From IMG/VR virus record IMGVR_UViG_3300042387_000948, positions 62,001-126,000 of that record: a stretch of DNA of 64,000 nucleotides; one strand, 5' to 3'. Both the position numbers and the translations under genes were made by a program. Each line of letters opens with the position of its first letter. Within the stretch, counting starts at the first letter, position 1. Below the pieces are notes generated by a model. That model saw only the letters and a list, made by a program, of their open reading frames with translations. It was not told the origin of the DNA and did no database searches. Shown piece by piece: positions 1 to 64,000 of this stretch.

Positions 1-81
1 CGTAGATTAGTTTATGGTTATTCTTTTCTTGTCCGTATAATGAAACTGATAGTAATAATGCTGAAATCAATAATAATTTTT

Positions 82-825
82 TCATATAAATTCTATTTCT
101 TTTGTTTTAAAATTGTAATCAAATGTTACTGGTTTGTTAATGTAGTTATATCCCAATGATAAGTTAGAACCATTTATACAATGTGTTTTACCAAAATGTA
201 CATAACCATAGCCTTCGTGAATGTGTCCGCATAAGTGGAAATCTGGCTCTAAATTCATTATGGTTTCTCTTAAATCCTCACATCCAACATTCATATTATT
301 GTTGGTTCTATCTACTACACCAAATAGAGGACCGTGCGTAACTATGATATTAGCATCCGGCGGAATAGTTCCCCACATCTCTCTACTATCCTCTCCCCTA
401 CTCACATTGAATGCCCAATCTCTACCAAAGCGTGCTGAATATGGTGAACCCCAAATCTTAACTCCCTCAATATCAACCGATTCATTCTCTAAATAGATAA
501 CACCATCGGGTAGATTACCAATCAATTCAGTAACCCATTCCGGCTTACCTTCAACTACTGGTAAATCCCAATCGTTTGTACCATCAAAGTATTGTGCTTT
601 CTTACGATATAGTATTTCGGATTCAAATGAAAGGTCGTGATTTCCAACAATGAACACTTTGTATTTGTATGGTAGATTACCAAACCATTTTACAAATCGT
701 TCGCATTCACTCTTCCTACCCAACGAAGATATATCTCCGCTGTGTATAATGATATCCCCACCCGGCAAATCTGCGGTAAGCTGGTTGTGTTTGTTGTGGG
801 TATCTGAAATGTGTGTTATTCTCAT
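82..825 (-). CDS. Metallophosphoesterase (calcineurin-like, MPPED-type)
   Basis: Motifs SDTH, HSGD, GNHD, THGP, GHIHE; start likely at MRITHISDTH. Confidence 0.9.
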   Translation of the reverse strand: MRITHISDTHNKHNQLTADLPGGDIIIHSGDISSLGRKSECERFVKWFGNLPYKYKVFIVGNHDLSFESEILYRKKAQYFDGTNDWDLPVVEGKPEWVTELIGNLPDGVIYLENESVDIEGVKIWGSPYSARFGRDWAFNVSRGEDSREMWGTIPPDANIIVTHGPLFGVVDRTNNNMNVGCEDLRETIMNLEPDFHLCGHIHEGYGYVHFGKTHCINGSNLSLGYNYINKPVTFDYNFKTKEIEFI

Positions 826-858
826 TGTAAAAAATTTACAAAACATTATTTATTGTAA

Positions 859-890
859 CAAATATACAAAACTTTTTTGATATATCCTAA
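859..890 (-). promoter_or_regulatory. Bacteroidota-type promoter (TTAGG-N19-TATATTTG)
   Basis: Matches the -33/-7 (TAnnTTTG) consensus; same spacing at 11604, 12367, 15328, 15485, 15658, 23470, 34972, 63000. Confidence 0.75.
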
Positions 891-900
891 TTTAACTTAT

Positions 901-1035
901 TAAATATCGTTACCCCACTTCTTGCGTATGTATGCGTAATATCTATCTAACTTTTTGTCATTGTATAGAAAATATACAAAGTATATATCCCACCAAAACT
1001 CAATCTTTTTTGTAACTTTTTTTAAGGTTTCCATT
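901..1035 (-). CDS. Small hypothetical protein (METLKKVTKKIEFWW...)
   Basis: 44-aa ORF read by eye, abutting the next gene in the operon. Confidence 0.55.
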
Positions 1036-1278
1036 TTAGTCAAAGTATAAGGTTGCTATATCATTTTCATCAACAGATGCATATCCTAAATGATTTTCGT
1101 TGTTTATAAACGAATCTGGGTCATTGGGGATGCTAGCATCTCTAACTTCACCATCAACAGATACATACTTAATATTTTCATATTGTATAACCTGTAATGT
1201 TTCTGGATTTTGTAAACCATGTACAACTGGTTCACCTTCTAATCCTAAATTTACTAATTTAAATAATTGCTTTTCCAT
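1036..1278 (-). CDS. Hypothetical protein
   Basis: ORF in tightly packed minus-strand run. Confidence 0.7.
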   Translation of the reverse strand: MEKQLFKLVNLGLEGEPVVHGLQNPETLQVIQYENIKYVSVDGEVRDASIPNDPDSFINNENHLGYASVDENDIATLYFD

Positions 1279-1282
1279 AATT

Positions 1283-1486
1283 TTATTTTAATAATTTTTT
1301 AATTAAGTTTACCCAATATCCAAAATAGAATGTTGGTACTATAAATATTGCCTTAATAAATAACAAAAGTTGAAAAGATATTTGAAATCTAGCATCATCA
1401 TTCCTCTCTAACAATCTATCATTTATCCTCTTTGTTATTGGATATGTGGCAATTATCCATACTATAATAAATATATAGATACCCAT
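1283..1486 (-). CDS. Small membrane protein
   Basis: Two hydrophobic segments. Confidence 0.65.
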   Translation of the reverse strand: MGIYIFIIVWIIATYPITKRINDRLLERNDDARFQISFQLLLFIKAIFIVPTFYFGYWVNLIKKLLK

Positions 1487-1489
1487 AAG

Positions 1490-1813
1490 TTAGAATCTAC
1501 TTGAACGAATGAATGAAATAATTTGCTCTTTAATCAATTCCTTATATACATCTTTACCAACTTCTTCTTCGGTAACTTGCATCACATCAAATGCATAATC
1601 AACTGCATCGGTAACACTATACTCTGAATAGTTTGGGTTTACCTTATCCAACATTTCATCAAAGTTTTTACTTTGAGGATTTAAATAAGAATACTTACCA
1701 TTGTTATATTCATCCATTAAATCAAAGTATTCCATTGGGGGAATCTCATAAATTGCGTTATCCATTTCTTCTTTTGTTAGGTTATTTAATTTAGTTTCTT
1801 TAATCTTACTCAT
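1490..1813 (-). CDS. Hypothetical protein
   Basis: ORF packing. Confidence 0.7.
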   Translation of the reverse strand: MSKIKETKLNNLTKEEMDNAIYEIPPMEYFDLMDEYNNGKYSYLNPQSKNFDEMLDKVNPNYSEYSVTDAVDYAFDVMQVTEEEVGKDVYKELIKEQIISFIRSSRF

Positions 1814-1825
1814 AGTAGTTTAGGT

Positions 1826-2158
1826 TTAATCGAACCATTGGGAACGATGTGTTTTTACATTTTTAATTCCTTCATCTTTATACTTAGGGTCTCCCCCTAA
1901 TTTTTCAGTAGCTTCGGAAATTGCGTTATATTTGGCATCATCTCCAATTCTACCAATTTCTTTTGCGGTTTTTAATTCTTTCGTAGATAATTCACCACCA
2001 TTTGCTAATGCAGCAAATGTTTTAGCATGATAGGTATCTAATGGACGAGTAAATTGTTTTAGGTAATTTGCTTTCGAATCTAAGTACTCAAAGAAGTCAT
2101 TTTCATCCAAACAATTCAGTTCGTTTTGTGTTAGTTCGTTTTCTGGATTATATTTCAT
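1826..2158 (-). CDS. Hypothetical protein
   Basis: ORF packing, ATGA overlap with upstream gene. Confidence 0.7.
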   Translation of the reverse strand: MKYNPENELTQNELNCLDENDFFEYLDSKANYLKQFTRPLDTYHAKTFAALANGGELSTKELKTAKEIGRIGDDAKYNAISEATEKLGGDPKYKDEGIKNVKTHRSQWFD

Positions 2159-2364
2159 TGTATTTCTTCAAAAGGTATTTCAGGTGCCTCATTAACTAAA
2201 TAATAGGTTGTATGGTCTTTGATAATAGTTTCAACACCATAAACTTCTGCTAAGTGTTCTCCCCCAAATTCGTTTACTGCTTTAGTAAACCAACCATCGA
2301 CTGAAAACATTCTCTTAACCACATATACCCTTCCGTTTGCGTGTAAAAATTTCACTCCTTCCAT
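2155..2364 (-). CDS. Hypothetical protein
   Basis: ORF; start probably at MEGVKF. Confidence 0.55.
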   Translation of the reverse strand: MEGVKFLHANGRVYVVKRMFSVDGWFTKAVNEFGGEHLAEVYGVETIIKDHTTYYLVNEAPEIPFEEIQ

Positions 2365-2531
2365 CTCATTTAACCCAATCATCATATGCTGCTTGGTATG
2401 CATCTACTGGTTCGTATCCGTCTCTAATCATTCGTTCTGCCTCATCGACAACTTCCTCTCTCAATCCCCAAGCAGATGCCTCAATACAAATTAATTCTAT
2501 TTGCTGTAAATCTCCTAAAGTAAGTTCCATC

Positions 2532-2795
2532 TTAGAAATTGTTTATATTTTCCGAATAAGTTGTTTTACCTGCGGTTTGTACGGAAATGGTTTCACCTTT
2601 GGTTGTAAAATAATGGTAGTGTCCGTTATCCCAAAAACGATAAACTTTTACACCATCTTTATCAAAAAGGTATTCTACTTCAAATCCATCATCCTTACCA
2701 ATTCTTTCTTTTGATATTGGTTCGTTTGTACAAGCTCCAAAAATCATAGCACCTAATCCAATAAGTACTATGTAAATTGCTAATGTTTTTTTCAT
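2532..2795 (-). CDS. Lipoprotein, DUF4884-like
   Basis: Signal peptide with FGAC lipobox; FEVEYLFDKDGVKVYRFWD motif. Confidence 0.65.
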   Translation of the reverse strand: MKKTLAIYIVLIGLGAMIFGACTNEPISKERIGKDDGFEVEYLFDKDGVKVYRFWDNGHYHYFTTKGETISVQTAGKTTYSENINNF

Positions 2796-2834
2796 ATATC
2801 TAATATAGTAAAAAGTTTTGATATTTCCTAATGT

Positions 2835-3296
2835 TTACCAAGAAGATGAATAATAAATGTCCTGATTGGGATTTGTTTCACCGATTATCTTATCTAACAT
2901 TTCAATAGTGTTTTCAACACCATCGTAATACCACTCATCGTAATCGGTATTTCCAAAGAAGAAACCAGATGTAGATGGTAATAATTCCTCCGCTTTACTA
3001 TGGTCATTCAACACCTCCGTACATATATTTCTAAGTGTTTCTAATTCACTTTTACTAACGGAATACTCCCCACAATTATCTACACCATTCTGAACATTCT
3101 CTACGAACCATCGGTGAATTTGGTTTTGCTTTCGCCAATACCCAACTTCCTCTTCGATGTTGGTAACGTTGGATATATCAATACCATCGTATGGTTTACC
3201 ACCCTTTGTGATAGTAACTTCAAACTGCTCTTCCGGCGCTTGATGTGACCATTGTTTAACGTAGGTCTTACGAGTCAAATACATATCTAATCCCAT
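2835..3296 (-). CDS. Conserved phage hypothetical protein (MGLDMY...YWRK family)
   Basis: MGLDMYL, GYWRKQNQIHRWF, GFFFG, YYSSSW motifs typical of a widespread phage family. Confidence 0.75.
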   Translation of the reverse strand: MGLDMYLTRKTYVKQWSHQAPEEQFEVTITKGGKPYDGIDISNVTNIEEEVGYWRKQNQIHRWFVENVQNGVDNCGEYSVSKSELETLRNICTEVLNDHSKAEELLPSTSGFFFGNTDYDEWYYDGVENTIEMLDKIIGETNPNQDIYYSSSW

Positions 3297-3303
3297 ATCT
3301 TTA

Positions 3304-3855
3304 TTATTTTATAAGTAATACTTTTATTGCTTCTGCTTTTTCTTTTGCTTTCTTAGCTGTTATTCCAAACTGCTCCATCAATGCTCTTTCTAACGATATC
3401 TCACCACCAATATCTTTGTAACGATTTAGGTTTAATGGTAACAATTGCCCATTTTTTATTGTATCAATTACATTTTGAGATTTTAACTCATCAATACCCA
3501 TAATAGCACCTTTGAATGGTTTTCGTAATTTATATAATGATTTTAATTTATCATAATATGTTTCTTTAGATTCTGGATATGTCTTAACATCTCTGGTAAA
3601 AAATGTATAGAAAGGTAATTTGTCTTTTAACGTTTTAATTACGCTTTTCATTTCACCAACAAGTTTAGGATTTGATGGTGCTGCTATAATTCTTATTATG
3701 ATTGGATTTCCATCATTTTCAAATTTAAATACTTGAGACCTACCAACTCTGATGCATTCTCCAAAAATAGTTTCCAACAATGGTAAGGTGTTATTAAATT
3801 CTTCTTTTGCTGCCAATCCATCCAAATAAGGACTTCTATTTACATTAGTATTCAT
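3304..3855 (-). CDS. Hypothetical protein
   Basis: ORF; start probably MNTNVNR to avoid overlap. Confidence 0.65.
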   Translation of the reverse strand: MNTNVNRSPYLDGLAAKEEFNNTLPLLETIFGECIRVGRSQVFKFENDGNPIIIRIIAAPSNPKLVGEMKSVIKTLKDKLPFYTFFTRDVKTYPESKETYYDKLKSLYKLRKPFKGAIMGIDELKSQNVIDTIKNGQLLPLNLNRYKDIGGEISLERALMEQFGITAKKAKEKAEAIKVLLIK

Positions 3856-3859
3856 ATTA

Positions 3860-4120
3860 TTATAAGTAACATTGTTTATGTGTGAGTGCCAATAACTTAA
3901 TAACTCTAATGTTATCACTATCCGCACGAGTAACTGCTCCAACCAAATCGTTAGCACAAACTGCTTCTACGAAACCACCGCCAGGATACGATGTCTTATC
4001 ACGCGTTGCCATAATCGAAACCATCATTTCAATGTTGTGGTCACTTACATTTGGAAACTCTGATTTCCACTCATTAGCGAATTGAATAGCTCGCTCTCTA
4101 TATTTCTCTCTGATATCCAT
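3860..4120 (-). CDS. Hypothetical protein
   Basis: GGFVEAVCANDLVGAVTRAD motif seen in small phage proteins. Confidence 0.7.
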   Translation of the reverse strand: MDIREKYRERAIQFANEWKSEFPNVSDHNIEMMVSIMATRDKTSYPGGGFVEAVCANDLVGAVTRADSDNIRVIKLLALTHKQCYL

Positions 4121-4131
4121 ATATTTGGGGT

Positions 4132-4581
4132 TTAATAATTTTCTTCTTCTTCAGCGTACTCCTCTTCATTATACTCATCATCCTCATCTTCATCATCATC
4201 GTAGAAGTAACCTTGATGCTCACATCTTTCAGGTCCTTTCATATCGTACACCCAACCTTCTACTTTTTCAGTTAAGTTAGGATAAAACACACCTTCAGCA
4301 AAATCACCAGAATGATTATTATTAGCAAATACCAAATCAATAGCAAACAATCTAGCAGCATTATTGTATTCATCACCTTTTAATTCGGAAACAAATCCGT
4401 TCATTTCGGCAAGTAATTCATAGAAATCTTTACCACCAAATACACCATAACCTTCGTAATCATTTTCCGTCCAAATGTTTCCGGCATTATCCGTCATATA
4501 AACTCTAAACGTATCACGATTAGAGAAAGTACTAGCGATACTCTTATTAGTATCCATTGTGTTCCAACTGAAAAGTCCCAT
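4132..4581 (-). CDS. Conserved phage hypothetical protein, acidic C-terminus
   Basis: MGLFSW, YEGYGVFGGKDFYELLA motifs. Confidence 0.75.
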   Translation of the reverse strand: MGLFSWNTMDTNKSIASTFSNRDTFRVYMTDNAGNIWTENDYEGYGVFGGKDFYELLAEMNGFVSELKGDEYNNAARLFAIDLVFANNNHSGDFAEGVFYPNLTEKVEGWVYDMKGPERCEHQGYFYDDDEDEDDEYNEEEYAEEEENY

Positions 4582-4599
4582 AGTTTTATATTTTAAAGA

Positions 4600-4848
4600 T
4601 TAATAACAATATTCTGATTCGTAAAAGGTAACTGACGGATAAACTTTAATCAATGAACAACCGTTGCTTGGTAAGTATTTGGTTAAATACTCATTATATT
4701 CCTCTTCACTATGTAAGGGGAAATCCATACTACCACCTTCGGGAGTGGCAACGTGCATTCTAACACATTTGTAATCGGGAATATACCCAGTTATACGAGC
4801 CGAAATATATTCAGAAAAAGTTTTAAAGGTAAATTCGAAATTATTCAT
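4600..4848 (-). CDS. Hypothetical protein (putative early)
   Basis: ORF directly downstream of class II promoter. Confidence 0.65.
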   Translation of the reverse strand: MNNFEFTFKTFSEYISARITGYIPDYKCVRMHVATPEGGSMDFPLHSEEEYNEYLTKYLPSNGCSLIKVYPSVTFYESEYCY

Positions 4849-4883
4849 ATTAAAGGGGGTTATGTTGAACTCTTATTACTTAA

Positions 4884-4920
4884 TAAAGGTAAGTAAAATA
4901 AATGAGAAAGTCAAGCCTTT
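4884..4920 (-). promoter_or_regulatory. Class II promoter (GCTTG-N20-TAnnTTTA)
   Basis: Identically spaced copies at 4884, 5341, 12822, 29382, 29712, 31948, 32116. Confidence 0.7.
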
Positions 4921-4934
4921 TCTCATTTATTTTT

Positions 4935-5294
4935 TTATAAACCTCTCTCCCTACGGAACATCATATTGTGGTATTCTGCTTCCGAATACTCTACCACTTT
5001 AAGGTAAGGAGCAAACTTGGTTTCGTAGTAACCTCTAAGGTTAGCCATATCAATTAATGAATCAATAAATGACTTACGAACATAAGTCATATCAGATGAA
5101 CCAAACCCCTGGTCTTCCGGCCAATCAGAGTAATCATCGGCAACTTCAGAAAGTGCCTCATAAACTGCATCGCCATATGTGATGATACGTTTTGTAAAAC
5201 GTCCTTCAACGGGGAAAGCGTTTTTAACAACTTCAAACCCTTCTATTAAAGAAGCGGTTTCTAAAACTGAATTAAGATTGAATGGTAAACTCAT
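4935..5294 (-). CDS. Hypothetical protein (putative early)
   Basis: ORF downstream of class II promoter and conserved leader. Confidence 0.7.
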   Translation of the reverse strand: MSLPFNLNSVLETASLIEGFEVVKNAFPVEGRFTKRIITYGDAVYEALSEVADDYSDWPEDQGFGSSDMTYVRKSFIDSLIDMANLRGYYETKFAPYLKVVEYSEAEYHNMMFRRERGL

Positions 5295-5375
5295 AAAAAA
5301 GGGGTTTTAGTGAAGTGATACTAACTCCAGTACCACGTAATAAAGGTACGCAATTTTTATGAATTATACAAGCTT
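5295..5375 (-). promoter_or_regulatory. Class II promoter plus conserved hairpin 5' leader (copy 1)
   Basis: ~44 nt nearly identical to 29666-29709. Confidence 0.7.
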
Positions 5376-5394
5376 TTTGCCAAATATTTTTAAA

Positions 5395-5811
5395 TTATTT
5401 TAAAATATTTTCATCATACCATTCAAATATTTCTTCATCTTTTTTTATGTATCTAAGTGCAATTCCCTTGGTTGATATGTTTACATTTTCTTTGTTTGGA
5501 TATGCCGAATTGCAAAAGCAAAAGGGATTGAACATAAAGTTTAACCCCTCAAACAATCTTATTATTTTAAATCCACACTCACCATTTATAAAATACTTAT
5601 CTAATAAATTGAGTACTTCGGATGGAATTTTGTTTAATTTTTCATTTGATACCAAATATATTCCAGATTTCAACTGCCATTCTGGAAAAACATTTTCACC
5701 CTTTAATATATCTCTTATAGCAAATACACCCACGCCATCTACTTTAGAAGGTCTTATTTCGGTTTTCACATTTTGCGAAAGATGATATATAACTTCTTCT
5801 TCAATATCCAT
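5395..5811 (-). CDS. SET-domain-like protein
   Basis: IRPSKVDGVGVFAIRDILKGE and ALRYIKKDEEI..Y SET motifs. Confidence 0.75.
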   Translation of the reverse strand: MDIEEEVIYHLSQNVKTEIRPSKVDGVGVFAIRDILKGENVFPEWQLKSGIYLVSNEKLNKIPSEVLNLLDKYFINGECGFKIIRLFEGLNFMFNPFCFCNSAYPNKENVNISTKGIALRYIKKDEEIFEWYDENILK

Positions 5812-5813
5812 TT

Positions 5814-7340
5814 TTATTTTTTACTAATTTTACCTTTAGTTAGTGCATCAAAGAATTCAGTATTTTTCATAACTTTAATTCCATTTAGCATATTTTTACG
5901 ATTAACAGAATCAAACTCATCTTTAATACTTTTTGGTGTATATCCATAAGAATCTAAAGTATGTTGTGATACTTCTTTAGTTATATGACCCATCCCCATC
6001 ATAGTCCAACACCAAACCCCCCAATTACCTGCTCCACGATAAAAATCAAAGTTCAACGTAGATGGGCATCTGTGTTTTGCCACGTCTAATATATGTTTTA
6101 CTTTATCGGTTCGTTTTAAATCATACTTACAATACTTCCAAAACTCCGTATCTTCTCTATCACTCATATAGTGTAGTTGAATCAAATCTTTAATATCATC
6201 AAATAACTTATTTAAAAAAGTATTGTGCTGATTTATATTGGTTTCAAAGTTTACATTTTCTTTTGTAGTGGCAAAATTTAATGAAATAGTTGATAGGTAA
6301 TCTAATTGTACGATGGTAGTATGTATGGATGTTGCTTCTAATGGTTCAACAAATCCAGCAGATAATCCCACCGCAACCACATTCTTTACCCAAATGTTTT
6401 CTAATCTACCACAATCAAATTTAATATTACGGATGGGTTCTACATCTTTACCTAATGATTTCCTTAATTCAGCTAATGCTTTCTCTTCGGTAGTAAACAT
6501 ATCCGAATAAACGTACCCACAACCATATCTTTCTTGCGTTGGTATTTTCCACATCCATCCATTTGATAGAGCGTGTGATAGTGTTTCCAACTTAGGAACT
6601 TCGTTTGGTTCGAATTGTTGGATGAATGGCATTGCATTATTTGTTGGTAGGTATTCTGAATAACTTTTCCACCCACCACCCATTGGATTGATTAAAACTC
6701 TAGCAAATCCACTACAATCAATCCACAAATCACCTTCGATAGTTCCTTTGGTAGTTTCTACACTGTCTAACTCACCATTTTGTGTATTTTTGTTTAAGGA
6801 TAGGACTTCACTATCTATTACTCTAACACCATTTTTAAGTGCATATTCTTTCCAATATTTACCCACCGCATGTGCATCAAAGTGATACGAATGGCCCATT
6901 ATACTTCTACCATCGGTTGAAATATAAGATGATAGATTTTTGTTCATAAGATAACCAGATGGAGATGCGTTTGCATAATCACCTAATATATGAGATACTA
7001 ATAAATGAGTATCAATAGTATGATGATTTGTTTCGGACTGTTGTATAGGACTTAGGAATTCAGTACCCACACCATTCCAATCTTTAAATCGTATGCCTAA
7101 CTTTAATGTTGATTTAGTTTTATTTAAGAATTCGGGTTCATTTATACCCCAATTTTTAAAATGATGATTTACTATTTGAGTAAATGTACCAGTTGAACCT
7201 TCACCTGCACCAATTATTGGTATTTTGGATGATTCTATAACTGTGATATCATTTATATTATTACCTGATTGATTAAATCTTGCCACATAACACGCAGCCA
7301 TCCAACCTGCAGTTCCCCCACCTACTATAACAATTTTCAT
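5814..7340 (-). CDS. Flavin-dependent tryptophan halogenase family protein
   Basis: GGGTAG, IGAGEGS, catalytic K in TLKLGIRF, WMWKIP, FVEPLEATSI. Confidence 0.9.
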   Translation of the reverse strand: MKIVIVGGGTAGWMAACYVARFNQSGNNINDITVIESSKIPIIGAGEGSTGTFTQIVNHHFKNWGINEPEFLNKTKSTLKLGIRFKDWNGVGTEFLSPIQQSETNHHTIDTHLLVSHILGDYANASPSGYLMNKNLSSYISTDGRSIMGHSYHFDAHAVGKYWKEYALKNGVRVIDSEVLSLNKNTQNGELDSVETTKGTIEGDLWIDCSGFARVLINPMGGGWKSYSEYLPTNNAMPFIQQFEPNEVPKLETLSHALSNGWMWKIPTQERYGCGYVYSDMFTTEEKALAELRKSLGKDVEPIRNIKFDCGRLENIWVKNVVAVGLSAGFVEPLEATSIHTTIVQLDYLSTISLNFATTKENVNFETNINQHNTFLNKLFDDIKDLIQLHYMSDREDTEFWKYCKYDLKRTDKVKHILDVAKHRCPSTLNFDFYRGAGNWGVWCWTMMGMGHITKEVSQHTLDSYGYTPKSIKDEFDSVNRKNMLNGIKVMKNTEFFDALTKGKISKK

Positions 7341-7343
7341 ATA

Positions 7344-7601
7344 TTAAATTCCGTCTGACGTTATACTTTGATTTTTCATAAATTTGATATAGTCTACTTT
7401 ATCAAATCCACCACCGTCATCTGGGAATAGTAGATTAACTCTTCTATCCATACCAATACCAACTCCTATAAACCCAAAACCCTCACAAATAATACTTTTG
7501 TAATATCCACAAGGTATTTCGGTTATTATTTCATCTATATCAAAATCCCATCCTAATTGGGGATTATGGAGTTCGCAATATTGCTTACTAAATTCAGCCA
7601 T
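7344..7601 (-). CDS. Hypothetical protein
   Basis: ORF packing. Confidence 0.7.
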   Translation of the reverse strand: MAEFSKQYCELHNPQLGWDFDIDEIITEIPCGYYKSIICEGFGFIGVGIGMDRRVNLLFPDDGGGFDKVDYIKFMKNQSITSDGI

Positions 7602-7648
7602 CTTTTTATTTTTTTGTAAATATACAAATAAATATTGGAATATCCTAA

Positions 7649-8194
7649 TTATATTCTAACTACCCAACTCCCATCTTTAAATGTAGCGTCTACTTTATCA
7701 TCAAAAATTTTACCCAAGTTATGTCTAATATTTCCCCAACCATAATCATGCCCACATACAAACCCACCTGGCTTAATTATACTTTTATAATGCGTAATAT
7801 CATAGTAAACACCATCAACGGTATGCAATCCATCAATGTAAACCATATCCCATTGTTGTTGGTTTAGGATTGGGAACGCATTTTCTGATGTATCTCTTAT
7901 TGATTTTATGTTTGATAGGGGTAATGTATTCTTTATAAATTCAGCATATACTTTATCAAATGGTGCATATCCGTTTGAAATAAAATCAAAATCAACATCA
8001 TAATTAACAAAAGGGTCTACCGATACCACTTCTTTAAAGTTTTGGGCAAACATTAAAGTACTTTCACCAACATAACTACCAATTTCAATCATCCTCATTT
8101 CAGATGTTGGTGTTACATTATTTACCCAATCAATCATTTGTTGCAAACCCTCTCTATGTTCAGGAAATCGCATTTGATAAAAATTATCTTTCAT
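7649..8194 (-). CDS. Class I SAM-dependent methyltransferase (Methyltransf_24-like)
   Basis: IEIGSYVGES, YIDGLH, GGFVCGHDY. Confidence 0.85.
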   Translation of the reverse strand: MKDNFYQMRFPEHREGLQQMIDWVNNVTPTSEMRMIEIGSYVGESTLMFAQNFKEVVSVDPFVNYDVDFDFISNGYAPFDKVYAEFIKNTLPLSNIKSIRDTSENAFPILNQQQWDMVYIDGLHTVDGVYYDITHYKSIIKPGGFVCGHDYGWGNIRHNLGKIFDDKVDATFKDGSWVVRI

Positions 8195-8203
8195 AATTAT
8201 TTT

Positions 8204-8659
8204 TTATAGTTTAACTAAGTAATCAGCTGCATAAGTTGCAATTGGACCTAATGTTTTGTATCTAACTTCATAACCCATACCTTCAACCATACCAACCGCC
8301 TGTCTGAACACTTCGTTTGATTTGTATCTTGGGTCTGGGTTCAAGTCCACATCAATCCATCTTGCTTTTGGAATACCAGCAGCTTGTAATGTTTCCGCAG
8401 TTTCAATGGCATACCATACTTCATTTAATAATCTAACTGAACGAGCTGGTTCTCTTCCAACTTTCCATCTACGATATAATACGTGAGCACCTTTACCTCT
8501 ATTATACAGGGCAACCACAACAGCGTATATCGTTTTATCCGAAAAGTTTTGCGAATCGCATCCAATTAAGATATCTACATCGTGGTGTGTTTCTAAGTAT
8601 TCGGCGATGTAGCTCTCTAAGTGAACTTCTTCTCCACAATACAATTTCCTGTAATCCAT
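8204..8659 (-). CDS. RNase H-like YkuK/DUF458 family protein
   Basis: IGCDSQ, RLLNEV, IDVDLN, ATYAAD motifs. Confidence 0.8.
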   Translation of the reverse strand: MDYRKLYCGEEVHLESYIAEYLETHHDVDILIGCDSQNFSDKTIYAVVVALYNRGKGAHVLYRRWKVGREPARSVRLLNEVWYAIETAETLQAAGIPKARWIDVDLNPDPRYKSNEVFRQAVGMVEGMGYEVRYKTLGPIATYAADYLVKL

Positions 8660-8703
8660 AGTTTTATTGTTTAAGTAATCATTTGTTATAACGTTTTAGT
8701 TTA

Positions 8704-8795
8704 TGGTAGAGAGTACCGGATTCGAACCGGTGGACAGGTTTAACCCCATCGGCAGTTTAGCAAACTACTGGTATCAGCCACTCACCCAACTCTCT
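8704..8795 (-). tRNA. tRNA-Ser(GCT)
   Basis: Cloverleaf, long variable arm, encoded CCA. Confidence 0.9.
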
Positions 8796-8804
8796 ATAAA
8801 TATA

Positions 8805-8978
8805 TGGCTGTAGTGGGAGGATTCGAACCATCCACAATGCGATTCAGTTAGTAACATCCGCCGGCCGGCTTGGTGGTCTACCCCATATTACTAACCTATT
8901 TCGTACTCATCACCCCCGAGACAGGAGGGCTTGTCTGCCAAATTAACACACGTGCTAATCATTTTCCAACACACTACA
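8805..8978 (-). ncRNA. Giant tRNA-Asp(GTC)-like RNA with D-loop and variable-arm insertions
   Basis: 7-bp acceptor TGTAGTG/CACTACA plus GCCA, TTCGAAT T-loop, CCCTC-CTGTCTC-GGGGG anticodon arm, ~80 nt structured variable insert. Confidence 0.7.
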
Positions 8979-8985
8979 ATTTTAA

Positions 8986-9074
8986 TGGAAGAGGGAGTAG
9001 GATTCGAACCCACGGACCTGTTACAGTCTCTTGATTTCAAGTCAAGTGCGATAGACCAACTCTGCCATCCCTCC
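8986..9074 (-). tRNA. tRNA-Ser(TGA)
   Basis: Cloverleaf, long variable arm, CCA. Confidence 0.9.
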
Positions 9075-9079
9075 TTATT

Positions 9080-9646
9080 TTACTCTTTTTCTGCTTTTCT
9101 TTCTTCTACTACTTCTAAATATGCCTGATACAAAGAATCCTTATGCTCCATTAATTCATCAATTACACCCTGTCTATAATCTTCAGCTTCTTCATCATCT
9201 TCACTCCAATATTTATCCAAATCCAATTTAATATCCAAATCTTCCATATCATCGTAACCAAATCCAAATACAAATGCTCCCATAGGGTCTAAACATTCAT
9301 CTTCGTATGTACCATATAGAACTACATCTTTATTAATACCACATAATATATATGTCAACTTTTCTAAAAATTGAGTTGGTACACTCCAAGCTGATGTCAT
9401 GTAGATTTGGACTTCGGATTCAAAGTCTTCAGTAACGGCTGATTCTACTTCCAACCACTTTGCACCAATGTTATCATACCACCAATCTAACTTGCTGAAA
9501 TCCACATCTCCATACATTTGTTTGATGATGTGTTCAACATTGGTATAGTACTCATTAGTACCATCGTTAAAGATTTCTTTTAATTTGTCATACGATGGTT
9601 GGTCCAAATTCCCAATCGTAAGTGAGGTACTCATATGATTTGCCAT
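9080..9646 (-). CDS. Hypothetical protein (YubB/DUF1281 ferredoxin-like-domain type) inside tRNA array
   Basis: WWYDNIGAKW and TSAWSVP motifs. Confidence 0.65.
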   Translation of the reverse strand: MANHMSTSLTIGNLDQPSYDKLKEIFNDGTNEYYTNVEHIIKQMYGDVDFSKLDWWYDNIGAKWLEVESAVTEDFESEVQIYMTSAWSVPTQFLEKLTYILCGINKDVVLYGTYEDECLDPMGAFVFGFGYDDMEDLDIKLDLDKYWSEDDEEAEDYRQGVIDELMEHKDSLYQAYLEVVEERKAEKE

Positions 9647-9661
9647 AACTTATATTTTGTT

Positions 9662-9745
9662 TGGTGGGAGTAGAAGGACTCGAACCTCCGAACTCGTAGA
9701 GAAGTGATTTACAGTCACCCGCAATTGCCACTATGCGATACTCCC
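9662..9745 (-). tRNA. tRNA-Tyr(GTA)
   Basis: Cloverleaf, variable arm, CCA. Confidence 0.92.
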
Positions 9746-9749
9746 AAAT

Positions 9750-9857
9750 GTGTGGGTAGGAGTCTCATCCCACACTAGACTTAAGGTTTCGAGTTCTTTT
9801 ACAACTTACTCTGAAAGTTATTCGCCCGCGTGTCCTTCACCTTAAAGCGGGAGCTCC
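9750..9857 (-). ncRNA. Putative structured RNA (nested hairpin)
   Basis: GGAG/CTCC, TTAAGGT/ACCTTAA and ATAACTT/AAGTTGT nested stems. Confidence 0.45.
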
Positions 9858-9860
9858 TTA

Positions 9861-9935
9861 TGGAGCAGGTAGTCAGATTCGAACTGACGTCTCCGGTTTG
9901 GAAGACCAGAGCACTAACCACTGTGCTATACCTGC
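9861..9935 (-). tRNA. tRNA-Gly(TCC)
   Basis: Cloverleaf, U73, CCA. Confidence 0.92.
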
Positions 9936-9940
9936 AAATT

Positions 9941-10153
9941 TCCCCACATTGAGATTCCATGTGAGTAGTTATTTATAGTTTTTCCTTTCAAAAACCCAAT
10001 GCATCTTACTGCTTAAAAAGTCAACACTACTGGGAGGAGATGTGTCGTTCTCCTTTATTCCCACGACACCGGCGTTTAAGGATGTCCGGTCCAATACCCT
10101 ATCCATTGTTAAATGAGTCTTGGATTAAAGACTACCGAGCATCTCTTACTCGT
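9941..10153 (-). ncRNA. Putative ~210 nt multi-stem RNA with pseudoknot
   Basis: GAGTA/TACTC closure, AGTCTT/AAGACT, TGTCGT/ACGACA whose loop GGGA..GGAGA pairs with TCTCCTCCC. Confidence 0.55.
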
Positions 10154-10155
10154 TG

Positions 10156-10229
10156 TGGACCAGGTAGGAATCGAACCTACTACCTTTTGATTATGAGTCA
10201 ACTGCTCTAACCGAGTGAGCTACAAGTCC
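10156..10229 (-). tRNA. tRNA-CAT (Ile2 lysidine-type or elongator Met)
   Basis: Cloverleaf, CTCATAA loop. Confidence 0.85.
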
Positions 10230-10281
10230 ATATCGTTTAATCTAACGATAAAATCTGATATCGTTTCTTTCAACGATAATA

Positions 10282-10393
10282 TGGGTACCGGAGGAGAGAT
10301 TGGTTACTCTCACGCAGTCCTTTTCGGTTACTGCACCACTTCGAATCAGGCACGTCTAATGGTTGTACTTCCCATTCTTTCCGCCACTCCGGC
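10282..10393 (-). ncRNA. Aberrant tRNA-Leu-like RNA
   Basis: Acceptor GCCGGAG/CTCCGGT, hairpin in D-loop, long variable arm, non-canonical T-loop TAACCAAT, weak anticodon stem. Confidence 0.6.
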
Positions 10394-10403
10394 ATATAAT
10401 TTT

Positions 10404-10479
10404 TGGTGGAGGATAACGGATTCGAACCGTTGTCTCCGCCGTGCAAGGGCGGTGCTAAAACCAGCTCAGCTAATCCCCC
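10404..10479 (-). tRNA. tRNA-Ala(TGC)
   Basis: Cloverleaf, G3:U70, CCA. Confidence 0.93.
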
Positions 10480-10481
10480 AA

Positions 10482-10650
10482 ACCGAAACCGCTATTTTCA
10501 TAACGGCTTCTTTTCTCCTTCTCCACTTACCTCTTTCGAGTGGAAGGCAAGATTGTAATGTAACGGCTGTGCGGTTTGTGTCCGAGATTGCTCTCCAGTT
10601 TCCATTTCATTCTTAGCGTCCGTTCCGCCATTCTTTCGAATCGTTACATT
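10482..10650 (-). ncRNA. Putative structured RNA rich in GNRA-capped hairpins
   Basis: AATGTAACG/CGTTACATT closure; ATTC-GAAA-GAAT, GAGA-GCAA-TCTC, CTC-GAAA-GAG, GCCGTTAT-GAAA-ATAGCGGT. Confidence 0.6.
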
Positions 10651-10651
10651 G

Positions 10652-10734
10652 TACTTCGGACTGGAATCGAACCAGCACTCCATAAAGAAACAGCATTTTA
10701 AGTGCTGCGGGTCTACCGATTCCCCCACCGAAGC
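10652..10734 (-). tRNA. tRNA-Leu(TAA)
   Basis: Cloverleaf with variable arm. Confidence 0.9.
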
Positions 10735-10743
10735 GAACTGAAC

Positions 10744-11097
10744 CTACACTTTTGTAAGTTTGGCTTTCTTAAACTTTGTGTGTTTCTGCTTACCACTAAT
10801 AAGAATATCCACACGTTTTGTGAACCTAGCATTCATTACATCTCTTACTACATAAACTCCATTGTGTTTACCGATGCCTGTAATTCGTACTTTAGTTCCA
10901 AATTTGTACTTTCTCTTCAAATCTCTACTAACTGCCACAATTCGGGTTGTTCCTTTCTTAATTCGAAACCCACTTGCCGTTAATCGAGGTGTACTATCTG
11001 TCTGCGATGTTGTTGCAGAATAAGTTGTCACTGTTACTATATCCGTTGCGTTTACTCCGAAACTCAAAAGGATACATACTATGGTCTTTTTTATCAT
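10744..11097 (-). CDS. 3D (Asp-Asp-Asp) domain protein, secreted
   Basis: Signal peptide; TYS..QTD..TASG, VAVSRD, FGTKV, VRD, RVDI. Confidence 0.8.
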   Translation of the reverse strand: MIKKTIVCILLSFGVNATDIVTVTTYSATTSQTDSTPRLTASGFRIKKGTTRIVAVSRDLKRKYKFGTKVRITGIGKHNGVYVVRDVMNARFTKRVDILISGKQKHTKFKKAKLTKV

Positions 11098-11111
11098 ATA
11101 GTTTTATTTAG

Positions 11112-11185
11112 TGACTCCGTTTGGGTTCGAACCAAAGACCTATTCTTTAGAAGAGAATTGCTCTATCCAGCTGAGCTACGGAGCC
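11112..11185 (-). tRNA. tRNA-Arg(TCT)
   Basis: Cloverleaf. Confidence 0.92.
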
Positions 11186-11220
11186 GTTATTTATTCCTAC
11201 TTATAAATCTTTTATATAAC

Positions 11221-11586
11221 TTAAATCTTCATAGAGTCATCATCTTTACTTTCGGATGGTTTCTCTAATTTCAATTCAATTGGCGGATACTTTTTGATAA
11301 TCTCTAACGAATCTTCTGCTGCCCATTTCTCTTTTAATTGAGCACGTTTTTCGATGGTTTTGATATCAGCTTTAAGTTTATCAATTCTATCATTGATTTT
11401 CTTAATCTTTACCCATCTGGTTGCGTAATCTGATGTTGTTACTGTCTCCCATTCAATATCCCTTTGAAGGACTTTGATTTCTTTCTTAATTGTTTCAATT
11501 GCTCCTCTATCGTTTGATAATTGAGGGTCTACACCACCCAACAAACTATTGAAGAACATTGTAATTGATAATACGATTTCTTTCAT
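11221..11586 (-). CDS. Hypothetical coiled-coil protein
   Basis: ORF downstream of promoter 11604-11635. Confidence 0.65.
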   Translation of the reverse strand: MKEIVLSITMFFNSLLGGVDPQLSNDRGAIETIKKEIKVLQRDIEWETVTTSDYATRWVKIKKINDRIDKLKADIKTIEKRAQLKEKWAAEDSLEIIKKYPPIELKLEKPSESKDDDSMKI

Positions 11587-11653
11587 AACTTATTTTGTTT
11601 TTACAAAGATACGCAAAAGTTTTCACATATCCTAATTTTATTTTTACTTTTTG

Positions 11654-11724
11654 ATGCCTTACTAGGATTCGAACCTAGACTAACTCCGCCAAAAGGAGTT
11701 GCGCTACCCTTACGCTATAAGGCA
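11654..11724 (-). tRNA. tRNA-Gln(TTG)
   Basis: Cloverleaf, U1-A72. Confidence 0.9.
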
Positions 11725-11729
11725 ATTCG

Positions 11730-11803
11730 CAGTTCGTACGGGATTCGAACCCGTGGTCTCTTCCGTGACAGGGAAGCATGTTGGGCCTCTACACCAACGA
11801 ACT
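11730..11803 (-). tRNA. tRNA-Asp(GTC)
   Basis: Cloverleaf, G73. Confidence 0.92.
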
Positions 11804-11809
11804 AAAATA

Positions 11810-11992
11810 AAACAAACTTTTTGTGTCCTTCTACACATCATAACCAACTTTCATTGGCGGTTACATTTCGCATTGGGTTAATTACTCCCCACTTATAGTA
11901 ACTCTCTCCTGACCTGTATGACTATTCCGGCTTCAACAGGACCCATTTGGATTTTATATACCGAGGGGTTACACCACAGTCGTTGTTTGTTT
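11810..11992 (-). ncRNA. Putative ~180 nt structured RNA
   Basis: AAACAAAC/GTTTGTTT closure, TGGGT/ACCCA, CCTGT/ACAGG, GTTACT/AGTAAT, CCAAT-GAAA-GTTGG. Confidence 0.55.
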
Positions 11993-11994
11993 TG

Positions 11995-12067
11995 AGCTTT
12001 TGATAGGACTCGAACCTACAACCTGCTGATTACAAATCAGCTGCACTACCAATTGTGCTACAAAAGC
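11995..12067 (-). tRNA. tRNA-Thr(TGT)
   Basis: Cloverleaf. Confidence 0.92.
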
Positions 12068-12071
12068 AATT

Positions 12072-12121
12072 TGTTCGTCTTTCCGAGCTGTCATCGGTTG
12101 ATTATATACAACACCACCGAA
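12072..12121 (-). ncRNA. Small RNA motif (Flavo-1-like)
   Basis: CGGTGG..hairpin..CCGATGACAGCTCGGAAAGACGAAC; resemblance recalled, not searched. Confidence 0.45.
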
Positions 12122-12125
12122 AGTG

Positions 12126-12197
12126 TACTCCCAACGGGAATCGAACCCGTGACTCATCCGTGAAAGGGACGTGACTTAACCGCTTGTCGATAGGAGC
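12126..12197 (-). tRNA. tRNA-Glu(TTC)
   Basis: Cloverleaf. Confidence 0.92.
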
Positions 12198-12202
12198 AGA
12201 TG

Positions 12203-12332
12203 TGCGGATGGGAGGATTCGAACCTCCAGTTACCTCTTCATTGTAACTAATTACAATGGCCAGCCTTTATTTTTGTTATCTCCTTACGTTATGGAGTTCC
12301 CACATTACCATATACTTTAGCTGGTCACCCGC
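12203..12332 (-). ncRNA. tRNA-like RNA with giant D-arm and no anticodon loop
   Basis: Acceptor GCGGGTG/CATCCGC, perfect T-arm GGAGG-TTCGAAT-CCTCC, CCAGC/GCTGG stem enclosing ~55 nt, CATTGTAA-TTAG-TTACAATG hairpin. Confidence 0.65.
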
Positions 12333-12353
12333 TTTTTAATAATTATCAATATT

Positions 12354-12362
12354 TCAAAGAAC
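12354..12362 (-). promoter_or_regulatory. boxA-like antitermination site (GTTCTTTGA)
   Basis: Immediately downstream of promoter 12367-12398; identical at 13875 and 15301. Confidence 0.65.
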
Positions 12363-12417
12363 ACTACAAAAATACGAAACTTTTTTCATATTTCCAAACA
12401 ATTCTTACTATTTAATT

Positions 12418-12492
12418 TGGGGTGTAAGGGCGGTATCGAACCGACTTCCCTGGCTCCACAAACCAGTACATCACCTTAATGCTTCAAACACC
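12418..12492 (-). tRNA. tRNA-His(GTG)
   Basis: Cloverleaf with G-1:C73, CCA. Confidence 0.88.
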
Positions 12493-12499
12493 ATTTTAA

Positions 12500-12778
12500 T
12501 TAGAAGCGGGATTCCGCCGCCCAATCTTCATTTACTAAATACCAATATTCTTCTCTTAAATAAATAATATCGTAACTACCATTACTATCAATCGAAACTA
12601 TATTTTTCTTAACCAACGAACCCAATGCCCCACGAAGAACTTTGGTAGAGATTCCCAATTCTGAACTCAAATCATTTACATCCACATCAGAGAAACCTGG
12701 TTCAGCATACAAACCACCAATAAAGGTAGTAAGGGTTTTGGTTTCCAATTCAGTCAAATTCAATTCGTTAATCATCAT
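12500..12778 (-). CDS. Winged helix-turn-helix protein
   Basis: DVNDLSSELGISTKVLRGALGSLVKKNIV HTH pattern; class II promoter upstream. Confidence 0.65.
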   Translation of the reverse strand: MMINELNLTELETKTLTTFIGGLYAEPGFSDVDVNDLSSELGISTKVLRGALGSLVKKNIVSIDSNGSYDIIYLREEYWYLVNEDWAAESRF

Positions 12779-12899
12779 ATCTTTAGGTGGAGGGAGGGGA
12801 GTTTGTCTCTCAACCACGTATTAAAGGTACGCAATTTTAATGAAATAAACAAGCCTTTTGTAAAATATTTTTAAATTATTTTTAAATTATTTTTAAAGT

Positions 12900-12967
12900 T
12901 GCGTGTACGAGGTTCGAACTCATTTGGCTTTCCTTATGAGAGATAGCTCTTTTCCACTAAGCCACGC
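12900..12967 (-). pseudogene. Degenerate tRNA-CAT-like sequence
   Basis: CTCATAA loop and TTCGAAC T-loop but only ~5-bp acceptor and weak stems. Confidence 0.5.
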
Positions 12968-12973
12968 AATGAT

Positions 12974-13048
12974 TGGTGTGATTGAAGGGAATCGAACCCT
13001 TATTGAATGCACCACAAACATTTGTCCTACCATTAGACGACAATCACC
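12974..13048 (-). tRNA. tRNA-His(GTG), second copy (A73)
   Basis: Cloverleaf, CCA. Confidence 0.82.
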
Positions 13049-13049
13049 G

Positions 13050-13120
13050 AGGCGAGTACAGGATTCGAACCTGTGTAAGAGCTTTTGCAGAGCTCCATAT
13101 AACCACTCTAACAACTCGCC
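13050..13120 (-). tRNA. tRNA-Cys(GCA)
   Basis: Cloverleaf, U73. Confidence 0.88.
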
Positions 13121-13125
13121 TTATG

Positions 13126-13197
13126 TAGTTCCGGAGAGAATCGAACTCCCATCAATTGGTTCGTAGCCAATCATTTTATCCGTTAAACTACGGAACT
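13126..13197 (-). tRNA. tRNA-Arg(ACG)
   Basis: Cloverleaf. Confidence 0.9.
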
Positions 13198-13203
13198 ATT
13201 TTG

Positions 13204-13274
13204 CACACCCACTAGGATTCGAACCCAGAACAACGCTTTTGGAGAGCGGCATGATACCATTTCACTATGGATGC
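13204..13274 (-). tRNA. tRNA-Trp(CCA)
   Basis: Cloverleaf. Confidence 0.85.
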
Positions 13275-13295
13275 GGATAATACTAAATCGTATTG

Positions 13296-13373
13296 TTGGC
13301 AAGAGGGGATTCGAACCCATATTTTCAACCAATTACCTTACTCCAACTTATCAGATTGGGTGGATACTTGCCA
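13296..13373 (-). ncRNA. D-armless tRNA-Ile(GAT)-like RNA
   Basis: Acceptor TGGCAAG/CTTGCCA, CCAAT-CTGATAA-GTTGG anticodon arm, TTCGAAT T-loop, 7-nt connector instead of D-arm, 22-nt variable region. Confidence 0.7.
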
Positions 13374-13382
13374 ATGTTAATG

Positions 13383-13460
13383 TGGTAGGGTAAGAGGGAT
13401 TTGAACCCCCATGATGTCTACAACCCAAATGTAGCGGCTTACCAGTTAGCCCATTACCCT
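13383..13460 (-). tRNA. tRNA-Pro(TGG)
   Basis: Cloverleaf, CCA. Confidence 0.87.
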
Positions 13461-13466
13461 ATATTG

Positions 13467-13540
13467 TTCCCCCGGCGTGATTCGAACACGCGACCCCCTA
13501 TTTAAAAGATAGGTGCATCTACCAGCTGAGCTACGAGAGA
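13467..13540 (-). tRNA. tRNA-Lys(TTT)
   Basis: Cloverleaf. Confidence 0.87.
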
Positions 13541-13589
13541 ATTTGTTTGTCATACTTGTCACTTTCCATAGTATAAATTGTTTAATTGT

Positions 13590-13666
13590 TGGTGGAGCAG
13601 ACAGGTATCGAACCTGTTCCTCTGGATTTTCAGTCCAGCGCAATGAACCTCATCTGCCACTACTCC
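13590..13666 (-). tRNA. tRNA-Phe(GAA)
   Basis: Cloverleaf, CCA. Confidence 0.9.
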
Positions 13667-13704
13667 CTATTCCGATTTTGATATGTAGCATCGGGAACTA
13701 CCTG

Positions 13705-13778
13705 TGTCCATAGTAGGACTCGAACCTACACAAACTGGTTTCTAAGACCAGTGCGGTTGCCAATTACGCCATACGGAC
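13705..13778 (-). tRNA. tRNA-Leu(TAG), short variable loop
   Basis: Cloverleaf, CTTAGAA loop, 5-nt variable loop. Confidence 0.85.
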
Positions 13779-13786
13779 ATTTAATG

Positions 13787-13859
13787 TAGTGAGTGAGGGA
13801 CTCGAACCCCCAACATCCGCCATGTAAAGACGGCGCTCTACCAATTGAGCTAACCCACT
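13787..13859 (-). tRNA. tRNA-Val(TAC)
   Basis: Cloverleaf. Confidence 0.92.
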
Positions 13860-13874
13860 ATTTTTACCACGATG

Positions 13875-13883
13875 TCAAAGAAC
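13875..13883 (-). promoter_or_regulatory. boxA-like antitermination site (GTTCTTTGA)
   Basis: Follows the first tRNA downstream of the attenuator. Confidence 0.65.
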
Positions 13884-13889
13884 TCTATT

Positions 13890-13962
13890 GAGGGGAGGGA
13901 GAATTACGATATCTCGACCTGATGATTAACAGTCATCTGCTCTGCCTCTGAGCTACCACCCC
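13890..13962 (-). tRNA. tRNA-Asn(GTT), atypical T-loop ATCGTAA
   Basis: Cloverleaf. Confidence 0.85.
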
Positions 13963-13969
13963 TTAAAAC

Positions 13970-14007
13970 AAAAAAACCCCTAACCGATTTTGATTTCAGT
14001 TAGGGGT
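13970..14007 (-). terminator. Intrinsic terminator of candidate attenuator
   Basis: ACCCCTAACTGA-loop-TCGGTTAGGGGT followed by T-run, ending 7 nt before tRNA-Asn. Confidence 0.85.
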
Positions 14008-14032
14008 CTTTTAACCTTTATATGTAGTTTGG

Positions 14033-14167
14033 TTATTCCACTTCTACATTTTGTACCCCTAACGTTATTTCAATTCTCTTCGAATTAAAATCACACACAC
14101 CAATCCCAGCCCACAACATATTCGTTGCCGGTTGATAATTGGGTGTATGTAGGTTAAGAGTTTTCAT
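14033..14167 (-). CDS. Candidate attenuator leader peptide (44 aa, all 20 amino acids)
   Basis: MKTLNLHTPNYQPATNMLWAGIGVCDFNSKRIEITLGVQNVEVE; overlaps antiterminator arm 14055-14063. Confidence 0.75.
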   Translation of the reverse strand: MKTLNLHTPNYQPATNMLWAGIGVCDFNSKRIEITLGVQNVEVE

Positions 14168-14180
14168 TCTATTTCTTTTA

Positions 14181-14189
14181 TATAAGTAT
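14181..14189 (-). promoter_or_regulatory. Putative phage late-type promoter motif ATAYTTATA
   Basis: Same motif upstream of genes at 16189, 25201, 34447, 35596, 36110, 42087, 43911, 46400, 63058. Confidence 0.6.
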
Positions 14190-14299
14190 GTATTATTTAA
14201 TTTTTCAGTTTTTCCACATCTTTTAGTGTTATGGGAGACCGAAATCTCCCACTCCACAGTGTAATAAAAATCAAGATATGAAAACAACTCACGTTGTAG

Positions 14300-14370
14300 A
14301 GCGGTGGGATGGAATTGAACCATCTCCTTCGACCTGGACGGCCGATGTGCTACCGTAACACTTCCTCCGC
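14300..14370 (-). tRNA. Aberrant tRNA-Gly(TCC)-like (G33)
   Basis: GCG acceptor plus U73, loop CGTCCAG, A:A mismatch at 5:68. Confidence 0.7.
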
Positions 14371-14375
14371 TTGTG

Positions 14376-14445
14376 AGCGGAACTAAGGAATCGAACCCCA
14401 ACTTCTCTACGGATGTAGAGCGTGCTACCTTTACACTAATACCGC
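14376..14445 (-). tRNA. Aberrant tRNA-Gly(TCC)-like (6-nt loop)
   Basis: GCG acceptor plus U73, loop CATCCG, U:U mismatch at 5:68. Confidence 0.65.
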
Positions 14446-14449
14446 TTTT

Positions 14450-15290
14450 AGTGGTTACGGATGAGAATACTCACGTAAGCGAACCAGCTTTTGAAACCTT
14501 ATGTTTTAGTTTCGTTTCCACTACCTTTTGAGTAGTACCGATTCAATGCGGGTTAGTAATGCCAACCACTCATAAAGTTACAAACTACTCTCTCCCTAAT
14601 CCGTTTCTTCTACTCTGCCGAGCAAACTCACACTTGCGGTGTTAGAAATTTTTCAAAAGAATCACATTCATCTTGCGGATGTTTGTGGCAAGGAACAACT
14701 CCCTACTATGTACGCACCTTTCGTTCGTAACTGATGGACACTTTTGCTCTTTTTGTTTAAGTTTGCACTACCAGCAAATTGAGTTTTGGTTGTAGATTTA
14801 TTCAAGTAGTGGTCCACCCATCAGCTTCCCCACCTTTTGAACGAAGAAATACTGAACTACTCGATGTGTTATCCCTAACACCATATTTCAAGTCATCTTC
14901 ATAACTCCTACCTTGGTAGGTGAAGAGTAAGGATAATAACAGCACCACCTGTACTTTATCTTACCTTTCGGTTTTAAGATTACTCTAATATTGAATCACG
15001 CAATGATAAGGAGAGATTAAGTCCTTACTTCTTACAATAACTCTATGGATTATTCTTATTGGTATCCCTACCTCAACCGAACTATCTACATTAGCCCAGT
15101 CATCTCACCACCCTCTTTACAGTGTTACCCTCAATACTAAAGGTGAAATGATATTCCACTTGCTTACTCGAGCTCCTTACGAAGCCGCAAACCACTTAAC
15201 CAAATGATTCACTTTATCCTACTTTCGTAGTTTATTTCACGACCATAAGCGGCCGATTGAATACTATGTGAAACAAGTTCACTATGTACT
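14450..15290 (-). ncRNA. Large ornate ncRNA, probable GOLLD RNA
   Basis: ~840 nt without a long ORF, many GNRA hairpins and AGTA/GAA loop-E-like motifs, own promoter and boxA, adjacent to tRNAs; size and context fit GOLLD. Confidence 0.65.
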
Positions 15291-15300
15291 CTAATATCTT

Positions 15301-15309
15301 TCAAAGAAC
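15301..15309 (-). promoter_or_regulatory. boxA-like antitermination site (GTTCTTTGA)
   Basis: Between promoter 15328-15359 and the large ncRNA. Confidence 0.65.
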
Positions 15310-15319
15310 TTTTTCTTTA

Positions 15320-15517
15320 TTGTTTATCAAAGATACGAAACTTTTTTCGTATTTCCTAATAATTTCTTAATTATTTTTTCAAATTAGTAAATGGTATCCG
15401 GCTTTATAGTTTACCACTTATGGTTGGACTTCACACATTCGGTTTTATTAGATGTTGGCTTCAACCATTTCCTAATTTGTTTATCAAAGATACGAAACTT
15501 TTTTCGTATTTCCTAAT
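15320..15517. repeat. Duplicated ~40 bp promoter unit (15320-15360; 15477-15517)
   Basis: TTGTTTATCAAAGATACGAAACTTTTTTCGTATTTCCTAAT direct repeat with internal inverted repeat. Confidence 0.8.
15381..15478 (-). ncRNA. Putative ~98 nt small RNA with own promoter
   Basis: Terminal stem AAATTAG-G-AAATGGT/ACCATTT-A-CTAATTT starting right after promoter 15485-15516. Confidence 0.5.
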
Positions 15518-15549
15518 ATTTTGTAAATTACTTTCAAAATATTTTTTAG

Positions 15550-15621
15550 TAACGGGGGACAGAATCGAACTATCGTAAACCTGGCTTATGAGACCGGTGG
15601 GTGACCAACAACCTCCCCGCG
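15550..15621 (-). tRNA. tRNA-Met(CAT), initiator-like, shortened D-arm
   Basis: CGCGGGG 5' end with C1:U72 mismatch, CTCATAA loop. Confidence 0.75.
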
Positions 15622-15707
15622 ATGTATAAAAAAAGAAACGTTTTTCTTTATCGTTTACAAAGATACGAAATCTTTTTGATAAATCCAAACGTTTCTTAAT
15701 CTTTTTT

Positions 15708-16166
15708 TTACTTCTTTCCTATTTTGTAAGATAAACCCAGTCCTAATGTGAAATCACTACCTACTAAGTTACCAATTGTCCACAAATTAAGTGTGCTTCC
15801 TGGTCTTAATGGGTTGTACATTAAAAATGCATTCGGTTTGTTTCCACCTGCAGTTGGTTGAACACCAAATCCTACAATTGCTTTATCTTCTTTCAATTGT
15901 CTTAACACACCAAACTTCATATTGGAAGAGATTGTTCCAGTAGCAGTATTAACTCCCGGAGGAAGTACAATTCCGCTTGAGTTTTGGTCTTTAATTTCAG
16001 TATAAGGAAGTCCAGCGAAGAAACCCCATCCTTTTTTCATGTATCCACCGGTAATATAACCATCCGATGGTCCACCTTTTCTAGTTCCGGTTAAGAACCA
16101 TTCTTGTGCGTTTGAAACGATACTCATTCCGAATAACATTACAAACAATAACATTAACTTTTTCAT
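15708..16166 (-). CDS. Secreted/outer-membrane beta-barrel-like protein
   Basis: Signal peptide ending SNA-Q; C-terminal LGLGLSYKI beta-signal-like. Confidence 0.6.
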   Translation of the reverse strand: MKKLMLLFVMLFGMSIVSNAQEWFLTGTRKGGPSDGYITGGYMKKGWGFFAGLPYTEIKDQNSSGIVLPPGVNTATGTISSNMKFGVLRQLKEDKAIVGFGVQPTAGGNKPNAFLMYNPLRPGSTLNLWTIGNLVGSDFTLGLGLSYKIGKK

Positions 16167-16212
16167 AATTGTTTTTTAGTTTACTTAATATAAATATATA
16201 CTAATTTTTTTT

Positions 16213-16434
16213 TCATAACCCATATACTGGTTTGATAGATTCTTCTCTATTTAAAGTGATGTTTCTATCCATTCGTATATCTTTATTACTTAGAGTCCAG
16301 ATTTCTCCATCATCCATTCCGCAAGTAAAGTATAAATCGTGCTCCTGAGAGTAATCTATACACATAAATGCAAATCCTTTCATTCCGTCCTTTACCCTAA
16401 CTATGGGTATGGTTGGATTCAATTGTATTATCAT
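16213..16434 (-). CDS. Hypothetical protein
   Basis: MIIQLNPTIP...DYSQEHDL phage-type motif; start trimmed. Confidence 0.65.
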   Translation of the reverse strand: MIIQLNPTIPIVRVKDGMKGFAFMCIDYSQEHDLYFTCGMDDGEIWTLSNKDIRMDRNITLNREESIKPVYGL

Positions 16435-17068
16435 TCTTTTGTATTTTAGGGAACAATATTTGCTCCATAAAGTAACGTGCTCTTTCTTCACCTATCTTTG
16501 CTTTCAATGCTCCAAAGGTTCTAGGGTTTGATGCTTGAACTTCACAATAACGATTTTGGATATCAATAACTTTATTAATATCACTCGCCTCTTCTTTTAA
16601 ATATAACCCATCCTTCAAAAACGTTTTGTACTTTTCTAATGACCAACTGCAAAACCTCATAAACTCACTATCAGATTCAGGTTTAATCATAATAAATTTA
16701 TCCGAAAAAACAGTTGCCCATTGAGGTAGTGGTTTTCTCCCATTAAAATCTATATCCTCATCAAAGTTATACTCCTTAATGCCAGGTGATAAGTCCATAT
16801 AAACACCAGTTACACCCGATTTAGTAGTTATGACATCAAAACCATATATGGGTTCTGGTGATGTTGGATTTGGGAATGTGGTAACGTGTAGTACCTCAAT
16901 TGCCCTATCACCATATCTTTCAACGTGTGCCATTCTATACACATCAGATTCAAAACGATGATTCACCCACCCAAAATCTTCAGTAGGTAATACTTTACAA
17001 CCCGGTGCGTGTTTCATTATAGAAAGAAACCTATCGGCTAACTCATCCAAATATTCGGTGTAGTTCAT
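16397..17068 (-). CDS. pcyA: Ferredoxin-dependent bilin reductase, PcyA/PcyX family
   Basis: RMAHVE, LHVTTFP, PIYGFDV, DLSP, LPQWATVFS, QNRYC..Q..NPRT, FMEQILFP. Confidence 0.85.
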   Translation of the reverse strand: MNYTEYLDELADRFLSIMKHAPGCKVLPTEDFGWVNHRFESDVYRMAHVERYGDRAIEVLHVTTFPNPTSPEPIYGFDVITTKSGVTGVYMDLSPGIKEYNFDEDIDFNGRKPLPQWATVFSDKFIMIKPESDSEFMRFCSWSLEKYKTFLKDGLYLKEEASDINKVIDIQNRYCEVQASNPRTFGALKAKIGEERARYFMEQILFPKIQKNDNTIESNHTHS

Positions 17069-17555
17069 CTAATATCTTTATGTTGTAATCCAATGCTTTG
17101 TTTGCTTCATCAGCCCACTCATCTTTTTGGATTGCTCTAATACTTCCAGCTGCCTCTCTCATATCCTCAAACTCATACATTCTACCACTACCCGGCGTTT
17201 TCTCTTTCATCATCTGTCCACCAAACATAATAGCTAGGTAGTTAAGATATATGTGTGGTTGTTGTTCTTCTGCCGTTAATGTGTTTAGGTAATCACAATA
17301 TTCAGCAGTACTTAATAATAATGGAATTGTATCCTCACCTACCAATTCAATAATATCTGCTTCAACTAAATCCTTTCTATTCAAAGATGGATGCGGTAGT
17401 GGATTCTTTTCTAATGTGTAGAAAATTGCGTCTTGTTGTGTTAAGTAGTTTGCATACTCTTCGTTATTTAACTCACCTCTAAACATCTTTTGATTGAATG
17501 GCATTTTTTCTGCCAATGAATGTTTTTCTGCTATTGCTTCTTTTAATGGTAACAT
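17043..17555 (-). CDS. Heme oxygenase (biliverdin-producing)
   Basis: LKEAIAEKHSLAE (proximal His), HIYLNYLAIMFGGQ. Confidence 0.85.
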   Translation of the reverse strand: MLPLKEAIAEKHSLAEKMPFNQKMFRGELNNEEYANYLTQQDAIFYTLEKNPLPHPSLNRKDLVEADIIELVGEDTIPLLLSTAEYCDYLNTLTAEEQQPHIYLNYLAIMFGGQMMKEKTPGSGRMYEFEDMREAAGSIRAIQKDEWADEANKALDYNIKILDELHRIFG

Positions 17556-17557
17556 AT

Positions 17558-17800
17558 TTATATTGTTTTAGTTATTTTAATCATTATACCAGCACGTCCG
17601 GCTGATATGTGGTACTTATTCTCTCTATTATCATTTATCCAACCATAACTTTTAAATCGATATAGTATTACCTCTTTGTTTTCAAACCACGCGTGGATAC
17701 AATTGGTTGCGTAATCGATGTGGGGGTCTCTAATAAATCCCAACTTCCAACTTTCAACAAATTCCGATTCTAATTCATCGGTATCAATTGTAATTACCAT
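17558..17800 (-). CDS. Hypothetical protein
   Basis: ORF packing. Confidence 0.65.
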   Translation of the reverse strand: MVITIDTDELESEFVESWKLGFIRDPHIDYATNCIHAWFENKEVILYRFKSYGWINDNRENKYHISAGRAGIMIKITKTI

Positions 17801-18303
17801 AATTCATCGTCAACTACACTCATTGTAACAGGCATCTTTGCCGTTGCTTTGGATAGAAATCTTTTTTTGTTTGGGTTTATAGGTTGTCCCAACGAACCAC
17901 TCAAATGCGAAAACGAGTGGGATGGTGCAGTATTAACTACTTTAGTAATCCCCACCCCCATCTTTTTTGCGTTTTGTATTGCTTCCAATAAATTAAAATA
18001 TGAATCTATAAGAGGTAATCCTAATATAGTATTCCTAATTGTTTCAATAAAAATTGGTATGCTACTTATATCTTTTTTAGTTATAATTTCAGTACTTTGG
18101 TTTTTATTATGTACATCTTCAACATACATTTTCCAAACTTTAGTACTTATAACAATTCTAAATAGGGGTGTATGGTCAAACTTATCACATAGATGAAATT
18201 GAAATGTTGTATCATCCTGTTTGATAACATCTCCAAAATTCATCTCAACCCCAAACATCACTACCCTCTCACCAACAATATGATTTACATTGGTAATATT
18301 CAT
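17794..18303 (-). CDS. Hypothetical protein
   Basis: ORF packing. Confidence 0.65.
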   Translation of the reverse strand: MNITNVNHIVGERVVMFGVEMNFGDVIKQDDTTFQFHLCDKFDHTPLFRIVISTKVWKMYVEDVHNKNQSTEIITKKDISSIPIFIETIRNTILGLPLIDSYFNLLEAIQNAKKMGVGITKVVNTAPSHSFSHLSGSLGQPINPNKKRFLSKATAKMPVTMSVVDDELW

Positions 18304-19250
18304 AACGCTTTTATTCTATTGTAATAAATATCAAATTCTGCTCGTAACTCATCCGTAACTCCATTATTGAAATTACCATCAGTTACTAATGGTATAACCT
18401 TTGAGAAAAATCCAGAACTTCTTAAATGGTCTACTTTATCCCTAACTCTGAAGTGTTCATTGAACATAGTAGTTCCTAATACTTCCTTACCATTATCACT
18501 AACTCTACCCGTATCGTGCTCCCTTACATATGTTAAAATACGTTTTAGAGATGCATGTCCTAATCCCAAATAATCCAAACTACCTAAGAACTCCAAATCA
18601 TCTACAAAGTTAGAAGTTACTGTGATTTTATCTTTCACTCTTCTAACGGATTCAGTTCTCATTACATAGGTATGATAGATACACATTATGTTTGATTTAG
18701 CACAATGTATTAAGGATGTCCATTGTTTTGGATATGGATGAAAATCTTTATAGAATGCCCAAGGTTTATCCCAAGGATGATTATTTGGTATTGTATATCC
18801 TGCCCAATCATCTCTAGATGGTTCACATTCGGTTGGTGCTATTGTTTCTACCAATCTATTTAATCCACCTTCCCCAAATAGAATGGATGAACCATATGAA
18901 AACTCTAACTCCCGGTTTGTATGGTATAAGTTAGATAGGTATTCTAATGAATCTTCTGCAAGAATATCATCATCATCCAATCTCACCATCAATTCACCCT
19001 TTGCTAAATCGGGTGCCATCAACCAAGAATCACCAAACAAATCATAGGATTGATATGATGTAAGATATAGTATCCTCTTATCAGGGTTCATAGATTTGAA
19101 ATGCCTATAAGCATCAAAGTTCATATTAGTTGCACCATCATCAAATATCAGTACCTCCCAATCAGTATGGGTTTGTAGATGGATTGATGCCAATGCTTCT
19201 TTTAGGAACTCTGGTCTATTATATGTTCTTACAACAACCGTAACCTTCAT
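18300..19250 (-). CDS. Glycosyltransferase family 2
   Basis: VVRTYNR, IFDDG, RLDDDD. Confidence 0.85.
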   Translation of the reverse strand: MKVTVVVRTYNRPEFLKEALASIHLQTHTDWEVLIFDDGATNMNFDAYRHFKSMNPDKRILYLTSYQSYDLFGDSWLMAPDLAKGELMVRLDDDDILAEDSLEYLSNLYHTNRELEFSYGSSILFGEGGLNRLVETIAPTECEPSRDDWAGYTIPNNHPWDKPWAFYKDFHPYPKQWTSLIHCAKSNIMCIYHTYVMRTESVRRVKDKITVTSNFVDDLEFLGSLDYLGLGHASLKRILTYVREHDTGRVSDNGKEVLGTTMFNEHFRVRDKVDHLRSSGFFSKVIPLVTDGNFNNGVTDELRAEFDIYYNRIKAL

Positions 19251-19265
19251 TATTATTCTTTTAAA

Positions 19266-19499
19266 TTAATCTACACTAATGTAGTGAGTTGGTGCTTTAT
19301 GCTCTCTAGCTTTGGCAATCAACTTCCACTCTTCGATTTCAGCTATTGCTTCCTCTTCAGTTAAATAGGATGCAGTTACTCCATCTCCATCGAAATCTTC
19401 TTTCCATCCTCCGAAAAATCCGGTCTTACTTTGTGGTGTGTACCAAACACTACCATCAAATTCAGTTGTTACTTTAATTCTGTATGATACGTTACTCAT
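19266..19499 (-). CDS. Hypothetical protein
   Basis: ORF. Confidence 0.65.
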   Translation of the reverse strand: MSNVSYRIKVTTEFDGSVWYTPQSKTGFFGGWKEDFDGDGVTASYLTEEEAIAEIEEWKLIAKAREHKAPTHYISVD

Positions 19500-19641
19500 T
19501 TTTCTTTCTTTTTATATCTTCCTTTATAACCCATTCCACTTTCATTCATATCTGCCCATTTAATTGCCACCCACATAATACCAAATGGGATTGGAATTAT
19601 CACACCCAATCCAACTATAAGGTATAACAATTGGGTTAGCA

Positions 19642-20037
19642 TTATTTATATATTTTAAGTGTGTACTCACTATTTAGAGTTTTGAACTGAATTTCATCTG
19701 CAGTTTCCTCAATGATTTCAGTTACAACAGTTGTCATCCAAGTATACCCACCATGTGCAAAATCTATTAGTAAACTTCTACCAATTGCTGGTTTTGGATA
19801 TTCACCTTTATACTGCCCATTTTCTTTCCACTCAATCCATTGTACTCTATTACCTCTATGTTTAACACCATCATGTCTTTCCAAATAGTATTTCCACCTT
19901 TCCCCACCATGCTCTTCACAATAAAGTTGACCCGTAAGTCCTTCACTAATAATTCGGCTACAAGTATGACAGAGTGTAGCCCCTCTTCCTCCGTTTAATT
20001 TGTGTATTGGTTTTAGCATAAATTGTTTTTTAATCAT
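19642..20037 (-). CDS. Hypothetical protein with CxxC motif
   Basis: KLNGGRGATLCHTC; WMTTVVTEI. Confidence 0.65.
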   Translation of the reverse strand: MIKKQFMLKPIHKLNGGRGATLCHTCSRIISEGLTGQLYCEEHGGERWKYYLERHDGVKHRGNRVQWIEWKENGQYKGEYPKPAIGRSLLIDFAHGGYTWMTTVVTEIIEETADEIQFKTLNSEYTLKIYK

Positions 20038-20261
20038 CGAATAGCCAGAACATCAGTCTTACTAATGCTGCTACTAATATAAATATAGAAATTCCAAAAG
20101 TTATTAACACATAAATACATATAACTTTTATTCCTCATCCAAAAAATCTTCACCTTTATAATCAGGATGATTTTTTTTCATATGCTCAATACCCGCCATC
20201 CATAATATACTAACGGGAAATACCATTAAAAATACACATAAAATTACTGTTATCGTTTCCA

Positions 20262-20600
20262 TCATTTCCAAAATATTTGAATTGTTAAAATCATACTTGC
20301 TAATAGTAAACAAACTAAAGTTTTTGCTGTAAGTGGTTCTTTAAATAGTATTATACTCAACGTAACAAAAACTATGATACCCACACCAAAACCAATCAAC
20401 CGAGATGGCCATAATTCACCATCAAAAGCATCTACCAAATGTTGAACTGATTTCATATAAAACCAAGTTGATGGTATTGATGATAGTATTAATATAATTG
20501 GGTACTTATCATACCAACCATACTTTACCCCACCCTGCATTTGTAAGAATGAAAAAAGTTGTCCCAAAAATGCCCACAATACTCCATATATTAAACTCAT
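20262..20600 (-). CDS. Small multi-pass membrane protein (DMT/SMR-like)
   Basis: Four hydrophobic helices, FKEPLT motif. Confidence 0.6.
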   Translation of the reverse strand: MSLIYGVLWAFLGQLFSFLQMQGGVKYGWYDKYPIILILSSIPSTWFYMKSVQHLVDAFDGELWPSRLIGFGVGIIVFVTLSIILFKEPLTAKTLVCLLLASMILTIQIFWK

Positions 20601-21358
20601 ATCTTATGTTTATACCCCAATGTTATCATAGCTTCATCCATATGCCCATTCATATAATGCTGTAATGCTAGATGTGATTGAGGGTCTGCTATATCAGGTA
20701 TCCCTATACCATTTGGGTCTTTTACTAATTCTTTATGTTTGGATTCAAATAGTATTCGTGAATCGTGTAACATCTCTACACCATTTTCCCACATTGCTCT
20801 ACCCAATACCCAATCATCAATTTGGTAATCCAATGGTTCTTCTACAATTCTCATTTTATCTAATGCAATTTTCATAGAATCTTTGGATACCATATACCCA
20901 CACCCACTTGCTATGTATCCCAATTTAGGTTGTACTTTGAATCTCATAAATCTATGTGGATTCCAACCATCACAAGGATGTACACAACCCATATAATCTA
21001 TCTTACCATAGTCTTGGAAGTTGTGATGCATCATTGTATCGAATCTAATCGGTGCAACAAATGAATCCGAATCAATTCTGAAGTAGTATTCATAATCGGT
21101 TTCTTCCAAAATCCATTTGATAGGTAAACGAATTGATTTATCCCACAATCCCATCTTTGTATCTTCTGCTCTAAAGTAAATGAAATCTCCATCTAACTTC
21201 CATTCAGTTTCTAAATCCGGTTTACCAATTGCAATTAATATATGATACCCTAACTTCTTTAACTCCGGAATCCAAGTCCTATAACACTCCTTCCAATTCT
21301 CATCGTAAGGGGATATCATAGTTCCCGTAACCATTATCATTATCTTATCTTTGTTCAT
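20597..21358 (-). CDS. Glycosyltransferase (GT31/galactosyltransferase-like)
   Basis: FRIDSDSFV, ASGCGY, DDWVLG. Confidence 0.7.
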   Translation of the reverse strand: MNKDKIMIMVTGTMISPYDENWKECYRTWIPELKKLGYHILIAIGKPDLETEWKLDGDFIYFRAEDTKMGLWDKSIRLPIKWILEETDYEYYFRIDSDSFVAPIRFDTMMHHNFQDYGKIDYMGCVHPCDGWNPHRFMRFKVQPKLGYIASGCGYMVSKDSMKIALDKMRIVEEPLDYQIDDWVLGRAMWENGVEMLHDSRILFESKHKELVKDPNGIGIPDIADPQSHLALQHYMNGHMDEAMITLGYKHKI

Positions 21359-22608
21359 CGTCCAAATCCAATCTTTGGTTTCTCATCTTCACTTTTAAAT
21401 TCTTCCTCATCCACATTGTAGATTTCAGTTAGTGTCATTTCTTTTGTTGCGTTCTCTTCCTTACCCAAATGCTTCAACAATGCATTTGCATCATCCATAG
21501 GTAGAGCATCGAACTTATGTTCGGCAATCAATCTACCCTTTCTCAATAGTGCTGAATCAATCTTCGCCTTATCCATATTAAATGTAGCAACTACCTGAAT
21601 CTTTAAGATATCACTTAGGATACCATCGGTAATGTTTAGAATATTAGATACACCATTCGAACCATTGATATTTCTATCCGTAATTACATTCTCCGCATCC
21701 TCAATGAAGAGAACCGAATTAGAATTTTGGATTAAAAATGGTGTCATCTCCGGCGATGTAATAAAATCTGCTAGGTATGGTGGAATGAATAGAACTTGCT
21801 TATCTTTAATTTTTGATGCCAAATACTTTAAGTAGTGGGTCTTACCTCCACCCGGCACTCCGTGCAATAGAACCAATCCCTTACCATTTGGTTCGTTTAG
21901 TTGTTTGATAATCTTTTCGTGGACTGGTTTGAAATCCTTACCATAGTTCAAATCAATATCCAACTTCTGCTTTGGTAACTCAAACGTTTGAGTATCATAT
22001 CCTCTTTGTGTTTGGATAACTAATGCCACATTATTTGCTTCCTGCTTCTTTGATGTAGTTAGAGCAACGATTGAATCCGTTACCTCTTTGTATATACTTT
22101 CAGCAATGTTACCTGTTAGGGAAACATATATTTCGTTCTTACCAATCTTTGCTTTGTTCTTTGGAAAATCTACCAAATAGTCCTGAACTGTTAGAAGTAA
22201 AACACCTCCTTCGGATTCCATCTCATACACTAAAGTAGAAAAGAATTCACCTTTAGTAACATAATCCTTTGTATGCAGTTTGGTAAACTTACTTTTAGAT
22301 ACCCACCCCTGCATTGCAGTTTGAGTTATAGTTAATCCATCACCCACTCTGAAATGTTGTGATATCAATTCACCAGTCTTTTGATGAATGTATGTACCAT
22401 ATGGAAAATCATCCGTATCCGATAATCTATAATATTGAGTTACAATAGATGATGTGGCTGGGTCTTGGTAACGCTTGTATCCATTTGTTCTCCTTCCACT
22501 GGAATTTCTTGCTTCCTCAATTTCAAATACCACCTCTCTATACAATTCTTCACCTAACGCTTCTTTAAGTTCTTCGTTACTTTTAAGCTTAATTCTTTCC
22601 TTTGCCAT
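21355..22608 (-). CDS. AAA+ ATPase
   Basis: GVPGGGKT, LFIEDAE, DSALLRKGR. Confidence 0.9.
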   Translation of the reverse strand: MAKERIKLKSNEELKEALGEELYREVVFEIEEARNSSGRRTNGYKRYQDPATSSIVTQYYRLSDTDDFPYGTYIHQKTGELISQHFRVGDGLTITQTAMQGWVSKSKFTKLHTKDYVTKGEFFSTLVYEMESEGGVLLLTVQDYLVDFPKNKAKIGKNEIYVSLTGNIAESIYKEVTDSIVALTTSKKQEANNVALVIQTQRGYDTQTFELPKQKLDIDLNYGKDFKPVHEKIIKQLNEPNGKGLVLLHGVPGGGKTHYLKYLASKIKDKQVLFIPPYLADFITSPEMTPFLIQNSNSVLFIEDAENVITDRNINGSNGVSNILNITDGILSDILKIQVVATFNMDKAKIDSALLRKGRLIAEHKFDALPMDDANALLKHLGKEENATKEMTLTEIYNVDEEEFKSEDEKPKIGFGR

Positions 22609-22611
22609 ATT

Positions 22612-23196
22612 TTATATGTTTGCTAATACCCAATGCATAAATTTTCTATGTCCCTGTCCCCATAAGTGAATTCCATCGCCAGAATCACTTCTATTAATTG
22701 TATCCGTCATAGGAACAATTGTAGCTCCCTTTATATCAGTTACGATTCTCTTTTGTAAATCAATGTATCGATTACGGCATTTTGTTTCAACATCGTTTGG
22801 ATATGATGTTTGTGTTATGACCATTTGTGGATTGTATCCAACTACCACAATAGGTTCTGCTCCCATATACTTTGCCATATTTACCATCTGTTGGATGTTT
22901 TCTATCGTTTCATCTTCTCTAACGCTTGAGAATGAATCATTGATACCACCATAGATGATTACCTTTGTGTATCTATCCGTTTTGTGGGAATATTGTTTCA
23001 GTTGTGATAGCATCCATTTAGTACGTTTTCCACCTTTTGAAATGTTATCGTATTTCATCTGCAACATTCTACCTAATTGATGTTGCCAACCACCACTATA
23101 TGCGGTTAGAGAATCACCAACAAATAGGATTCTCTCTTCTCTTTGTATAAACCCCATAAGGAATACACATAATAGTACTATAAGAATTACTTTCAT
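22612..23196 (-). CDS. SGNH/GDSL hydrolase, secreted
   Basis: GDSLT, GGIND, DGIH. Confidence 0.85.
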   Translation of the reverse strand: MKVILIVLLCVFLMGFIQREERILFVGDSLTAYSGGWQHQLGRMLQMKYDNISKGGKRTKWMLSQLKQYSHKTDRYTKVIIYGGINDSFSSVREDETIENIQQMVNMAKYMGAEPIVVVGYNPQMVITQTSYPNDVETKCRNRYIDLQKRIVTDIKGATIVPMTDTINRSDSGDGIHLWGQGHRKFMHWVLANI

Positions 23197-23502
23197 TTTT
23201 GTAACTTTTTGATTATTGCTTCCTTCTCTTTAATATCGTTTTTTAAATGTATTACACCAACCATCTGAATTGCTATACAAATTAATAAACCTATCAGAAC
23301 CCAAATTAAGGTATTATCCCTATCGAATTTACTTCCGTTTTCTTCCATTTGTCTTATCGTATTTTCTTTTTTCATCGAACACCATCCAAAGCATCACACA
23401 AATTAGTACCAAAGATAGTACTCCATAGATTTGTGCTTCTAATATAAATTGTTCTTCAGAAATCATATACAAATATACAAAAAAGATTTCACTTTTCCAA
23501 AT

Positions 23503-23541
23503 AAAAAACCTCCTAATTTTTGGTTATTATTAGAAGGTCTT
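23503..23541 (-). terminator. Intrinsic terminator
   Basis: ACCTTCTAAT..ATTAGGAGGT followed by T-run. Confidence 0.6.
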
Positions 23542-23564
23542 ACGCACGGCATGCAAGGTTTTTG

Positions 23565-23903
23565 TTATCTAGGTCTTCTTCTTAAAAATCCCGGCTGAAT
23601 GCTGTTCCTTTCTTGTTCTTTTTGCCATCTTCTTACGATTTGCATTCTTCTTCTCTCTCTTAGTTTGTGCCATATTCTCCAACGGTTTAGGTTTCTGATT
23701 TGATTTTCAGTAACCATAAATATAATCAAATTTGCATTACGTTGAATATCGGCCTCTCTTAATTGACGGGATTGCATTGCATCAATAATTGGTTGTGGAT
23801 TTTGTACCCACTTATCAGATGTTGTTGGAAATTGCGGTGTCTGTCCCCATACCCCAACACTCACTAACAAACACATTACCACTAATAATTTTTTCATAAT
23901 CAT
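23565..23903 (-). CDS. Secreted hypothetical protein, Arg-rich
   Basis: Signal peptide. Confidence 0.6.
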   Translation of the reverse strand: MIMKKLLVVMCLLVSVGVWGQTPQFPTTSDKWVQNPQPIIDAMQSRQLREADIQRNANLIIFMVTENQIRNLNRWRIWHKLRERRRMQIVRRWQKEQERNSIQPGFLRRRPR

Positions 23904-23930
23904 TTTGTTTAAGTTTATTAATAACTATCC

Positions 23931-24137
23931 TTACCTACCACCAATCCAATCATCCCAACTCTTTTTTGAGACAAATTCCCCATTTCTATCCACATTAACG
24001 GAAATTAACTTAACCATATACACAAATGGCCAAAGAACAAACCAACATATTAGAGATACTACAACCGATATCGATAGGATTAGAACCAACATTCCAACTA
24101 CCACTTTAATCAATAACCATTTGAATAACTTTTTCAT
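23931..24137 (-). CDS. Small membrane protein
   Basis: Long hydrophobic segment. Confidence 0.55.
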   Translation of the reverse strand: MKKLFKWLLIKVVVGMLVLILSISVVVSLICWFVLWPFVYMVKLISVNVDRNGEFVSKKSWDDWIGGR

Positions 24138-24784
24138 CCTTCGTAATTTTTTTGGGCTTTATCCCAATCCAAGCACTCAAAAAATGAATCTATCCACCCG
24201 CTCCTATTACTCTTATGTTTTAGGTAATACGAATGTTCCCACAAATCGCATCCTATGATTGGTATGTATTGGTTATTAGGAAACATTAAAGGATTGTCTT
24301 GATTTTGGGTTGTTATTATGGATAACTCTCCTCCATTATCCTTCACTAACCAAACCCAACCTGAACCAAATCTTTTTAGACCTTCCTCTCTAAACTTCTC
24401 TATAAAGGATTCCATACTTCCCCATTTTTTACCAATAGAAAGAGATAGATTTCCTTTGGGTGTGGTTTTATTAGGAGTCAATAACCTAAAGAAGAAATTG
24501 TGATTCCATATCCCACCCCCATTATTGCGGATTCCACTCTCATACGAACGGATATCACCTAATACTTCCTCCAGAGACCTTTGAGAAGCCGGTGTTCCAT
24601 CGATTAGAGAATTGTAGGTTTCCACATACTTCTTCAGATGCTTTGTGTGATGTTCCCTCATTGTCTCCTCATCGATGATGGGTTCTAAGGCATTATACTC
24701 GTAAGGTAGTGGTATTAAGTGTTGAGCGGAATTCTTTCCGTGTATCTCAACTAAATCCTTAAAACTCATCATTCCGCTTTCCAT
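24134..24784 (-). CDS. sod: Fe/Mn superoxide dismutase
   Basis: LPYEYNALEP, HHTKH, NNGGGIWNH, FGSGWVWL, NQD, DLWEHSYY. Confidence 0.93.
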   Translation of the reverse strand: MESGMMSFKDLVEIHGKNSAQHLIPLPYEYNALEPIIDEETMREHHTKHLKKYVETYNSLIDGTPASQRSLEEVLGDIRSYESGIRNNGGGIWNHNFFFRLLTPNKTTPKGNLSLSIGKKWGSMESFIEKFREEGLKRFGSGWVWLVKDNGGELSIITTQNQDNPLMFPNNQYIPIIGCDLWEHSYYLKHKSNRSGWIDSFFECLDWDKAQKNYEG

Positions 24785-25068
24785 TGGGTTTCCAAAGAAT
24801 TATATATGTTTTCGTATTCTTGAGCTCCTAAAGGATTGTACTCTCTAAAGGTTTCTCTCACTTTAACGTATTTACTCAACTCCATTCGGTTGTTGATTAG
24901 TTCTACGTTTTGATTGTTTACCAACGTTTGTAAGGAATCCACCTGCTTTGCGGTATGTGTCCCCTCTAATTTTGCTAATCGTTCGTTACGTTTTCCATCT
25001 TGCCACACTACGATGAACATCAATCCTGCCATTACGAACGGCATTAAGTAATCGGTTACTTTCTCCAT
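24769..25068 (-). CDS. Membrane-anchored coiled-coil protein
   Basis: N-terminal TM segment. Confidence 0.6.
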   Translation of the reverse strand: MEKVTDYLMPFVMAGLMFIVVWQDGKRNERLAKLEGTHTAKQVDSLQTLVNNQNVELINNRMELSKYVKVRETFREYNPLGAQEYENIYNSLETQWKAE

Positions 25069-25407
25069 TATCTAAAATTTTTGTAGTATTCATACATACC
25101 CATCCCAAATGCGATGAAAGAGGCATATATCTTTATCATTAATATTTTCATATACATCAACTAACCCCCCACCCAACCGAGTGGCTTTGTAGCTTGTACA
25201 TATAAATATAGTACTATCAAAAATTTTTTCCTTTCGACTCATCCCCCAAAGGGATTCGTTCGTTAATCTCCGAATAAGTTTACTGATACGAATTTCGAAC
25301 CACCTCTATCATTATTAACCCATAGTGTTAATTCACCTGTTTTAGGATTGAACATTTTCTTATTTGATGGCGTTGCTTCGTGCTGAATGGATTGTGAAAG
25401 AATCAAA

Positions 25408-25776
25408 TCATTTAGCCTTCTTAGGTCTTCCTCTTGTCTTTCTTCGAACATCTTCTTTAGGTCTATTAATGTATTCGGTTAATAATTTGATTCGATGGCA
25501 CATTTCGTATTCTTCAAACTCCAATGCCCATTCCATCAATTTACCAATCCCGTCCATTACATCTTCTTTCTTCAACTTACAATCTAATACCGTCCTACCT
25601 CTAGGTTGTATGATATTGATTCGGATAACTTCTATGGTATCCAAATTTTTGTATATTAGTTCTTCGGAAGCAGAAAGCGTTTCGGCAACCATTAAAGCAC
25701 GATTGTCCTTCATAAAACTTTCCACCTCCGAAGAGGGGATACTTAACTCCATTACCTGGCGTTCTTCATCCTCCAT
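25408..25776 (-). CDS. Hypothetical protein with UVR-like helix pair
   Basis: ALEFEEYEMCHRIK. Confidence 0.6.
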   Translation of the reverse strand: MEDEERQVMELSIPSSEVESFMKDNRALMVAETLSASEELIYKNLDTIEVIRINIIQPRGRTVLDCKLKKEDVMDGIGKLMEWALEFEEYEMCHRIKLLTEYINRPKEDVRRKTRGRPKKAK

Positions 25777-25779
25777 ATA

Positions 25780-26055
25780 TTAATAAATAGGTAATACACT
25801 TAAAATACACTCATATAAACCTTCGTTGGAATTTTGGTATGGTTTGATACCCACAATCTTCCAATTCATTTTCTCAAAGTGTAACTTACCACCAACAGTG
25901 TAGCAAGGTCCTCCTTCGAAATCAAATAGAGTTGTACTTCCATCCCTACCTTTGGATTGACGTACCATTTGTGATTCACCCATAACTCTCAACCTTTGAA
26001 AGTCCACTCTTTGAATTGAACGGTCTAAGCCGTATCTACTTTTTACAATTTCCAT
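25780..26055 (-). CDS. Hypothetical protein
   Basis: SRYG..DFEGGP phage motif. Confidence 0.65.
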   Translation of the reverse strand: MEIVKSRYGLDRSIQRVDFQRLRVMGESQMVRQSKGRDGSTTLFDFEGGPCYTVGGKLHFEKMNWKIVGIKPYQNSNEGLYECILSVLPIY

Positions 26056-26083
26056 TGTTGTTTTGGTTTGGTTAATAAATAAA

Positions 26084-26575
26084 TTAAAATAAGCGTTCTA
26101 GTCCTTTTGTTGAAGCTCGTTTAAGTTTGATTGCCATCTCACTTTTGGTCATCACTTCTTTGACCTGTTTTTTGTACCACCAATAAATATCTTCGGTTGT
26201 GCCTTTTCCTCTTTTTCTCTCCATTGCCTTCTCCCACAAATCCTTTTCAAATTCTTTCTTCAGTTCACCCTGCAACTTCCATAGGATTTTTTGCTCCTGC
26301 GAACCTGCTTCCAACATCAACTTTACGGCTTTAATTCTCTTCATTCTTCCCGCCTCCAATGCTTCGTAAATGCGGTTCTTTTCATCCGTTCCTTTATAGT
26401 TCTTATATGTTAGGTCATACGTTCGTTGTGCTTCAGCTTTGGTATCTTCAGCCTCCTTAAACATATACGAATACTCAAAGTCTCCGTTACGGATTTTAAG
26501 TAATAGAGGAGCATCTTCATTTAATGGCTTATTGGGTCTACCCTTTGTGTACCATCTATATTTGTTATATCCCAT
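26084..26575 (-). CDS. Hypothetical protein
   Basis: ORF. Confidence 0.7.
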   Translation of the reverse strand: MGYNKYRWYTKGRPNKPLNEDAPLLLKIRNGDFEYSYMFKEAEDTKAEAQRTYDLTYKNYKGTDEKNRIYEALEAGRMKRIKAVKLMLEAGSQEQKILWKLQGELKKEFEKDLWEKAMERKRGKGTTEDIYWWYKKQVKEVMTKSEMAIKLKRASTKGLERLF

Positions 26576-26958
26576 TATTGTACGATTTCAATTCTAACTG
26601 AACCATCTTCATTAAACCAACCCTTTAATCTATAAGGTCTATTATCCGCATCTGATGCCGATTCCAAGTATCCTTCGATATGTGGTGCATCACCATGTCC
26701 ATTCTTTTGATGGGTTCTGAATGATAATTGTGTTTCATAAATTTTACCATTATCAATTCCAAATTCATCATTTTCTGATTGGATTAGTTTTCGAAACCCC
26801 TTAACAACCATATGTCCAGCTGCACGTAACTCACCAACTTTACGAATGTACATATCCTGCACATTGGAATCTTTTGCTTTCAAAGACATTCGGTTTTTCC
26901 GAAGTTGTTTAACCTTGTCTTTGGAATAAGTTGCTCTACCTAAACCTTTTACTTTCAT
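26575..26958 (-). CDS. Hypothetical protein
   Basis: ORF downstream of promoter at 26988. Confidence 0.65.
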   Translation of the reverse strand: MKVKGLGRATYSKDKVKQLRKNRMSLKAKDSNVQDMYIRKVGELRAAGHMVVKGFRKLIQSENDEFGIDNGKIYETQLSFRTHQKNGHGDAPHIEGYLESASDADNRPYRLKGWFNEDGSVRIEIVQ

Positions 26959-27143
26959 CGTTTATGATTTTATGATTTTATGTTTTACAAATATACAAAA
27001 AAGATTCCGTAATTCCTACGATTTGTTTGAAATGATTTTCTTTTGAGCCTCCGTTAGCATTTTCTTAGGAGCTTCCTTTTCTTTTTGTTCTGGTAGATTG
27101 TAGTTCTTAACTAACTTCTCCATCCAATCATCTTGCTTTGCCA

Positions 27144-27809
27144 TTAACTTAAATTGTTTTTAGTGATAGCGTGCATAAACTCTTCTCTAACTAAGTTGTT
27201 CTTTTCTAAGAATGCTCCGCTGAATTTATTTGTTGTCATCATTGAATCTGGATGTTGGATACCTCTCATACCACAACATAAGTGATGCCCACTAATTGAA
27301 ACTGCCACATCATCGCACTCTAACTTATCAGTTACGAATTTGTGGATTTGTGCAGTAAGTGATTCCTGCATTTGAGGTCTACGAGAGAACCAATCTACGA
27401 TACGATTTAATTTAGATAGTCCAATCACCTTACTCTTTGGAATATAAGCAATTGCTGCGTATCCGTAAAATGGTAGGTTGTGATGTGCACACATTGAGTT
27501 TACCTTAATGCCTGTTTGGATTACAATACCATCGTAACTATCCTCATTTGGGAATGTGGTAATACAGGGTGCTTCACTCATACTACCTCTAACCAAGTCA
27601 TCAACCCAAGCCTTTGCTACCCGCTTTGGAGTATCAATCGTTTGTGGGTCTTTGGTGTAATCAAAACCCAATGCCTTTAGAAACTCACCATAGTAATGGG
27701 ATGCGTTAAACAACATCGTTTCCTTTTCTTCGGGAGTTACTATCTGATTTTCGTTTGCTTTACTTAACATTCTCATATGCTTTTGGTGATGGTAAACCAC
27801 TGTACTCAC
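27144..27809 (-). CDS. folE: GTP cyclohydrolase I
   Basis: TPKRVAK, SMCAHH, GLSKLNR, RPQMQE, HLCCGMRG; true start may be ~27770. Confidence 0.92.
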   Translation of the reverse strand: MSTVVYHHQKHMRMLSKANENQIVTPEEKETMLFNASHYYGEFLKALGFDYTKDPQTIDTPKRVAKAWVDDLVRGSMSEAPCITTFPNEDSYDGIVIQTGIKVNSMCAHHNLPFYGYAAIAYIPKSKVIGLSKLNRIVDWFSRRPQMQESLTAQIHKFVTDKLECDDVAVSISGHHLCCGMRGIQHPDSMMTTNKFSGAFLEKNNLVREEFMHAITKNNLS

Positions 27810-27966
27810 AATGTAGTTCTTCCGATTGTTGGTTATCGGTATTTAACTTCTCCTCTAATGAATTTACTTTCACCAAAGACGTAACTGCTACTCTAAATGC
27901 TACCATCGATATTCCAATGATTGAACCAACTACTAAAATAGCCAAAAAAAATACTAATATTTCCAT
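27760..27966 (-). CDS. Small membrane protein
   Basis: TM segment, CEYSGLPSP motif. Confidence 0.6.
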   Translation of the reverse strand: MEILVFFLAILVVGSIIGISMVAFRVAVTSLVKVNSLEEKLNTDNQQSEELHCEYSGLPSPKAYENVK

Positions 27967-28152
27967 GTGTTTTTATTTAGATTTATATTACATAGTTGCA
28001 CACTTCAATACTAAAAAGCATAAAGCGAATCCAACTATAAAAAGTACTAATGGTGTTTTAATTTCTTTCATAATTTTTTAATATTTTGGGTTAATAAGAA
28101 AGGTGGGAGGAATGAACCCCCCACCTGTTTGGTATGGCTAACCCCCCAACCA

Positions 28153-29343
28153 TTACCAAACAATACTTTCAGAATCATCAGTTGGTTCAGAGAATAACGC
28201 CTCATCAGCTTTATCATCCTTCACATACTTCTGAACTAATTGAGTAATATAAGTTCTTTCAGAATCCACACCACCATCCGTAGAGAAGAATGGGAAAACC
28301 GAAATCTCAGCTGCTTCGAACAAATTGAAACCATCATAAATCAACCCAGCAAACTCCACACTAGCACGAGTGGAAATCATATTAGTTAATTTACCAGTCT
28401 CACCTTTAGAAATCTCACGAGTGTGGTGAGCAATTTCAGCCACAGCTGTCAAATCTTCATCGGAAACTTCTGGATACATATACTTTAACAATCCAAATTC
28501 CTGCTCCTGATTCAGAACATCCATTTCGATGATGGTGAATCGGTCTAAGATGGCACGGTCCATAACACGCGTTGATGTATATTCAGTACCAATGTTGGCA
28601 GTAGCGATGAAAGTTACACCTTCAGCCACATTAACGATTGGAGAACCTTCCGCCTCATCCAAACGTAAGTAACGTTGGCCCTGGTCTAAAACTGTCATTA
28701 AGATATTCCAAGCATCAGGATGTGCTCTACTCAACTCATCTAATAAGATAACTGCGTTTGGAGTTTTGATTGCTTTAACGAATGCCGAGTCAGAGAAGAA
28801 TGTACCCTGCTTAGAATCAAAGTGAGTGTTACCAATTAAGGTTGCTCTAGCATCCTGCGTAGCTCCTAAGTTGAAGTAGTAATCAGGACGATTTAATCCC
28901 TTAACCAAAGCCTTAGCGGCCATAGTTTTACCACAACCAGCAGGTCCGGTCATCATAATGTTCTTCGCACGAACTGCGGAACGAATAAGGTACTTCCATT
29001 TCAAATCAGTCATTACGATTGATTCGGGCTTCAACTCCACCGATTTGTTGTGGATGAAGTTCTTAATATCTTCGTGAGTCTTTTTCACCTCAACATTAAC
29101 CTCCGCGTTAGTTTTTAACGGAGCAACTAAATTAGAGTATTCACTCATTGGTACTGAACGATAAGAGATTTTGCCTCCCTTACCAACAACCTGGCGGAGA
29201 GCTTTACCAGCTTCGTAAGCGTTCTTACGAGTTACAGTACCTACACCTAATGTACCAACCTTCTTACCGGCGGTATTAATCATTTTGAATGAGTTACCAA
29301 ATTTTTGTACTTTGAAAACAAGGGGGGATTTTTCAGATTTCAT
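28153..29343 (-). CDS. MoxR/CbbQ-type AAA+ ATPase
   Basis: GPAGCGKT, LLDELSR, ATAN, MDRAILDRF, STR. Confidence 0.9.
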   Translation of the reverse strand: MKSEKSPLVFKVQKFGNSFKMINTAGKKVGTLGVGTVTRKNAYEAGKALRQVVGKGGKISYRSVPMSEYSNLVAPLKTNAEVNVEVKKTHEDIKNFIHNKSVELKPESIVMTDLKWKYLIRSAVRAKNIMMTGPAGCGKTMAAKALVKGLNRPDYYFNLGATQDARATLIGNTHFDSKQGTFFSDSAFVKAIKTPNAVILLDELSRAHPDAWNILMTVLDQGQRYLRLDEAEGSPIVNVAEGVTFIATANIGTEYTSTRVMDRAILDRFTIIEMDVLNQEQEFGLLKYMYPEVSDEDLTAVAEIAHHTREISKGETGKLTNMISTRASVEFAGLIYDGFNLFEAAEISVFPFFSTDGGVDSERTYITQLVQKYVKDDKADEALFSEPTDDSESIVW

Positions 29344-29416
29344 AACAATTGGGGTTAAATGTGTGTTTCTTAATTATATATTAAAGATAAGTAAAATTAT
29401 TGAGAATGTCAAGCCT

Positions 29417-29665
29417 TTATCGATTTATTTTTGGATATTTTTTAACGATTGAAACAAGCTTTTTTACTCTGGTGTAAAGTGTAGAATCCAACTCTTTACG
29501 AGCTACCAAAAGTAACTCATCGTAAAGGTATCCATCGTACAAACCACATAACATATTAGTAAGATTAAAGCTAGCATCTATAAAAACTTCATTATAAATG
29601 TTTCCTACCTCACGTAGAGTTTCTACGTTCATATTAGCATGTCTATCAAATCGGATGTAACTCAT
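29417..29665 (-). CDS. Hypothetical protein (putative early)
   Basis: ORF behind conserved leader and class II promoter. Confidence 0.65.
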   Translation of the reverse strand: MSYIRFDRHANMNVETLREVGNIYNEVFIDASFNLTNMLCGLYDGYLYDELLLVARKELDSTLYTRVKKLVSIVKKYPKINR

Positions 29666-29745
29666 AAAAAAGGGGTTTTAGTGAAGTGGTACTAACTCCA
29701 GCACCACGTATTAAAGGTAAGTAAAATAAATGAGAATTACAAGCT
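29666..29745 (-). promoter_or_regulatory. Class II promoter plus conserved hairpin 5' leader (copy 2)
   Basis: Near-identical to 5295-5338. Confidence 0.7.
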
Positions 29746-29765
29746 AATCCCCATTTATTTTTTAA

Positions 29766-31922
29766 TTATTTTTCCATAAATAATCCGTTCATAGTCTTTG
29801 TTACTTCTACCACATTCGTAACGTTGATGTATTTGGCGGCTTTTCCGTAACAACTTCTAAACACTCTACCAGAAGCAGATTGCTCTCCTAAGTTGTGCTC
29901 AGCCACAAAGTAAGAAAGAACTTTGATTCCCATTCCGGCAATCTTATCTACCATCTTTTTAGTGTGGTTGGCTGCTGCCATACCAGAGTAATCCATCCCA
30001 CGTCCACCGAAGTATGGTTCACCATCTGAAATGTTTAAGAAGTAAGAATCTGAATCAGTTCCGGTTGCAACCATTTCTTTCATCAGAGCCTCAAAACACA
30101 ATCCTTCAGGAGTAGTACCTCCGGCAGTTAATGCTGGGAATAAGGTTTTAACTTTCATAAACTTATCAACACGCGAATCGTAAGCAACAACCACATAAGG
30201 AAGTTCTGAATTAGAAGTGGTACGGAATGTAACCTGAATGTTAAGGTTAGAAATCATATCCACTGCTTTACACAATGCTACTACGTTGGTCAAAGTTTTT
30301 CTCCACTTATCACCATGCATTGAACCAGACGCATCAACCGAAATATGTAGGTTAGCTTTCTTATAAGCATCAATCTCTTTAGTGAAGAAAACGTTTTCGT
30401 TTCCAAATCCTAATGAAGAAACCATTCGTTTATCCATTCTACCAACCTTTTGACGATTGAAGATTGTTTCTCTACTTTCAGAACGAGTTTGTAATCTCTT
30501 ACCTAAAACAGTACCCAAACGAATCCCTTCCTCAACTTCAGTTTGGTAAGAGTTATGTAATTTATAAGAACGTAAATCAGCATCCCACATTCTATTTGTA
30601 AGTGGGAATTCATCAGTTTCCATAAGTGCTTTAGTCATTTTCTTAACTAAGATACACTCAATACCTTTTTGAACTACACCCCAATGGTTTTTTACATCCT
30701 GCCCAACCACTTTGGTTTCAGCGCCTGATTGCTCAATGGTATCTAATGTAGATTGCTCCGTTTTAGTAACAGTTGCTTTCTTAACATTACCATCCATAAA
30801 ATCTTTTTGCTTTTGAATTTTCTTCTCAAGCATTTTCTTCTGCTTATCTGATAATTCAGTAGGAGTACCACCTTTGGATTTTGAAGTAGAACCAGAAGCA
30901 GTTGAGTTAGATTCTTTAGATTTTGATTCTGAATAAGAACCACCATTTGAACTACCTTCAGCTTCCATATCAGAACCCATCCCATCACCATCTCCATCTC
31001 CATCCATATCACCACTCATTTGGGTTTGTCCGTTCTCATCACCTTCACCTTCAGAACCTTCACCATTTGAACCACCCTGCTCTTCTCCTTCTTGTCCCTC
31101 ACCACTCTCACCTTCACCATCATCACCACTTTGTGAGTTCGATGGAGTTACATCAGGTAAAGCGTTAAGAATCAATTTGAAGATATCAACCGCAACTACC
31201 AACGCATCTTCCGTAGATTTCAAACGAGAGATGTTATTAAGGTTAGCCACCTTAGAGATTGCCGGAAGAGCTTTCAATCCGTTCAACTTTGTGTATTTGG
31301 ATTGTAAGTTAATCAAACGGAACATATAAGAATCAATAGTTTCTTCAGTAAATGATTCCGATTGGATACCTTTATCAATTAAAGGGTCATTGAAGTACTT
31401 ATCATACATAGCACGATAGTAATCTCTATAACCCGGAGCCGAATTGTAAATAAATTGGTCAATACGTCTATCTTCTACCCAATTAAGGATATCTTTGATA
31501 GTGCGAAGAAAGGTCACATCTTTTTGGTTGGACAATGTTTCCAACTCACGATAATCGGTAATCTTACTGATTTCAGCCGATAAATTTTGTAGGGCTTTGA
31601 AGTTAGATAACTTAATGTGAGAACCTTCGTGCAATGCCAAACCAACTGCCACGTCAAATTCGGCAGGGTCAGTAATTTTAGAAGAAATAGTAACCGTCTC
31701 ACCATCCGTATAAGAATCACCTTTAGTGGAGAAACGAACTGGAATGTTCTTACCAGTTACAATAGAAACGAAGTTGGAAATCGCTCTACGATTGGCTGCC
31801 AACTTATAAAGGTTTTTAGAAAGAATCTCTTTTTCAGATAAGAATTCATCTTCAAATTCAGAGGTAGTGGTGAATGGTTTCAACCACCAAGAAGAGTTTC
31901 CGTAAGAAGTGTATTTTGTCAT
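29766..31922 (-). CDS. CobT-like protein: N-terminal HExxH domain, acidic linker, C-terminal vWA
   Basis: LHEGSH, NWVEDRRI, DASGSM MIDAS, GGTTPE, ISDGEP. Confidence 0.85.
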   Translation of the reverse strand: MTKYTSYGNSSWWLKPFTTTSEFEDEFLSEKEILSKNLYKLAANRRAISNFVSIVTGKNIPVRFSTKGDSYTDGETVTISSKITDPAEFDVAVGLALHEGSHIKLSNFKALQNLSAEISKITDYRELETLSNQKDVTFLRTIKDILNWVEDRRIDQFIYNSAPGYRDYYRAMYDKYFNDPLIDKGIQSESFTEETIDSYMFRLINLQSKYTKLNGLKALPAISKVANLNNISRLKSTEDALVVAVDIFKLILNALPDVTPSNSQSGDDGEGESGEGQEGEEQGGSNGEGSEGEGDENGQTQMSGDMDGDGDGDGMGSDMEAEGSSNGGSYSESKSKESNSTASGSTSKSKGGTPTELSDKQKKMLEKKIQKQKDFMDGNVKKATVTKTEQSTLDTIEQSGAETKVVGQDVKNHWGVVQKGIECILVKKMTKALMETDEFPLTNRMWDADLRSYKLHNSYQTEVEEGIRLGTVLGKRLQTRSESRETIFNRQKVGRMDKRMVSSLGFGNENVFFTKEIDAYKKANLHISVDASGSMHGDKWRKTLTNVVALCKAVDMISNLNIQVTFRTTSNSELPYVVVAYDSRVDKFMKVKTLFPALTAGGTTPEGLCFEALMKEMVATGTDSDSYFLNISDGEPYFGGRGMDYSGMAAANHTKKMVDKIAGMGIKVLSYFVAEHNLGEQSASGRVFRSCYGKAAKYINVTNVVEVTKTMNGLFMEK

Positions 31923-32376
31923 AATGGGGTTATCTTTAAGTACATAGTAAAACTACGAAAAAAAATTGATATATACAAGCCTTTTGTGAAATATATTTTT
32001 AATATCCCAAAATCTGGCATTGTAGTAAATAAGTGTTAAGGATTTCAGCTTCCTCAATTTGCTGGTCAGTTACCGGTTGGTCATTCATAAGACAATATTG
32101 ATTTTTATTACATAGTAAAGATATGTAATTCCAATCAAAATGTCAAGCCTTTTGTGATATTTATTTTTATTCGAATTCGTTTTCGTAGTTATCCAAAGGG
32201 AAAGATGAGTCCATTTCCTCGTATAAGAAATTTAACTCCTTCACAGCCCCCTCAATTGCTCCCCAGTCTTCGAATGAAATGCCATCTTCCAACATTGCAA
32301 TAATATCGGAGATTCTTTCTGTTGTAGTCATTTTATTAGCCATTATATTTTCAATTAAATATAGGTTTTTTTTATT

Positions 32377-32787
32377 TTACTTCAACCAACCAATTTTTTG
32401 TCCTGCTTTCTTTCTACGTTCCCACTCTGCTTCCGAACCGGGAAATCTCCAAGCCCAAACTAACCAAAAGCACATAAATAACCAAATACCAATTAATGCG
32501 GCTGGTTTAGTAATAGTGAATAGTATGATTGTATAACTTACAATACAACTAATCAACATTATATACTTTACTTTTGTTGGATAAATACTCTTCTCTTCCC
32601 ATCGGATTAAATGTGGGGAGAATGTTGGGTGGGTATGTAACCACTCATTCAATGCAGGTGAACTCTTAGCGAATGCCCAAGCAGCCAATATAACGAATGT
32701 GGTCATTGGTACACCGGGAACTATTGCTCCAATGTAAGCGCAACCTACAAATAACAGGCCTAATGCCCTCCATAACCATTTTTTCAT
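32377..32787 (-). CDS. ybaN: YbaN/DUF454 family inner membrane protein
   Basis: IGAIVPGVPMTTFVILAAWAFAKSSP..WL..HPTF. Confidence 0.85.
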   Translation of the reverse strand: MKKWLWRALGLLFVGCAYIGAIVPGVPMTTFVILAAWAFAKSSPALNEWLHTHPTFSPHLIRWEEKSIYPTKVKYIMLISCIVSYTIILFTITKPAALIGIWLFMCFWLVWAWRFPGSEAEWERRKKAGQKIGWLK

Positions 32788-33155
32788 AACTACTTATTTT
32801 ACGATAAACTATCCCACTTATCCTTTCTTTGTGGTTTCTTTGAGATAGGTTTGGGCTTATTACCCATTTTACTTTTAGATGCTTTACGTTGTTGGTTTTC
32901 TTCTTCCTCCATTTCATCAAACATCATCTTTTTCAGATATGCCTTTTCATTCTTCATACTCAAAAGTATTATCTTCCTTGTCCTCTGTATTTCTTTGGTT
33001 TCTCTTCGTACTTACTATACGATTTTTTTGCTTTACCCTTTCCTCTCTTTCCGAAAGTTACTTTTTTGTTGCTGTTACCAACTGAACTTTTAGCCTTTGC
33101 CATTTGTTGTTACATTTAATATAAAATTCACAACGTAACCTATTGAAATAACTTA

Positions 33156-34010
33156 TTAAATAATATTTGCTTTTTTTAATGCTCTAGCATTTTGTACCCA
33201 TTTTTTACCAATTGAATTTTGAAGTGGTTTTCTTAGAAATCCATCTATTGATTTTTGAATATCTTGCGATATATTTGTATCAACAAACTCATCAACACCT
33301 GCTTTTTTATTCTTAAATTTAGCTTGGTATTTTTTATATTCCGTATTATCTACAATTACAAAATTACCTTTGAATAAAGATTGAAATGCTCCCAAATTAT
33401 TTTGACATGCTTTCCATATTTCAGATACCAATGATTCTGGTAAAGTTCTATCTCTGGTTTTGTTTCTTTCTTGCGCTATTTGTAATGATGTGTTTACAAA
33501 TACCATATAGCAATCATATCCTAAAGATTCAGCGTGTTCTTTTTTCTTTTTGATTTTAGAAAGTTCATCACCTGTTCCATCAATAATCATACCCAATCTA
33601 CCGGCTTCATAAAAAGCTTGTTGTTGTTTGGTTATGTTCTTTGCCTGATTACGAATTGAATTTGGATTTGTTTCACCGGCAATAGTGTTCCATAAATCAG
33701 ATTGTTGGTCTATTTTTCCTAAATCTTTTGGATTGATGCCATTCTTTGCTAATGCTGCTTCAAATGCCGAATCTGAATTTACAATCTTTAAACCACCTGA
33801 AGATACAGATGCTAATGTTTTTTTACCAACACCGAATATCTCCTTTGCTATATAAGATTTACCACTACCCGGCCCACCTGCCATAAATACACATTTAAGA
33901 ATACCAGGGTCATCAACACCTTCGGTAATCATATCAATGTAAAGTTGTTTTTTGATTTCTTTCAGTTCTTTATCTAACTGTAAAATCTCCTCATTCAAAC
34001 TTTTCTTCAT
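33156..34010 (-). CDS. P-loop kinase (zeta-toxin/AAA_33-like)
   Basis: AGGPGSGKS, VNSD, IDGTG, RN..RDR. Confidence 0.8.
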   Translation of the reverse strand: MKKSLNEEILQLDKELKEIKKQLYIDMITEGVDDPGILKCVFMAGGPGSGKSYIAKEIFGVGKKTLASVSSGGLKIVNSDSAFEAALAKNGINPKDLGKIDQQSDLWNTIAGETNPNSIRNQAKNITKQQQAFYEAGRLGMIIDGTGDELSKIKKKKEHAESLGYDCYMVFVNTSLQIAQERNKTRDRTLPESLVSEIWKACQNNLGAFQSLFKGNFVIVDNTEYKKYQAKFKNKKAGVDEFVDTNISQDIQKSIDGFLRKPLQNSIGKKWVQNARALKKANII

Positions 34011-34118
34011 TATTTCTTTTTCTTCTTCTTTACTACTATTGTTTTTTTAGCTTCCTTAATTGTAGGATTGCTATTTAGTAACATTTTGACGAATAAAATA
34101 AGTTTATCGAACATTCTA

Positions 34119-34424
34119 TTATTGTTTAGTAGATGGCTTTCTACCTTTGCGTACCGGAGATTTTCCTTTAGCTGCATCAGTTACATCCTTTACTTGCTTC
34201 ACAACTTCTTTTGCTGCGGTAACTACATCTGCAACTTCTTCTTTAACTCTTTTAGCTCTTGCTTTTGTTTCTTTTACTACTTCCTTAACTTCCTCTACTT
34301 TTTCTTCGATTACATCTGGAATTCCATTTCCATCTACATCTTTGATTTTGCCTGATTTAGTTAGGAAATATGTAACCAATGCTGCTACTAATATAATCCC
34401 AACTACGATAATTAATCCTGTCAT
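34119..34424 (-). CDS. Membrane-anchored protein
   Basis: N-terminal TM, DVDGNGIPD, K/E-rich helix. Confidence 0.7.
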   Translation of the reverse strand: MTGLIIVVGIILVAALVTYFLTKSGKIKDVDGNGIPDVIEEKVEEVKEVVKETKARAKRVKEEVADVVTAAKEVVKQVKDVTDAAKGKSPVRKGRKPSTKQ

Positions 34425-34474
34425 AATTGTTTTTTGTTTTGTTAAATATAAATATAATTGTTTTTGTTTTTACA

Positions 34475-34732
34475 CTATTCCTCACCATATAGGGAGTACT
34501 TTGTTACTGGTTTTTCAACCCTAACTTCTTGCGTTCTAATAATCTCAACTGTCCCTTTTCTCGCATCCAAAAAGAATTGCGTTTCTCCATTGTTTTGGAA
34601 ATGATATTCTAATGCATCCGTTAGGGATTCCAAAGTAATAGATGGTGAACCAACGGGAGACCATCTATCCCCCGGCGGTACACGCTTTAATACTACTTCT
34701 TTGGTTTCTTCTATTTTAGTTTCAACCGCCAT
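34475..34732 (-). CDS. Hypothetical protein
   Basis: RVPPGDRW motif. Confidence 0.7.
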   Translation of the reverse strand: MAVETKIEETKEVVLKRVPPGDRWSPVGSPSITLESLTDALEYHFQNNGETQFFLDARKGTVEIIRTQEVRVEKPVTKYSLYGEE

Positions 34733-34944
34733 TATTCAATAACTCTAATGATTCTACTTTCTTTTGCTCCACTTACTTTGTACTCAATTTGTACACCCGC
34801 TTCAGTAAAGTCTTCAACAACTCTTGCTTCTGCTTCAGTAACGGATTGTGCATCTACTAAATAGATTTCTTTGTTTTTCTTTTCTTTGCCATTCTTTTGC
34901 ATGGCAACTACAACTTCTACTGTTACTTCAAAAAATTTGCTCAT
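34732..34944 (-). CDS. DUF4494-like protein (Bacteroidota-type)
   Basis: NGKEKK..EIYLVDAQSVTEAEAR. Confidence 0.75.
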   Translation of the reverse strand: MSKFFEVTVEVVVAMQKNGKEKKNKEIYLVDAQSVTEAEARVVEDFTEAGVQIEYKVSGAKESRIIRVIE

Positions 34945-35003
34945 ATTGATTTATTTTAGTTTATAATGTTACAAATATACGAATAATATTTTAGATTTCC
35001 AAA

Positions 35004-35564
35004 TTAGTACTCATAATCTTTTCGTGGACCTGTAAGATTTCCATTGATTAGGAACGAACAATTGAAGCATAACATACGCAAATTATCATATTCGAAGTTC
35101 TTTCTATTTCCATCTAAAAAGTCCAACACAAGCGGAACTTTGTGGTCTGTTACTCTTCTTTCTTCAAATCCACAATTGTTACACTTCTCCAACATATAAC
35201 CATGCGATAGGATTCTACGTTTTAATTTCCATATAGGATAGTTTGGATGTTTACCAGATAGGATATCATCTAAATTGTTATGACCCGGCATACCAACTCC
35301 CTTACGAATACCATACCCAGACGGATTCTTCAGTACATCAAATATCCCATACATTCTTGCGTATTTTTTGTAGGTGTTATAAGATACACCTAAAAAACGA
35401 GCAGCTTCCATTGCGGAACGTGCTCTCTTTTGAACCTCTTTGATTTCGGATTCTAATAGTGGTTTTGCACCAACACCCCTCTTACGATTGGTTGGTATAA
35501 AATAATGATTTTTTTTCTTTGGATTGTAGTTCGAAAACCCGTCATCCTCCAATTCTTCTTCCAT
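35004..35564 (-). CDS. HTH plus HNH-like (possibly inactive) protein
   Basis: EAARFLGVSYNTYKK; CNNCG..LDFLDGN..N..DNLRMLCFNC. Confidence 0.7.
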   Translation of the reverse strand: MEEELEDDGFSNYNPKKKNHYFIPTNRKRGVGAKPLLESEIKEVQKRARSAMEAARFLGVSYNTYKKYARMYGIFDVLKNPSGYGIRKGVGMPGHNNLDDILSGKHPNYPIWKLKRRILSHGYMLEKCNNCGFEERRVTDHKVPLVLDFLDGNRKNFEYDNLRMLCFNCSFLINGNLTGPRKDYEY

Positions 35565-35621
35565 AACTAAATTGATATACTAATTTATTCTTTTATATAA
35601 GTATATCATTTTTATTTTTTC

Positions 35622-36086
35622 TTACAATTTATCTATATCTTTTAGATAATTTATTAGCTTGGAAAATGATTGAGTTGGATTATCTGATGTTGTATTGATT
35701 TCAAAGAAGTTTTCCTCCGGCGTTTCGTAATCTGATATTGTGGGTACTAACTTCTTCTTTGTAGTGTACACATATATCTCCACTATATTTTCACCAATTT
35801 GTGCCTTAAATCCCTCTCTTAATTCTTTATATGGAGTTACCATTGAAACGACTACATCTGAACCCGAATTGTGTATATATTCTGCGATTAGTTGTGTATC
35901 CTTTATGTTTTCTATTTGTCCTACTTCGGATTGGTCTTGATTATCGGTGAGTTCTCTTACAATATCACCATCGATTTGAAATACATCCTTTCTCCAATTT
36001 CGTTTTTCCGTTTGAAGAAATTCTTTTAATTTAGTAGCTAATACAGTTTTACCTGCGCCTGTGTTTCCTGTGAACCAGTATATCAT
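35622..36086 (-). CDS. Adenylyl-sulfate kinase-like (CysC-like)
   Basis: WFTGNTGAGKT, IDGDIVR, VTPY, YETPE. Confidence 0.75.
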   Translation of the reverse strand: MIYWFTGNTGAGKTVLATKLKEFLQTEKRNWRKDVFQIDGDIVRELTDNQDQSEVGQIENIKDTQLIAEYIHNSGSDVVVSMVTPYKELREGFKAQIGENIVEIYVYTTKKKLVPTISDYETPEENFFEINTTSDNPTQSFSKLINYLKDIDKL

Positions 36087-36135
36087 AACTTGTCTTTATT
36101 TATAACAATTATAAGTATTCTCTTTTTAAATTATT

Positions 36136-37734
36136 CTATCTAAAACTAAGTCCAGCACCACTAAATGATATGTTACTACCACCAACTACTAAATTTGGAG
36201 CTACGGTGTATATTGGAGAAGTTGATGATTGTATCTGAAATGCACTATATAATATATATTGAAATGAACCTAATAAACTTCTGGTATTTGAATAATCATT
36301 AGTTAATTCCGTAGTGTACATATCAGCTGATGCGAATAGTTGTAATTGTAATTTAGTATATTCAGGTGTTGATGTTGGGTATTTTTGTAAATATAAGGCA
36401 GCAACTCCGGCTACTTGAGGTGATGCCATTGATGTACCACTAATATTAACTTGTTTAAAGGATGCGTTTAAATGATATGTTTGTCCACTAAACGAATTGG
36501 TATTTGAACATGCACTCATAATATCAGTACCAGGTGCCCAAATATTAACGCCTGGTCCAGTTTCCGAATAAGTTGCCCTTTGGTCAAATGTTGCATCATA
36601 TACCGTACTATCCATAGAACCTACCATAAATGCTCTATCACTATATGGGGATGAACCTCTATGATAATAAATTGTACCATTATTAGTAACTACAAAATTA
36701 TTATAATCAATCCCATCAGATACATCTATTTTTGTTGCTCTATTACCAGCTGCTATACAAACTATAATACCAGCATCAATCATTTCTTCAACATCAGTAT
36801 CTACCGAACCAACTCTTACATTACATGAATACGTTAGAATTGGTGCTCCTGATGTTGAATTTAATCCGTATGTAGAATATCTATAAGATTCGTTTCCAGT
36901 TGTATTTGCATCAGTATATGATACTCCTCTATAAGTTAAAGATGTTACTGTACCATAAAATGCACGATATCCCCAACTCATATTAACTACAGTTGGTCTA
37001 CTACCTGCTTTAGAAGTATGCCAAGTTTTAATAGCATCAAATGCGTAAGTAATACTGATACCAGTACCACTATCACCACTTCCTTCCAATCCACTTAACT
37101 TTTGAGAATATACTCTTGCGTTCTTTGCCCAACCATATGTTTTACCACAAGCTATACCAGCGCAGTGTGTACCATGTCCATCATAATCTCTATAATGATT
37201 TGCATCTTGTGTGAATGCTCCACCACTATACGCACCCCAATCTAATTGTTGAACCCTTGTGTTGTTATTGACATCCGTAAATTCAGGATGGTCTATTTGC
37301 AATCCACTATCCTGAATAACTACATCTACACCAGTTCCATCTAATGTATAATCGTAGTTTAATGCGGTAGTTGTACCAGTACCATAAACGTTTGTTGTAT
37401 TTGATGAACGAATTAAACCCCAATTTGTAAATGCTCCACTATCTGATGTAGTTTTGGTAAAGTCTGCAATTTGAGTTGCACTAAACCCCATTATGATATC
37501 ATCCCTATGTTCGGGTGGTATCTCTACACAAAATACTCTTTCATCTTGTCTTACCAATTCTGCTTCTTCATCTGTCAGCAAATACCAACATTGACGAAGA
37601 GAACCAGGTCTTTCATTTGTAAACTCTACCTTACGATTTGGAATGTATAGAAGACCATCATTTTCGGTCTCCATATCTTCCCAAAATCCATCGTAATCAA
37701 CTCCGGCTTTTAATGCAACATTATATTCTTTCAT
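36136..37734 (-). CDS. Subtilisin-like S8 serine peptidase
   Basis: VIQDSG, HGTHCAG, AAGN, GTSMASP. Confidence 0.9.
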   Translation of the reverse strand: MKEYNVALKAGVDYDGFWEDMETENDGLLYIPNRKVEFTNERPGSLRQCWYLLTDEEAELVRQDERVFCVEIPPEHRDDIIMGFSATQIADFTKTTSDSGAFTNWGLIRSSNTTNVYGTGTTTALNYDYTLDGTGVDVVIQDSGLQIDHPEFTDVNNNTRVQQLDWGAYSGGAFTQDANHYRDYDGHGTHCAGIACGKTYGWAKNARVYSQKLSGLEGSGDSGTGISITYAFDAIKTWHTSKAGSRPTVVNMSWGYRAFYGTVTSLTYRGVSYTDANTTGNESYRYSTYGLNSTSGAPILTYSCNVRVGSVDTDVEEMIDAGIIVCIAAGNRATKIDVSDGIDYNNFVVTNNGTIYYHRGSSPYSDRAFMVGSMDSTVYDATFDQRATYSETGPGVNIWAPGTDIMSACSNTNSFSGQTYHLNASFKQVNISGTSMASPQVAGVAALYLQKYPTSTPEYTKLQLQLFASADMYTTELTNDYSNTRSLLGSFQYILYSAFQIQSSTSPIYTVAPNLVVGGSNISFSGAGLSFR

Positions 37735-37759
37735 TGGTTAATTAGTTGTTTTCCAATAA

Positions 37760-38446
37760 TTAAAAAGCACGAATGGCACGAACCCAAAACGTAGTACTTT
37801 TATCATGATTAGCTTGTACTCCATTTGCAAAATTTTGTGATGATGCTCTTGCATTATTTGGATGTAACTCCGTAGAACTCCAATAAATTTGCTCAGCAAA
37901 CCCACCTACTACACTTTTTTGTTGATATAGTAAGTTTAATTCATATTTACTTGGTAGATACCAATCACCAAAATTTCCACCATTATAAAACGCACATATT
38001 TCAGCTGCGTAGCTTCCAGTTTGATAAACGGTTGTGATACTTGTAGTATTTCGTATTCCAGCATTAATACCATCAAATGGTGCATTTGCTGCAGCATAAC
38101 CACCATTATACCAAGACACTCCAGTAGATTGGTCAAATGTTGCTGATATTAATCCATGCTTACCACCATCATATACATAAAATACAGTTCCACCACCATA
38201 CGATTCTCCGATATAGTGTGTAACACCCGTTCCACCGATTATTAAACTTCCAGTTATATTCAACGAACCAGTTATTCTTTGATTTCCATAGAATACATTT
38301 GCCGATGATGTTACTGCGAATAAATTATAGTTTTGTATTTGCTGTGATGATGATACCATTCCTGCTGCACCTGGCGCAGATACTATTATTGTTGTTGCGG
38401 TCATTGAACCACTTATATCTATTGAACCAGATAATACTAATGCCAT
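37760..38446 (-). CDS. Fibre-type protein with DUF1566 (Lcl) C-terminal domain
   Basis: DWYLPSKYEL, YWSSTE, VRAIRAF. Confidence 0.75.
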   Translation of the reverse strand: MALVLSGSIDISGSMTATTIIVSAPGAAGMVSSSQQIQNYNLFAVTSSANVFYGNQRITGSLNITGSLIIGGTGVTHYIGESYGGGTVFYVYDGGKHGLISATFDQSTGVSWYNGGYAAANAPFDGINAGIRNTTSITTVYQTGSYAAEICAFYNGGNFGDWYLPSKYELNLLYQQKSVVGGFAEQIYWSSTELHPNNARASSQNFANGVQANHDKSTTFWVRAIRAF

Positions 38447-38469
38447 TTTTTATTGTTTTATACTCTTTA

Positions 38470-39738
38470 TTAGTTATTCTCCAATGCTTCAATTCTTGCA
38501 ATTAAACCATCTATGATAGCTTGTTGCTCCTGAATTGCTTTTGTTAATACAGGTATTAAGAATTTCTCATTTACTCTCAATGGGTTATCTATTTCAGTTT
38601 CACCAACAAATATAGAATCTGCTCCAAAACTTTCAACTGCTTCAGGAACTATTGTTTGTATTTCTTGTGCTACAAATCCTAACATATCCTTTCCATTTTC
38701 CGATGGAACAAAATCATCAATCCAATTAAATTTAACAGGATTTAATGCTAACACCGAATTTAAACTTCCACTTATAGATGAAATATTTTGTTTTAATCTA
38801 GCATCAGATGCGTTATAAATGTTTGTACCAGATGCAGCACCTATGTTACCACTACCATCGATAGTCATTCTAACCGATGCTTCACTAGCATTATCACCAT
38901 TTAATGTATGGAATGTTAAAGAACCATTACAAGTGTTAGCTCCCGTACTATCCAATACACCTTTTATGATAGCAAATTCTTTTGGATTACCATTATTTGC
39001 CGATGCTAAAAATCCAATTCTACCTCTAGCACCCGTTGCATTACTATCAACAGCACCAAACTGTATTCCAGCCGCTGAATTACCTTGTCCTCCAACTAGT
39101 CTTATTGTACTACCTCCATGATTTTGAGGTCCAGAAACTGCGGTGGAGAAGAATGTAGTATTTCCTGTTAAATAAGAAGTACCTGATTTAAAATCTCCAT
39201 TTACGTCTAATTTATATCCCGGAGTTGTAGTTCCAACCCCCATACTTCCAGCAGAATTAATTGTAACTTTAGGTGTTCCAGTTGAATCCCCATTAGTATA
39301 AATTTGTAATGCCCCATCATTTGCAGTAATAGATGCTTGGGCAGATGATGTATTATAAAAATCAATGATTCCACCACGAGCTGCTCCAACCAATCTTAAT
39401 ATACCATAACCATTTGTAGTTGTATTACTTACAGTAAGTTGAGGTGTTACATTTGTTCCAGTAGCACTTGTCACATTTAAAGAACCACTAATACCTTGAT
39501 TACCAAAGAATGTATTTACAGAACCAGTTCTAGCAAATGTGAAATAGTTTTGTATTTGCTGTGATGATGAAACAATTGCTGCCCCTTTTAAAGATGCCGT
39601 ATATGCCATCAATGGTGCTAATTCCGTTATTTGTGCCGAAGATGATACCATCCCCCCTCCACCCGGTGAGGATACTAATATAGTTGTTGCGGTCATTGAA
39701 CCACTTATGTCTACTGAACCTGATAATATTAAAGGCAT
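38470..39738 (-). CDS. Tail fibre protein with intramolecular chaperone (peptidase S74)
   Basis: SDARLKQNI, GFVAQE, PVLTKAIQE C-terminal coiled coil. Confidence 0.85.
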   Translation of the reverse strand: MPLILSGSVDISGSMTATTILVSSPGGGGMVSSSAQITELAPLMAYTASLKGAAIVSSSQQIQNYFTFARTGSVNTFFGNQGISGSLNVTSATGTNVTPQLTVSNTTTNGYGILRLVGAARGGIIDFYNTSSAQASITANDGALQIYTNGDSTGTPKVTINSAGSMGVGTTTPGYKLDVNGDFKSGTSYLTGNTTFFSTAVSGPQNHGGSTIRLVGGQGNSAAGIQFGAVDSNATGARGRIGFLASANNGNPKEFAIIKGVLDSTGANTCNGSLTFHTLNGDNASEASVRMTIDGSGNIGAASGTNIYNASDARLKQNISSISGSLNSVLALNPVKFNWIDDFVPSENGKDMLGFVAQEIQTIVPEAVESFGADSIFVGETEIDNPLRVNEKFLIPVLTKAIQEQQAIIDGLIARIEALENN

Positions 39739-39759
39739 ATTTGTATTGTTTTATTCTTT

Positions 39760-42054
39760 TTATACTATTCTAATTACTATGAAGTTTCCGTTTCTATACA
39801 ATCCACCTAATGGTACTCCACCAGCTGCTGCTGCCGTGTCATCTACAAAATTCAAACTTTGTGAAACTTGCTGAAGTATTACATAACCATTTTGTATTGT
39901 GTGAGATGAACCACTTGCTAATAATGAGCCACTTATTGTTTGAGTACCATAGAATATATTTGCAGATGATGTTACCGCAAATAGATTATAGTTTTGTATT
40001 TGTTGTGAAGATGATACAATTGCTACCGATTTCAATGATGAAGTATATGCTTGCAATCCAGCTATCTCACCCAATTGATTTGATGAAGAAACGATTGTTG
40101 CCGATTTTAGTGATGCAGTATATGCTTCAATACCAGCTATCTCACCTTTTATAGAACCCGTACCATTATATAGGTTGGAGTTCAATGCAAATACATCATA
40201 GTTTTGAACTTGCGTTGATGAAGATACAATTGCTGCAGTTTTTAATGATGCCGTATATTCTTCAATGCTATTTAATTCGATTCTAGTTGATGCGGAAATT
40301 GCGTTTAATCCAGCATTACCCAATACTTCCGTACCAATTATTAAAGAGTTTTGTAAATATACCGAACCAGTAAATTCATGCGTATCCGTAGATTGGTCAC
40401 CAAATATGTTAGAACCAGATGTTACTAATACTGAAGATGATATGTATTGTACGTTTAATTTGTTTACATTCAAATCTCCAATAATTTGAACATTAGTACC
40501 ACTTACACTTATTGCTGCTTTTAATGATGATGTATATGCTTCTATACCAGCTATCTCACCTTTGATTGAACCAGTAGATGTGTATAAGTTAGAATTAAGA
40601 GCAAATAAATCATAGTTTTGTACTTGCGTTGAAGAACTAACTATTGCCTGTGCTTTTAGTGATGCTGTATATGCTTCTATACCAGCTATTTCACCTTTTA
40701 TTGAACCAGTTCCATTGTATAAATCGGAGTTTAGTGCAAATAAATCATAGTTTTGTATTTGTGTTGAAGAACTTACTATTGCTTGTCCTTTTAAAGATGC
40801 GGTGTATTGTTGTAATCCTGCTATCTCACCCAATTGGTTCGATGATGATACTATTGTACTATTCTTTATTGAAGCAGTTAAAGCCATTAACTCATTTGTG
40901 ATTCCTATAATAGAACCACTATGTAATTCTAATGAACGAGTTGCCTGATATAATTGATATAATTGTTCATCGGTTGCATATGTACTATCCAATGCCGCAG
41001 TGAATGCCATCAAACCATTTGTGATTCCTATAAGAGAACCGGTTGAAATGTATAAATTGGAATTAAGAGCAAATAAATCGTAGTTCTGAACTTGTGTTGA
41101 AGAACTTACTATTGCTGCCGATTTAAGTGATGCGGTGTATTCTTCTATACCAGCTATCTCACCTTTTATTGAACCAGTTGCAATATACAATACCGAATTT
41201 AATGCGAATAAATCGTAGTTTTGTATTTGAGTTGAAGAACTTACTATTGCTGCTGCTTTTAGGGATGCTGTATATTCTTCCAAACCTCCAATTTCTCCTC
41301 TAAATGAACCAGTCACTTGAGATAATGTGAAGTTTCTACTATCTTGCGAAGCAGTAAATGCTAATAAAGATGCAGTTTGTAATTGTATTGAAGCAGTTGC
41401 CTGTTGTAAAGATGCAGTTGCTTGATTTATTGAACCAGTTACAATCGATAATACAAAATTTCTATCAGCTTGTGATGCTGTAAATGTTTGTAGTGATTGT
41501 GTTGCTTGATTTATTGAACCAGTTACAATACCTAAAACAAAATTTCTACTATCTTGTGAAGCGGTAAATGCTTGTAAAGATGCAGTAGCTTGTTGTAATC
41601 TATTTATTGTATTTGCATCAAGATTTAGTAAAGTTACACCATTATAAATTAAAGAACCAGATACATTAATTGAACCTGTAAATTCGTGCTTATCACCAGT
41701 ATCATCACCAAATTTAGTTGAACCAGATGCGTAAATTACAGATGCAGTTGTAATTTCAGTATGAAACTCCTCTGCCGTAATTCTACCAGCTACAACTAAA
41801 TTACCACCAACACTTGCGTTTCCAGTTACCGATAAAGTTGATTGGATTGTTTGAGGTCCTTTGAATGTATTACCAGCTGAACCAGTATGTGCGTTGTATG
41901 CATTTACAAACTTACTAAAATCCTCAACTATCATTTGAGTAGTAGTTCCAGCAACAACAATTGGTATTACGGATTTTAAATCATTTATCCCATATCCCAC
42001 CGAACCAGATACTCGTTGGATTAAAGGTAATTCGGTTATTTTTTTATTCGCCAT
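39760..42054 (-). CDS. Repeat-rich fibre/structural protein
   Basis: Multiple GEIAGIEAYTASLK..IVSSSTQVQNYDLFALNS repeats; FGD..D.HEFTGS motif twice. Confidence 0.8.
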   Translation of the reverse strand: MANKKITELPLIQRVSGSVGYGINDLKSVIPIVVAGTTTQMIVEDFSKFVNAYNAHTGSAGNTFKGPQTIQSTLSVTGNASVGGNLVVAGRITAEEFHTEITTASVIYASGSTKFGDDTGDKHEFTGSINVSGSLIYNGVTLLNLDANTINRLQQATASLQAFTASQDSRNFVLGIVTGSINQATQSLQTFTASQADRNFVLSIVTGSINQATASLQQATASIQLQTASLLAFTASQDSRNFTLSQVTGSFRGEIGGLEEYTASLKAAAIVSSSTQIQNYDLFALNSVLYIATGSIKGEIAGIEEYTASLKSAAIVSSSTQVQNYDLFALNSNLYISTGSLIGITNGLMAFTAALDSTYATDEQLYQLYQATRSLELHSGSIIGITNELMALTASIKNSTIVSSSNQLGEIAGLQQYTASLKGQAIVSSSTQIQNYDLFALNSDLYNGTGSIKGEIAGIEAYTASLKAQAIVSSSTQVQNYDLFALNSNLYTSTGSIKGEIAGIEAYTSSLKAAISVSGTNVQIIGDLNVNKLNVQYISSSVLVTSGSNIFGDQSTDTHEFTGSVYLQNSLIIGTEVLGNAGLNAISASTRIELNSIEEYTASLKTAAIVSSSTQVQNYDVFALNSNLYNGTGSIKGEIAGIEAYTASLKSATIVSSSNQLGEIAGLQAYTSSLKSVAIVSSSQQIQNYNLFAVTSSANIFYGTQTISGSLLASGSSHTIQNGYVILQQVSQSLNFVDDTAAAAGGVPLGGLYRNGNFIVIRIV

Positions 42055-42122
42055 TATATAAAATTCTTATGTATAGTTCTTCACTATATAAATATAAGAA
42101 TTTTAACAAAAAGGTTTGAGAA

Positions 42123-42665
42123 TTATTTTGGTTTTCCAAACATCATTTTAGTGTGTATAGTACCACCAATCTTTCTATCGTATGTACCATCACCATTCCA
42201 CTTAATTTCTTTGTTAGGTAGGGCTTTACGAACTACTTTCTCATCCATTACAGGTTGTAATCCCTTAGCCATTAGGATATCTTTCATCTTACCAGATACC
42301 TCTACAAAGTATCCACTACCTTTTAATTTATCCACTTGGTGATTTACTGCTGCCGATTTTCCTGCTGAAGAACCATCATGTCCTAATGCTACAAACTTCT
42401 TACCAGCGGGTTTATGTTTTGCTACTGTTGCCGCATCTATCTCATCATCACCATCCACATCTATTACATCAAAGAAATCACCCTCCGAAGGTAAATCATC
42501 TTTATCTTTCACATTAGAGTGTCCACCAATTGGAGCATAAGCAGTTGAAATCAAATCATATATTTGTTGTTTGAAATCCGGCAACTCTGAACGCATTATC
42601 GGTGTCCATTTGTTTGTTGGAATATTAATATCTCTCTCAAAAAGTAAATCTTTTAACTTTATCAT
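42123..42665 (-). CDS. Putative virion internal protein (MIKL..E N-terminus)
   Basis: MIKLKDLLFE. Confidence 0.65.
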   Translation of the reverse strand: MIKLKDLLFERDINIPTNKWTPIMRSELPDFKQQIYDLISTAYAPIGGHSNVKDKDDLPSEGDFFDVIDVDGDDEIDAATVAKHKPAGKKFVALGHDGSSAGKSAAVNHQVDKLKGSGYFVEVSGKMKDILMAKGLQPVMDEKVVRKALPNKEIKWNGDGTYDRKIGGTIHTKMMFGKPK

Positions 42666-42669
42666 ACTA

Positions 42670-43206
42670 TTAAATATTATCAATTATATAATCCATAGTA
42701 TCATCTTTACCTTTTAATTCTTTCCAATGTTTAGAACCAATAAAAGTAGAATATAAACTATTCATATTTCCGTTTGCTTCAACTTCCCAAGGTAGTTTCA
42801 TATATGTTTGGATATCGGATTTCATCAACTTACCATAATCCTTTGCTGTGATATACTCCTTACCTTTCCATAGAATAGCAGTATAATCTTTGTTTGGTAG
42901 TAACTCATTTTTCGATACCTGTTTAACATGAGTTAATTCGTGTATCATAGATTGGATAATTCTCTTATAGGATTGATTCGGATTAAAATGTAAGTAAAAC
43001 TTATTCCCATCCACCGAATTTGAGTTTAGGGATATATCACCAATCATCCCCGCTTTATCCTTTTTCTTTATTATTATCTTTGCAGTAAAATTGTACTTAT
43101 CCATCATAAAAGAAACCACCGATTTAACCATTAAGGATTCGTGTGGTTTCATTTTTAGAGATGTACCAAATAGGTCTTCACTCAATATGGATTTTAACTT
43201 TATCAC
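42670..43206 (-). CDS. HExxH metallopeptidase-like protein (MIKL..E N-terminus)
   Basis: IHELTHVKQ, LPWEVEA. Confidence 0.75.
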   Translation of the reverse strand: MIKLKSILSEDLFGTSLKMKPHESLMVKSVVSFMMDKYNFTAKIIIKKKDKAGMIGDISLNSNSVDGNKFYLHFNPNQSYKRIIQSMIHELTHVKQVSKNELLPNKDYTAILWKGKEYITAKDYGKLMKSDIQTYMKLPWEVEANGNMNSLYSTFIGSKHWKELKGKDDTMDYIIDNI

Positions 43207-43604
43207 TATCTTATTTTATTTAAATCCTTTAATATAGAATTTACTTCACTATTATCAAAATTATGTTCCGATGATATTTGTGACCTACTTATAGTTTTCC
43301 ATATGGGAGTTCCATTTATATTAATATCGGATACTATATCGTTTTTATTTCTACACCCATTGTAATCACAATACTTCCCATTGTACAAAATACAAACGTG
43401 AACCATTGCTTCCGTTTCAGGTTCTATTATAGCTACATACTTACCCCTATTTCCTAAATACTTATTTAGTGCATCGGCAAATGTATAACATCCCCCACTC
43501 ATATACCAATCCGTCCAATTAGTATCACTTCTATATTGTTCCAACACATCATCCAAATCTGATACGGATTTTACACCCTCCATCAAATCAATTAACTTAA
43601 TCAT
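43206..43604 (-). CDS. Hypothetical protein (MIKL..E N-terminus), possible Cys-His-Asp triad
   Basis: GGCYTFA, VHV, CDYNG. Confidence 0.6.
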   Translation of the reverse strand: MIKLIDLMEGVKSVSDLDDVLEQYRSDTNWTDWYMSGGCYTFADALNKYLGNRGKYVAIIEPETEAMVHVCILYNGKYCDYNGCRNKNDIVSDININGTPIWKTISRSQISSEHNFDNSEVNSILKDLNKIR

Positions 43605-43894
43605 TATCCAATGTAGCAATTAAGTTCGTATCCGTTTTTCATTCCGTATACCTGAATGTGTAGTTGTTTGTTTGATGGTTTTCCACCTTTGGTTAATTCA
43701 ACCGATACTTTGTTTGTTTTTCCTTCCGATGGTTTGCGAGGTCCCATTCCAATCTTTGTAAATGAATCATCTTCATCTACCAAATATCCTTTTTTCAAAG
43801 CGTATTCTTTAGCAGTTTGAATTGCTTCCGTATAAGATTTGTGATATACTTTGAAATCGGTTGCTTCAGTTAATATTTGAGTTAATTTTATCAT
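43604..43894 (-). CDS. Hypothetical protein (MIKL..E N-terminus)
   Basis: LHIQVYGM..YELNCYI. Confidence 0.7.
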   Translation of the reverse strand: MIKLTQILTEATDFKVYHKSYTEAIQTAKEYALKKGYLVDEDDSFTKIGMGPRKPSEGKTNKVSVELTKGGKPSNKQLHIQVYGMKNGYELNCYIG

Positions 43895-43938
43895 ATCTTT
43901 GGTTATATAATATAAATATAAACTTTTTAATTTAACTA

Positions 43939-44472
43939 CTAGTCGTGCTTTATGTGCTGAATCTTTTGCTTTACGTTCGGATATTTCTTTAATCGGGTTC
44001 GAACTGCATGAATGTTTTTGAGTGAATCATCGATAAAGAACACATCATCGTATCCCTCATCTCTAATTTGTTGTTCTATCCAATCTGCTTTCTTTTCAGG
44101 ATTGTTATCACCTAAAGCGATTACATGAACACCTTTGATACCACTTTGGCGAATAAAATCGTAGACCGGTTTGTAAGAACTTCGGGCGGTTAGGATATAA
44201 ACACCTCTATCACCTTTATCCTTTTCGGTCATTCTTTTTAGGAGTTCAAATACCCCTTTGATAATTTTTGGATTTTTAACTTTCTCAAAATCAGAGAAGT
44301 CATATACATCACCCGGTCTTGCATTATAAGTTGCGTATTGTGCGGGTGTTAATTTGGATTTATTTCCGTTTGAGTGTGTAATGTAAATAAATGAGTTTGT
44401 AAATACTAAAGTATCATCAAAATCGTACACACGTAATTTCTTGCTTTCTAAAAATAGGGTTCTACTTATCAT
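43939..44472 (-). CDS. HAD-family phosphatase
   Basis: YDFDDTL, LTAR, K, FIDDS. Confidence 0.8.
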   Translation of the reverse strand: MISRTLFLESKKLRVYDFDDTLVFTNSFIYITHSNGNKSKLTPAQYATYNARPGDVYDFSDFEKVKNPKIIKGVFELLKRMTEKDKGDRGVYILTARSSYKPVYDFIRQSGIKGVHVIALGDNNPEKKADWIEQQIRDEGYDDVFFIDDSLKNIHAVRTRLKKYPNVKQKIQHIKHD

Positions 44473-44525
44473 ATAGTAAAGGTAAGTAATTTATTTAACA
44501 TTACCAAATATTTTATCGATTATTT

Positions 44526-44837
44526 TTAACCGTTTAATATTTTTTTACTACCAACTTTAGCTAATTTTTGATTCTCCGCAGTTAGGTATTCTACTTTAAC
44601 ACTTAATTCGGCTACCTTAGCAGTCATCTCAATAATCATTTTACGAAGTTCATCTTTTTCAGCAGATGACGAAGATAATAATGCTTCTAACTTTGAAATT
44701 CTATCTCTGCAATCGTGTCTGATAAAATCTTCATCTTTTTGTCTATTATCTGCTTTTCTTTCGTAGAATCTCCAAGCCGATGCTCCACCTAAGACTGTGA
44801 TTGCTGTAATTAGTACCGAGTATATGTTATTATCCAT
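44526..44837 (-). CDS. Membrane-anchored coiled-coil protein
   Basis: N-terminal TM then heptad repeats. Confidence 0.65.
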   Translation of the reverse strand: MDNNIYSVLITAITVLGGASAWRFYERKADNRQKDEDFIRHDCRDRISKLEALLSSSSAEKDELRKMIIEMTAKVAELSVKVEYLTAENQKLAKVGSKKILNG

Positions 44838-46372
44838 TATTTTTTTAGTAATTTCATTGCCATTTGTTGCATTCCCAATAACCCAGAAGATACAAACTTC
44901 TCTTGGTTAGAACCACTTAATGCATCATATACAGTTGCGATTGCAGATGCGGAAAATACATCAACTCTCATTTTCTTACCACTCTTCGGGTCTACTACTA
45001 TATTGTTTTGATGAGTCTTTGCAATATTTTTGATTTGAGATATGATTTCAGGTTCGGTAGCTTCGTTTACCGATTGTTCTTTTTTTAGTTTACCTAAAGT
45101 TCTTTGTTTTAGTATTTTTTTTAAATCTGCAATTAATTTCTCATTACCCTCATATCTACTAAGGTTTATAATCATATCAGTTATTGCATCTTTAGAATAG
45201 TTATCTAAGTTTTCGTTTACCGATTCGTTTTGTGTTTTTGCATAATCTTCAACGTGTTTTTTTACAAAACTAGGTAATTTTTTATCGTAAAATGTTATCC
45301 TACCACTATCGGAAACATGAGCTATTTTTTTGTAATCACCGAATTCTTCTTCAGCACGATTCCAAAATATAGTACCACTACCCATACTACCTGCTCCAAT
45401 ATCATATTTAGAACCAAATTTTTTGTTTACATTATATTCGTTTACCGATTCATATTTAATCATATCAGGATTAAACTTTTCAAAATTCTTTCTTGCCCAC
45501 TTTACAGCTTCTTCATATGAATTGAATTTAATCCTATCCTGTTTGAATCCCTTTTGTTTATTTAGGTAATCAATATAAACTTTTTCTTCTTTTATTTCTT
45601 CTTTCTTACCATCAGTACCATCCATTGTATCGTGTACTGAATTTAATTGGTCTACTGCTAATGTGATTTGAGAGTACATCCACGAATCTAAGTTCTGTCC
45701 TTGTCCCATTCTTTCCAAAATCATATTTGCATAATCGGCAATTCTTTCCAAATCACCCATTGCCATTTCTTTCAATCCCTCTAATGTTTCTTCGGAATCT
45801 TCTCCTTCTTTGATTGGCTCTTCTTCAGTTTGTGGTAATGCTGCTGCAACGTGCTCTACACCTTTATCATCAACATATTCCTCTACCGTTGCTAACTTTG
45901 TATAATATTGTGGGTCTTCGAATAAATGGTCTAATGTGATTTCTTTAGCCATCTCTCTATCCGTTGTGTGTTCCATTTCGGTTTGGATACCTTTCTTAAA
46001 CTCTGCTACTAGCATATCAACACTCATTCCGTGCTTCTCTGCAATATCATTAAGAGTCATTCCTTTTGCTAAACCACCGGGAATTTGGTCTTCTCCTTCT
46101 TTAATAACACCTTCAATTCTTAATCTATCAGTAACATCGGTAACTTCATCATATCCAGAGTTTCTTAATGCATCTTCAACATCTCTCCTATCTGCTTTAG
46201 GGTCTTTTAACAATATAGTTCCAATTTTTTTACGAGTGAATGAACCACCCTTATCCCAAATTGCCATAATTGCCTTATAGTGCCAATCATTTGTAGTTAC
46301 TTCTTTTATGTTTTCTCTAACTACTGAACGGATTTCCTCCTTCATTTGTTTTTCTGATATCTTTTGTCCCAT
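44837..46372 (-). CDS. Multidomain putative virion protein (DUF5661-like EMEHT module)
   Basis: GIQTEMEHT..AKEITLDHL.EDPQYY; repeated IKE/SVNE linkers. Confidence 0.7.
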   Translation of the reverse strand: MGQKISEKQMKEEIRSVVRENIKEVTTNDWHYKAIMAIWDKGGSFTRKKIGTILLKDPKADRRDVEDALRNSGYDEVTDVTDRLRIEGVIKEGEDQIPGGLAKGMTLNDIAEKHGMSVDMLVAEFKKGIQTEMEHTTDREMAKEITLDHLFEDPQYYTKLATVEEYVDDKGVEHVAAALPQTEEEPIKEGEDSEETLEGLKEMAMGDLERIADYANMILERMGQGQNLDSWMYSQITLAVDQLNSVHDTMDGTDGKKEEIKEEKVYIDYLNKQKGFKQDRIKFNSYEEAVKWARKNFEKFNPDMIKYESVNEYNVNKKFGSKYDIGAGSMGSGTIFWNRAEEEFGDYKKIAHVSDSGRITFYDKKLPSFVKKHVEDYAKTQNESVNENLDNYSKDAITDMIINLSRYEGNEKLIADLKKILKQRTLGKLKKEQSVNEATEPEIISQIKNIAKTHQNNIVVDPKSGKKMRVDVFSASAIATVYDALSGSNQEKFVSSGLLGMQQMAMKLLKK

Positions 46373-46414
46373 TGTACGAATTTTACCTAATTTTATAGAT
46401 ATAAATATAAAAAT

Positions 46415-47308
46415 TTAATTATTCGATTGATTTTCGATAAGTTTTGCTACAAATTTCTTTACCTCTTCCTGTCCCAATTGATGCGCAGCATCATAAAACT
46501 CTTTCTTTTTATCAATTGGTTTAATTTTATCCGAATATGATGGAGTTCTATTGAAATAATCTTCGGTAATATACACCCCATCCAACACAAATTGCCTAAT
46601 ACCAGCTCCCAACTTATTACCCACTGTTGCTGCTGCCATTCCATATGTATCTTCAGGTCCATAACCTTTAAATGATTCAGGTATACCAACCAATTCCCAA
46701 AATGATTTAGAGTATAGAGTATGCATACCACATCCAAATTTAATTGTTTCTATTTCTCTCGCGGTTACAGCTTTTATTTCTTGAACCAATGTGTTATCAG
46801 CAATTTCTTTGGAATCCATTGCATAACCATATGGTTTATCTTTGTAATCCGAATGACATAAATCTTCCCAACTATCATCCCACCATTTTGGAAGTGATGG
46901 TGATACTATATATGTACCATCTAATTGATATGATATATTTAATTGATACTTTAACATATGTTCGTGCATCAAAATATCATTATCTACAAATATAAATTGG
47001 TCATAATCTAATTTGTAACTTTCTCTTTTTTGTTGTGTAGTTCCCCAACAGGATGTATCTAATATTACTTCGTTTATATTTTTAACACCATTGAATAATA
47101 CACCAAATCTTGCAACAAAATATCCTTGCTTCAATTCACTATTATCCCAATCAGTTAGCTCTGGATTTAAGTTTAGAGTTACTTTAAGTGTCACATCATC
47201 ATCCCCATCCAAATATTGAAGTGCTTTGTGATATTGTTGCATAAATCGTTCAAACATCTCTAATTCGGATGGCATTACGTGTATGCAAACTAATGTTCTT
47301 TTTTTCAT
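46415..47308 (-). CDS. Glycosyltransferase-like protein
   Basis: FVDND, YGPED. Confidence 0.65.
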   Translation of the reverse strand: MKKRTLVCIHVMPSELEMFERFMQQYHKALQYLDGDDDVTLKVTLNLNPELTDWDNSELKQGYFVARFGVLFNGVKNINEVILDTSCWGTTQQKRESYKLDYDQFIFVDNDILMHEHMLKYQLNISYQLDGTYIVSPSLPKWWDDSWEDLCHSDYKDKPYGYAMDSKEIADNTLVQEIKAVTAREIETIKFGCGMHTLYSKSFWELVGIPESFKGYGPEDTYGMAAATVGNKLGAGIRQFVLDGVYITEDYFNRTPSYSDKIKPIDKKKEFYDAAHQLGQEEVKKFVAKLIENQSNN

Positions 47309-47309
47309 T

Positions 47310-48542
47310 TTAAAATACGTTTTTAAACAATGGTTTAATCATGTCCTTTGTTGTTAATTTATATATTTCTATTTCAAATATATCCCAATCAAATGTACCA
47401 ACTGAATCATTTTGTTGTATTACAAATGGTAAATTCATAATAAATTGTTGATAATGTTCTTGCGTTAATTTAGAACCATCAAATCTAACTACCACATCTC
47501 CAAATAATTCATCATTTACTGAATAAACTTTTTCAGATATATCAAACATAGTTTCTTTACTTTCATTTTGGATGTAAGAATCGTACTCACAATCCACATA
47601 TATTCTATCACACCAAGGTTCTAATATAGAAAGTAATTGTGGTGTACAATTTACAATTACAAATGTAGTATCATATCTTTTTGGTACTATTGGTAGCATA
47701 TTATCATCATGCAATACATTGGTATGCCATTTTCTCCACCACTCTCTGAACTTATTCTCTCTTAATTTTGTATATTCTACCGAATCTTTAGGTTTGTACC
47801 ATATAGTTCCATCCGGTAATGGTATCTCTCTTTCAATTTCAATACCATCTTTAAATCTACTACCTCTACAAGTCATATGATATACAAATGCATCTCTACT
47901 TTGTACCAATTTATAACCAGCTAAATCCATCCGATTGAATATATCAGAATCTTCCAACTCCATAGGTGCAAATAATAAATCATGTCCACCAATTGATGTA
48001 AAATCTTCTTTATATAGCATCCATGGTGCAAAGATACCATATGTTACTAACCCTTCATTTTGAGTTTCTAATGTAGCAACAAAGTGTGTAAATGCATCTT
48101 CTTTTGCAAAAAATTCATCAACTTCCAATCCAAAGTTCATTACATACTTTTCAGGTCCCGGTGGGTGAAGTGGTGGTTCTATACGAGTAGCACTTACCAC
48201 AGTCATTGGTTTTAGATGCTTTAACATATTACCAACATAGTTTTCAGTAACTACCATATCCGAATGTAGAATTGTAACTATTGGTGTTGTTGCCAACTTA
48301 ATACCAACATCATATAGAACTGTATGCCCAACTCTATCCGATGATTCATTACGATATTTTGTATAGTGTTCTGCCTCTAACGAGTTTATCCACTCCCAAG
48401 TACCATCGGTTGATGCATCATCTAATATAATAATGTGGTGGTATGTTCCGTAATGTTTTTCAATACTACTAACTGCCTGCTTTAAATAAGGTAAGTTATT
48501 TCTACAAGGTATAATAAAACTTATTGGTTGGTTCTTTGTCAT
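47310..48542 (-). CDS. Glycosyltransferase family 2
   Basis: IIPCRNN, DDASTDG, HSD, EDSD. Confidence 0.88.
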   Translation of the reverse strand: MTKNQPISFIIPCRNNLPYLKQAVSSIEKHYGTYHHIIILDDASTDGTWEWINSLEAEHYTKYRNESSDRVGHTVLYDVGIKLATTPIVTILHSDMVVTENYVGNMLKHLKPMTVVSATRIEPPLHPPGPEKYVMNFGLEVDEFFAKEDAFTHFVATLETQNEGLVTYGIFAPWMLYKEDFTSIGGHDLLFAPMELEDSDIFNRMDLAGYKLVQSRDAFVYHMTCRGSRFKDGIEIEREIPLPDGTIWYKPKDSVEYTKLRENKFREWWRKWHTNVLHDDNMLPIVPKRYDTTFVIVNCTPQLLSILEPWCDRIYVDCEYDSYIQNESKETMFDISEKVYSVNDELFGDVVVRFDGSKLTQEHYQQFIMNLPFVIQQNDSVGTFDWDIFEIEIYKLTTKDMIKPLFKNVF

Positions 48543-49291
48543 TTCTTAATATAATTTCCTACTTTTGTTACTCCTTTATGCTGTACTACTATCGTAGCAC
48601 ATTCGTTTGCGTATAATATTGCTTTACCAATATCACCACTCCTACACCACTCAACTACTAAACCTGATATGAATGTATCACCAGCTCCACTATTATCTCT
48701 AACCTCCACTTCCTTTACATTGTATTCGGTTTCCATATACTTACATCCCTTTCCACTCATAGTTACAATTAACTTATCGTAGAACTCTTTGAAGTACTGT
48801 CCAGCTGCTATGTTGTTTGCATATTCGTATTCATTTATCTTAATGAATTTTGCATCTAACATATACTCATTAACAATCTTTTTGGTATCTATAAAAACTG
48901 CTGAATGTGATTTACAAATAAACTGAATATCTTCGTATGTTAATAACCCTTTATTGTAGTCCGATATAATAACTGCATCATAATCTCCAAACTTAATCTT
49001 ATCCAAATTTTTAATTCTTGGGATAGATGATGTTTCGGAATCTATTCGTATAATTTGGTGATTTGTCTTTTCTTCTACATATCGGGTTTTAGTTACCGGA
49101 TTCTCATTGGTAACTAAATGAACGTCCACTTCCAATGATTCTATATTTTCAAATACATTAGCTGCCATACCACCCGTCCGTGTCTCCCTTTTGGGGATAA
49201 ACACAGGAACGGGTGCTTCAGGGCAAAGTCTATCCGCTTTACCATAAACATAGACATCAATACAACTATCTCCTATAACTAATATATTCAT
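48539..49291 (-). CDS. PfkB-family sugar kinase, RfaE/HldE domain I-like
   Basis: RLCPEAPVP, GGMAANV, SDYNKG, DNSGAGDTF. Confidence 0.88.
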   Translation of the reverse strand: MNILVIGDSCIDVYVYGKADRLCPEAPVPVFIPKRETRTGGMAANVFENIESLEVDVHLVTNENPVTKTRYVEEKTNHQIIRIDSETSSIPRIKNLDKIKFGDYDAVIISDYNKGLLTYEDIQFICKSHSAVFIDTKKIVNEYMLDAKFIKINEYEYANNIAAGQYFKEFYDKLIVTMSGKGCKYMETEYNVKEVEVRDNSGAGDTFISGLVVEWCRSGDIGKAILYANECATIVVQHKGVTKVGNYIKK

Positions 49292-49292
49292 A

Positions 49293-49697
49293 TTACCAAC
49301 TAATTTCCCAATCTTTGAATTCTGCTGCTAAGCAATCAATTTTGTAATCTTTTCTACCACCATTCACCTCTTGGATTTTGTTCTTAGCTACGTTACGAAT
49401 ACCATTTAATCCGTGCGTTAATTCCAAATTGTTACCATCTCTAATACCTTTACGATAGTTGGATTCATTATGCCAAATGTGTAAGTTCATTTGTGAAAGA
49501 ACTACAACTGCTCTAATAGTTTCGGCAGTTACAGCTTCGGTACTCTCATCCAAATACAATTGAATATCATGTACAATTGCTGCAATCTCTTCAGCGTATT
49601 CTGCTTTGTGGTCTGTAATGAATACTTCTTTTAATTGAACAATAGATAATCTATCAATCAATTCACTTAATGTTGGTAAATATTTTCTCTCTTCCAT
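49293..49697 (-). CDS. Hypothetical protein (DUF4254-like)
   Basis: LIDRLSIVQLK, N..IWHNE. Confidence 0.6.
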   Translation of the reverse strand: MEERKYLPTLSELIDRLSIVQLKEVFITDHKAEYAEEIAAIVHDIQLYLDESTEAVTAETIRAVVVLSQMNLHIWHNESNYRKGIRDGNNLELTHGLNGIRNVAKNKIQEVNGGRKDYKIDCLAAEFKDWEISW

Positions 49698-49698
49698 A

Positions 49699-50643
49699 TT
49701 ATAAATTTGTAAAATTTTTGTTGTTGTATTTAATAATTACTTTGTATGCTTCTAACAATTGTTTGATACCATAATCCAAATCGTAGATAGGTTTCCAACC
49801 TCTACTTTCTAACTTATCATTTGATACAATGTAGTTTCTCTTATCAAAATCTTCTTTGAAATCATCTTCCTTAATAACCAAAGATGGTATATGTGATTTA
49901 ATCTTTTCTGCCAATTCCAACTTTGATAAGTTAGCAGTTGATAATCCTACGTTGAATGCCTCACCCTTACAAGCATCATAATTCTCAATGATGAATTGGA
50001 ATGTTCTAGCTATGTCCTGAACGTGAATGTAGTTTCTCTTAAAGTGTCCTTCAAACAACACTAAATAACCATCTACTGCACTTTTATAAACAAAATCGTT
50101 TACTAACAAATCCTGTCTCATTCGAGGTGATACACCAAACACCGTTGCCAATCTTAATGATACACCATTTCCATTTGCCAATAAAGCGTTCTCCGCATTA
50201 CATTTTGTTTCTGCGTATAATGATAATGGATTAAATGGTGAGTCTTCGGTAATGATTGAATCAGATGAACCATATTGTGAATTGGTATTAGGTAAGATTA
50301 ACTTTTGGTTATCTCTTAGGACTTCAATCACATCAACTACCTGCTGATAGTTTACCGCTATCGTTAAATCAGGATTTGCTTTACATGCAGGCATTCCTAC
50401 GATTGCAGCCAATGGAATAATCACATCATGCTCCCCTACTAACTTTTGTAGTAATTCTTTGTTTCTTACATCACCCATCTCAAACTTAAAACCTTCTCTC
50501 TTAAAAAGGTGTAATAATGATAGTTGTTTGTAAGATAAATTATCCAATACCGTTACTGAATAACCTTCATTTAATAGGTGCTCCGTTAATGTAGAACCTA
50601 AATACCCAGCACCGCCGGTAATTAAAACTTTTTCTTTACTCAT
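49699..50643 (-). CDS. NAD-dependent epimerase/dehydratase
   Basis: TGGAGYLG, YAETK. Confidence 0.9.
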   Translation of the reverse strand: MSKEKVLITGGAGYLGSTLTEHLLNEGYSVTVLDNLSYKQLSLLHLFKREGFKFEMGDVRNKELLQKLVGEHDVIIPLAAIVGMPACKANPDLTIAVNYQQVVDVIEVLRDNQKLILPNTNSQYGSSDSIITEDSPFNPLSLYAETKCNAENALLANGNGVSLRLATVFGVSPRMRQDLLVNDFVYKSAVDGYLVLFEGHFKRNYIHVQDIARTFQFIIENYDACKGEAFNVGLSTANLSKLELAEKIKSHIPSLVIKEDDFKEDFDKRNYIVSNDKLESRGWKPIYDLDYGIKQLLEAYKVIIKYNNKNFTNL

Positions 50644-51617
50644 CCTAATCTATTTTTTATATCGTTATATACCACTTCTAATCCTTCTCTTAATGAAGTC
50701 TTTGCTTCCCAACCCAATTCTTCTTTTACTAAATTACAATCACACCACTGTCCCCAAATTACTGTGTTCTTTGTTGTATCGTATTCGATTTGAATATCCT
50801 TACCACTAATTGCAACAACAGTCTCTGCTATATCTGATATGGTACATCTCTCACCCTTTCCAACATTGTAAGGTCCAACTAATTGTTTTTCATCCAATGC
50901 TTCAACCATTTTTTGAATACAATCTAATGCATCCTCAATAAAACAATATGAACGGGTTTCGGTTCCAGTTCCCCAAATTCTAAATGGTACTTCGGGATAC
51001 TTCACACCTCTATGTGAGAATACAGGAATAACCGAACCAGTTTCTAATTGGAAATCCTGATTTGGTCCGTAGATACCAATAAATCTTGCAATTGCTACAT
51101 TTAACCAATCATACTCAACTACCGCAGATTCGATTGCTTTTTCACCAATCAACTTTGCCCAACCATATGTTAGTTCGGGATTAGCAGGATATGCATCCGA
51201 TTCTTTAATCATTGGTGAATCTGCTATTGTTTGCAATTCCTTTGGATAAATGTGTGCTGATGATGCGTAAAAGTATTTAGTGATTTTGTTTTCAATAATA
51301 CCCCTCAATACATTACTATCCATTTTCATATTAGCGTTCATCACTTCATATGGTTTAGATAGATATGTACCAATACCACCCACTTTAGATGCCAAATGAA
51401 TTACAATATCTTTATCTTTGAATAGATGTGCTACCTGATTATAATCAGTTAAATCATAATAAACTAATTTTATATCAGATTTTACCTCTTCTAAAAATTC
51501 AGTTTTACCTCTTTCCAAATTATCGATTACCGTAACATCGTAACCTTCTTTAACTAATCTTTTTGTAAGGTGGGAGCCGATAAAACCAGCCCCACCCGTA
51601 ATTAAAACTTTTTTCAT
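50640..51617 (-). CDS. NAD-dependent epimerase (GDP-mannose epimerase-like)
   Basis: TGGAGFIG, YGWAK. Confidence 0.88.
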   Translation of the reverse strand: MKKVLITGGAGFIGSHLTKRLVKEGYDVTVIDNLERGKTEFLEEVKSDIKLVYYDLTDYNQVAHLFKDKDIVIHLASKVGGIGTYLSKPYEVMNANMKMDSNVLRGIIENKITKYFYASSAHIYPKELQTIADSPMIKESDAYPANPELTYGWAKLIGEKAIESAVVEYDWLNVAIARFIGIYGPNQDFQLETGSVIPVFSHRGVKYPEVPFRIWGTGTETRSYCFIEDALDCIQKMVEALDEKQLVGPYNVGKGERCTISDIAETVVAISGKDIQIEYDTTKNTVIWGQWCDCNLVKEELGWEAKTSLREGLEVVYNDIKNRLG

Positions 51618-52570
51618 TATAATCTTGCTGTTTCTTTATTGTTAAGATACCATTCAATAGTTTGTTTTAAACCATCCTCTAAAGTTGTGTTTGGAACATA
51701 ACCAAATGTTTCTTTAAATTTAGTCATATCGTAAAATCTCTTAGGTTGTCCATCTGGTCTAGTTGTATCCCAAACAATCTCACCTTCATATCCCACAATC
51801 TTAGCAATTGATTCGTTCAATTCTTTAATAGATGTCTCAACACCAGTTCCTAAATTGAAAGGACCTGTTTCATTACAATCCATAGCATCAATGATTGCTC
51901 TAACAGTATCACCTACATATAAGAACTCTCTTGTTGCTACACCAGTTCCCCACACCTCAACAGTAGGTGAATTTGATTCTTTAGCTGCAATGAACTTTCT
52001 AATCAATGCAGGAATAACGTGCGAATTCTCTAAGTGGAAATTATCATATGGTCCGTAAAGATTTGCTGGTAATAATACCGTTGTATTGAAACCATATTGT
52101 TCTCTATATGCCCAACCACCAATCACTAAGTTTTTCTTAGCCAATGAATAACCATAAGAATTCATATCAGGCAATCCGTTCCAAAAATCATCTTCCGAAA
52201 ATGGTACTGGAATATCTTTTGGATATCCACATCCTGCTGCTAATGATACTAACTTCTCAACACCATTGATGTAAGAGTAATGATTAAGCAACACGCTCAT
52301 CATTGCGTTCTTATAAAAGAATTCAGCCGGTCTTGCTTTGTTAGCCGCAATACCACCAACCAAACCAGCAATATGTAATACCACATTTGGTTTGTTAATT
52401 TCAAAGTAACTTTTTACATCCTCTTCATTTGTAAAATCAACACGAGATGATGTTGGTGTTAAAAGGTTTGTAAATCCTTTTGATTGCAATTGTTCTACTA
52501 AATTTTTACCTACGAAACCACTAGCTCCGGTAATTAAAATCTTTTTGTCTTTAAATTGTTCTATGTTCAT
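51617..52570 (-). CDS. fcl: GDP-L-fucose synthase
   Basis: VGGIAAN, CGYP, YSLAK, NLYGPYDNF..SHVIPALI, WGTG..REFLYV. Confidence 0.88.
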   Translation of the reverse strand: MNIEQFKDKKILITGASGFVGKNLVEQLQSKGFTNLLTPTSSRVDFTNEEDVKSYFEINKPNVVLHIAGLVGGIAANKARPAEFFYKNAMMSVLLNHYSYINGVEKLVSLAAGCGYPKDIPVPFSEDDFWNGLPDMNSYGYSLAKKNLVIGGWAYREQYGFNTTVLLPANLYGPYDNFHLENSHVIPALIRKFIAAKESNSPTVEVWGTGVATREFLYVGDTVRAIIDAMDCNETGPFNLGTGVETSIKELNESIAKIVGYEGEIVWDTTRPDGQPKRFYDMTKFKETFGYVPNTTLEDGLKQTIEWYLNNKETARL

Positions 52571-52581
52571 AATTGTTGTTT

Positions 52582-53310
52582 TTATAATGTACTAGCATAA
52601 AGGTCAGATGCTGCAAATAATTGAAAATTGGTATATCCATATGTCTTCAATAACTCCACAATATCATCACGCTTATACCCAAATTGAGTTGTGTTTTTAT
52701 CATCAAATTCTAATAATATTGATGGTTTAAATTTGTTTAAAGTTTTTTCTCCACCTTTTAATATACTTAATTCGGCTCCTTCGGTGTCTATTTTGATTAC
52801 ATCTACGCTTTCTAATTTTTGTTTTTCAAAAAATTCATCAATAGTTGTACAATAAACACTTTGTGTAGTAAACTCTCCACTTTTATCATCATAGATGAAT
52901 CTAGATGGGTCATTACCTAAAGTTGCTAAACCACTATCCGTAGTATCAACTGGTATTTTTAGTTCTAATTCTTTTGATTCATGCCAAACTCCCATATTAA
53001 AACACTCTACCCTATCTTTTAAATTGTTCAACTCAACGTTGTGAACAAGTGCCGCAAATGCTAATGGATTTGGTTCGAATGCATAACATTTGAGGGTGGG
53101 ATTTAGTAATGGTAAAAATATAAAACTGCCTGTATTAGAACCAATATCTAAAAAATTAATTTGTTCTCTATTGAATATAATGTGATTGTAAAACTGATTA
53201 ATTAATTGCTCATCATAGATAGAACCATTTCTAGATGCTCCCCAAATTGATTTACACTTATCGGATAATAATATTTCATTCCCTAAGAATGATGATTTAA
53301 AGTGATTCAT
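52582..53310 (-). CDS. FkbM-family methyltransferase
   Basis: LDIGSNTG, FEP, KIDTEGAE. Confidence 0.88.
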   Translation of the reverse strand: MNHFKSSFLGNEILLSDKCKSIWGASRNGSIYDEQLINQFYNHIIFNREQINFLDIGSNTGSFIFLPLLNPTLKCYAFEPNPLAFAALVHNVELNNLKDRVECFNMGVWHESKELELKIPVDTTDSGLATLGNDPSRFIYDDKSGEFTTQSVYCTTIDEFFEKQKLESVDVIKIDTEGAELSILKGGEKTLNKFKPSILLEFDDKNTTQFGYKRDDIVELLKTYGYTNFQLFAASDLYASTL

Positions 53311-54226
53311 ATTTTTTTATTTTTTCAAAAATCGTATTTACCTCATACTCTTGCACTTTTTCATAGGCAGCATTTATAATGGGGGTGTACATATGGTGAT
53401 TGTTAATAATGTGGTATAATTTATAGTATAAATCTTCCAAACTATACCAATATATAAAATGTTGATTGGGTGTAAACCATTTTTCAATTACATTCCATTC
53501 ATCATATTTAACCAACACTAATGTTTTACACATCATTGACTCTATGATTCTTGGTTTAAATTGTGGTATGTATCCACTTTCTAAACTTTTAAAAGCTTCA
53601 TTGTCTTCCCAATTTGGATACTTCTTTATAAATTGAAAATGGGTTTCATTTATTGGAGCTAAATTCATAGCAATTGAAACTTTTGATTTACTTAATAAAT
53701 CCCATTTAACCGAACTGTGTATATTGTTATGCGTTGGTTCATATGGTGGTGGATACTTACCCTCAACTGCGCTAAATATGTATTTGTAATCACGCATAAT
53801 ATCAATAATAGCAAAATGTTCAGCTCCAAGTAAATGCCCCATATACATTACATCATTTGTTTTAGGATGTGAGTAATCAATATGTTCAAATGATTTTTTA
53901 TTAAATGGAAATGGTATTGGTATGAATTTTGTTTTGGAAGTTTTGTTCATCCAATCAGCGGTATATGGACATATTGTATATATGTGAGTAAAATACTCCT
54001 GCTCCTCATTACAACTTTCCGTACCACAATAAGCACATGGTGCTTCTAAATTCATATAAACTCTCTTATCGTAATTTTTGTATTGTTCTTTAAGAGAATC
54101 ATTTACAGAGGTTGAATACCCCTGAAATAAAACTTCGGTTTGAGAATCATCATTATATTGCTCCAAGTTATAATAACTATTTATCATATCTTGATATTCC
54201 CCACTATATTCTGTAACTATTTTCAT
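53297..54226 (-). CDS. Glycosyltransferase (Glyco_trans_1_2-like)
   Basis: SKVSIAMN, KPRIIE, WFTPNQHFI. Confidence 0.65.
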   Translation of the reverse strand: MKIVTEYSGEYQDMINSYYNLEQYNDDSQTEVLFQGYSTSVNDSLKEQYKNYDKRVYMNLEAPCAYCGTESCNEEQEYFTHIYTICPYTADWMNKTSKTKFIPIPFPFNKKSFEHIDYSHPKTNDVMYMGHLLGAEHFAIIDIMRDYKYIFSAVEGKYPPPYEPTHNNIHSSVKWDLLSKSKVSIAMNLAPINETHFQFIKKYPNWEDNEAFKSLESGYIPQFKPRIIESMMCKTLVLVKYDEWNVIEKWFTPNQHFIYWYSLEDLYYKLYHIINNHHMYTPIINAAYEKVQEYEVNTIFEKIKKYESL

Positions 54227-54227
54227 A

Positions 54228-54929
54228 TTATTTTGCAAAAAACATTCCGTAGTTTACCCTACGTTCTGGGTTTATTAATTTATCCAATTCCAATTCATCC
54301 AACGTATAAAATTCTTTTGGATATTCTAAATAAGGGTCTCCTTTGTCCGAAAATGTTGCTTTTGGAAATACATCGCCTTCATCAAACCAACCGATTACAC
54401 CAAATTGAGTATAACCTATACTTTGTAAATGGTTTAATATTTTGTATAAACTATCTTTTTCTTCCTCATGCCACTCAAAGCAAATATCATTAGCTTTTTG
54501 AGTTAATCCACTCAATACCGTATACTCATATCCCTCCACATCAATCTTAATCAAATCAGGCATACCATATCTTTCAATCATAGAATCAATTGTTATTGAT
54601 TCTACTTTAACAGGCGGTGCCCAACTTACTGAATTTTGTGGAAGATTCTTACTACCTTGGGTAAATCGAGAATTGTTCATAAATTCAGTTGATGCCGTAG
54701 ATACTCCAGTTGTAGCATGTGAGATATAAAAATCAATTTCGTCACCTTCAACATTAGATACTAAATTGTTTAGTAATAAAAAGTTGTAATTTAATGAGAA
54801 GTTTCTTTTTAATACACCACATAAATTAGGATTTGCTTCTACCGCAATCACACTTGCATTTGGATATTTACCAAAACAAACTTCAGTAAATTCTCCTTCA
54901 TTGTAACCTATATCAAATATTAAATTCAT
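54228..54929 (-). CDS. FkbM-family methyltransferase
   Basis: FDIGYNEG, VEAN, KIDVEGYE. Confidence 0.88.
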   Translation of the reverse strand: MNLIFDIGYNEGEFTEVCFGKYPNASVIAVEANPNLCGVLKRNFSLNYNFLLLNNLVSNVEGDEIDFYISHATTGVSTASTEFMNNSRFTQGSKNLPQNSVSWAPPVKVESITIDSMIERYGMPDLIKIDVEGYEYTVLSGLTQKANDICFEWHEEEKDSLYKILNHLQSIGYTQFGVIGWFDEGDVFPKATFSDKGDPYLEYPKEFYTLDELELDKLINPERRVNYGMFFAK

Positions 54930-54940
54930 AATTTATTTTG

Positions 54941-55801
54941 TTAAACTTGTACAAACTCCATTGGATAAAACTTATGCCTTTTCAAACCAGGTTCATCTGG
55001 GTGGTAGTATTCAGGAGCTACTACTATTTTATTTGGATTTGAATTTACATATGCTGCCCACCATCCAAAACTACTAGCGTGCGAAAGTATATTATGGTCA
55101 CATAACATAATTCTACAAAAATCATCTATTTGTGGTTGACCTTCGGAAAACAAAAACTCATCTCCTTTAAAGAAGTTTTTACACCACTCTACATCAGTTG
55201 AATTATCTTCATCGAACCTCTGCCCTCCAGTGAATACTAAAAACTTTACCCTCTTACCATCAAATACTTTTTTAGCATTATTAAAGTATTGTTCATACAT
55301 CCCACCCGGTTCAAATGCTTGTATCAAACCAGTCTGACCATTAGTCATATTATCTCCTCTCCTAACATGAACACTTACTATTTCATAACCTTCGTTTTCA
55401 GATTTAATCTTATTTATGAACTCTCTATTTTGTTCAACTAATTCCGATTTAGGTGTTAGTTCTTTTTTAATTTGCTCTTCAAATCCTTCAAAGTAAAAAG
55501 TACTCTGAAAGAAACCTTCTATTGTACTACCATCGGGTATTTCAAAAAAGGTAGAATCGTATTTGTTCCAATTTGGTTCGGAATACATATATTGAATGTT
55601 AGATATATTTTCATCATCCAAATACCCAGCTTCTATATTAAATTGGTCTAACAAACAAGTCTGTCCATGCCAATTCATTGTTTGTGGGTTTGGTATTACT
55701 ACTTCATATCCGTTCCGTAAACCTAATCCTTTTAATGCAGCATATTGAAATAACTGATTACCTAATCTACCCAATTCTCCTAATTTGTGAAAAGTTATCA
55801 T
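54941..55801 (-). CDS. Alpha-1,2-fucosyltransferase (GT11)
   Basis: GRLGNQLFQYA, HVRRGD, SSFGWWAA. Confidence 0.9.
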   Translation of the reverse strand: MITFHKLGELGRLGNQLFQYAALKGLGLRNGYEVVIPNPQTMNWHGQTCLLDQFNIEAGYLDDENISNIQYMYSEPNWNKYDSTFFEIPDGSTIEGFFQSTFYFEGFEEQIKKELTPKSELVEQNREFINKIKSENEGYEIVSVHVRRGDNMTNGQTGLIQAFEPGGMYEQYFNNAKKVFDGKRVKFLVFTGGQRFDEDNSTDVEWCKNFFKGDEFLFSEGQPQIDDFCRIMLCDHNILSHASSFGWWAAYVNSNPNKIVVAPEYYHPDEPGLKRHKFYPMEFVQV

Positions 55802-56871
55802 TCTATAATATTTTTAAAAAATTCATTATATTTAGCAACTACCGATTCTTCCGAATTAAATTGTTTTACATAATCCAAATCCATATGGTAGTTATCATTG
55901 TAAAGAATCTCATACAATGCCTTTGCATATTCTTCCGTCCCATCAACTACATATCCATTTTTGCCATCCATCACAATATCTGTTGATATATTAGTTGCAA
56001 ATGATACTAATGGTGTTTCATTCTTAATACATTCAACTGCCATCATAGGGCCGGCATCTGCTAAAGTAGTTAAAGCAAATACATCTGCATTTTTATATAC
56101 TTTTGATAATTCTTTTCTATTTGGTATAAATCCTAAATACTCTACTTTAAATTGAGTATCAATTTCTATTTCCTTACCAATATATTTTATTATAATATCA
56201 TTTGGATTATCTACCATTTTATATAACCACTCTAATACATTTTCAAAATAGCTTTTTCCTTTTCTAAATGTCTTTGGTTGAGTAGTACCCCATAATATTG
56301 TTTTTATTTGATTAATTGGTTTTTTATATTCTATATCAACATCAATTTCTTCAAATGGAAACGGAATAACTTCACACTTAATATTATTTAATAAGCTATT
56401 TTCTAAAACTGATTTCGAATATGATGAACCTACGATTATGGTAGAATCTAAAGATTCATATAAATTTTTTCTTTGTTGAATAATCTCCCCATTCATGTCA
56501 TCTTCTATTTCAGGATAGTGTATTGATGGTGTATTTCCAAATACCCAATGAGTCATTGTTATTATGGCAAATTTACTATTAAATTTCTCACATATCATTT
56601 TTATAATAAAATTTGAAAAATCGTTTCCTGATAAAAATAATAATTTATGTTTTGGTAATACATCTATTAATTCATTGATATTTTTTGCAGATGGTTCTAT
56701 AAATGGTAAAAAATCATCAGCATCAACCTCTATATTAGTATATCTAAACATTGGTAATACTTTTAATCGTATTCCTTTAACATTTTTTAAAGTTTTATAT
56801 AAAATATAGTTTCCACTTACAGAATCACCATAATCTAATATACCACATACTAACAAAACATCACATTCCAT
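55798..56871 (-). CDS. Glycosyltransferase family 4-like
   Basis: RKG, YKNADVF, ECI..TP, DGKNGY. Confidence 0.75.
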   Translation of the reverse strand: MECDVLLVCGILDYGDSVSGNYILYKTLKNVKGIRLKVLPMFRYTNIEVDADDFLPFIEPSAKNINELIDVLPKHKLLFLSGNDFSNFIIKMICEKFNSKFAIITMTHWVFGNTPSIHYPEIEDDMNGEIIQQRKNLYESLDSTIIVGSSYSKSVLENSLLNNIKCEVIPFPFEEIDVDIEYKKPINQIKTILWGTTQPKTFRKGKSYFENVLEWLYKMVDNPNDIIIKYIGKEIEIDTQFKVEYLGFIPNRKELSKVYKNADVFALTTLADAGPMMAVECIKNETPLVSFATNISTDIVMDGKNGYVVDGTEEYAKALYEILYNDNYHMDLDYVKQFNSEESVVAKYNEFFKNIIE

Positions 56872-57631
56872 ATGGCGTAAATTTTATAAGTTTAGATTGT
56901 AGTTTTTTCATAAATGTAATTTCAACATCAGTTCCTCTTTTAGTGTATGTTCTATCGGTTATATTAAAATAACTTATTGTATCATCTACTATTTCTGAAT
57001 TATTTTCTATCCATTGAATTCCGCTTGGTAATTCAAATTGTTCTAATATTTTTTTCTTTTCTCCGTTTGCTGTTAGTGTAAATTGAGGTAACATCCTATC
57101 AGTTAAATCCTTTGCAGGCGCTCCTCCGTAAATATGGTTTGCTTCCATATCTTTTGTAATAACACTACCAACTAAAGCCATAGCACCATCTTCAATTGTT
57201 ACTGGGGATACTATACAATGTCCTACTAACCAAACATCATTTCCAATTACCATTGGTTTTGTGATTTCGGTATAATTACATCCAGCCAATGGGTCACCCC
57301 ATCTAGCATGCGACCATAATTGAGAGTACGCACCCACACCAAAGTTATTTCCAATCGTCATTCCACCAATACTATCAATAATAGTACCTTGTCCAATCCA
57401 AGCATTATGACCTATTTTCATTGGGTTGTATCCGTGAAAATTACAATGATGGTGAACTTTACAATAATCACCTATTTCAAAATCATCTAATATAATTTGA
57501 ACAGAATCTCCAATATATGTATTATCACCAATAACTACTCGTTTAGCATTACCATTTAATCCTCTAATAATTGCTGTTGGTGAAATTACAACATTTTTAC
57601 CCAATATTATTTCGTCAGCTTGTATGTTCAT
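56861..57631 (-). CDS. Hexapeptide-repeat acyltransferase
   Basis: Left-handed beta-helix repeats, GSVITKD..GGAPAK. Confidence 0.85.
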   Translation of the reverse strand: MNIQADEIILGKNVVISPTAIIRGLNGNAKRVVIGDNTYIGDSVQIILDDFEIGDYCKVHHHCNFHGYNPMKIGHNAWIGQGTIIDSIGGMTIGNNFGVGAYSQLWSHARWGDPLAGCNYTEITKPMVIGNDVWLVGHCIVSPVTIEDGAMALVGSVITKDMEANHIYGGAPAKDLTDRMLPQFTLTANGEKKKILEQFELPSGIQWIENNSEIVDDTISYFNITDRTYTKRGTDVEITFMKKLQSKLIKFTPYGM

Positions 57632-58257
57632 TATTCTATAACTTTATTATTTTTGAATACCGTAAATTCAGTTAAATCTCTATAACCATTTAGTTCACCT
57701 TGGTCTGAATTGTGTATTGCTAAGTTTTGGAACATTGCCAATCCATGTGCTGCTTGTTGTGGAGTCATATACATATTCCAACCATTGAATGTGATATCAT
57801 CCTCTTTGTAATACTTTTCACTTCTACCTTCATATCTAGCTTTCTTAAACCAATCAGCTGCCTCAACGTTATCCGTTAGAATCATACCACCTTTCCAAAT
57901 TGGTAATATCTTTTTGATGTGGAATGATAATCCCATAAATGTTCCGGGCATGTACATATCCTTTGTTAATCTCTTAGCCGCATCCCAAATTGGATATGGT
58001 TTTAATTGGTATGCACCTACCCAATGATTCGTTTCAGGTCTCTTATCAAAGATAACTTCACCACCAGCATGTATGATTGATTGTGGTACTGATAGATATG
58101 TTTTAGATGGGATGGTTACTTCTTTAACTTCATTGTACTTACACATTAGAAACAATGCATTAGTACAACTATCAATTGAAATTGCGTAAGGAGCGCCGGT
58201 ATATGCAGCTATTTCCTCTTCGAACATTCTTACTACTTTATATGGATTGTGTAACAT
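57631..58257 (-). CDS. DegT/DnrJ-family PLP aminotransferase (short form)
   Basis: DSCTNAL, DAA, SFHIKK..GG. Confidence 0.8.
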   Translation of the reverse strand: MLHNPYKVVRMFEEEIAAYTGAPYAISIDSCTNALFLMCKYNEVKEVTIPSKTYLSVPQSIIHAGGEVIFDKRPETNHWVGAYQLKPYPIWDAAKRLTKDMYMPGTFMGLSFHIKKILPIWKGGMILTDNVEAADWFKKARYEGRSEKYYKEDDITFNGWNMYMTPQQAAHGLAMFQNLAIHNSDQGELNGYRDLTEFTVFKNNKVIE

Positions 58258-58258
58258 A

Positions 58259-58471
58259 TTATTCTTCTTCTTTAATTATTTCAATGCAAAGTATATTTTT
58301 ATCGTTTACCATTACCAATCTACCATCCTTTGTTTCAAATTTAGTAAACTGCCCTTGCTTAATGGATTCCGTATCTACGTTATTGAATGTCCGTTTCTCA
58401 CCTCCCACAAAGTGTAGTATTTGAGAAACATATTTTCCTTTTTTTGTAATTGAACTTTTTAAGTTTGTCAT
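58259..58471 (-). CDS. Small hypothetical protein
   Basis: ORF between cluster genes. Confidence 0.6.
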   Translation of the reverse strand: MTNLKSSITKKGKYVSQILHFVGGEKRTFNNVDTESIKQGQFTKFETKDGRLVMVNDKNILCIEIIKEEE

Positions 58472-58857
58472 CATTTTTTGAATATTACATATGCTTCTTT
58501 GAATCCACAAGACTTAAAAAGATTCATACTTGCTTCATTACCTAACTTAACTTTACCTTCGGCGGATGGCCATATCTTCATACTTTCCTCAATCATAAAC
58601 TTACCAACTCCCCTCTTTTGGAATGCTGGGTGTACACATATACGAATATCATCATCAATCACACCAATATATCCAACAGGTGCATTATCAATTAATGCTA
58701 TTTTATAATATTTGTAATGAACAGTCATATATGCTTCCTGCATATCTTCGGTGATGTAAGTTGATTTAATAAAACCATCCTTAACTCTTTCATCATTACG
58801 GAGATTTCTAACAAACTCCCAATACTTTTTTGTACAATCTACTAATTCCATACACAT
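58471..58857 (-). CDS. GNAT N-acetyltransferase
   Basis: VHPAFQKRGVG, N.AS..LF..CGF. Confidence 0.85.
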   Translation of the reverse strand: MCMELVDCTKKYWEFVRNLRNDERVKDGFIKSTYITEDMQEAYMTVHYKYYKIALIDNAPVGYIGVIDDDIRICVHPAFQKRGVGKFMIEESMKIWPSAEGKVKLGNEASMNLFKSCGFKEAYVIFKK

Positions 58858-59618
58858 ACTTTTTGAATATCCTGCCCACCTCTATAATTCCAAAATGCTT
58901 GTAAGTAACCTCTTTCCGTTGGCATATCCATCATTGGTGTCAAACAAGTTCCAATATCAACATAAGAGTTTTCAGGAAATTCTTTGAACAATTCATAGAT
59001 TGCCAAATTTGAGAATGTTGAAGCTGAAAATAAGAATAGGTGGTTTTTTATGTTATTATCTCTTATCCAGCTTTTGATGTCTTCAATCTTGCCATAATCG
59101 TTAATCATTGCGTTGTATCCAACTCTAAAATCTTTTATAACAAATGGTAGTTTATCTAAGTTAGCATTTTCATTACATACCATTACTACATTCTTACTAT
59201 AAAAAATAGGTAGGGTTTGAAATATGAATTGAGGATAGTTTCCGTTTACCCATAAATTTGCCCAACTTAAACTCTCATCATCTCCACCATGTAAATCAAT
59301 CTGCCAATCAAATGCTTCCTTACCAACACAACAACTACAACTAATACCTTTGTAGTAATTTGGTTGTTTGTGTTGATATGCTTCTATTAATTTTTGTTGA
59401 TAGAATCCATGCTCTTTTGGGTCATAGTGTTTGAAATCAGGAGCTTGATAAACTCCACCTTGCTTTTCATCCCCAATCTGAATTAGATTTGAGTCTAATA
59501 CCAACTCTTTATTTTGTAAAATATATAATTCACCATCCGAATATCTAGCGAAAGCAAAATGCTCATCGTTTCGTATCATTTCGGTGAATTTGGAAAAATG
59601 CTCTCTAAAGTTCTTCAT
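58842..59618 (-). CDS. Hypothetical protein (GT-D-like)
   Basis: ARYSDGE, DIG motifs. Confidence 0.55.
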   Translation of the reverse strand: MKNFREHFSKFTEMIRNDEHFAFARYSDGELYILQNKELVLDSNLIQIGDEKQGGVYQAPDFKHYDPKEHGFYQQKLIEAYQHKQPNYYKGISCSCCVGKEAFDWQIDLHGGDDESLSWANLWVNGNYPQFIFQTLPIFYSKNVVMVCNENANLDKLPFVIKDFRVGYNAMINDYGKIEDIKSWIRDNNIKNHLFLFSASTFSNLAIYELFKEFPENSYVDIGTCLTPMMDMPTERGYLQAFWNYRGGQDIQKVCVWN

Positions 59619-60603
59619 CTAATATCTTTTTAATTTTTTGTGCAGCTTTACCATCGCCATACGGACAAGTTGTGTAAAGATAAGGTTTTTTTATCAAATT
59701 TCCAAATAAAATCCCTAATTTATTTGGTTCACCACATAAATGTAAATGGCCTGTTTCAATTCCTTCCGGTCTTTCGGTAGTTAATCTACATACAATAACC
59801 TTTTTATTAAAGAATGTACCTTCTTCTTGTAACCCACCACTATCACTTATTACCAAACTACACTCTCTTAGTATTTTCATAGTTTCATCATGCGATAATG
59901 GCTCTACTACACTTACATTTTTAAGTAAGTTTTTGTACTTTTGTACATTTGGATTTGGATGTATTGGTAAGATAAATTCGTAATCTGAATATTCAGTTGC
60001 TAACTTATCAATTTCCTTAAACCACTCTTTCATTATGTGGTGGTTTTCTCTACGATGTAATGTAACTAATATCTTTTTACCATAGGTTGGTGCTTCATAC
60101 TTAGTTAGATTATCCAATACCGTATTTCCTGTCACATAAATTGCACCATTCACACTCTCATCTCTTAGATTCATCTCCGAGCGTTTAGTTGGTGCGAAGT
60201 TTACATCGGAAATCCGTGCAATCATTTGACGATATGCTTCTTCAGGATATGGGTGTTTTAGATTGTGGCTTCTCAACCCAGCTTCCATATAATAGATTTT
60301 GAGTTCTCTATTAAATGCTGCCAATGCACAAGCAAAAGCAGATGCAGTGTCTCCTTGCACCAAAACACCTCTAAAATCTCCATTTGGAAATTGTAATAAG
60401 CAATCACTTACTACACTATCTAAACGATTTGAGTTATCGGATATTTTTATTCGATAATCTACTTGTACATCTTTAAGTAAATCTATATGTTGACCTGTAA
60501 ACAATAAACGATATTCGTTCTTATTCATCAAATCAATTAGTGGTTTTACTTTTAACCATTCAGGTCTAGTACCAAAACATATTAAAATTGGTTTATTTTT
60601 CAT
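59605..60603 (-). CDS. wecB: UDP-N-acetylglucosamine 2-epimerase (non-hydrolysing)
   Basis: GTRPE, TGQH, QGDT, EAGLRS, HRREN, DSGG.QEE, TERPE, YGDG. Confidence 0.92.
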   Translation of the reverse strand: MKNKPILICFGTRPEWLKVKPLIDLMNKNEYRLLFTGQHIDLLKDVQVDYRIKISDNSNRLDSVVSDCLLQFPNGDFRGVLVQGDTASAFACALAAFNRELKIYYMEAGLRSHNLKHPYPEEAYRQMIARISDVNFAPTKRSEMNLRDESVNGAIYVTGNTVLDNLTKYEAPTYGKKILVTLHRRENHHIMKEWFKEIDKLATEYSDYEFILPIHPNPNVQKYKNLLKNVSVVEPLSHDETMKILRECSLVISDSGGLQEEGTFFNKKVIVCRLTTERPEGIETGHLHLCGEPNKLGILFGNLIKKPYLYTTCPYGDGKAAQKIKKILDEEL

Positions 60604-61363
60604 TTACTAATTTCCAGCCTTTTTTACGTTGATTGTGGAAATACTCATTCATTAATTCTTTGAATGGTATTCCATCTATACTTCTTTGATTTGATTCCCA
60701 TAATGAGTTAGCATCACCCCCATAAGTTGGACCTTTAGTGCTACCCCACAATTCTATATCTGAACGAGGGTGTGGTGGTACAAATGTTTTAATACCAGCA
60801 TACTTTTGTAGCATATAAGAAAAGTGCATATCCTCACCGCAAGTGTTATATTTTGGGTCAGGTAACTCTCTGAAGAAATGTGATAACCACTCTTTCTTAA
60901 AGAACCAACTATGCCCTACTAAATCAACTTCTACTTTCTTATCATTGTTACCCAAATCAGGCCAACCAAAACGTAAGTAGTGTTCGTAATAAGATGAATG
61001 TTCTGGTGGTAATGGATTTGGATATAGTAACCCAACAGTTCCCATCAACCCTTCCTCTTCTTGCATTGTGTTCATACAATTTTCCAACCATTTCTTACCA
61101 GGAATAGTATCATCATCAAACACACAAACATAAGGATTTCTTGCATTTATGGCAAAACCAAATCTTGCCCAAACTCCAAAGTTGTAATTACAATAGGCAA
61201 CGGGAACTTCCGTACCAATATCGTAATTAATCAAATCATTATCACCAGGATTGTTATACCATACTAATATCTCATCGGGTGGCAGTGTTTGATTTTTGAG
61301 AGCTTCCATTTGTTCATTTAGATTCTCCCCTCTTTTGTAACCATTTAATATAACTGTTATCAT
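60593..61363 (-). CDS. Glycosyltransferase (GT2-like)
   Basis: FDDD, GED. Confidence 0.75.
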   Translation of the reverse strand: MITVILNGYKRGENLNEQMEALKNQTLPPDEILVWYNNPGDNDLINYDIGTEVPVAYCNYNFGVWARFGFAINARNPYVCVFDDDTIPGKKWLENCMNTMQEEEGLMGTVGLLYPNPLPPEHSSYYEHYLRFGWPDLGNNDKKVEVDLVGHSWFFKKEWLSHFFRELPDPKYNTCGEDMHFSYMLQKYAGIKTFVPPHPRSDIELWGSTKGPTYGGDANSLWESNQRSIDGIPFKELMNEYFHNQRKKGWKLVNEK

Positions 61364-62352
61364 AAGTGTTTTTTTATTCTTTCTGTCCAAACTTTTAATG
61401 AATAGTTTTCTTCGTAGTTTCTTTTTGCCAAAGTACTACAACTATTATAAAAATCTTTATCTTTTGCCAATAATCCAGCCATTGATTTAGCCTTATCTAT
61501 ATTCTTAATATCAATCGATAATACTGAATGACATAATCTTTGTGTATCAACTTCTTCATTACCAATACAAGGTATTCCAAAGTATGCACAATTAAGTGAA
61601 AATGTACCGGCTGCTACCGTTGGCATTAGATGTACTGCGTATTTGTAAGTTGATAATTCTCTCATCCAATCATTCCATATAAGTCTTGGTAAATGATTTA
61701 ATCCATCCATATACTCTTCGTTCTCTCTTTTAGCGTGAGAATCTTGCACCCAAATTGGTACATCAAACTTTTGAGCTACCATATAACTTTCAAACCCACC
61801 ATACCATCTTGCGAAGTTACCTCCAATGATTACCTTATCTTCTTTAGTAGGTACTATATCTTTGACGTAATCATCTATCATAAGTGAATAGATACTTTGT
61901 ACTTCTTTGGTAGGAAATAACCCCTTATAGTAGGGAATATCGGATTCGTTATGGGCAAATATACTATCACATTCGGATAACATATTGTAGAATCCAATTT
62001 GGTCTGAAATTTCATAATCATTCCACCACCAATGCGGTCCTTCTTGCACATAGTGTACTTTATGATTTCCTTTTTCTTTTATTCTCTGAACGATGGATTG
62101 TTGTAATAATTCTGAAATTGGATTGACTCCGTTTACCAATCTACTCCCCTCCGAACTTAAAAAAGTTTTACCTTTTGGAAATATAATAAATACATGGTCA
62201 TAGTTTGTTAGGTTTTTATCCACACCAAACAAATGAATGTTATAGTGGTCAGCATCTAAAGCGTGCATCCAAGCAAACTCCGTTCTCATATTTGGATGAT
62301 TTTCTGGCACTTTACCAACAAAACCCATTTCAGTTAAGAATGCTATTCTCAT
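61360..62352 (-). CDS. Glycosyltransferase-like protein
   Basis: C-terminal AAGTFSLNCAYFGIPCIG; cluster context. Confidence 0.6.
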   Translation of the reverse strand: MRIAFLTEMGFVGKVPENHPNMRTEFAWMHALDADHYNIHLFGVDKNLTNYDHVFIIFPKGKTFLSSEGSRLVNGVNPISELLQQSIVQRIKEKGNHKVHYVQEGPHWWWNDYEISDQIGFYNMLSECDSIFAHNESDIPYYKGLFPTKEVQSIYSLMIDDYVKDIVPTKEDKVIIGGNFARWYGGFESYMVAQKFDVPIWVQDSHAKRENEEYMDGLNHLPRLIWNDWMRELSTYKYAVHLMPTVAAGTFSLNCAYFGIPCIGNEEVDTQRLCHSVLSIDIKNIDKAKSMAGLLAKDKDFYNSCSTLAKRNYEENYSLKVWTERIKKHL

Positions 62353-62981
62353 AGTGTATCGTAATATGCGTTTTGTTTTTCCTGTCTTTCAATTTCTTTG
62401 GGATGATATAGACAGTAATCCTCTTCAGCGGGTAATACTGAAAGTGTGTTATACCCTTTGATTCTTTCGTGTACTTTACCATCCCACTCTATTTCCGATG
62501 TTCTTCGATATAATCTAGTCTGATAATCTGGGAAATTTACCCAACCCTTTTCACTTACATTCCATCCCCATTTTTTAATATGTTTAGGAGTCAATCCACC
62601 AACTGTATTAATACGTGGTACAAAGAAAAGGTCAACATCTTTATTATATTCCAATAAATCGTGTAAATTTTCTATCAAATATTCTGATGGTATTTCATCT
62701 GCATCAATTTGGAAAATGAATATTCCGTTTGCATTATCTTTTAGATTGTTTTTAAAAGATGCAAAATCGTTGTTAAGTGGGTATGATATAACCCTAATGT
62801 TTGTGTTATGTAATTGAGATATAATTAATAAATACTGCTTTACAGCATCGGTAACAGAATCCTCATCATATTGGATTAATATTTCATCATCCGTTTGTAT
62901 TCTTGGATGTAGGAAATTTATTAATTTTGTAATTTCTTCTAACTCATTACAAACAGTAATAGCATAGGTAATATTTATCAT
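62349..62981 (-). CDS. Glycosyltransferase family 2
   Basis: VCNE, IDADE, PDYQ.R, VHE. Confidence 0.85.
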   Translation of the reverse strand: MINITYAITVCNELEEITKLINFLHPRIQTDDEILIQYDEDSVTDAVKQYLLIISQLHNTNIRVISYPLNNDFASFKNNLKDNANGIFIFQIDADEIPSEYLIENLHDLLEYNKDVDLFFVPRINTVGGLTPKHIKKWGWNVSEKGWVNFPDYQTRLYRRTSEIEWDGKVHERIKGYNTLSVLPAEEDYCLYHPKEIERQEKQNAYYDTL

Positions 62982-63087
62982 AACTTATTTTGTATTTTAC
63001 AAAGATACGAATAATTTTTCAATTATCCAAACATCTTTTGTTTTTTATATATGTATATATAAATATAAAGTTTTTGAATAAAACATA

Positions 63088-63122
63088 AAAAAATGGGTAA
63101 CTTTTTTCAAAATTACCCATCT
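63088..63122 (-). terminator. Intrinsic terminator
   Basis: ATGGGTAA..TTACCCAT followed by T-run. Confidence 0.65.
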
Positions 63123-63140
63123 TATTTTTCTTATGTTATT

Positions 63141-64000
63141 TTAGTAGAACGGATTCCAATCTAATCCATCATACACATACGGTTTTGGTGTTGGTGAACC
63201 ACTCATAATCAAACTACCAGTTACCGATGGAGTTGGTTTATTACCTACATATTGTGTTAATACTAAAATATTATTTATGTGTAAAGAACCTGATGCTTCT
63301 AAATAAAATACGTTAGGAGATATTACCGCACCACCTGCACCTTCTACATATGTAAAAACACCCCCATTAGTTGTACCGATTGTAGCAACAGACGTACCAG
63401 AACTACCAGAAGTACCGCTTGTACCAGATGTTCCACTTGTACCAGGTAATCCACTAGTTCCATTAAATCCAGATGAACCGGATGTACCATCCGAACCAAA
63501 CCCATTTGTACCATTTGTACCATTTAAACCAGATGTACCAGATGTACCATTACTACCAATACCATTAGTACCATTTGTTCCAGATGAACCGGATGTACCA
63601 GAAGTACCAGCTGCACCAAAAAATCCATTTATACCAGATGAACCTGAAGTTCCTGATGTACCAGTAGAACCAGTTCCACCAGTCACACCACTACTACCAG
63701 ATGTACCAGATGTACCAGATGTACCAGATGTACCAGTAGAACCAGTTCCACTTGTTCCAGAAGTTCCACTTGTTCCAGAAGTACCAGCTCCGCTTGTTCC
63801 AGAAGTTCCACTTGTTCCAGAAGTTCCAGAAGTTCCAAAGTTAGTACCATCTAATCCACTAGTACCACTTGTTCCAGACGTTCCTCGTGTACCACTACTT
63901 CCAGAAGAACCAGAAGTTCCAGAAGTTCCAGAAGTTCCAGAAGTACCGGCAGTACCAGAAGTTCCAGAAGTACCGGCAGTGCCAGCAGTACCCGTTGTAC
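63141..64000 (-). CDS. Gly-Thr-Ser (GTS) collagen-like repeat protein, 5'-partial
   Basis: G-X-Y triplet repeats continue to the window edge. Confidence 0.8.
   Translation of the reverse strand, partial: TTGTAGTAGTSGTSGTAGTSGTSGTSGTSGSSGSSGTRGTSGTSGTSGLDGTNFGTSGTSGTSGTSGTSGAGTSGTSGTSGTSGTGSTGTSGTSGTSGTSGSSGVTGGTGSTGTSGTSGSSGINGFFGAAGTSGTSGSSGTNGTNGIGSNGTSGTSGLNGTNGTNGFGSDGTSGSSGFNGTSGLPGTSGTSGTSGTSGSSGTSVATIGTTNGGVFTYVEGAGGAVISPNVFYLEASGSLHINNILVLTQYVGNKPTPSVTGSLIMSGSPTPKPYVYDGLDWNPFY

What the first reader, a model, noticed from the sequence alone, without database searches (positions are those of the whole stretch)
16397..17555. Heme oxygenase plus PcyA-type bilin reductase in an apparently Bacteroidota phage
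Seen: overlapping genes for a heme oxygenase and a ferredoxin-dependent bilin reductase. The reductase keeps residues matching PcyA His74/Glu76 (AHVE), His88 (LHVTT) and Asp105 (GFDV), with the His-to-Asp spacing of 17. Known: ho1/pcyA/pebS occur in cyanophages and hemO/pcyX in other marine phage sequences. Here the promoters and marker genes point to a non-phototrophic Bacteroidota host and no photosynthesis genes are in the window. Inference: a phycocyanobilin-like product made for an unknown purpose (phytochrome chromophore switching, antioxidant, or iron release).
Basis: partly seen in the sequence, partly recalled or inferred. Interest (0 to 1): 0.7.

Follow-up and report, generated by a model that had tools for sequence, protein, structure and literature searches.

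The report
Lake phage heme-to-bilin gene pair
A large lake-water phage, probably infecting non-photosynthetic Bacteroidota, carries two overlapping genes that should turn host heme into a phycocyanobilin-type pigment; such cassettes are already known from other phages of non-phototrophs, so this is a new lineage of a known kind.

Summary
Window 17043-17555(-) encodes a compact heme oxygenase (170 aa). [quoted passage not shown] The two genes overlap by 26 nt.

The FDBR keeps the PcyA catalytic triad (Glu50, His61, Asp78 = PcyA Glu76, His88, Asp105). It lacks both PcyX-specific residues.

In trees it falls in a well-supported, unnamed metagenomic lineage of the non-cyanobacterial "AX" group. 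This lineage is separate from marine PcyX, Bradyrhizobium-type PcyA, the Crystal Bog phage CB_2 PcyA and cyanobacterial PcyA.

The HO-then-FDBR overlapping pair is conserved in 54 of 56 related loci and is under purifying selection. Natural FDBR-HO fusions also exist.

The carrier is a 207-kb T4-like lake myophage with no psbA, CpeT, ferredoxin, AlaS or bilin-binding genes.

Bacteroidota-type promoters, no Shine-Dalgarno signal and Bacteroidota-like host-derived genes point to a Bacteroidota host. That host is not proven: the nearest cultured relative is labelled a Microcystis phage.

Most likely function: host heme to biliverdin to phycocyanobilin, for a purpose other than light harvesting, probably heme or iron management.

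This is a new member of a known kind, of moderate interest.

The parts
17043..17555 (-). Heme oxygenase (170 aa), a compact HO-1/HmuO-type enzyme. His12 is the proximal heme ligand and Gly112-Gly113 form the distal-helix kink. The canonical distal Gly-Asp is replaced by Ala108-Ile109.
   Evidence: Pfam PF01126 1.5e-12. Alignment to HmuO. 14 invariant residues in 39 homologues. AF2 pLDDT 95.6, TM 0.83-0.86 to HO-1/HmuO/Synechocystis HO-1. dN/dS 0.18-0.26.
16397..17068 (-). Ferredoxin-dependent bilin reductase (223 aa), PcyA-type. Residues His48, Glu50, His61 and Asp78 correspond to PcyA His74, Glu76, His88 and Asp105.
   Evidence: Pfam PF05996 1.6e-18 and PHROG 7278. PDB sequence hits: PcyX 69 bits, PcyA 55 bits. 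AF2 pLDDT 93.9, TM 0.80-0.82 to PcyA. Trees. Residue census. dN/dS 0.10-0.17.
17043..17068 (-). 26-nt overlap between the end of HO and the start of the FDBR, suggesting translational coupling.
   Evidence: Read directly from the sequence. The same HO-then-FDBR overlap is found in 54 of 56 related loci.
20078..20087 (-). Nearest upstream promoter-like motif, TATATTTATA (class B). It lies in the only sizeable intergenic gap (224 nt) ahead of a 9-gene string that includes HO and the FDBR. The same motif precedes the sheath and other structural genes.
   Evidence: Inference only; there are no transcript data for HO or the FDBR.
17558..18303 (-). Two small ORFs of unknown function (169 aa at 17794-18303; 80 aa at 17558-17800), packed directly upstream of HO in the same string.
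   Evidence: No Pfam or PHROG hit. Conserved only in the closest relatives (L014: 31% and 62% identity). Not CpeT-like.
16213..16434 (-). 73-aa ORF overlapping the 3' end of the FDBR by 38 nt; function unknown.
   Evidence: 92% identical in relative L014. Not conserved downstream of the FDBR in more distant relatives.
15708..16166 (-). Signal-peptide-bearing protein resembling an outer-membrane beta-barrel, with its own class-B promoter motif at 16189-16198. Listed as context and host marker, not as part of the cassette.
   Evidence: The nearest cellular Atlas clusters are Bacteroidota OMP beta-barrel proteins. The only stretch of this region seen in a lake metatranscriptome is a 226-nt contig here.
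24134..24784 (-). Fe/Mn superoxide dismutase, 7 kb upstream. Listed as context: an iron- or manganese-dependent oxidative-stress enzyme and a host-affinity marker.
   Evidence: Pfam Sod_Fe_N and Sod_Fe_C. The nearest named Atlas clusters are Bacteroidota.

Best explanation
This is a two-gene, translationally coupled heme-to-bilin auxiliary metabolic cassette in a large T4-like myophage from lake water.

Steps, with their basis:
- Step 1 (inferred from fold and conserved residues): the compact heme oxygenase binds host heme through His12. Using O2 and host reductant, it opens the ring to biliverdin IX-alpha, releasing Fe2+ and CO.
- Step 2 (inferred from the intact Glu/His/Asp triad and from published biochemistry on relatives): the FDBR takes four electrons from a host ferredoxin, since neither this phage nor 50 relatives encode one. 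It reduces biliverdin in the PcyA manner, D-ring vinyl first via Glu50 and then the A ring, giving phycocyanobilin.
- The enzyme belongs to a distinct, abundant, so far unnamed lineage of the non-cyanobacterial AX group.
- The host is most likely a freshwater Bacteroidota bacterium, which has no phycobiliproteins. The pigment is therefore not for light harvesting.
- The most likely role (inference) is breakdown of host heme to free iron for phage-period iron enzymes. The reductase would pull the reaction by removing biliverdin. A signalling or antioxidant role for the bilin is the alternative.
For: Identity and fold.

Catalytic triad: Glu is present at the PcyA-Glu76 position in 47 of 48 clade members. 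The PcyX clade has Asp, Ser or Asn there. Val, not the PcyX Met, occupies the PcyA-Ile86 position in 47 of 47. PMC13446030 states that PCB synthesis strictly depends on Glu76/His88/Asp105. PMC11480375 shows that the CB_2 phage FDBR lacking the PcyX Asp makes PCB and that its short vHemO is active.

Tree: the own clade plus near relatives has 96/95 support and is separate from PcyX (100/99), Bradyrhizobium-like PcyA (100/99), CB_2-like (98/95) and cyanobacterial PcyA (100/100).

Functional coupling: HO lies directly upstream of and overlapping the FDBR in 54 of 56 loci. FDBR-HO fusion proteins exist. dN/dS is 0.10-0.26.

No light-harvesting context: psbA, CpeT, phycobilisome/BBAG, GAF, Fer2 and AlaS are absent from the record. 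In 50 related viral records, psbA is 0/50, Fer2 0/50 and AlaS 0/50.

Host:
- The two-box motif TTG-N17-22-TAnnTTT[GA] occurs 22 times against 2.2±1.5 expected. TAnnTTTG occurs 21 times against 7.5±2.6.
- SD-like motifs occur at 6%, against 12% in a control window. Flavobacterium phage immuto shows the same pattern (2% vs 7%), unlike Microcystis phage Ma-LMM01 (32% vs 16%).
- SOD and OMP-like kin are Bacteroidota.
- A homologue is annotated in a Bacteroidota MAG.
- bS21 is present in 17 of 50 relatives, as in published Bacteroidetes-infecting lake phages (PMC9723584).

Environment: the sequence is found in 18 or more lake-water metagenome runs.
Against: - No biochemical data exist for this lineage, and FDBR regiospecificity can flip with single substitutions (PMC13446030).
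- By sequence score, the best solved relative is PcyX (69 bits against 55 for PcyA).
- The HO lacks the canonical distal Gly-Asp (Ala108-Ile109), so its activity or regiospecificity is not assured.
- The host is not demonstrated. The nearest cultured phage is labelled Microcystis phage Mel-JY01 (DNA polymerase 50.7% identical), and it shows the same promoter-motif enrichment.
- CpeT, a phycobiliprotein-lyase family, occurs in 5 of 50 relatives and sits next to the cassette in one 217-kb contig.
- The record has no detectable terminase, portal or capsid gene, so it is probably incomplete.
- No transcript evidence exists for the two genes.
- The physiological role is inference only.
Confidence: 0.55

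Rival explanations
1. The reductase works like PcyX or another non-PcyA FDBR. It would reduce biliverdin to phycoerythrobilin via 15,16-dihydrobiliverdin, or stop at a two-electron product or phytochromobilin, despite carrying the PcyA triad.
For: - The best solved sequence relative is PcyX_EBK42635.
- The gene order and overlap with hemO are those of the marine hemO-pcyX cassette.
- Pro occupies the PcyA-Asp220 position, as in PcyX.
- The lineage sits in the same AX supergroup as PcyX.
- Small changes are known to flip FDBR products (PMC13446030).
Against: - Glu, not Asp, occupies the decisive position in 47 of 48 clade members.
- Val, not the PcyX Met, occupies the Ile86 position.
- The Asp220 position varies even among cyanobacterial PcyA.
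- The Glu-bearing CB_2 and Bradyrhizobium enzymes of the same supergroup make PCB (PMC11480375).
Confidence: 0.25
2. The host is a freshwater cyanobacterium. The cassette would then keep phycocyanobilin supplied to phycobilisomes during infection, as proposed for cyanophage pcyA and ho1.
For: - The nearest cultured phage is recorded as Microcystis phage Mel-JY01 (DNA polymerase 50.7%, sheath 48%).
- CpeT is adjacent to HO-FDBR in relative L011 and present in 5 of 50 relatives.
- PCB is the cyanobacterial chromophore.
- Lakes hold low-GC cyanobacteria.
Against: - Only 38 of 292 ORFs are shared with Mel-JY01, at a mean 42% identity.
- psbA is absent from the record and from 50 of 50 relatives. 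No ferredoxin, phycobilisome-family (PF00502) or NblA gene was seen.
- There is no SD signal at all, unlike Ma-LMM01 and Mel-JY01.
- Promoter boxes are of the Bacteroidota type.
- SOD and OMP kin are Bacteroidota.
- The CpeT-bearing relatives L029 and L059 also lack an SD signal and carry bS21.
- The FDBR is not in the cyanobacterial/cyanophage PcyA clade.
Confidence: 0.17
3. The enzymes are as in the main explanation, but the selected product is the bilin itself rather than the iron. It could be a chromophore that re-tunes or starves a host bacteriophytochrome or another bilin sensor. It could be a ligand for phage CpeT-like carriers present in some relatives. Or it could be a radical scavenger acting alongside the phage SOD.
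For: - The FDBR is kept together with HO in 54 of 56 loci and even fused to it. This argues that the reduced bilin matters, not just heme cleavage.
- CpeT-family genes occur in some relatives.
- SOD lies 7 kb away.
- CB_2 PcyA product assembled a functional phytochrome in vitro (PMC11480375).
Against: - No GAF, phytochrome, globin/BBAG or CpeT gene is in this record.
- No host genome is available to check for a bilin sensor.
- An FDBR could also be retained simply to relieve product inhibition of HO.
Confidence: 0.2
4. The two ORFs are decaying or non-functional remnants of a cassette acquired from another phage.
For: The HO is short (170 aa) and lacks the distal Gly-Asp. The C-terminal 15 residues of the FDBR are modelled with low confidence.
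Against: - Both frames are intact.
- dN/dS is 0.10-0.26.
- 14 residues are invariant in HO and 9 in the FDBR, including all catalytic positions.
- HOs of 169-190 aa are the norm across the clade.
- Both models are compact and confident.
- Near-identical copies occur in 18 or more lake samples.
Confidence: 0.03

Closest known systems
vHemO + vPcyA of the freshwater Crystal Bog phage CB_2 (Nat Commun 2024, PMC11480375)
   Same: - It is a freshwater phage of a predicted non-phototroph.
- It has a short active HO plus an AX-group FDBR that keeps Glu at the Glu76 position and makes PCB.
- The purpose is unknown.
   Different: - It is a separate FDBR lineage. CB_2-like representatives P0129 and P0138 are about 35% identical and form their own 98/95 clade.
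- The CB_2 cassette is 'broken' and accompanied by AlaS. Here HO and the FDBR overlap, and AlaS is absent from this record and from 50 of 50 relatives.
- The predicted host of CB_2 is Methylocystis, not Bacteroidota.
Marine hemO-pcyX cassette (PcyX_EBK42635, PDB 5OWG; pelagiphage Mosig MT647606)
   Same: - The gene order is the same, HO then FDBR, with overlapping ORFs in a T4-like myophage of a heterotroph.
- Mosig is the only cultured phage with homologues of both genes (32% identity for each).
- PcyX_EBK42635 (PDB 5OWG) is the best PDB sequence hit.
   Different: - PcyX has Asp (Asp55) and Met (Met67) where this enzyme has Glu50 and Val59, and PcyX makes PEB (PMC11480375).
- It is a separate clade (100/99).
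- The Mosig HO keeps the distal GDLSGG motif, and Mosig also encodes a 2Fe-2S ferredoxin.
Cyanobacterial and cyanophage PcyA (Synechocystis 2D1E; P-SSM4 pcyA)
   Same: The catalytic triad Glu76/His88/Asp105 is shared, and so is the fold (TM 0.80-0.82).
   Different: - Identity is 22-27%.
- It lies on the other side of the deepest split in the tree (100/100).
- Cyanophage pcyA is not fused or overlapped with an HO and sits in genomes with psbA and ferredoxin.
Bradyrhizobium sp. ORS278 hemO-pcyA-alaS island (alphaproteobacterial PcyA, AX clade)
   Same: It is a non-cyanobacterial PcyA with the full triad, next to an HO.
   Different: - It is cellular rather than viral.
- It forms a distinct clade (fragments map to P0179 and P0187).
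- It is linked to a phytochrome gene and AlaS (PMC11480375), neither of which is present here.
bS21-encoding freshwater myophages predicted to infect Bacteroidetes (ISME Commun 2022, PMC9723584)
   Same: These are large lake myophages. 17 of 50 viral records carrying this FDBR lineage also encode bS21.
   Different: This record has no bS21. That paper does not mention heme or bilin genes.

Membership tests
Ferredoxin-dependent bilin reductase (PF05996) | Profile match above the curated cut-off | tested here: met
   67.7 bits against a cut-off of 31. PHROG 7278 at 2.4e-23.
Ferredoxin-dependent bilin reductase (PF05996) | Alpha/beta/alpha sandwich fold of solved FDBRs | tested here: met
   AF2 pLDDT 93.9. 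Foldseek TM 0.80-0.82 to PcyA; PcyX, PebA, PebB, HY2 and PebS are also hit.
PcyA (phycocyanobilin:ferredoxin oxidoreductase) | Catalytic triad Glu76/His88/Asp105 | tested here: met
   Glu50, His61 and Asp78 align to these positions. They are conserved in 47 of 48 clade members.
PcyA (phycocyanobilin:ferredoxin oxidoreductase) | [quoted passage not shown] | not testable with these tools
   This needs a recombinant enzyme assay.
PcyA (phycocyanobilin:ferredoxin oxidoreductase) | Placement in the cyanobacterial/plastid PcyA clade | tested here: not met
   It lies in the non-cyanobacterial AX-like supergroup, split from cyanobacterial PcyA at 100/100. That supergroup also holds bona fide PCB-making PcyAs (Bradyrhizobium, CB_2).
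PcyX (phage PEB synthase) | Asp at the PcyA-Glu76 position (PcyX Asp55) | tested here: not met
   Glu50 here. The PcyX clade has Asp, Ser or Asn.
PcyX (phage PEB synthase) | Placement in the PcyX clade with Mosig and EBK42635 | tested here: not met
   The PcyX clade (100/99) excludes it. Met at the Ile86 position is also absent.
PcyX (phage PEB synthase) | Two-gene cassette with hemO immediately upstream | tested here: met
   26-nt overlap here; found in 54 of 56 related loci.
pre-PcyA (Pre-1/2/3) | Lack of Glu76 and His88 equivalents | tested here: not met
   Both residues are present, so it is not a pre-PcyA.
Canonical heme oxygenase (PF01126; HO-1/HmuO type) | Profile match and all-helical HO fold | tested here: met
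   48.2 bits against a cut-off of 23. pLDDT 95.6, TM 0.83-0.86 to HO-1, HmuO and Synechocystis HO-1.
Canonical heme oxygenase (PF01126; HO-1/HmuO type) | Proximal His ligand and distal-helix Gly-Gly kink | tested here: met
   His12 aligns to HmuO His20. Gly112-Gly113 are invariant in 39 homologues.
Canonical heme oxygenase (PF01126; HO-1/HmuO type) | Distal Gly139-Asp140 (human HO-1 numbering) for oxygen activation | tested here: not met
   Ala108-Ile109 here. Asp is absent across the clade, while the Mosig HO keeps GDLSGG. The consequence for activity is unknown.
Phage of Bacteroidota | Bacteroidota-type -33/-7 promoter boxes and absence of Shine-Dalgarno use | tested here: met
   The two-box motif occurs 22 times against 2.2±1.5 expected. 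SD-like motifs occur at 6% against a 12% control, matching Flavobacterium phage immuto. However, Mel-JY01, recorded as a Microcystis phage, shares the promoter enrichment.
Phage of Bacteroidota | Direct host link (CRISPR spacer, prophage, isolation) | not tested
   Two scans of genome contigs found nothing. Relatives cannot be drawn for a virus record.

The most novel reading that the evidence does not exclude
A large, so far undescribed lineage of PcyA-type reductases, paired with minimal heme oxygenases that lack the canonical distal Asp, is spread through big freshwater phages of Bacteroidota, many of which also carry bS21. These hosts have no phycobiliproteins. Under this reading the phages make phycocyanobilin for a new, non-photosynthetic purpose. 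In some relatives the bilin would be handed to phage-encoded CpeT-like bilin-binding proteins. That would open bilin biology in heterotrophic infected cells and extend the reach of PCB synthesis to a new host phylum.
Probability: 0.3. Interest if true: 0.75.

Novelty: new member of a known kind. Interest (0 to 1): 0.5.

Why it matters
Phage hemO-FDBR cassettes in hosts that have no phycobilisomes are an open puzzle. They are known from SAR11 phages and from a phage of methanotrophs, and nobody knows what the bilin is for.

This locus adds a third host group (inferred rather than proven) and a distinct, abundant lake lineage:
- 249 protein clusters at 90% identity.
- 51 IMG/VR contigs.
- Near-identical copies in 18 or more lake samples.

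The lineage keeps the PCB-type active site. It was probably missed by the AlaS-baited survey of 2024, because none of these phages carries AlaS.

If the host is confirmed, cultivable Flavobacteria-type hosts could make the function of these cassettes experimentally tractable. The HO variant without the distal Asp is also a small enzymological question in its own right.

Tried and rejected
- **Cellular relatives.** Two scans of 185,579 species genomes, with the FDBR alignment and with the phage SOD, found nothing. No donor or host lineage could be read from cellular genomes. The genome search cannot draw relatives for a virus record.
- **Names of homologues.** Cluster look-ups gave almost only 'hypothetical protein' or 'phycocyanobilin:ferredoxin oxidoreductase'. 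One informative entry was a partial PcyA in a Bacteroidota MAG. The SOD homologue search returned only unnamed metagenomic sequences.
- **CpeT-like neighbour in this phage.** Rejected. The 169-aa and 80-aa upstream ORFs have no similarity to the CpeT of relative L011 and no Pfam hit. PF06206 is absent from the record.
- **HO-FDBR physical complex.** The predictor gave 'no answer' (score 0.00). This is not evidence either way.
- **Transcription.** One lake metatranscriptome holds only a 226-nt contig in the neighbouring OMP-like gene, and nothing on HO or the FDBR.
- **T9SS sorting domain as a Bacteroidota marker.** One sub-threshold hit (16 bits), inconclusive.
- **Sigma-70 consensus scan of the region.** Fewer matches than in shuffles (25 vs 33.5) and one weak terminator. 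Uninformative.
- **Asp220 position as a discriminator.** Rejected because it varies within cyanobacterial PcyA.
- **Full-length CB_2 and Bradyrhizobium sequences.** They were seen in a paper supplement but not typed into tools. Only short fragments were used to map them onto clades.
Full report
**Observation**

The window is bases 62001-126000 of a 207,029-bp IMG/VR virus record. Two minus-strand ORFs lie exactly at the stated coordinates:
- 17043-17555, 170 aa, matching Pfam Heme_oxygenase (48.2 bits, cut-off 23).
- 16397-17068, 223 aa, matching Fe_bilin_red (67.7 bits, cut-off 31) and PHROG 7278.

The genes overlap by 26 nt. HMMER aligns them onto Synechocystis PcyA His74/Glu76 (A-H48-V-E50), His88 (H61) and Asp105 (D78).

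**The carrier**

Nearly all genes are on one strand, GC is 34%, and 25 tRNA genes lie 2-8 kb downstream of the cassette. The record has a T4-type family-B DNA polymerase, a ribonucleotide reductase, a tail sheath, a tail tube and tail-fibre proteins. It is therefore a large T4-like myophage.

The closest cultured phage is Microcystis phage Mel-JY01 (DNA polymerase 50.7% identical, sheath 48%). Next come an uncultured 484-kb phage and Flavobacterium phage immuto (sheath 35.5%). Only 38 of 292 ORFs have a Mel-JY01 homologue, at a mean 42% identity.

The cassette DNA is found nearly unchanged in at least 18 lake-water metagenome runs.

The record has no detectable terminase, portal, protease or capsid gene, although a head-completion gene sits at its very end. 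It is probably incomplete despite a CheckV estimate of 100%.

**The reductase**

Against solved structures by sequence, the best hit is PcyX_EBK42635 (69 bits), ahead of PcyA (55 bits). An AlphaFold model built on 113 homologues has pLDDT 93.9, and its best fold matches are PcyA structures (TM 0.80-0.82).

The 5.8-billion-protein search found 249 clusters at 55-93% identity, all metagenomic and unnamed. The exhaustive representative search found only 228 clusters at 50% identity across the whole family.

A careful maximum-likelihood tree of 77 sequences splits cyanobacterial/cyanophage PcyA (100/100) from a non-cyanobacterial supergroup. Within the supergroup the following are separate, well-supported lineages with unresolved order:
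- this protein's clade plus close outliers (96/95);
- the PcyX clade containing Mosig (100/99);
- a Bradyrhizobium-like PcyA clade (100/99);
- a CB_2-like clade (98/95);
- a clade containing FDBR-HO fusions (91/94).

The Bradyrhizobium and CB_2 labels rest on short fragments from the supplement of PMC11480375 mapped onto my sequences.

Residue census:
- Glu at the PcyA-Glu76 position is found in 47 of 48 members of the own clade and in every other clade. The exception is PcyX, which has Asp, Ser or Asn.
- The PcyA-Ile86 position is Val in 47 of 47 members here and Met in PcyX.

Published work bears on this:
- PCB synthesis strictly depends on Glu76/His88/Asp105 (PMC13446030).
- Glu76 is absent in PcyX and pre-PcyA (PMC10151467).
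- The CB_2 phage enzyme, which lacks the PcyX Asp55, is a true PcyA that makes PCB (PMC11480375).

The enzyme therefore meets the residue definition of PcyA, fails the definitions of PcyX and pre-PcyA, and belongs to its own lineage.

**The heme oxygenase**

It is short but complete. The model has pLDDT 95.6 and aligns over its whole length with human and rat HO-1, Synechocystis HO-1 and HmuO (TM 0.83-0.86). His12 aligns with the proximal His20 of HmuO. Gly112-Gly113 match the distal-helix glycines, and 14 residues are invariant in 39 homologues.

The canonical distal Gly-Asp is Ala-Ile here, and Asp is missing across the clade. The Mosig HO keeps GDLSGG. This is a real departure whose effect I cannot test.

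**The pair as a unit**

- In 54 of 56 related loci an HO ORF lies directly upstream of and overlapping the FDBR. The two exceptions are cut by contig ends.
- Neighbouring genes are not conserved beyond the closest relatives.
- Natural FDBR-HO fusion proteins of 380-399 aa exist in a sister clade.
- dN/dS against two close relatives is 0.18-0.26 for HO and 0.10-0.17 for the FDBR.
- A complex prediction gave no answer.

**What is not there**

This record has none of the following:
- psbA
- CpeT
- plant-type ferredoxin
- a phycobilisome or BBAG globin
- a GAF domain
- AlaS
- bS21

Among 50 related viral records carrying this FDBR lineage:

| Gene | Records with it |
|---|---|
| psbA | 0/50 |
| Ferredoxin (Fer2) | 0/50 |
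| AlaS | 0/50 |
| CpeT | 5/50 |
| bS21 | 17/50 |

In one 217-kb relative, CpeT sits immediately upstream of HO-FDBR.

**Host**

Upstream regions show three motif classes:
- cG-TATcTTTG-TAAAA, which is the Bacteroidota -7 box TAnnTTTG;
- TATATTTATATG, before the sheath and other structural genes;
- a two-box AAAGCTTGaca-N~20-TACCTTTA.

| Genome | TAnnTTTG, observed vs shuffled | Two-box motif, observed vs shuffled | SD-like at -20..-4 vs control window |
|---|---|---|---|
| This phage | 21 vs 7.5±2.6 | 22 vs 2.2±1.5 | 6% vs 12% |
| Flavobacterium phage immuto | no enrichment (1 vs 1.1) | 3 vs 0.3 | 2% vs 7% |
| Pooled relatives | 17 vs 5.7 | 11 vs 1.4 | 9% vs 12% |
| Microcystis phage Ma-LMM01 | no enrichment (3 vs 1.9) | 1 vs 0.4 | 32% vs 16% |
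| Mel-JY01 | 20 vs 6.1 | 14 vs 1.7 | 24% vs 5% |

Mel-JY01 shares the promoter enrichment, so that signal alone cannot settle the host.

Further leads:
- The phage SOD and the OMP-like neighbour have Bacteroidota clusters as nearest named kin in the ESM Atlas.
- One homologue is annotated as PcyA in a Bacteroidota MAG.
- bS21-bearing lake myophages have been assigned to Bacteroidetes hosts (PMC9723584).

I put a Bacteroidota host at about 0.7 and a cyanobacterial host at about 0.17.

**Expression**

HO and the FDBR sit in a string of nine ORFs separated by -38 to +15 nt. The string follows a 224-nt gap that carries TATATTTATA at 20078-20087. This is the motif class seen before structural genes, which suggests late co-transcription. 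That is inference. The one metatranscriptome available shows only a fragment of the neighbouring OMP-like gene.

**Mechanism**

- Shown: both proteins have the fold and the conserved catalytic residues of their families and evolve as a coupled unit.
- Inferred from established enzymology: HO opens host heme to biliverdin IX-alpha, releasing iron and CO. The FDBR takes four electrons from a host ferredoxin and makes PCB in the PcyA order.
- Inferred more weakly: in a host without phycobiliproteins the benefit is heme breakdown and iron release for phage-period iron enzymes (the phage encodes a ribonucleotide reductase and an Fe/Mn SOD). The reductase would remove biliverdin. Alternatively, the bilin acts as a signal, a ligand or an antioxidant.

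**Comparison and novelty**

The kind is known:
- hemO-pcyX in marine phages and pelagiphage Mosig (same order and overlap, 32% identity);
- hemO plus a PCB-making PcyA in the freshwater phage CB_2, predicted to infect Methylocystis (PMC11480375).

New here:
- a separate and abundant FDBR lineage with the PCB-type active site;
- an HO variant lacking the distal Asp;
- no AlaS or ferredoxin partner;
- a probable Bacteroidota host.

No paper in the library combines heme oxygenase, bilin reductase, phage and Bacteroidota. I file it as a new member of a known kind, with interest 0.5.

Noticed in passing
G000 whole record; head-completion gene at G000 205687-206838 (outside the window): tblastn with Mel-JY01 and immuto proteins finds no terminase, portal, prohead protease or major capsid gene, while head-completion, sheath, tube and PhoH are found. 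The 'linear, 100% complete' record probably lacks its head module.
   Followed up: partly
Upstream of ORF starts at window 31922, 29665, 29343, 5294, 4848; outside the window at G000 47582, 46310, 39436, 35150: Genes behind the two-box promoter AAAGCTTGaca-N~20-TACCTTTA carry a conserved AACCCC 6-10 nt before the ATG, where a Shine-Dalgarno would normally sit. It may be a phage-specific leader or translation element.
   Followed up: no
window 8704-14445: An array of 25 tRNA genes on the minus strand covers 19 amino acids (all 20 except Ile). It includes one odd ARAGORN call with a two-base anticodon at 14375-14445.
   Followed up: no
L018-L021 (Microcystis phage Mel-JY01, PP395634.1): This phage, recorded as infecting Microcystis, shows the same enrichment of Bacteroidota-type promoter boxes (TAnnTTTG 20 vs 6.1; two-box 14 vs 1.7). 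It encodes bS21 and a 'Fibrobacter major paralogous domain' protein and has no cyanophage hallmark genes. It does use SD-like motifs (24%). Its host assignment may deserve a second look.
   Followed up: partly
P0139, P0143, P0164, P0177, P0178 (metagenomic proteins); P0132: These are natural single-chain FDBR-HO fusions (380-399 aa, FDBR at the N terminus). P0132 (410 aa) is an FDBR fused to a domain I read, by eye only, as methyltransferase-like.
   Followed up: partly
L011 8936-10642 (JGI 3300043325, 217-kb contig); G002, G027-G029, G031: A CpeT-family gene lies directly upstream of HO-FDBR in one big relative and elsewhere in five other related viral records. Several of these also lack an SD signal and carry bS21. 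These may be phage-encoded bilin-binding proteins outside cyanophages.
   Followed up: partly
window 5814-7340, 22612-23196, 24134-24784, 27144-27809, 28153-29343, 32377-32787, about 46000-62400: Other auxiliary genes are present:
- tryptophan halogenase
- GDSL lipase
- Fe/Mn SOD
- GTP cyclohydrolase I
- MoxR/CobS-like AAA ATPase (AAA_5 plus CbbQ_C)
- DUF454
- from about 46 kb, several sugar-modifying genes (a PfkB-family kinase, an NAD-dependent epimerase/dehydratase, a GtrB-like glycosyltransferase) in a 16-kb run of otherwise unscanned ~250-360-aa ORFs
   Followed up: partly
window 17031-17272: In lake DNA runs the contig depth rises 3- to 7-fold over the 3' part of the HO gene (the conserved distal-helix region), with several variant short contigs. 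This is a sign of many co-occurring related phages sharing that stretch.
   Followed up: no
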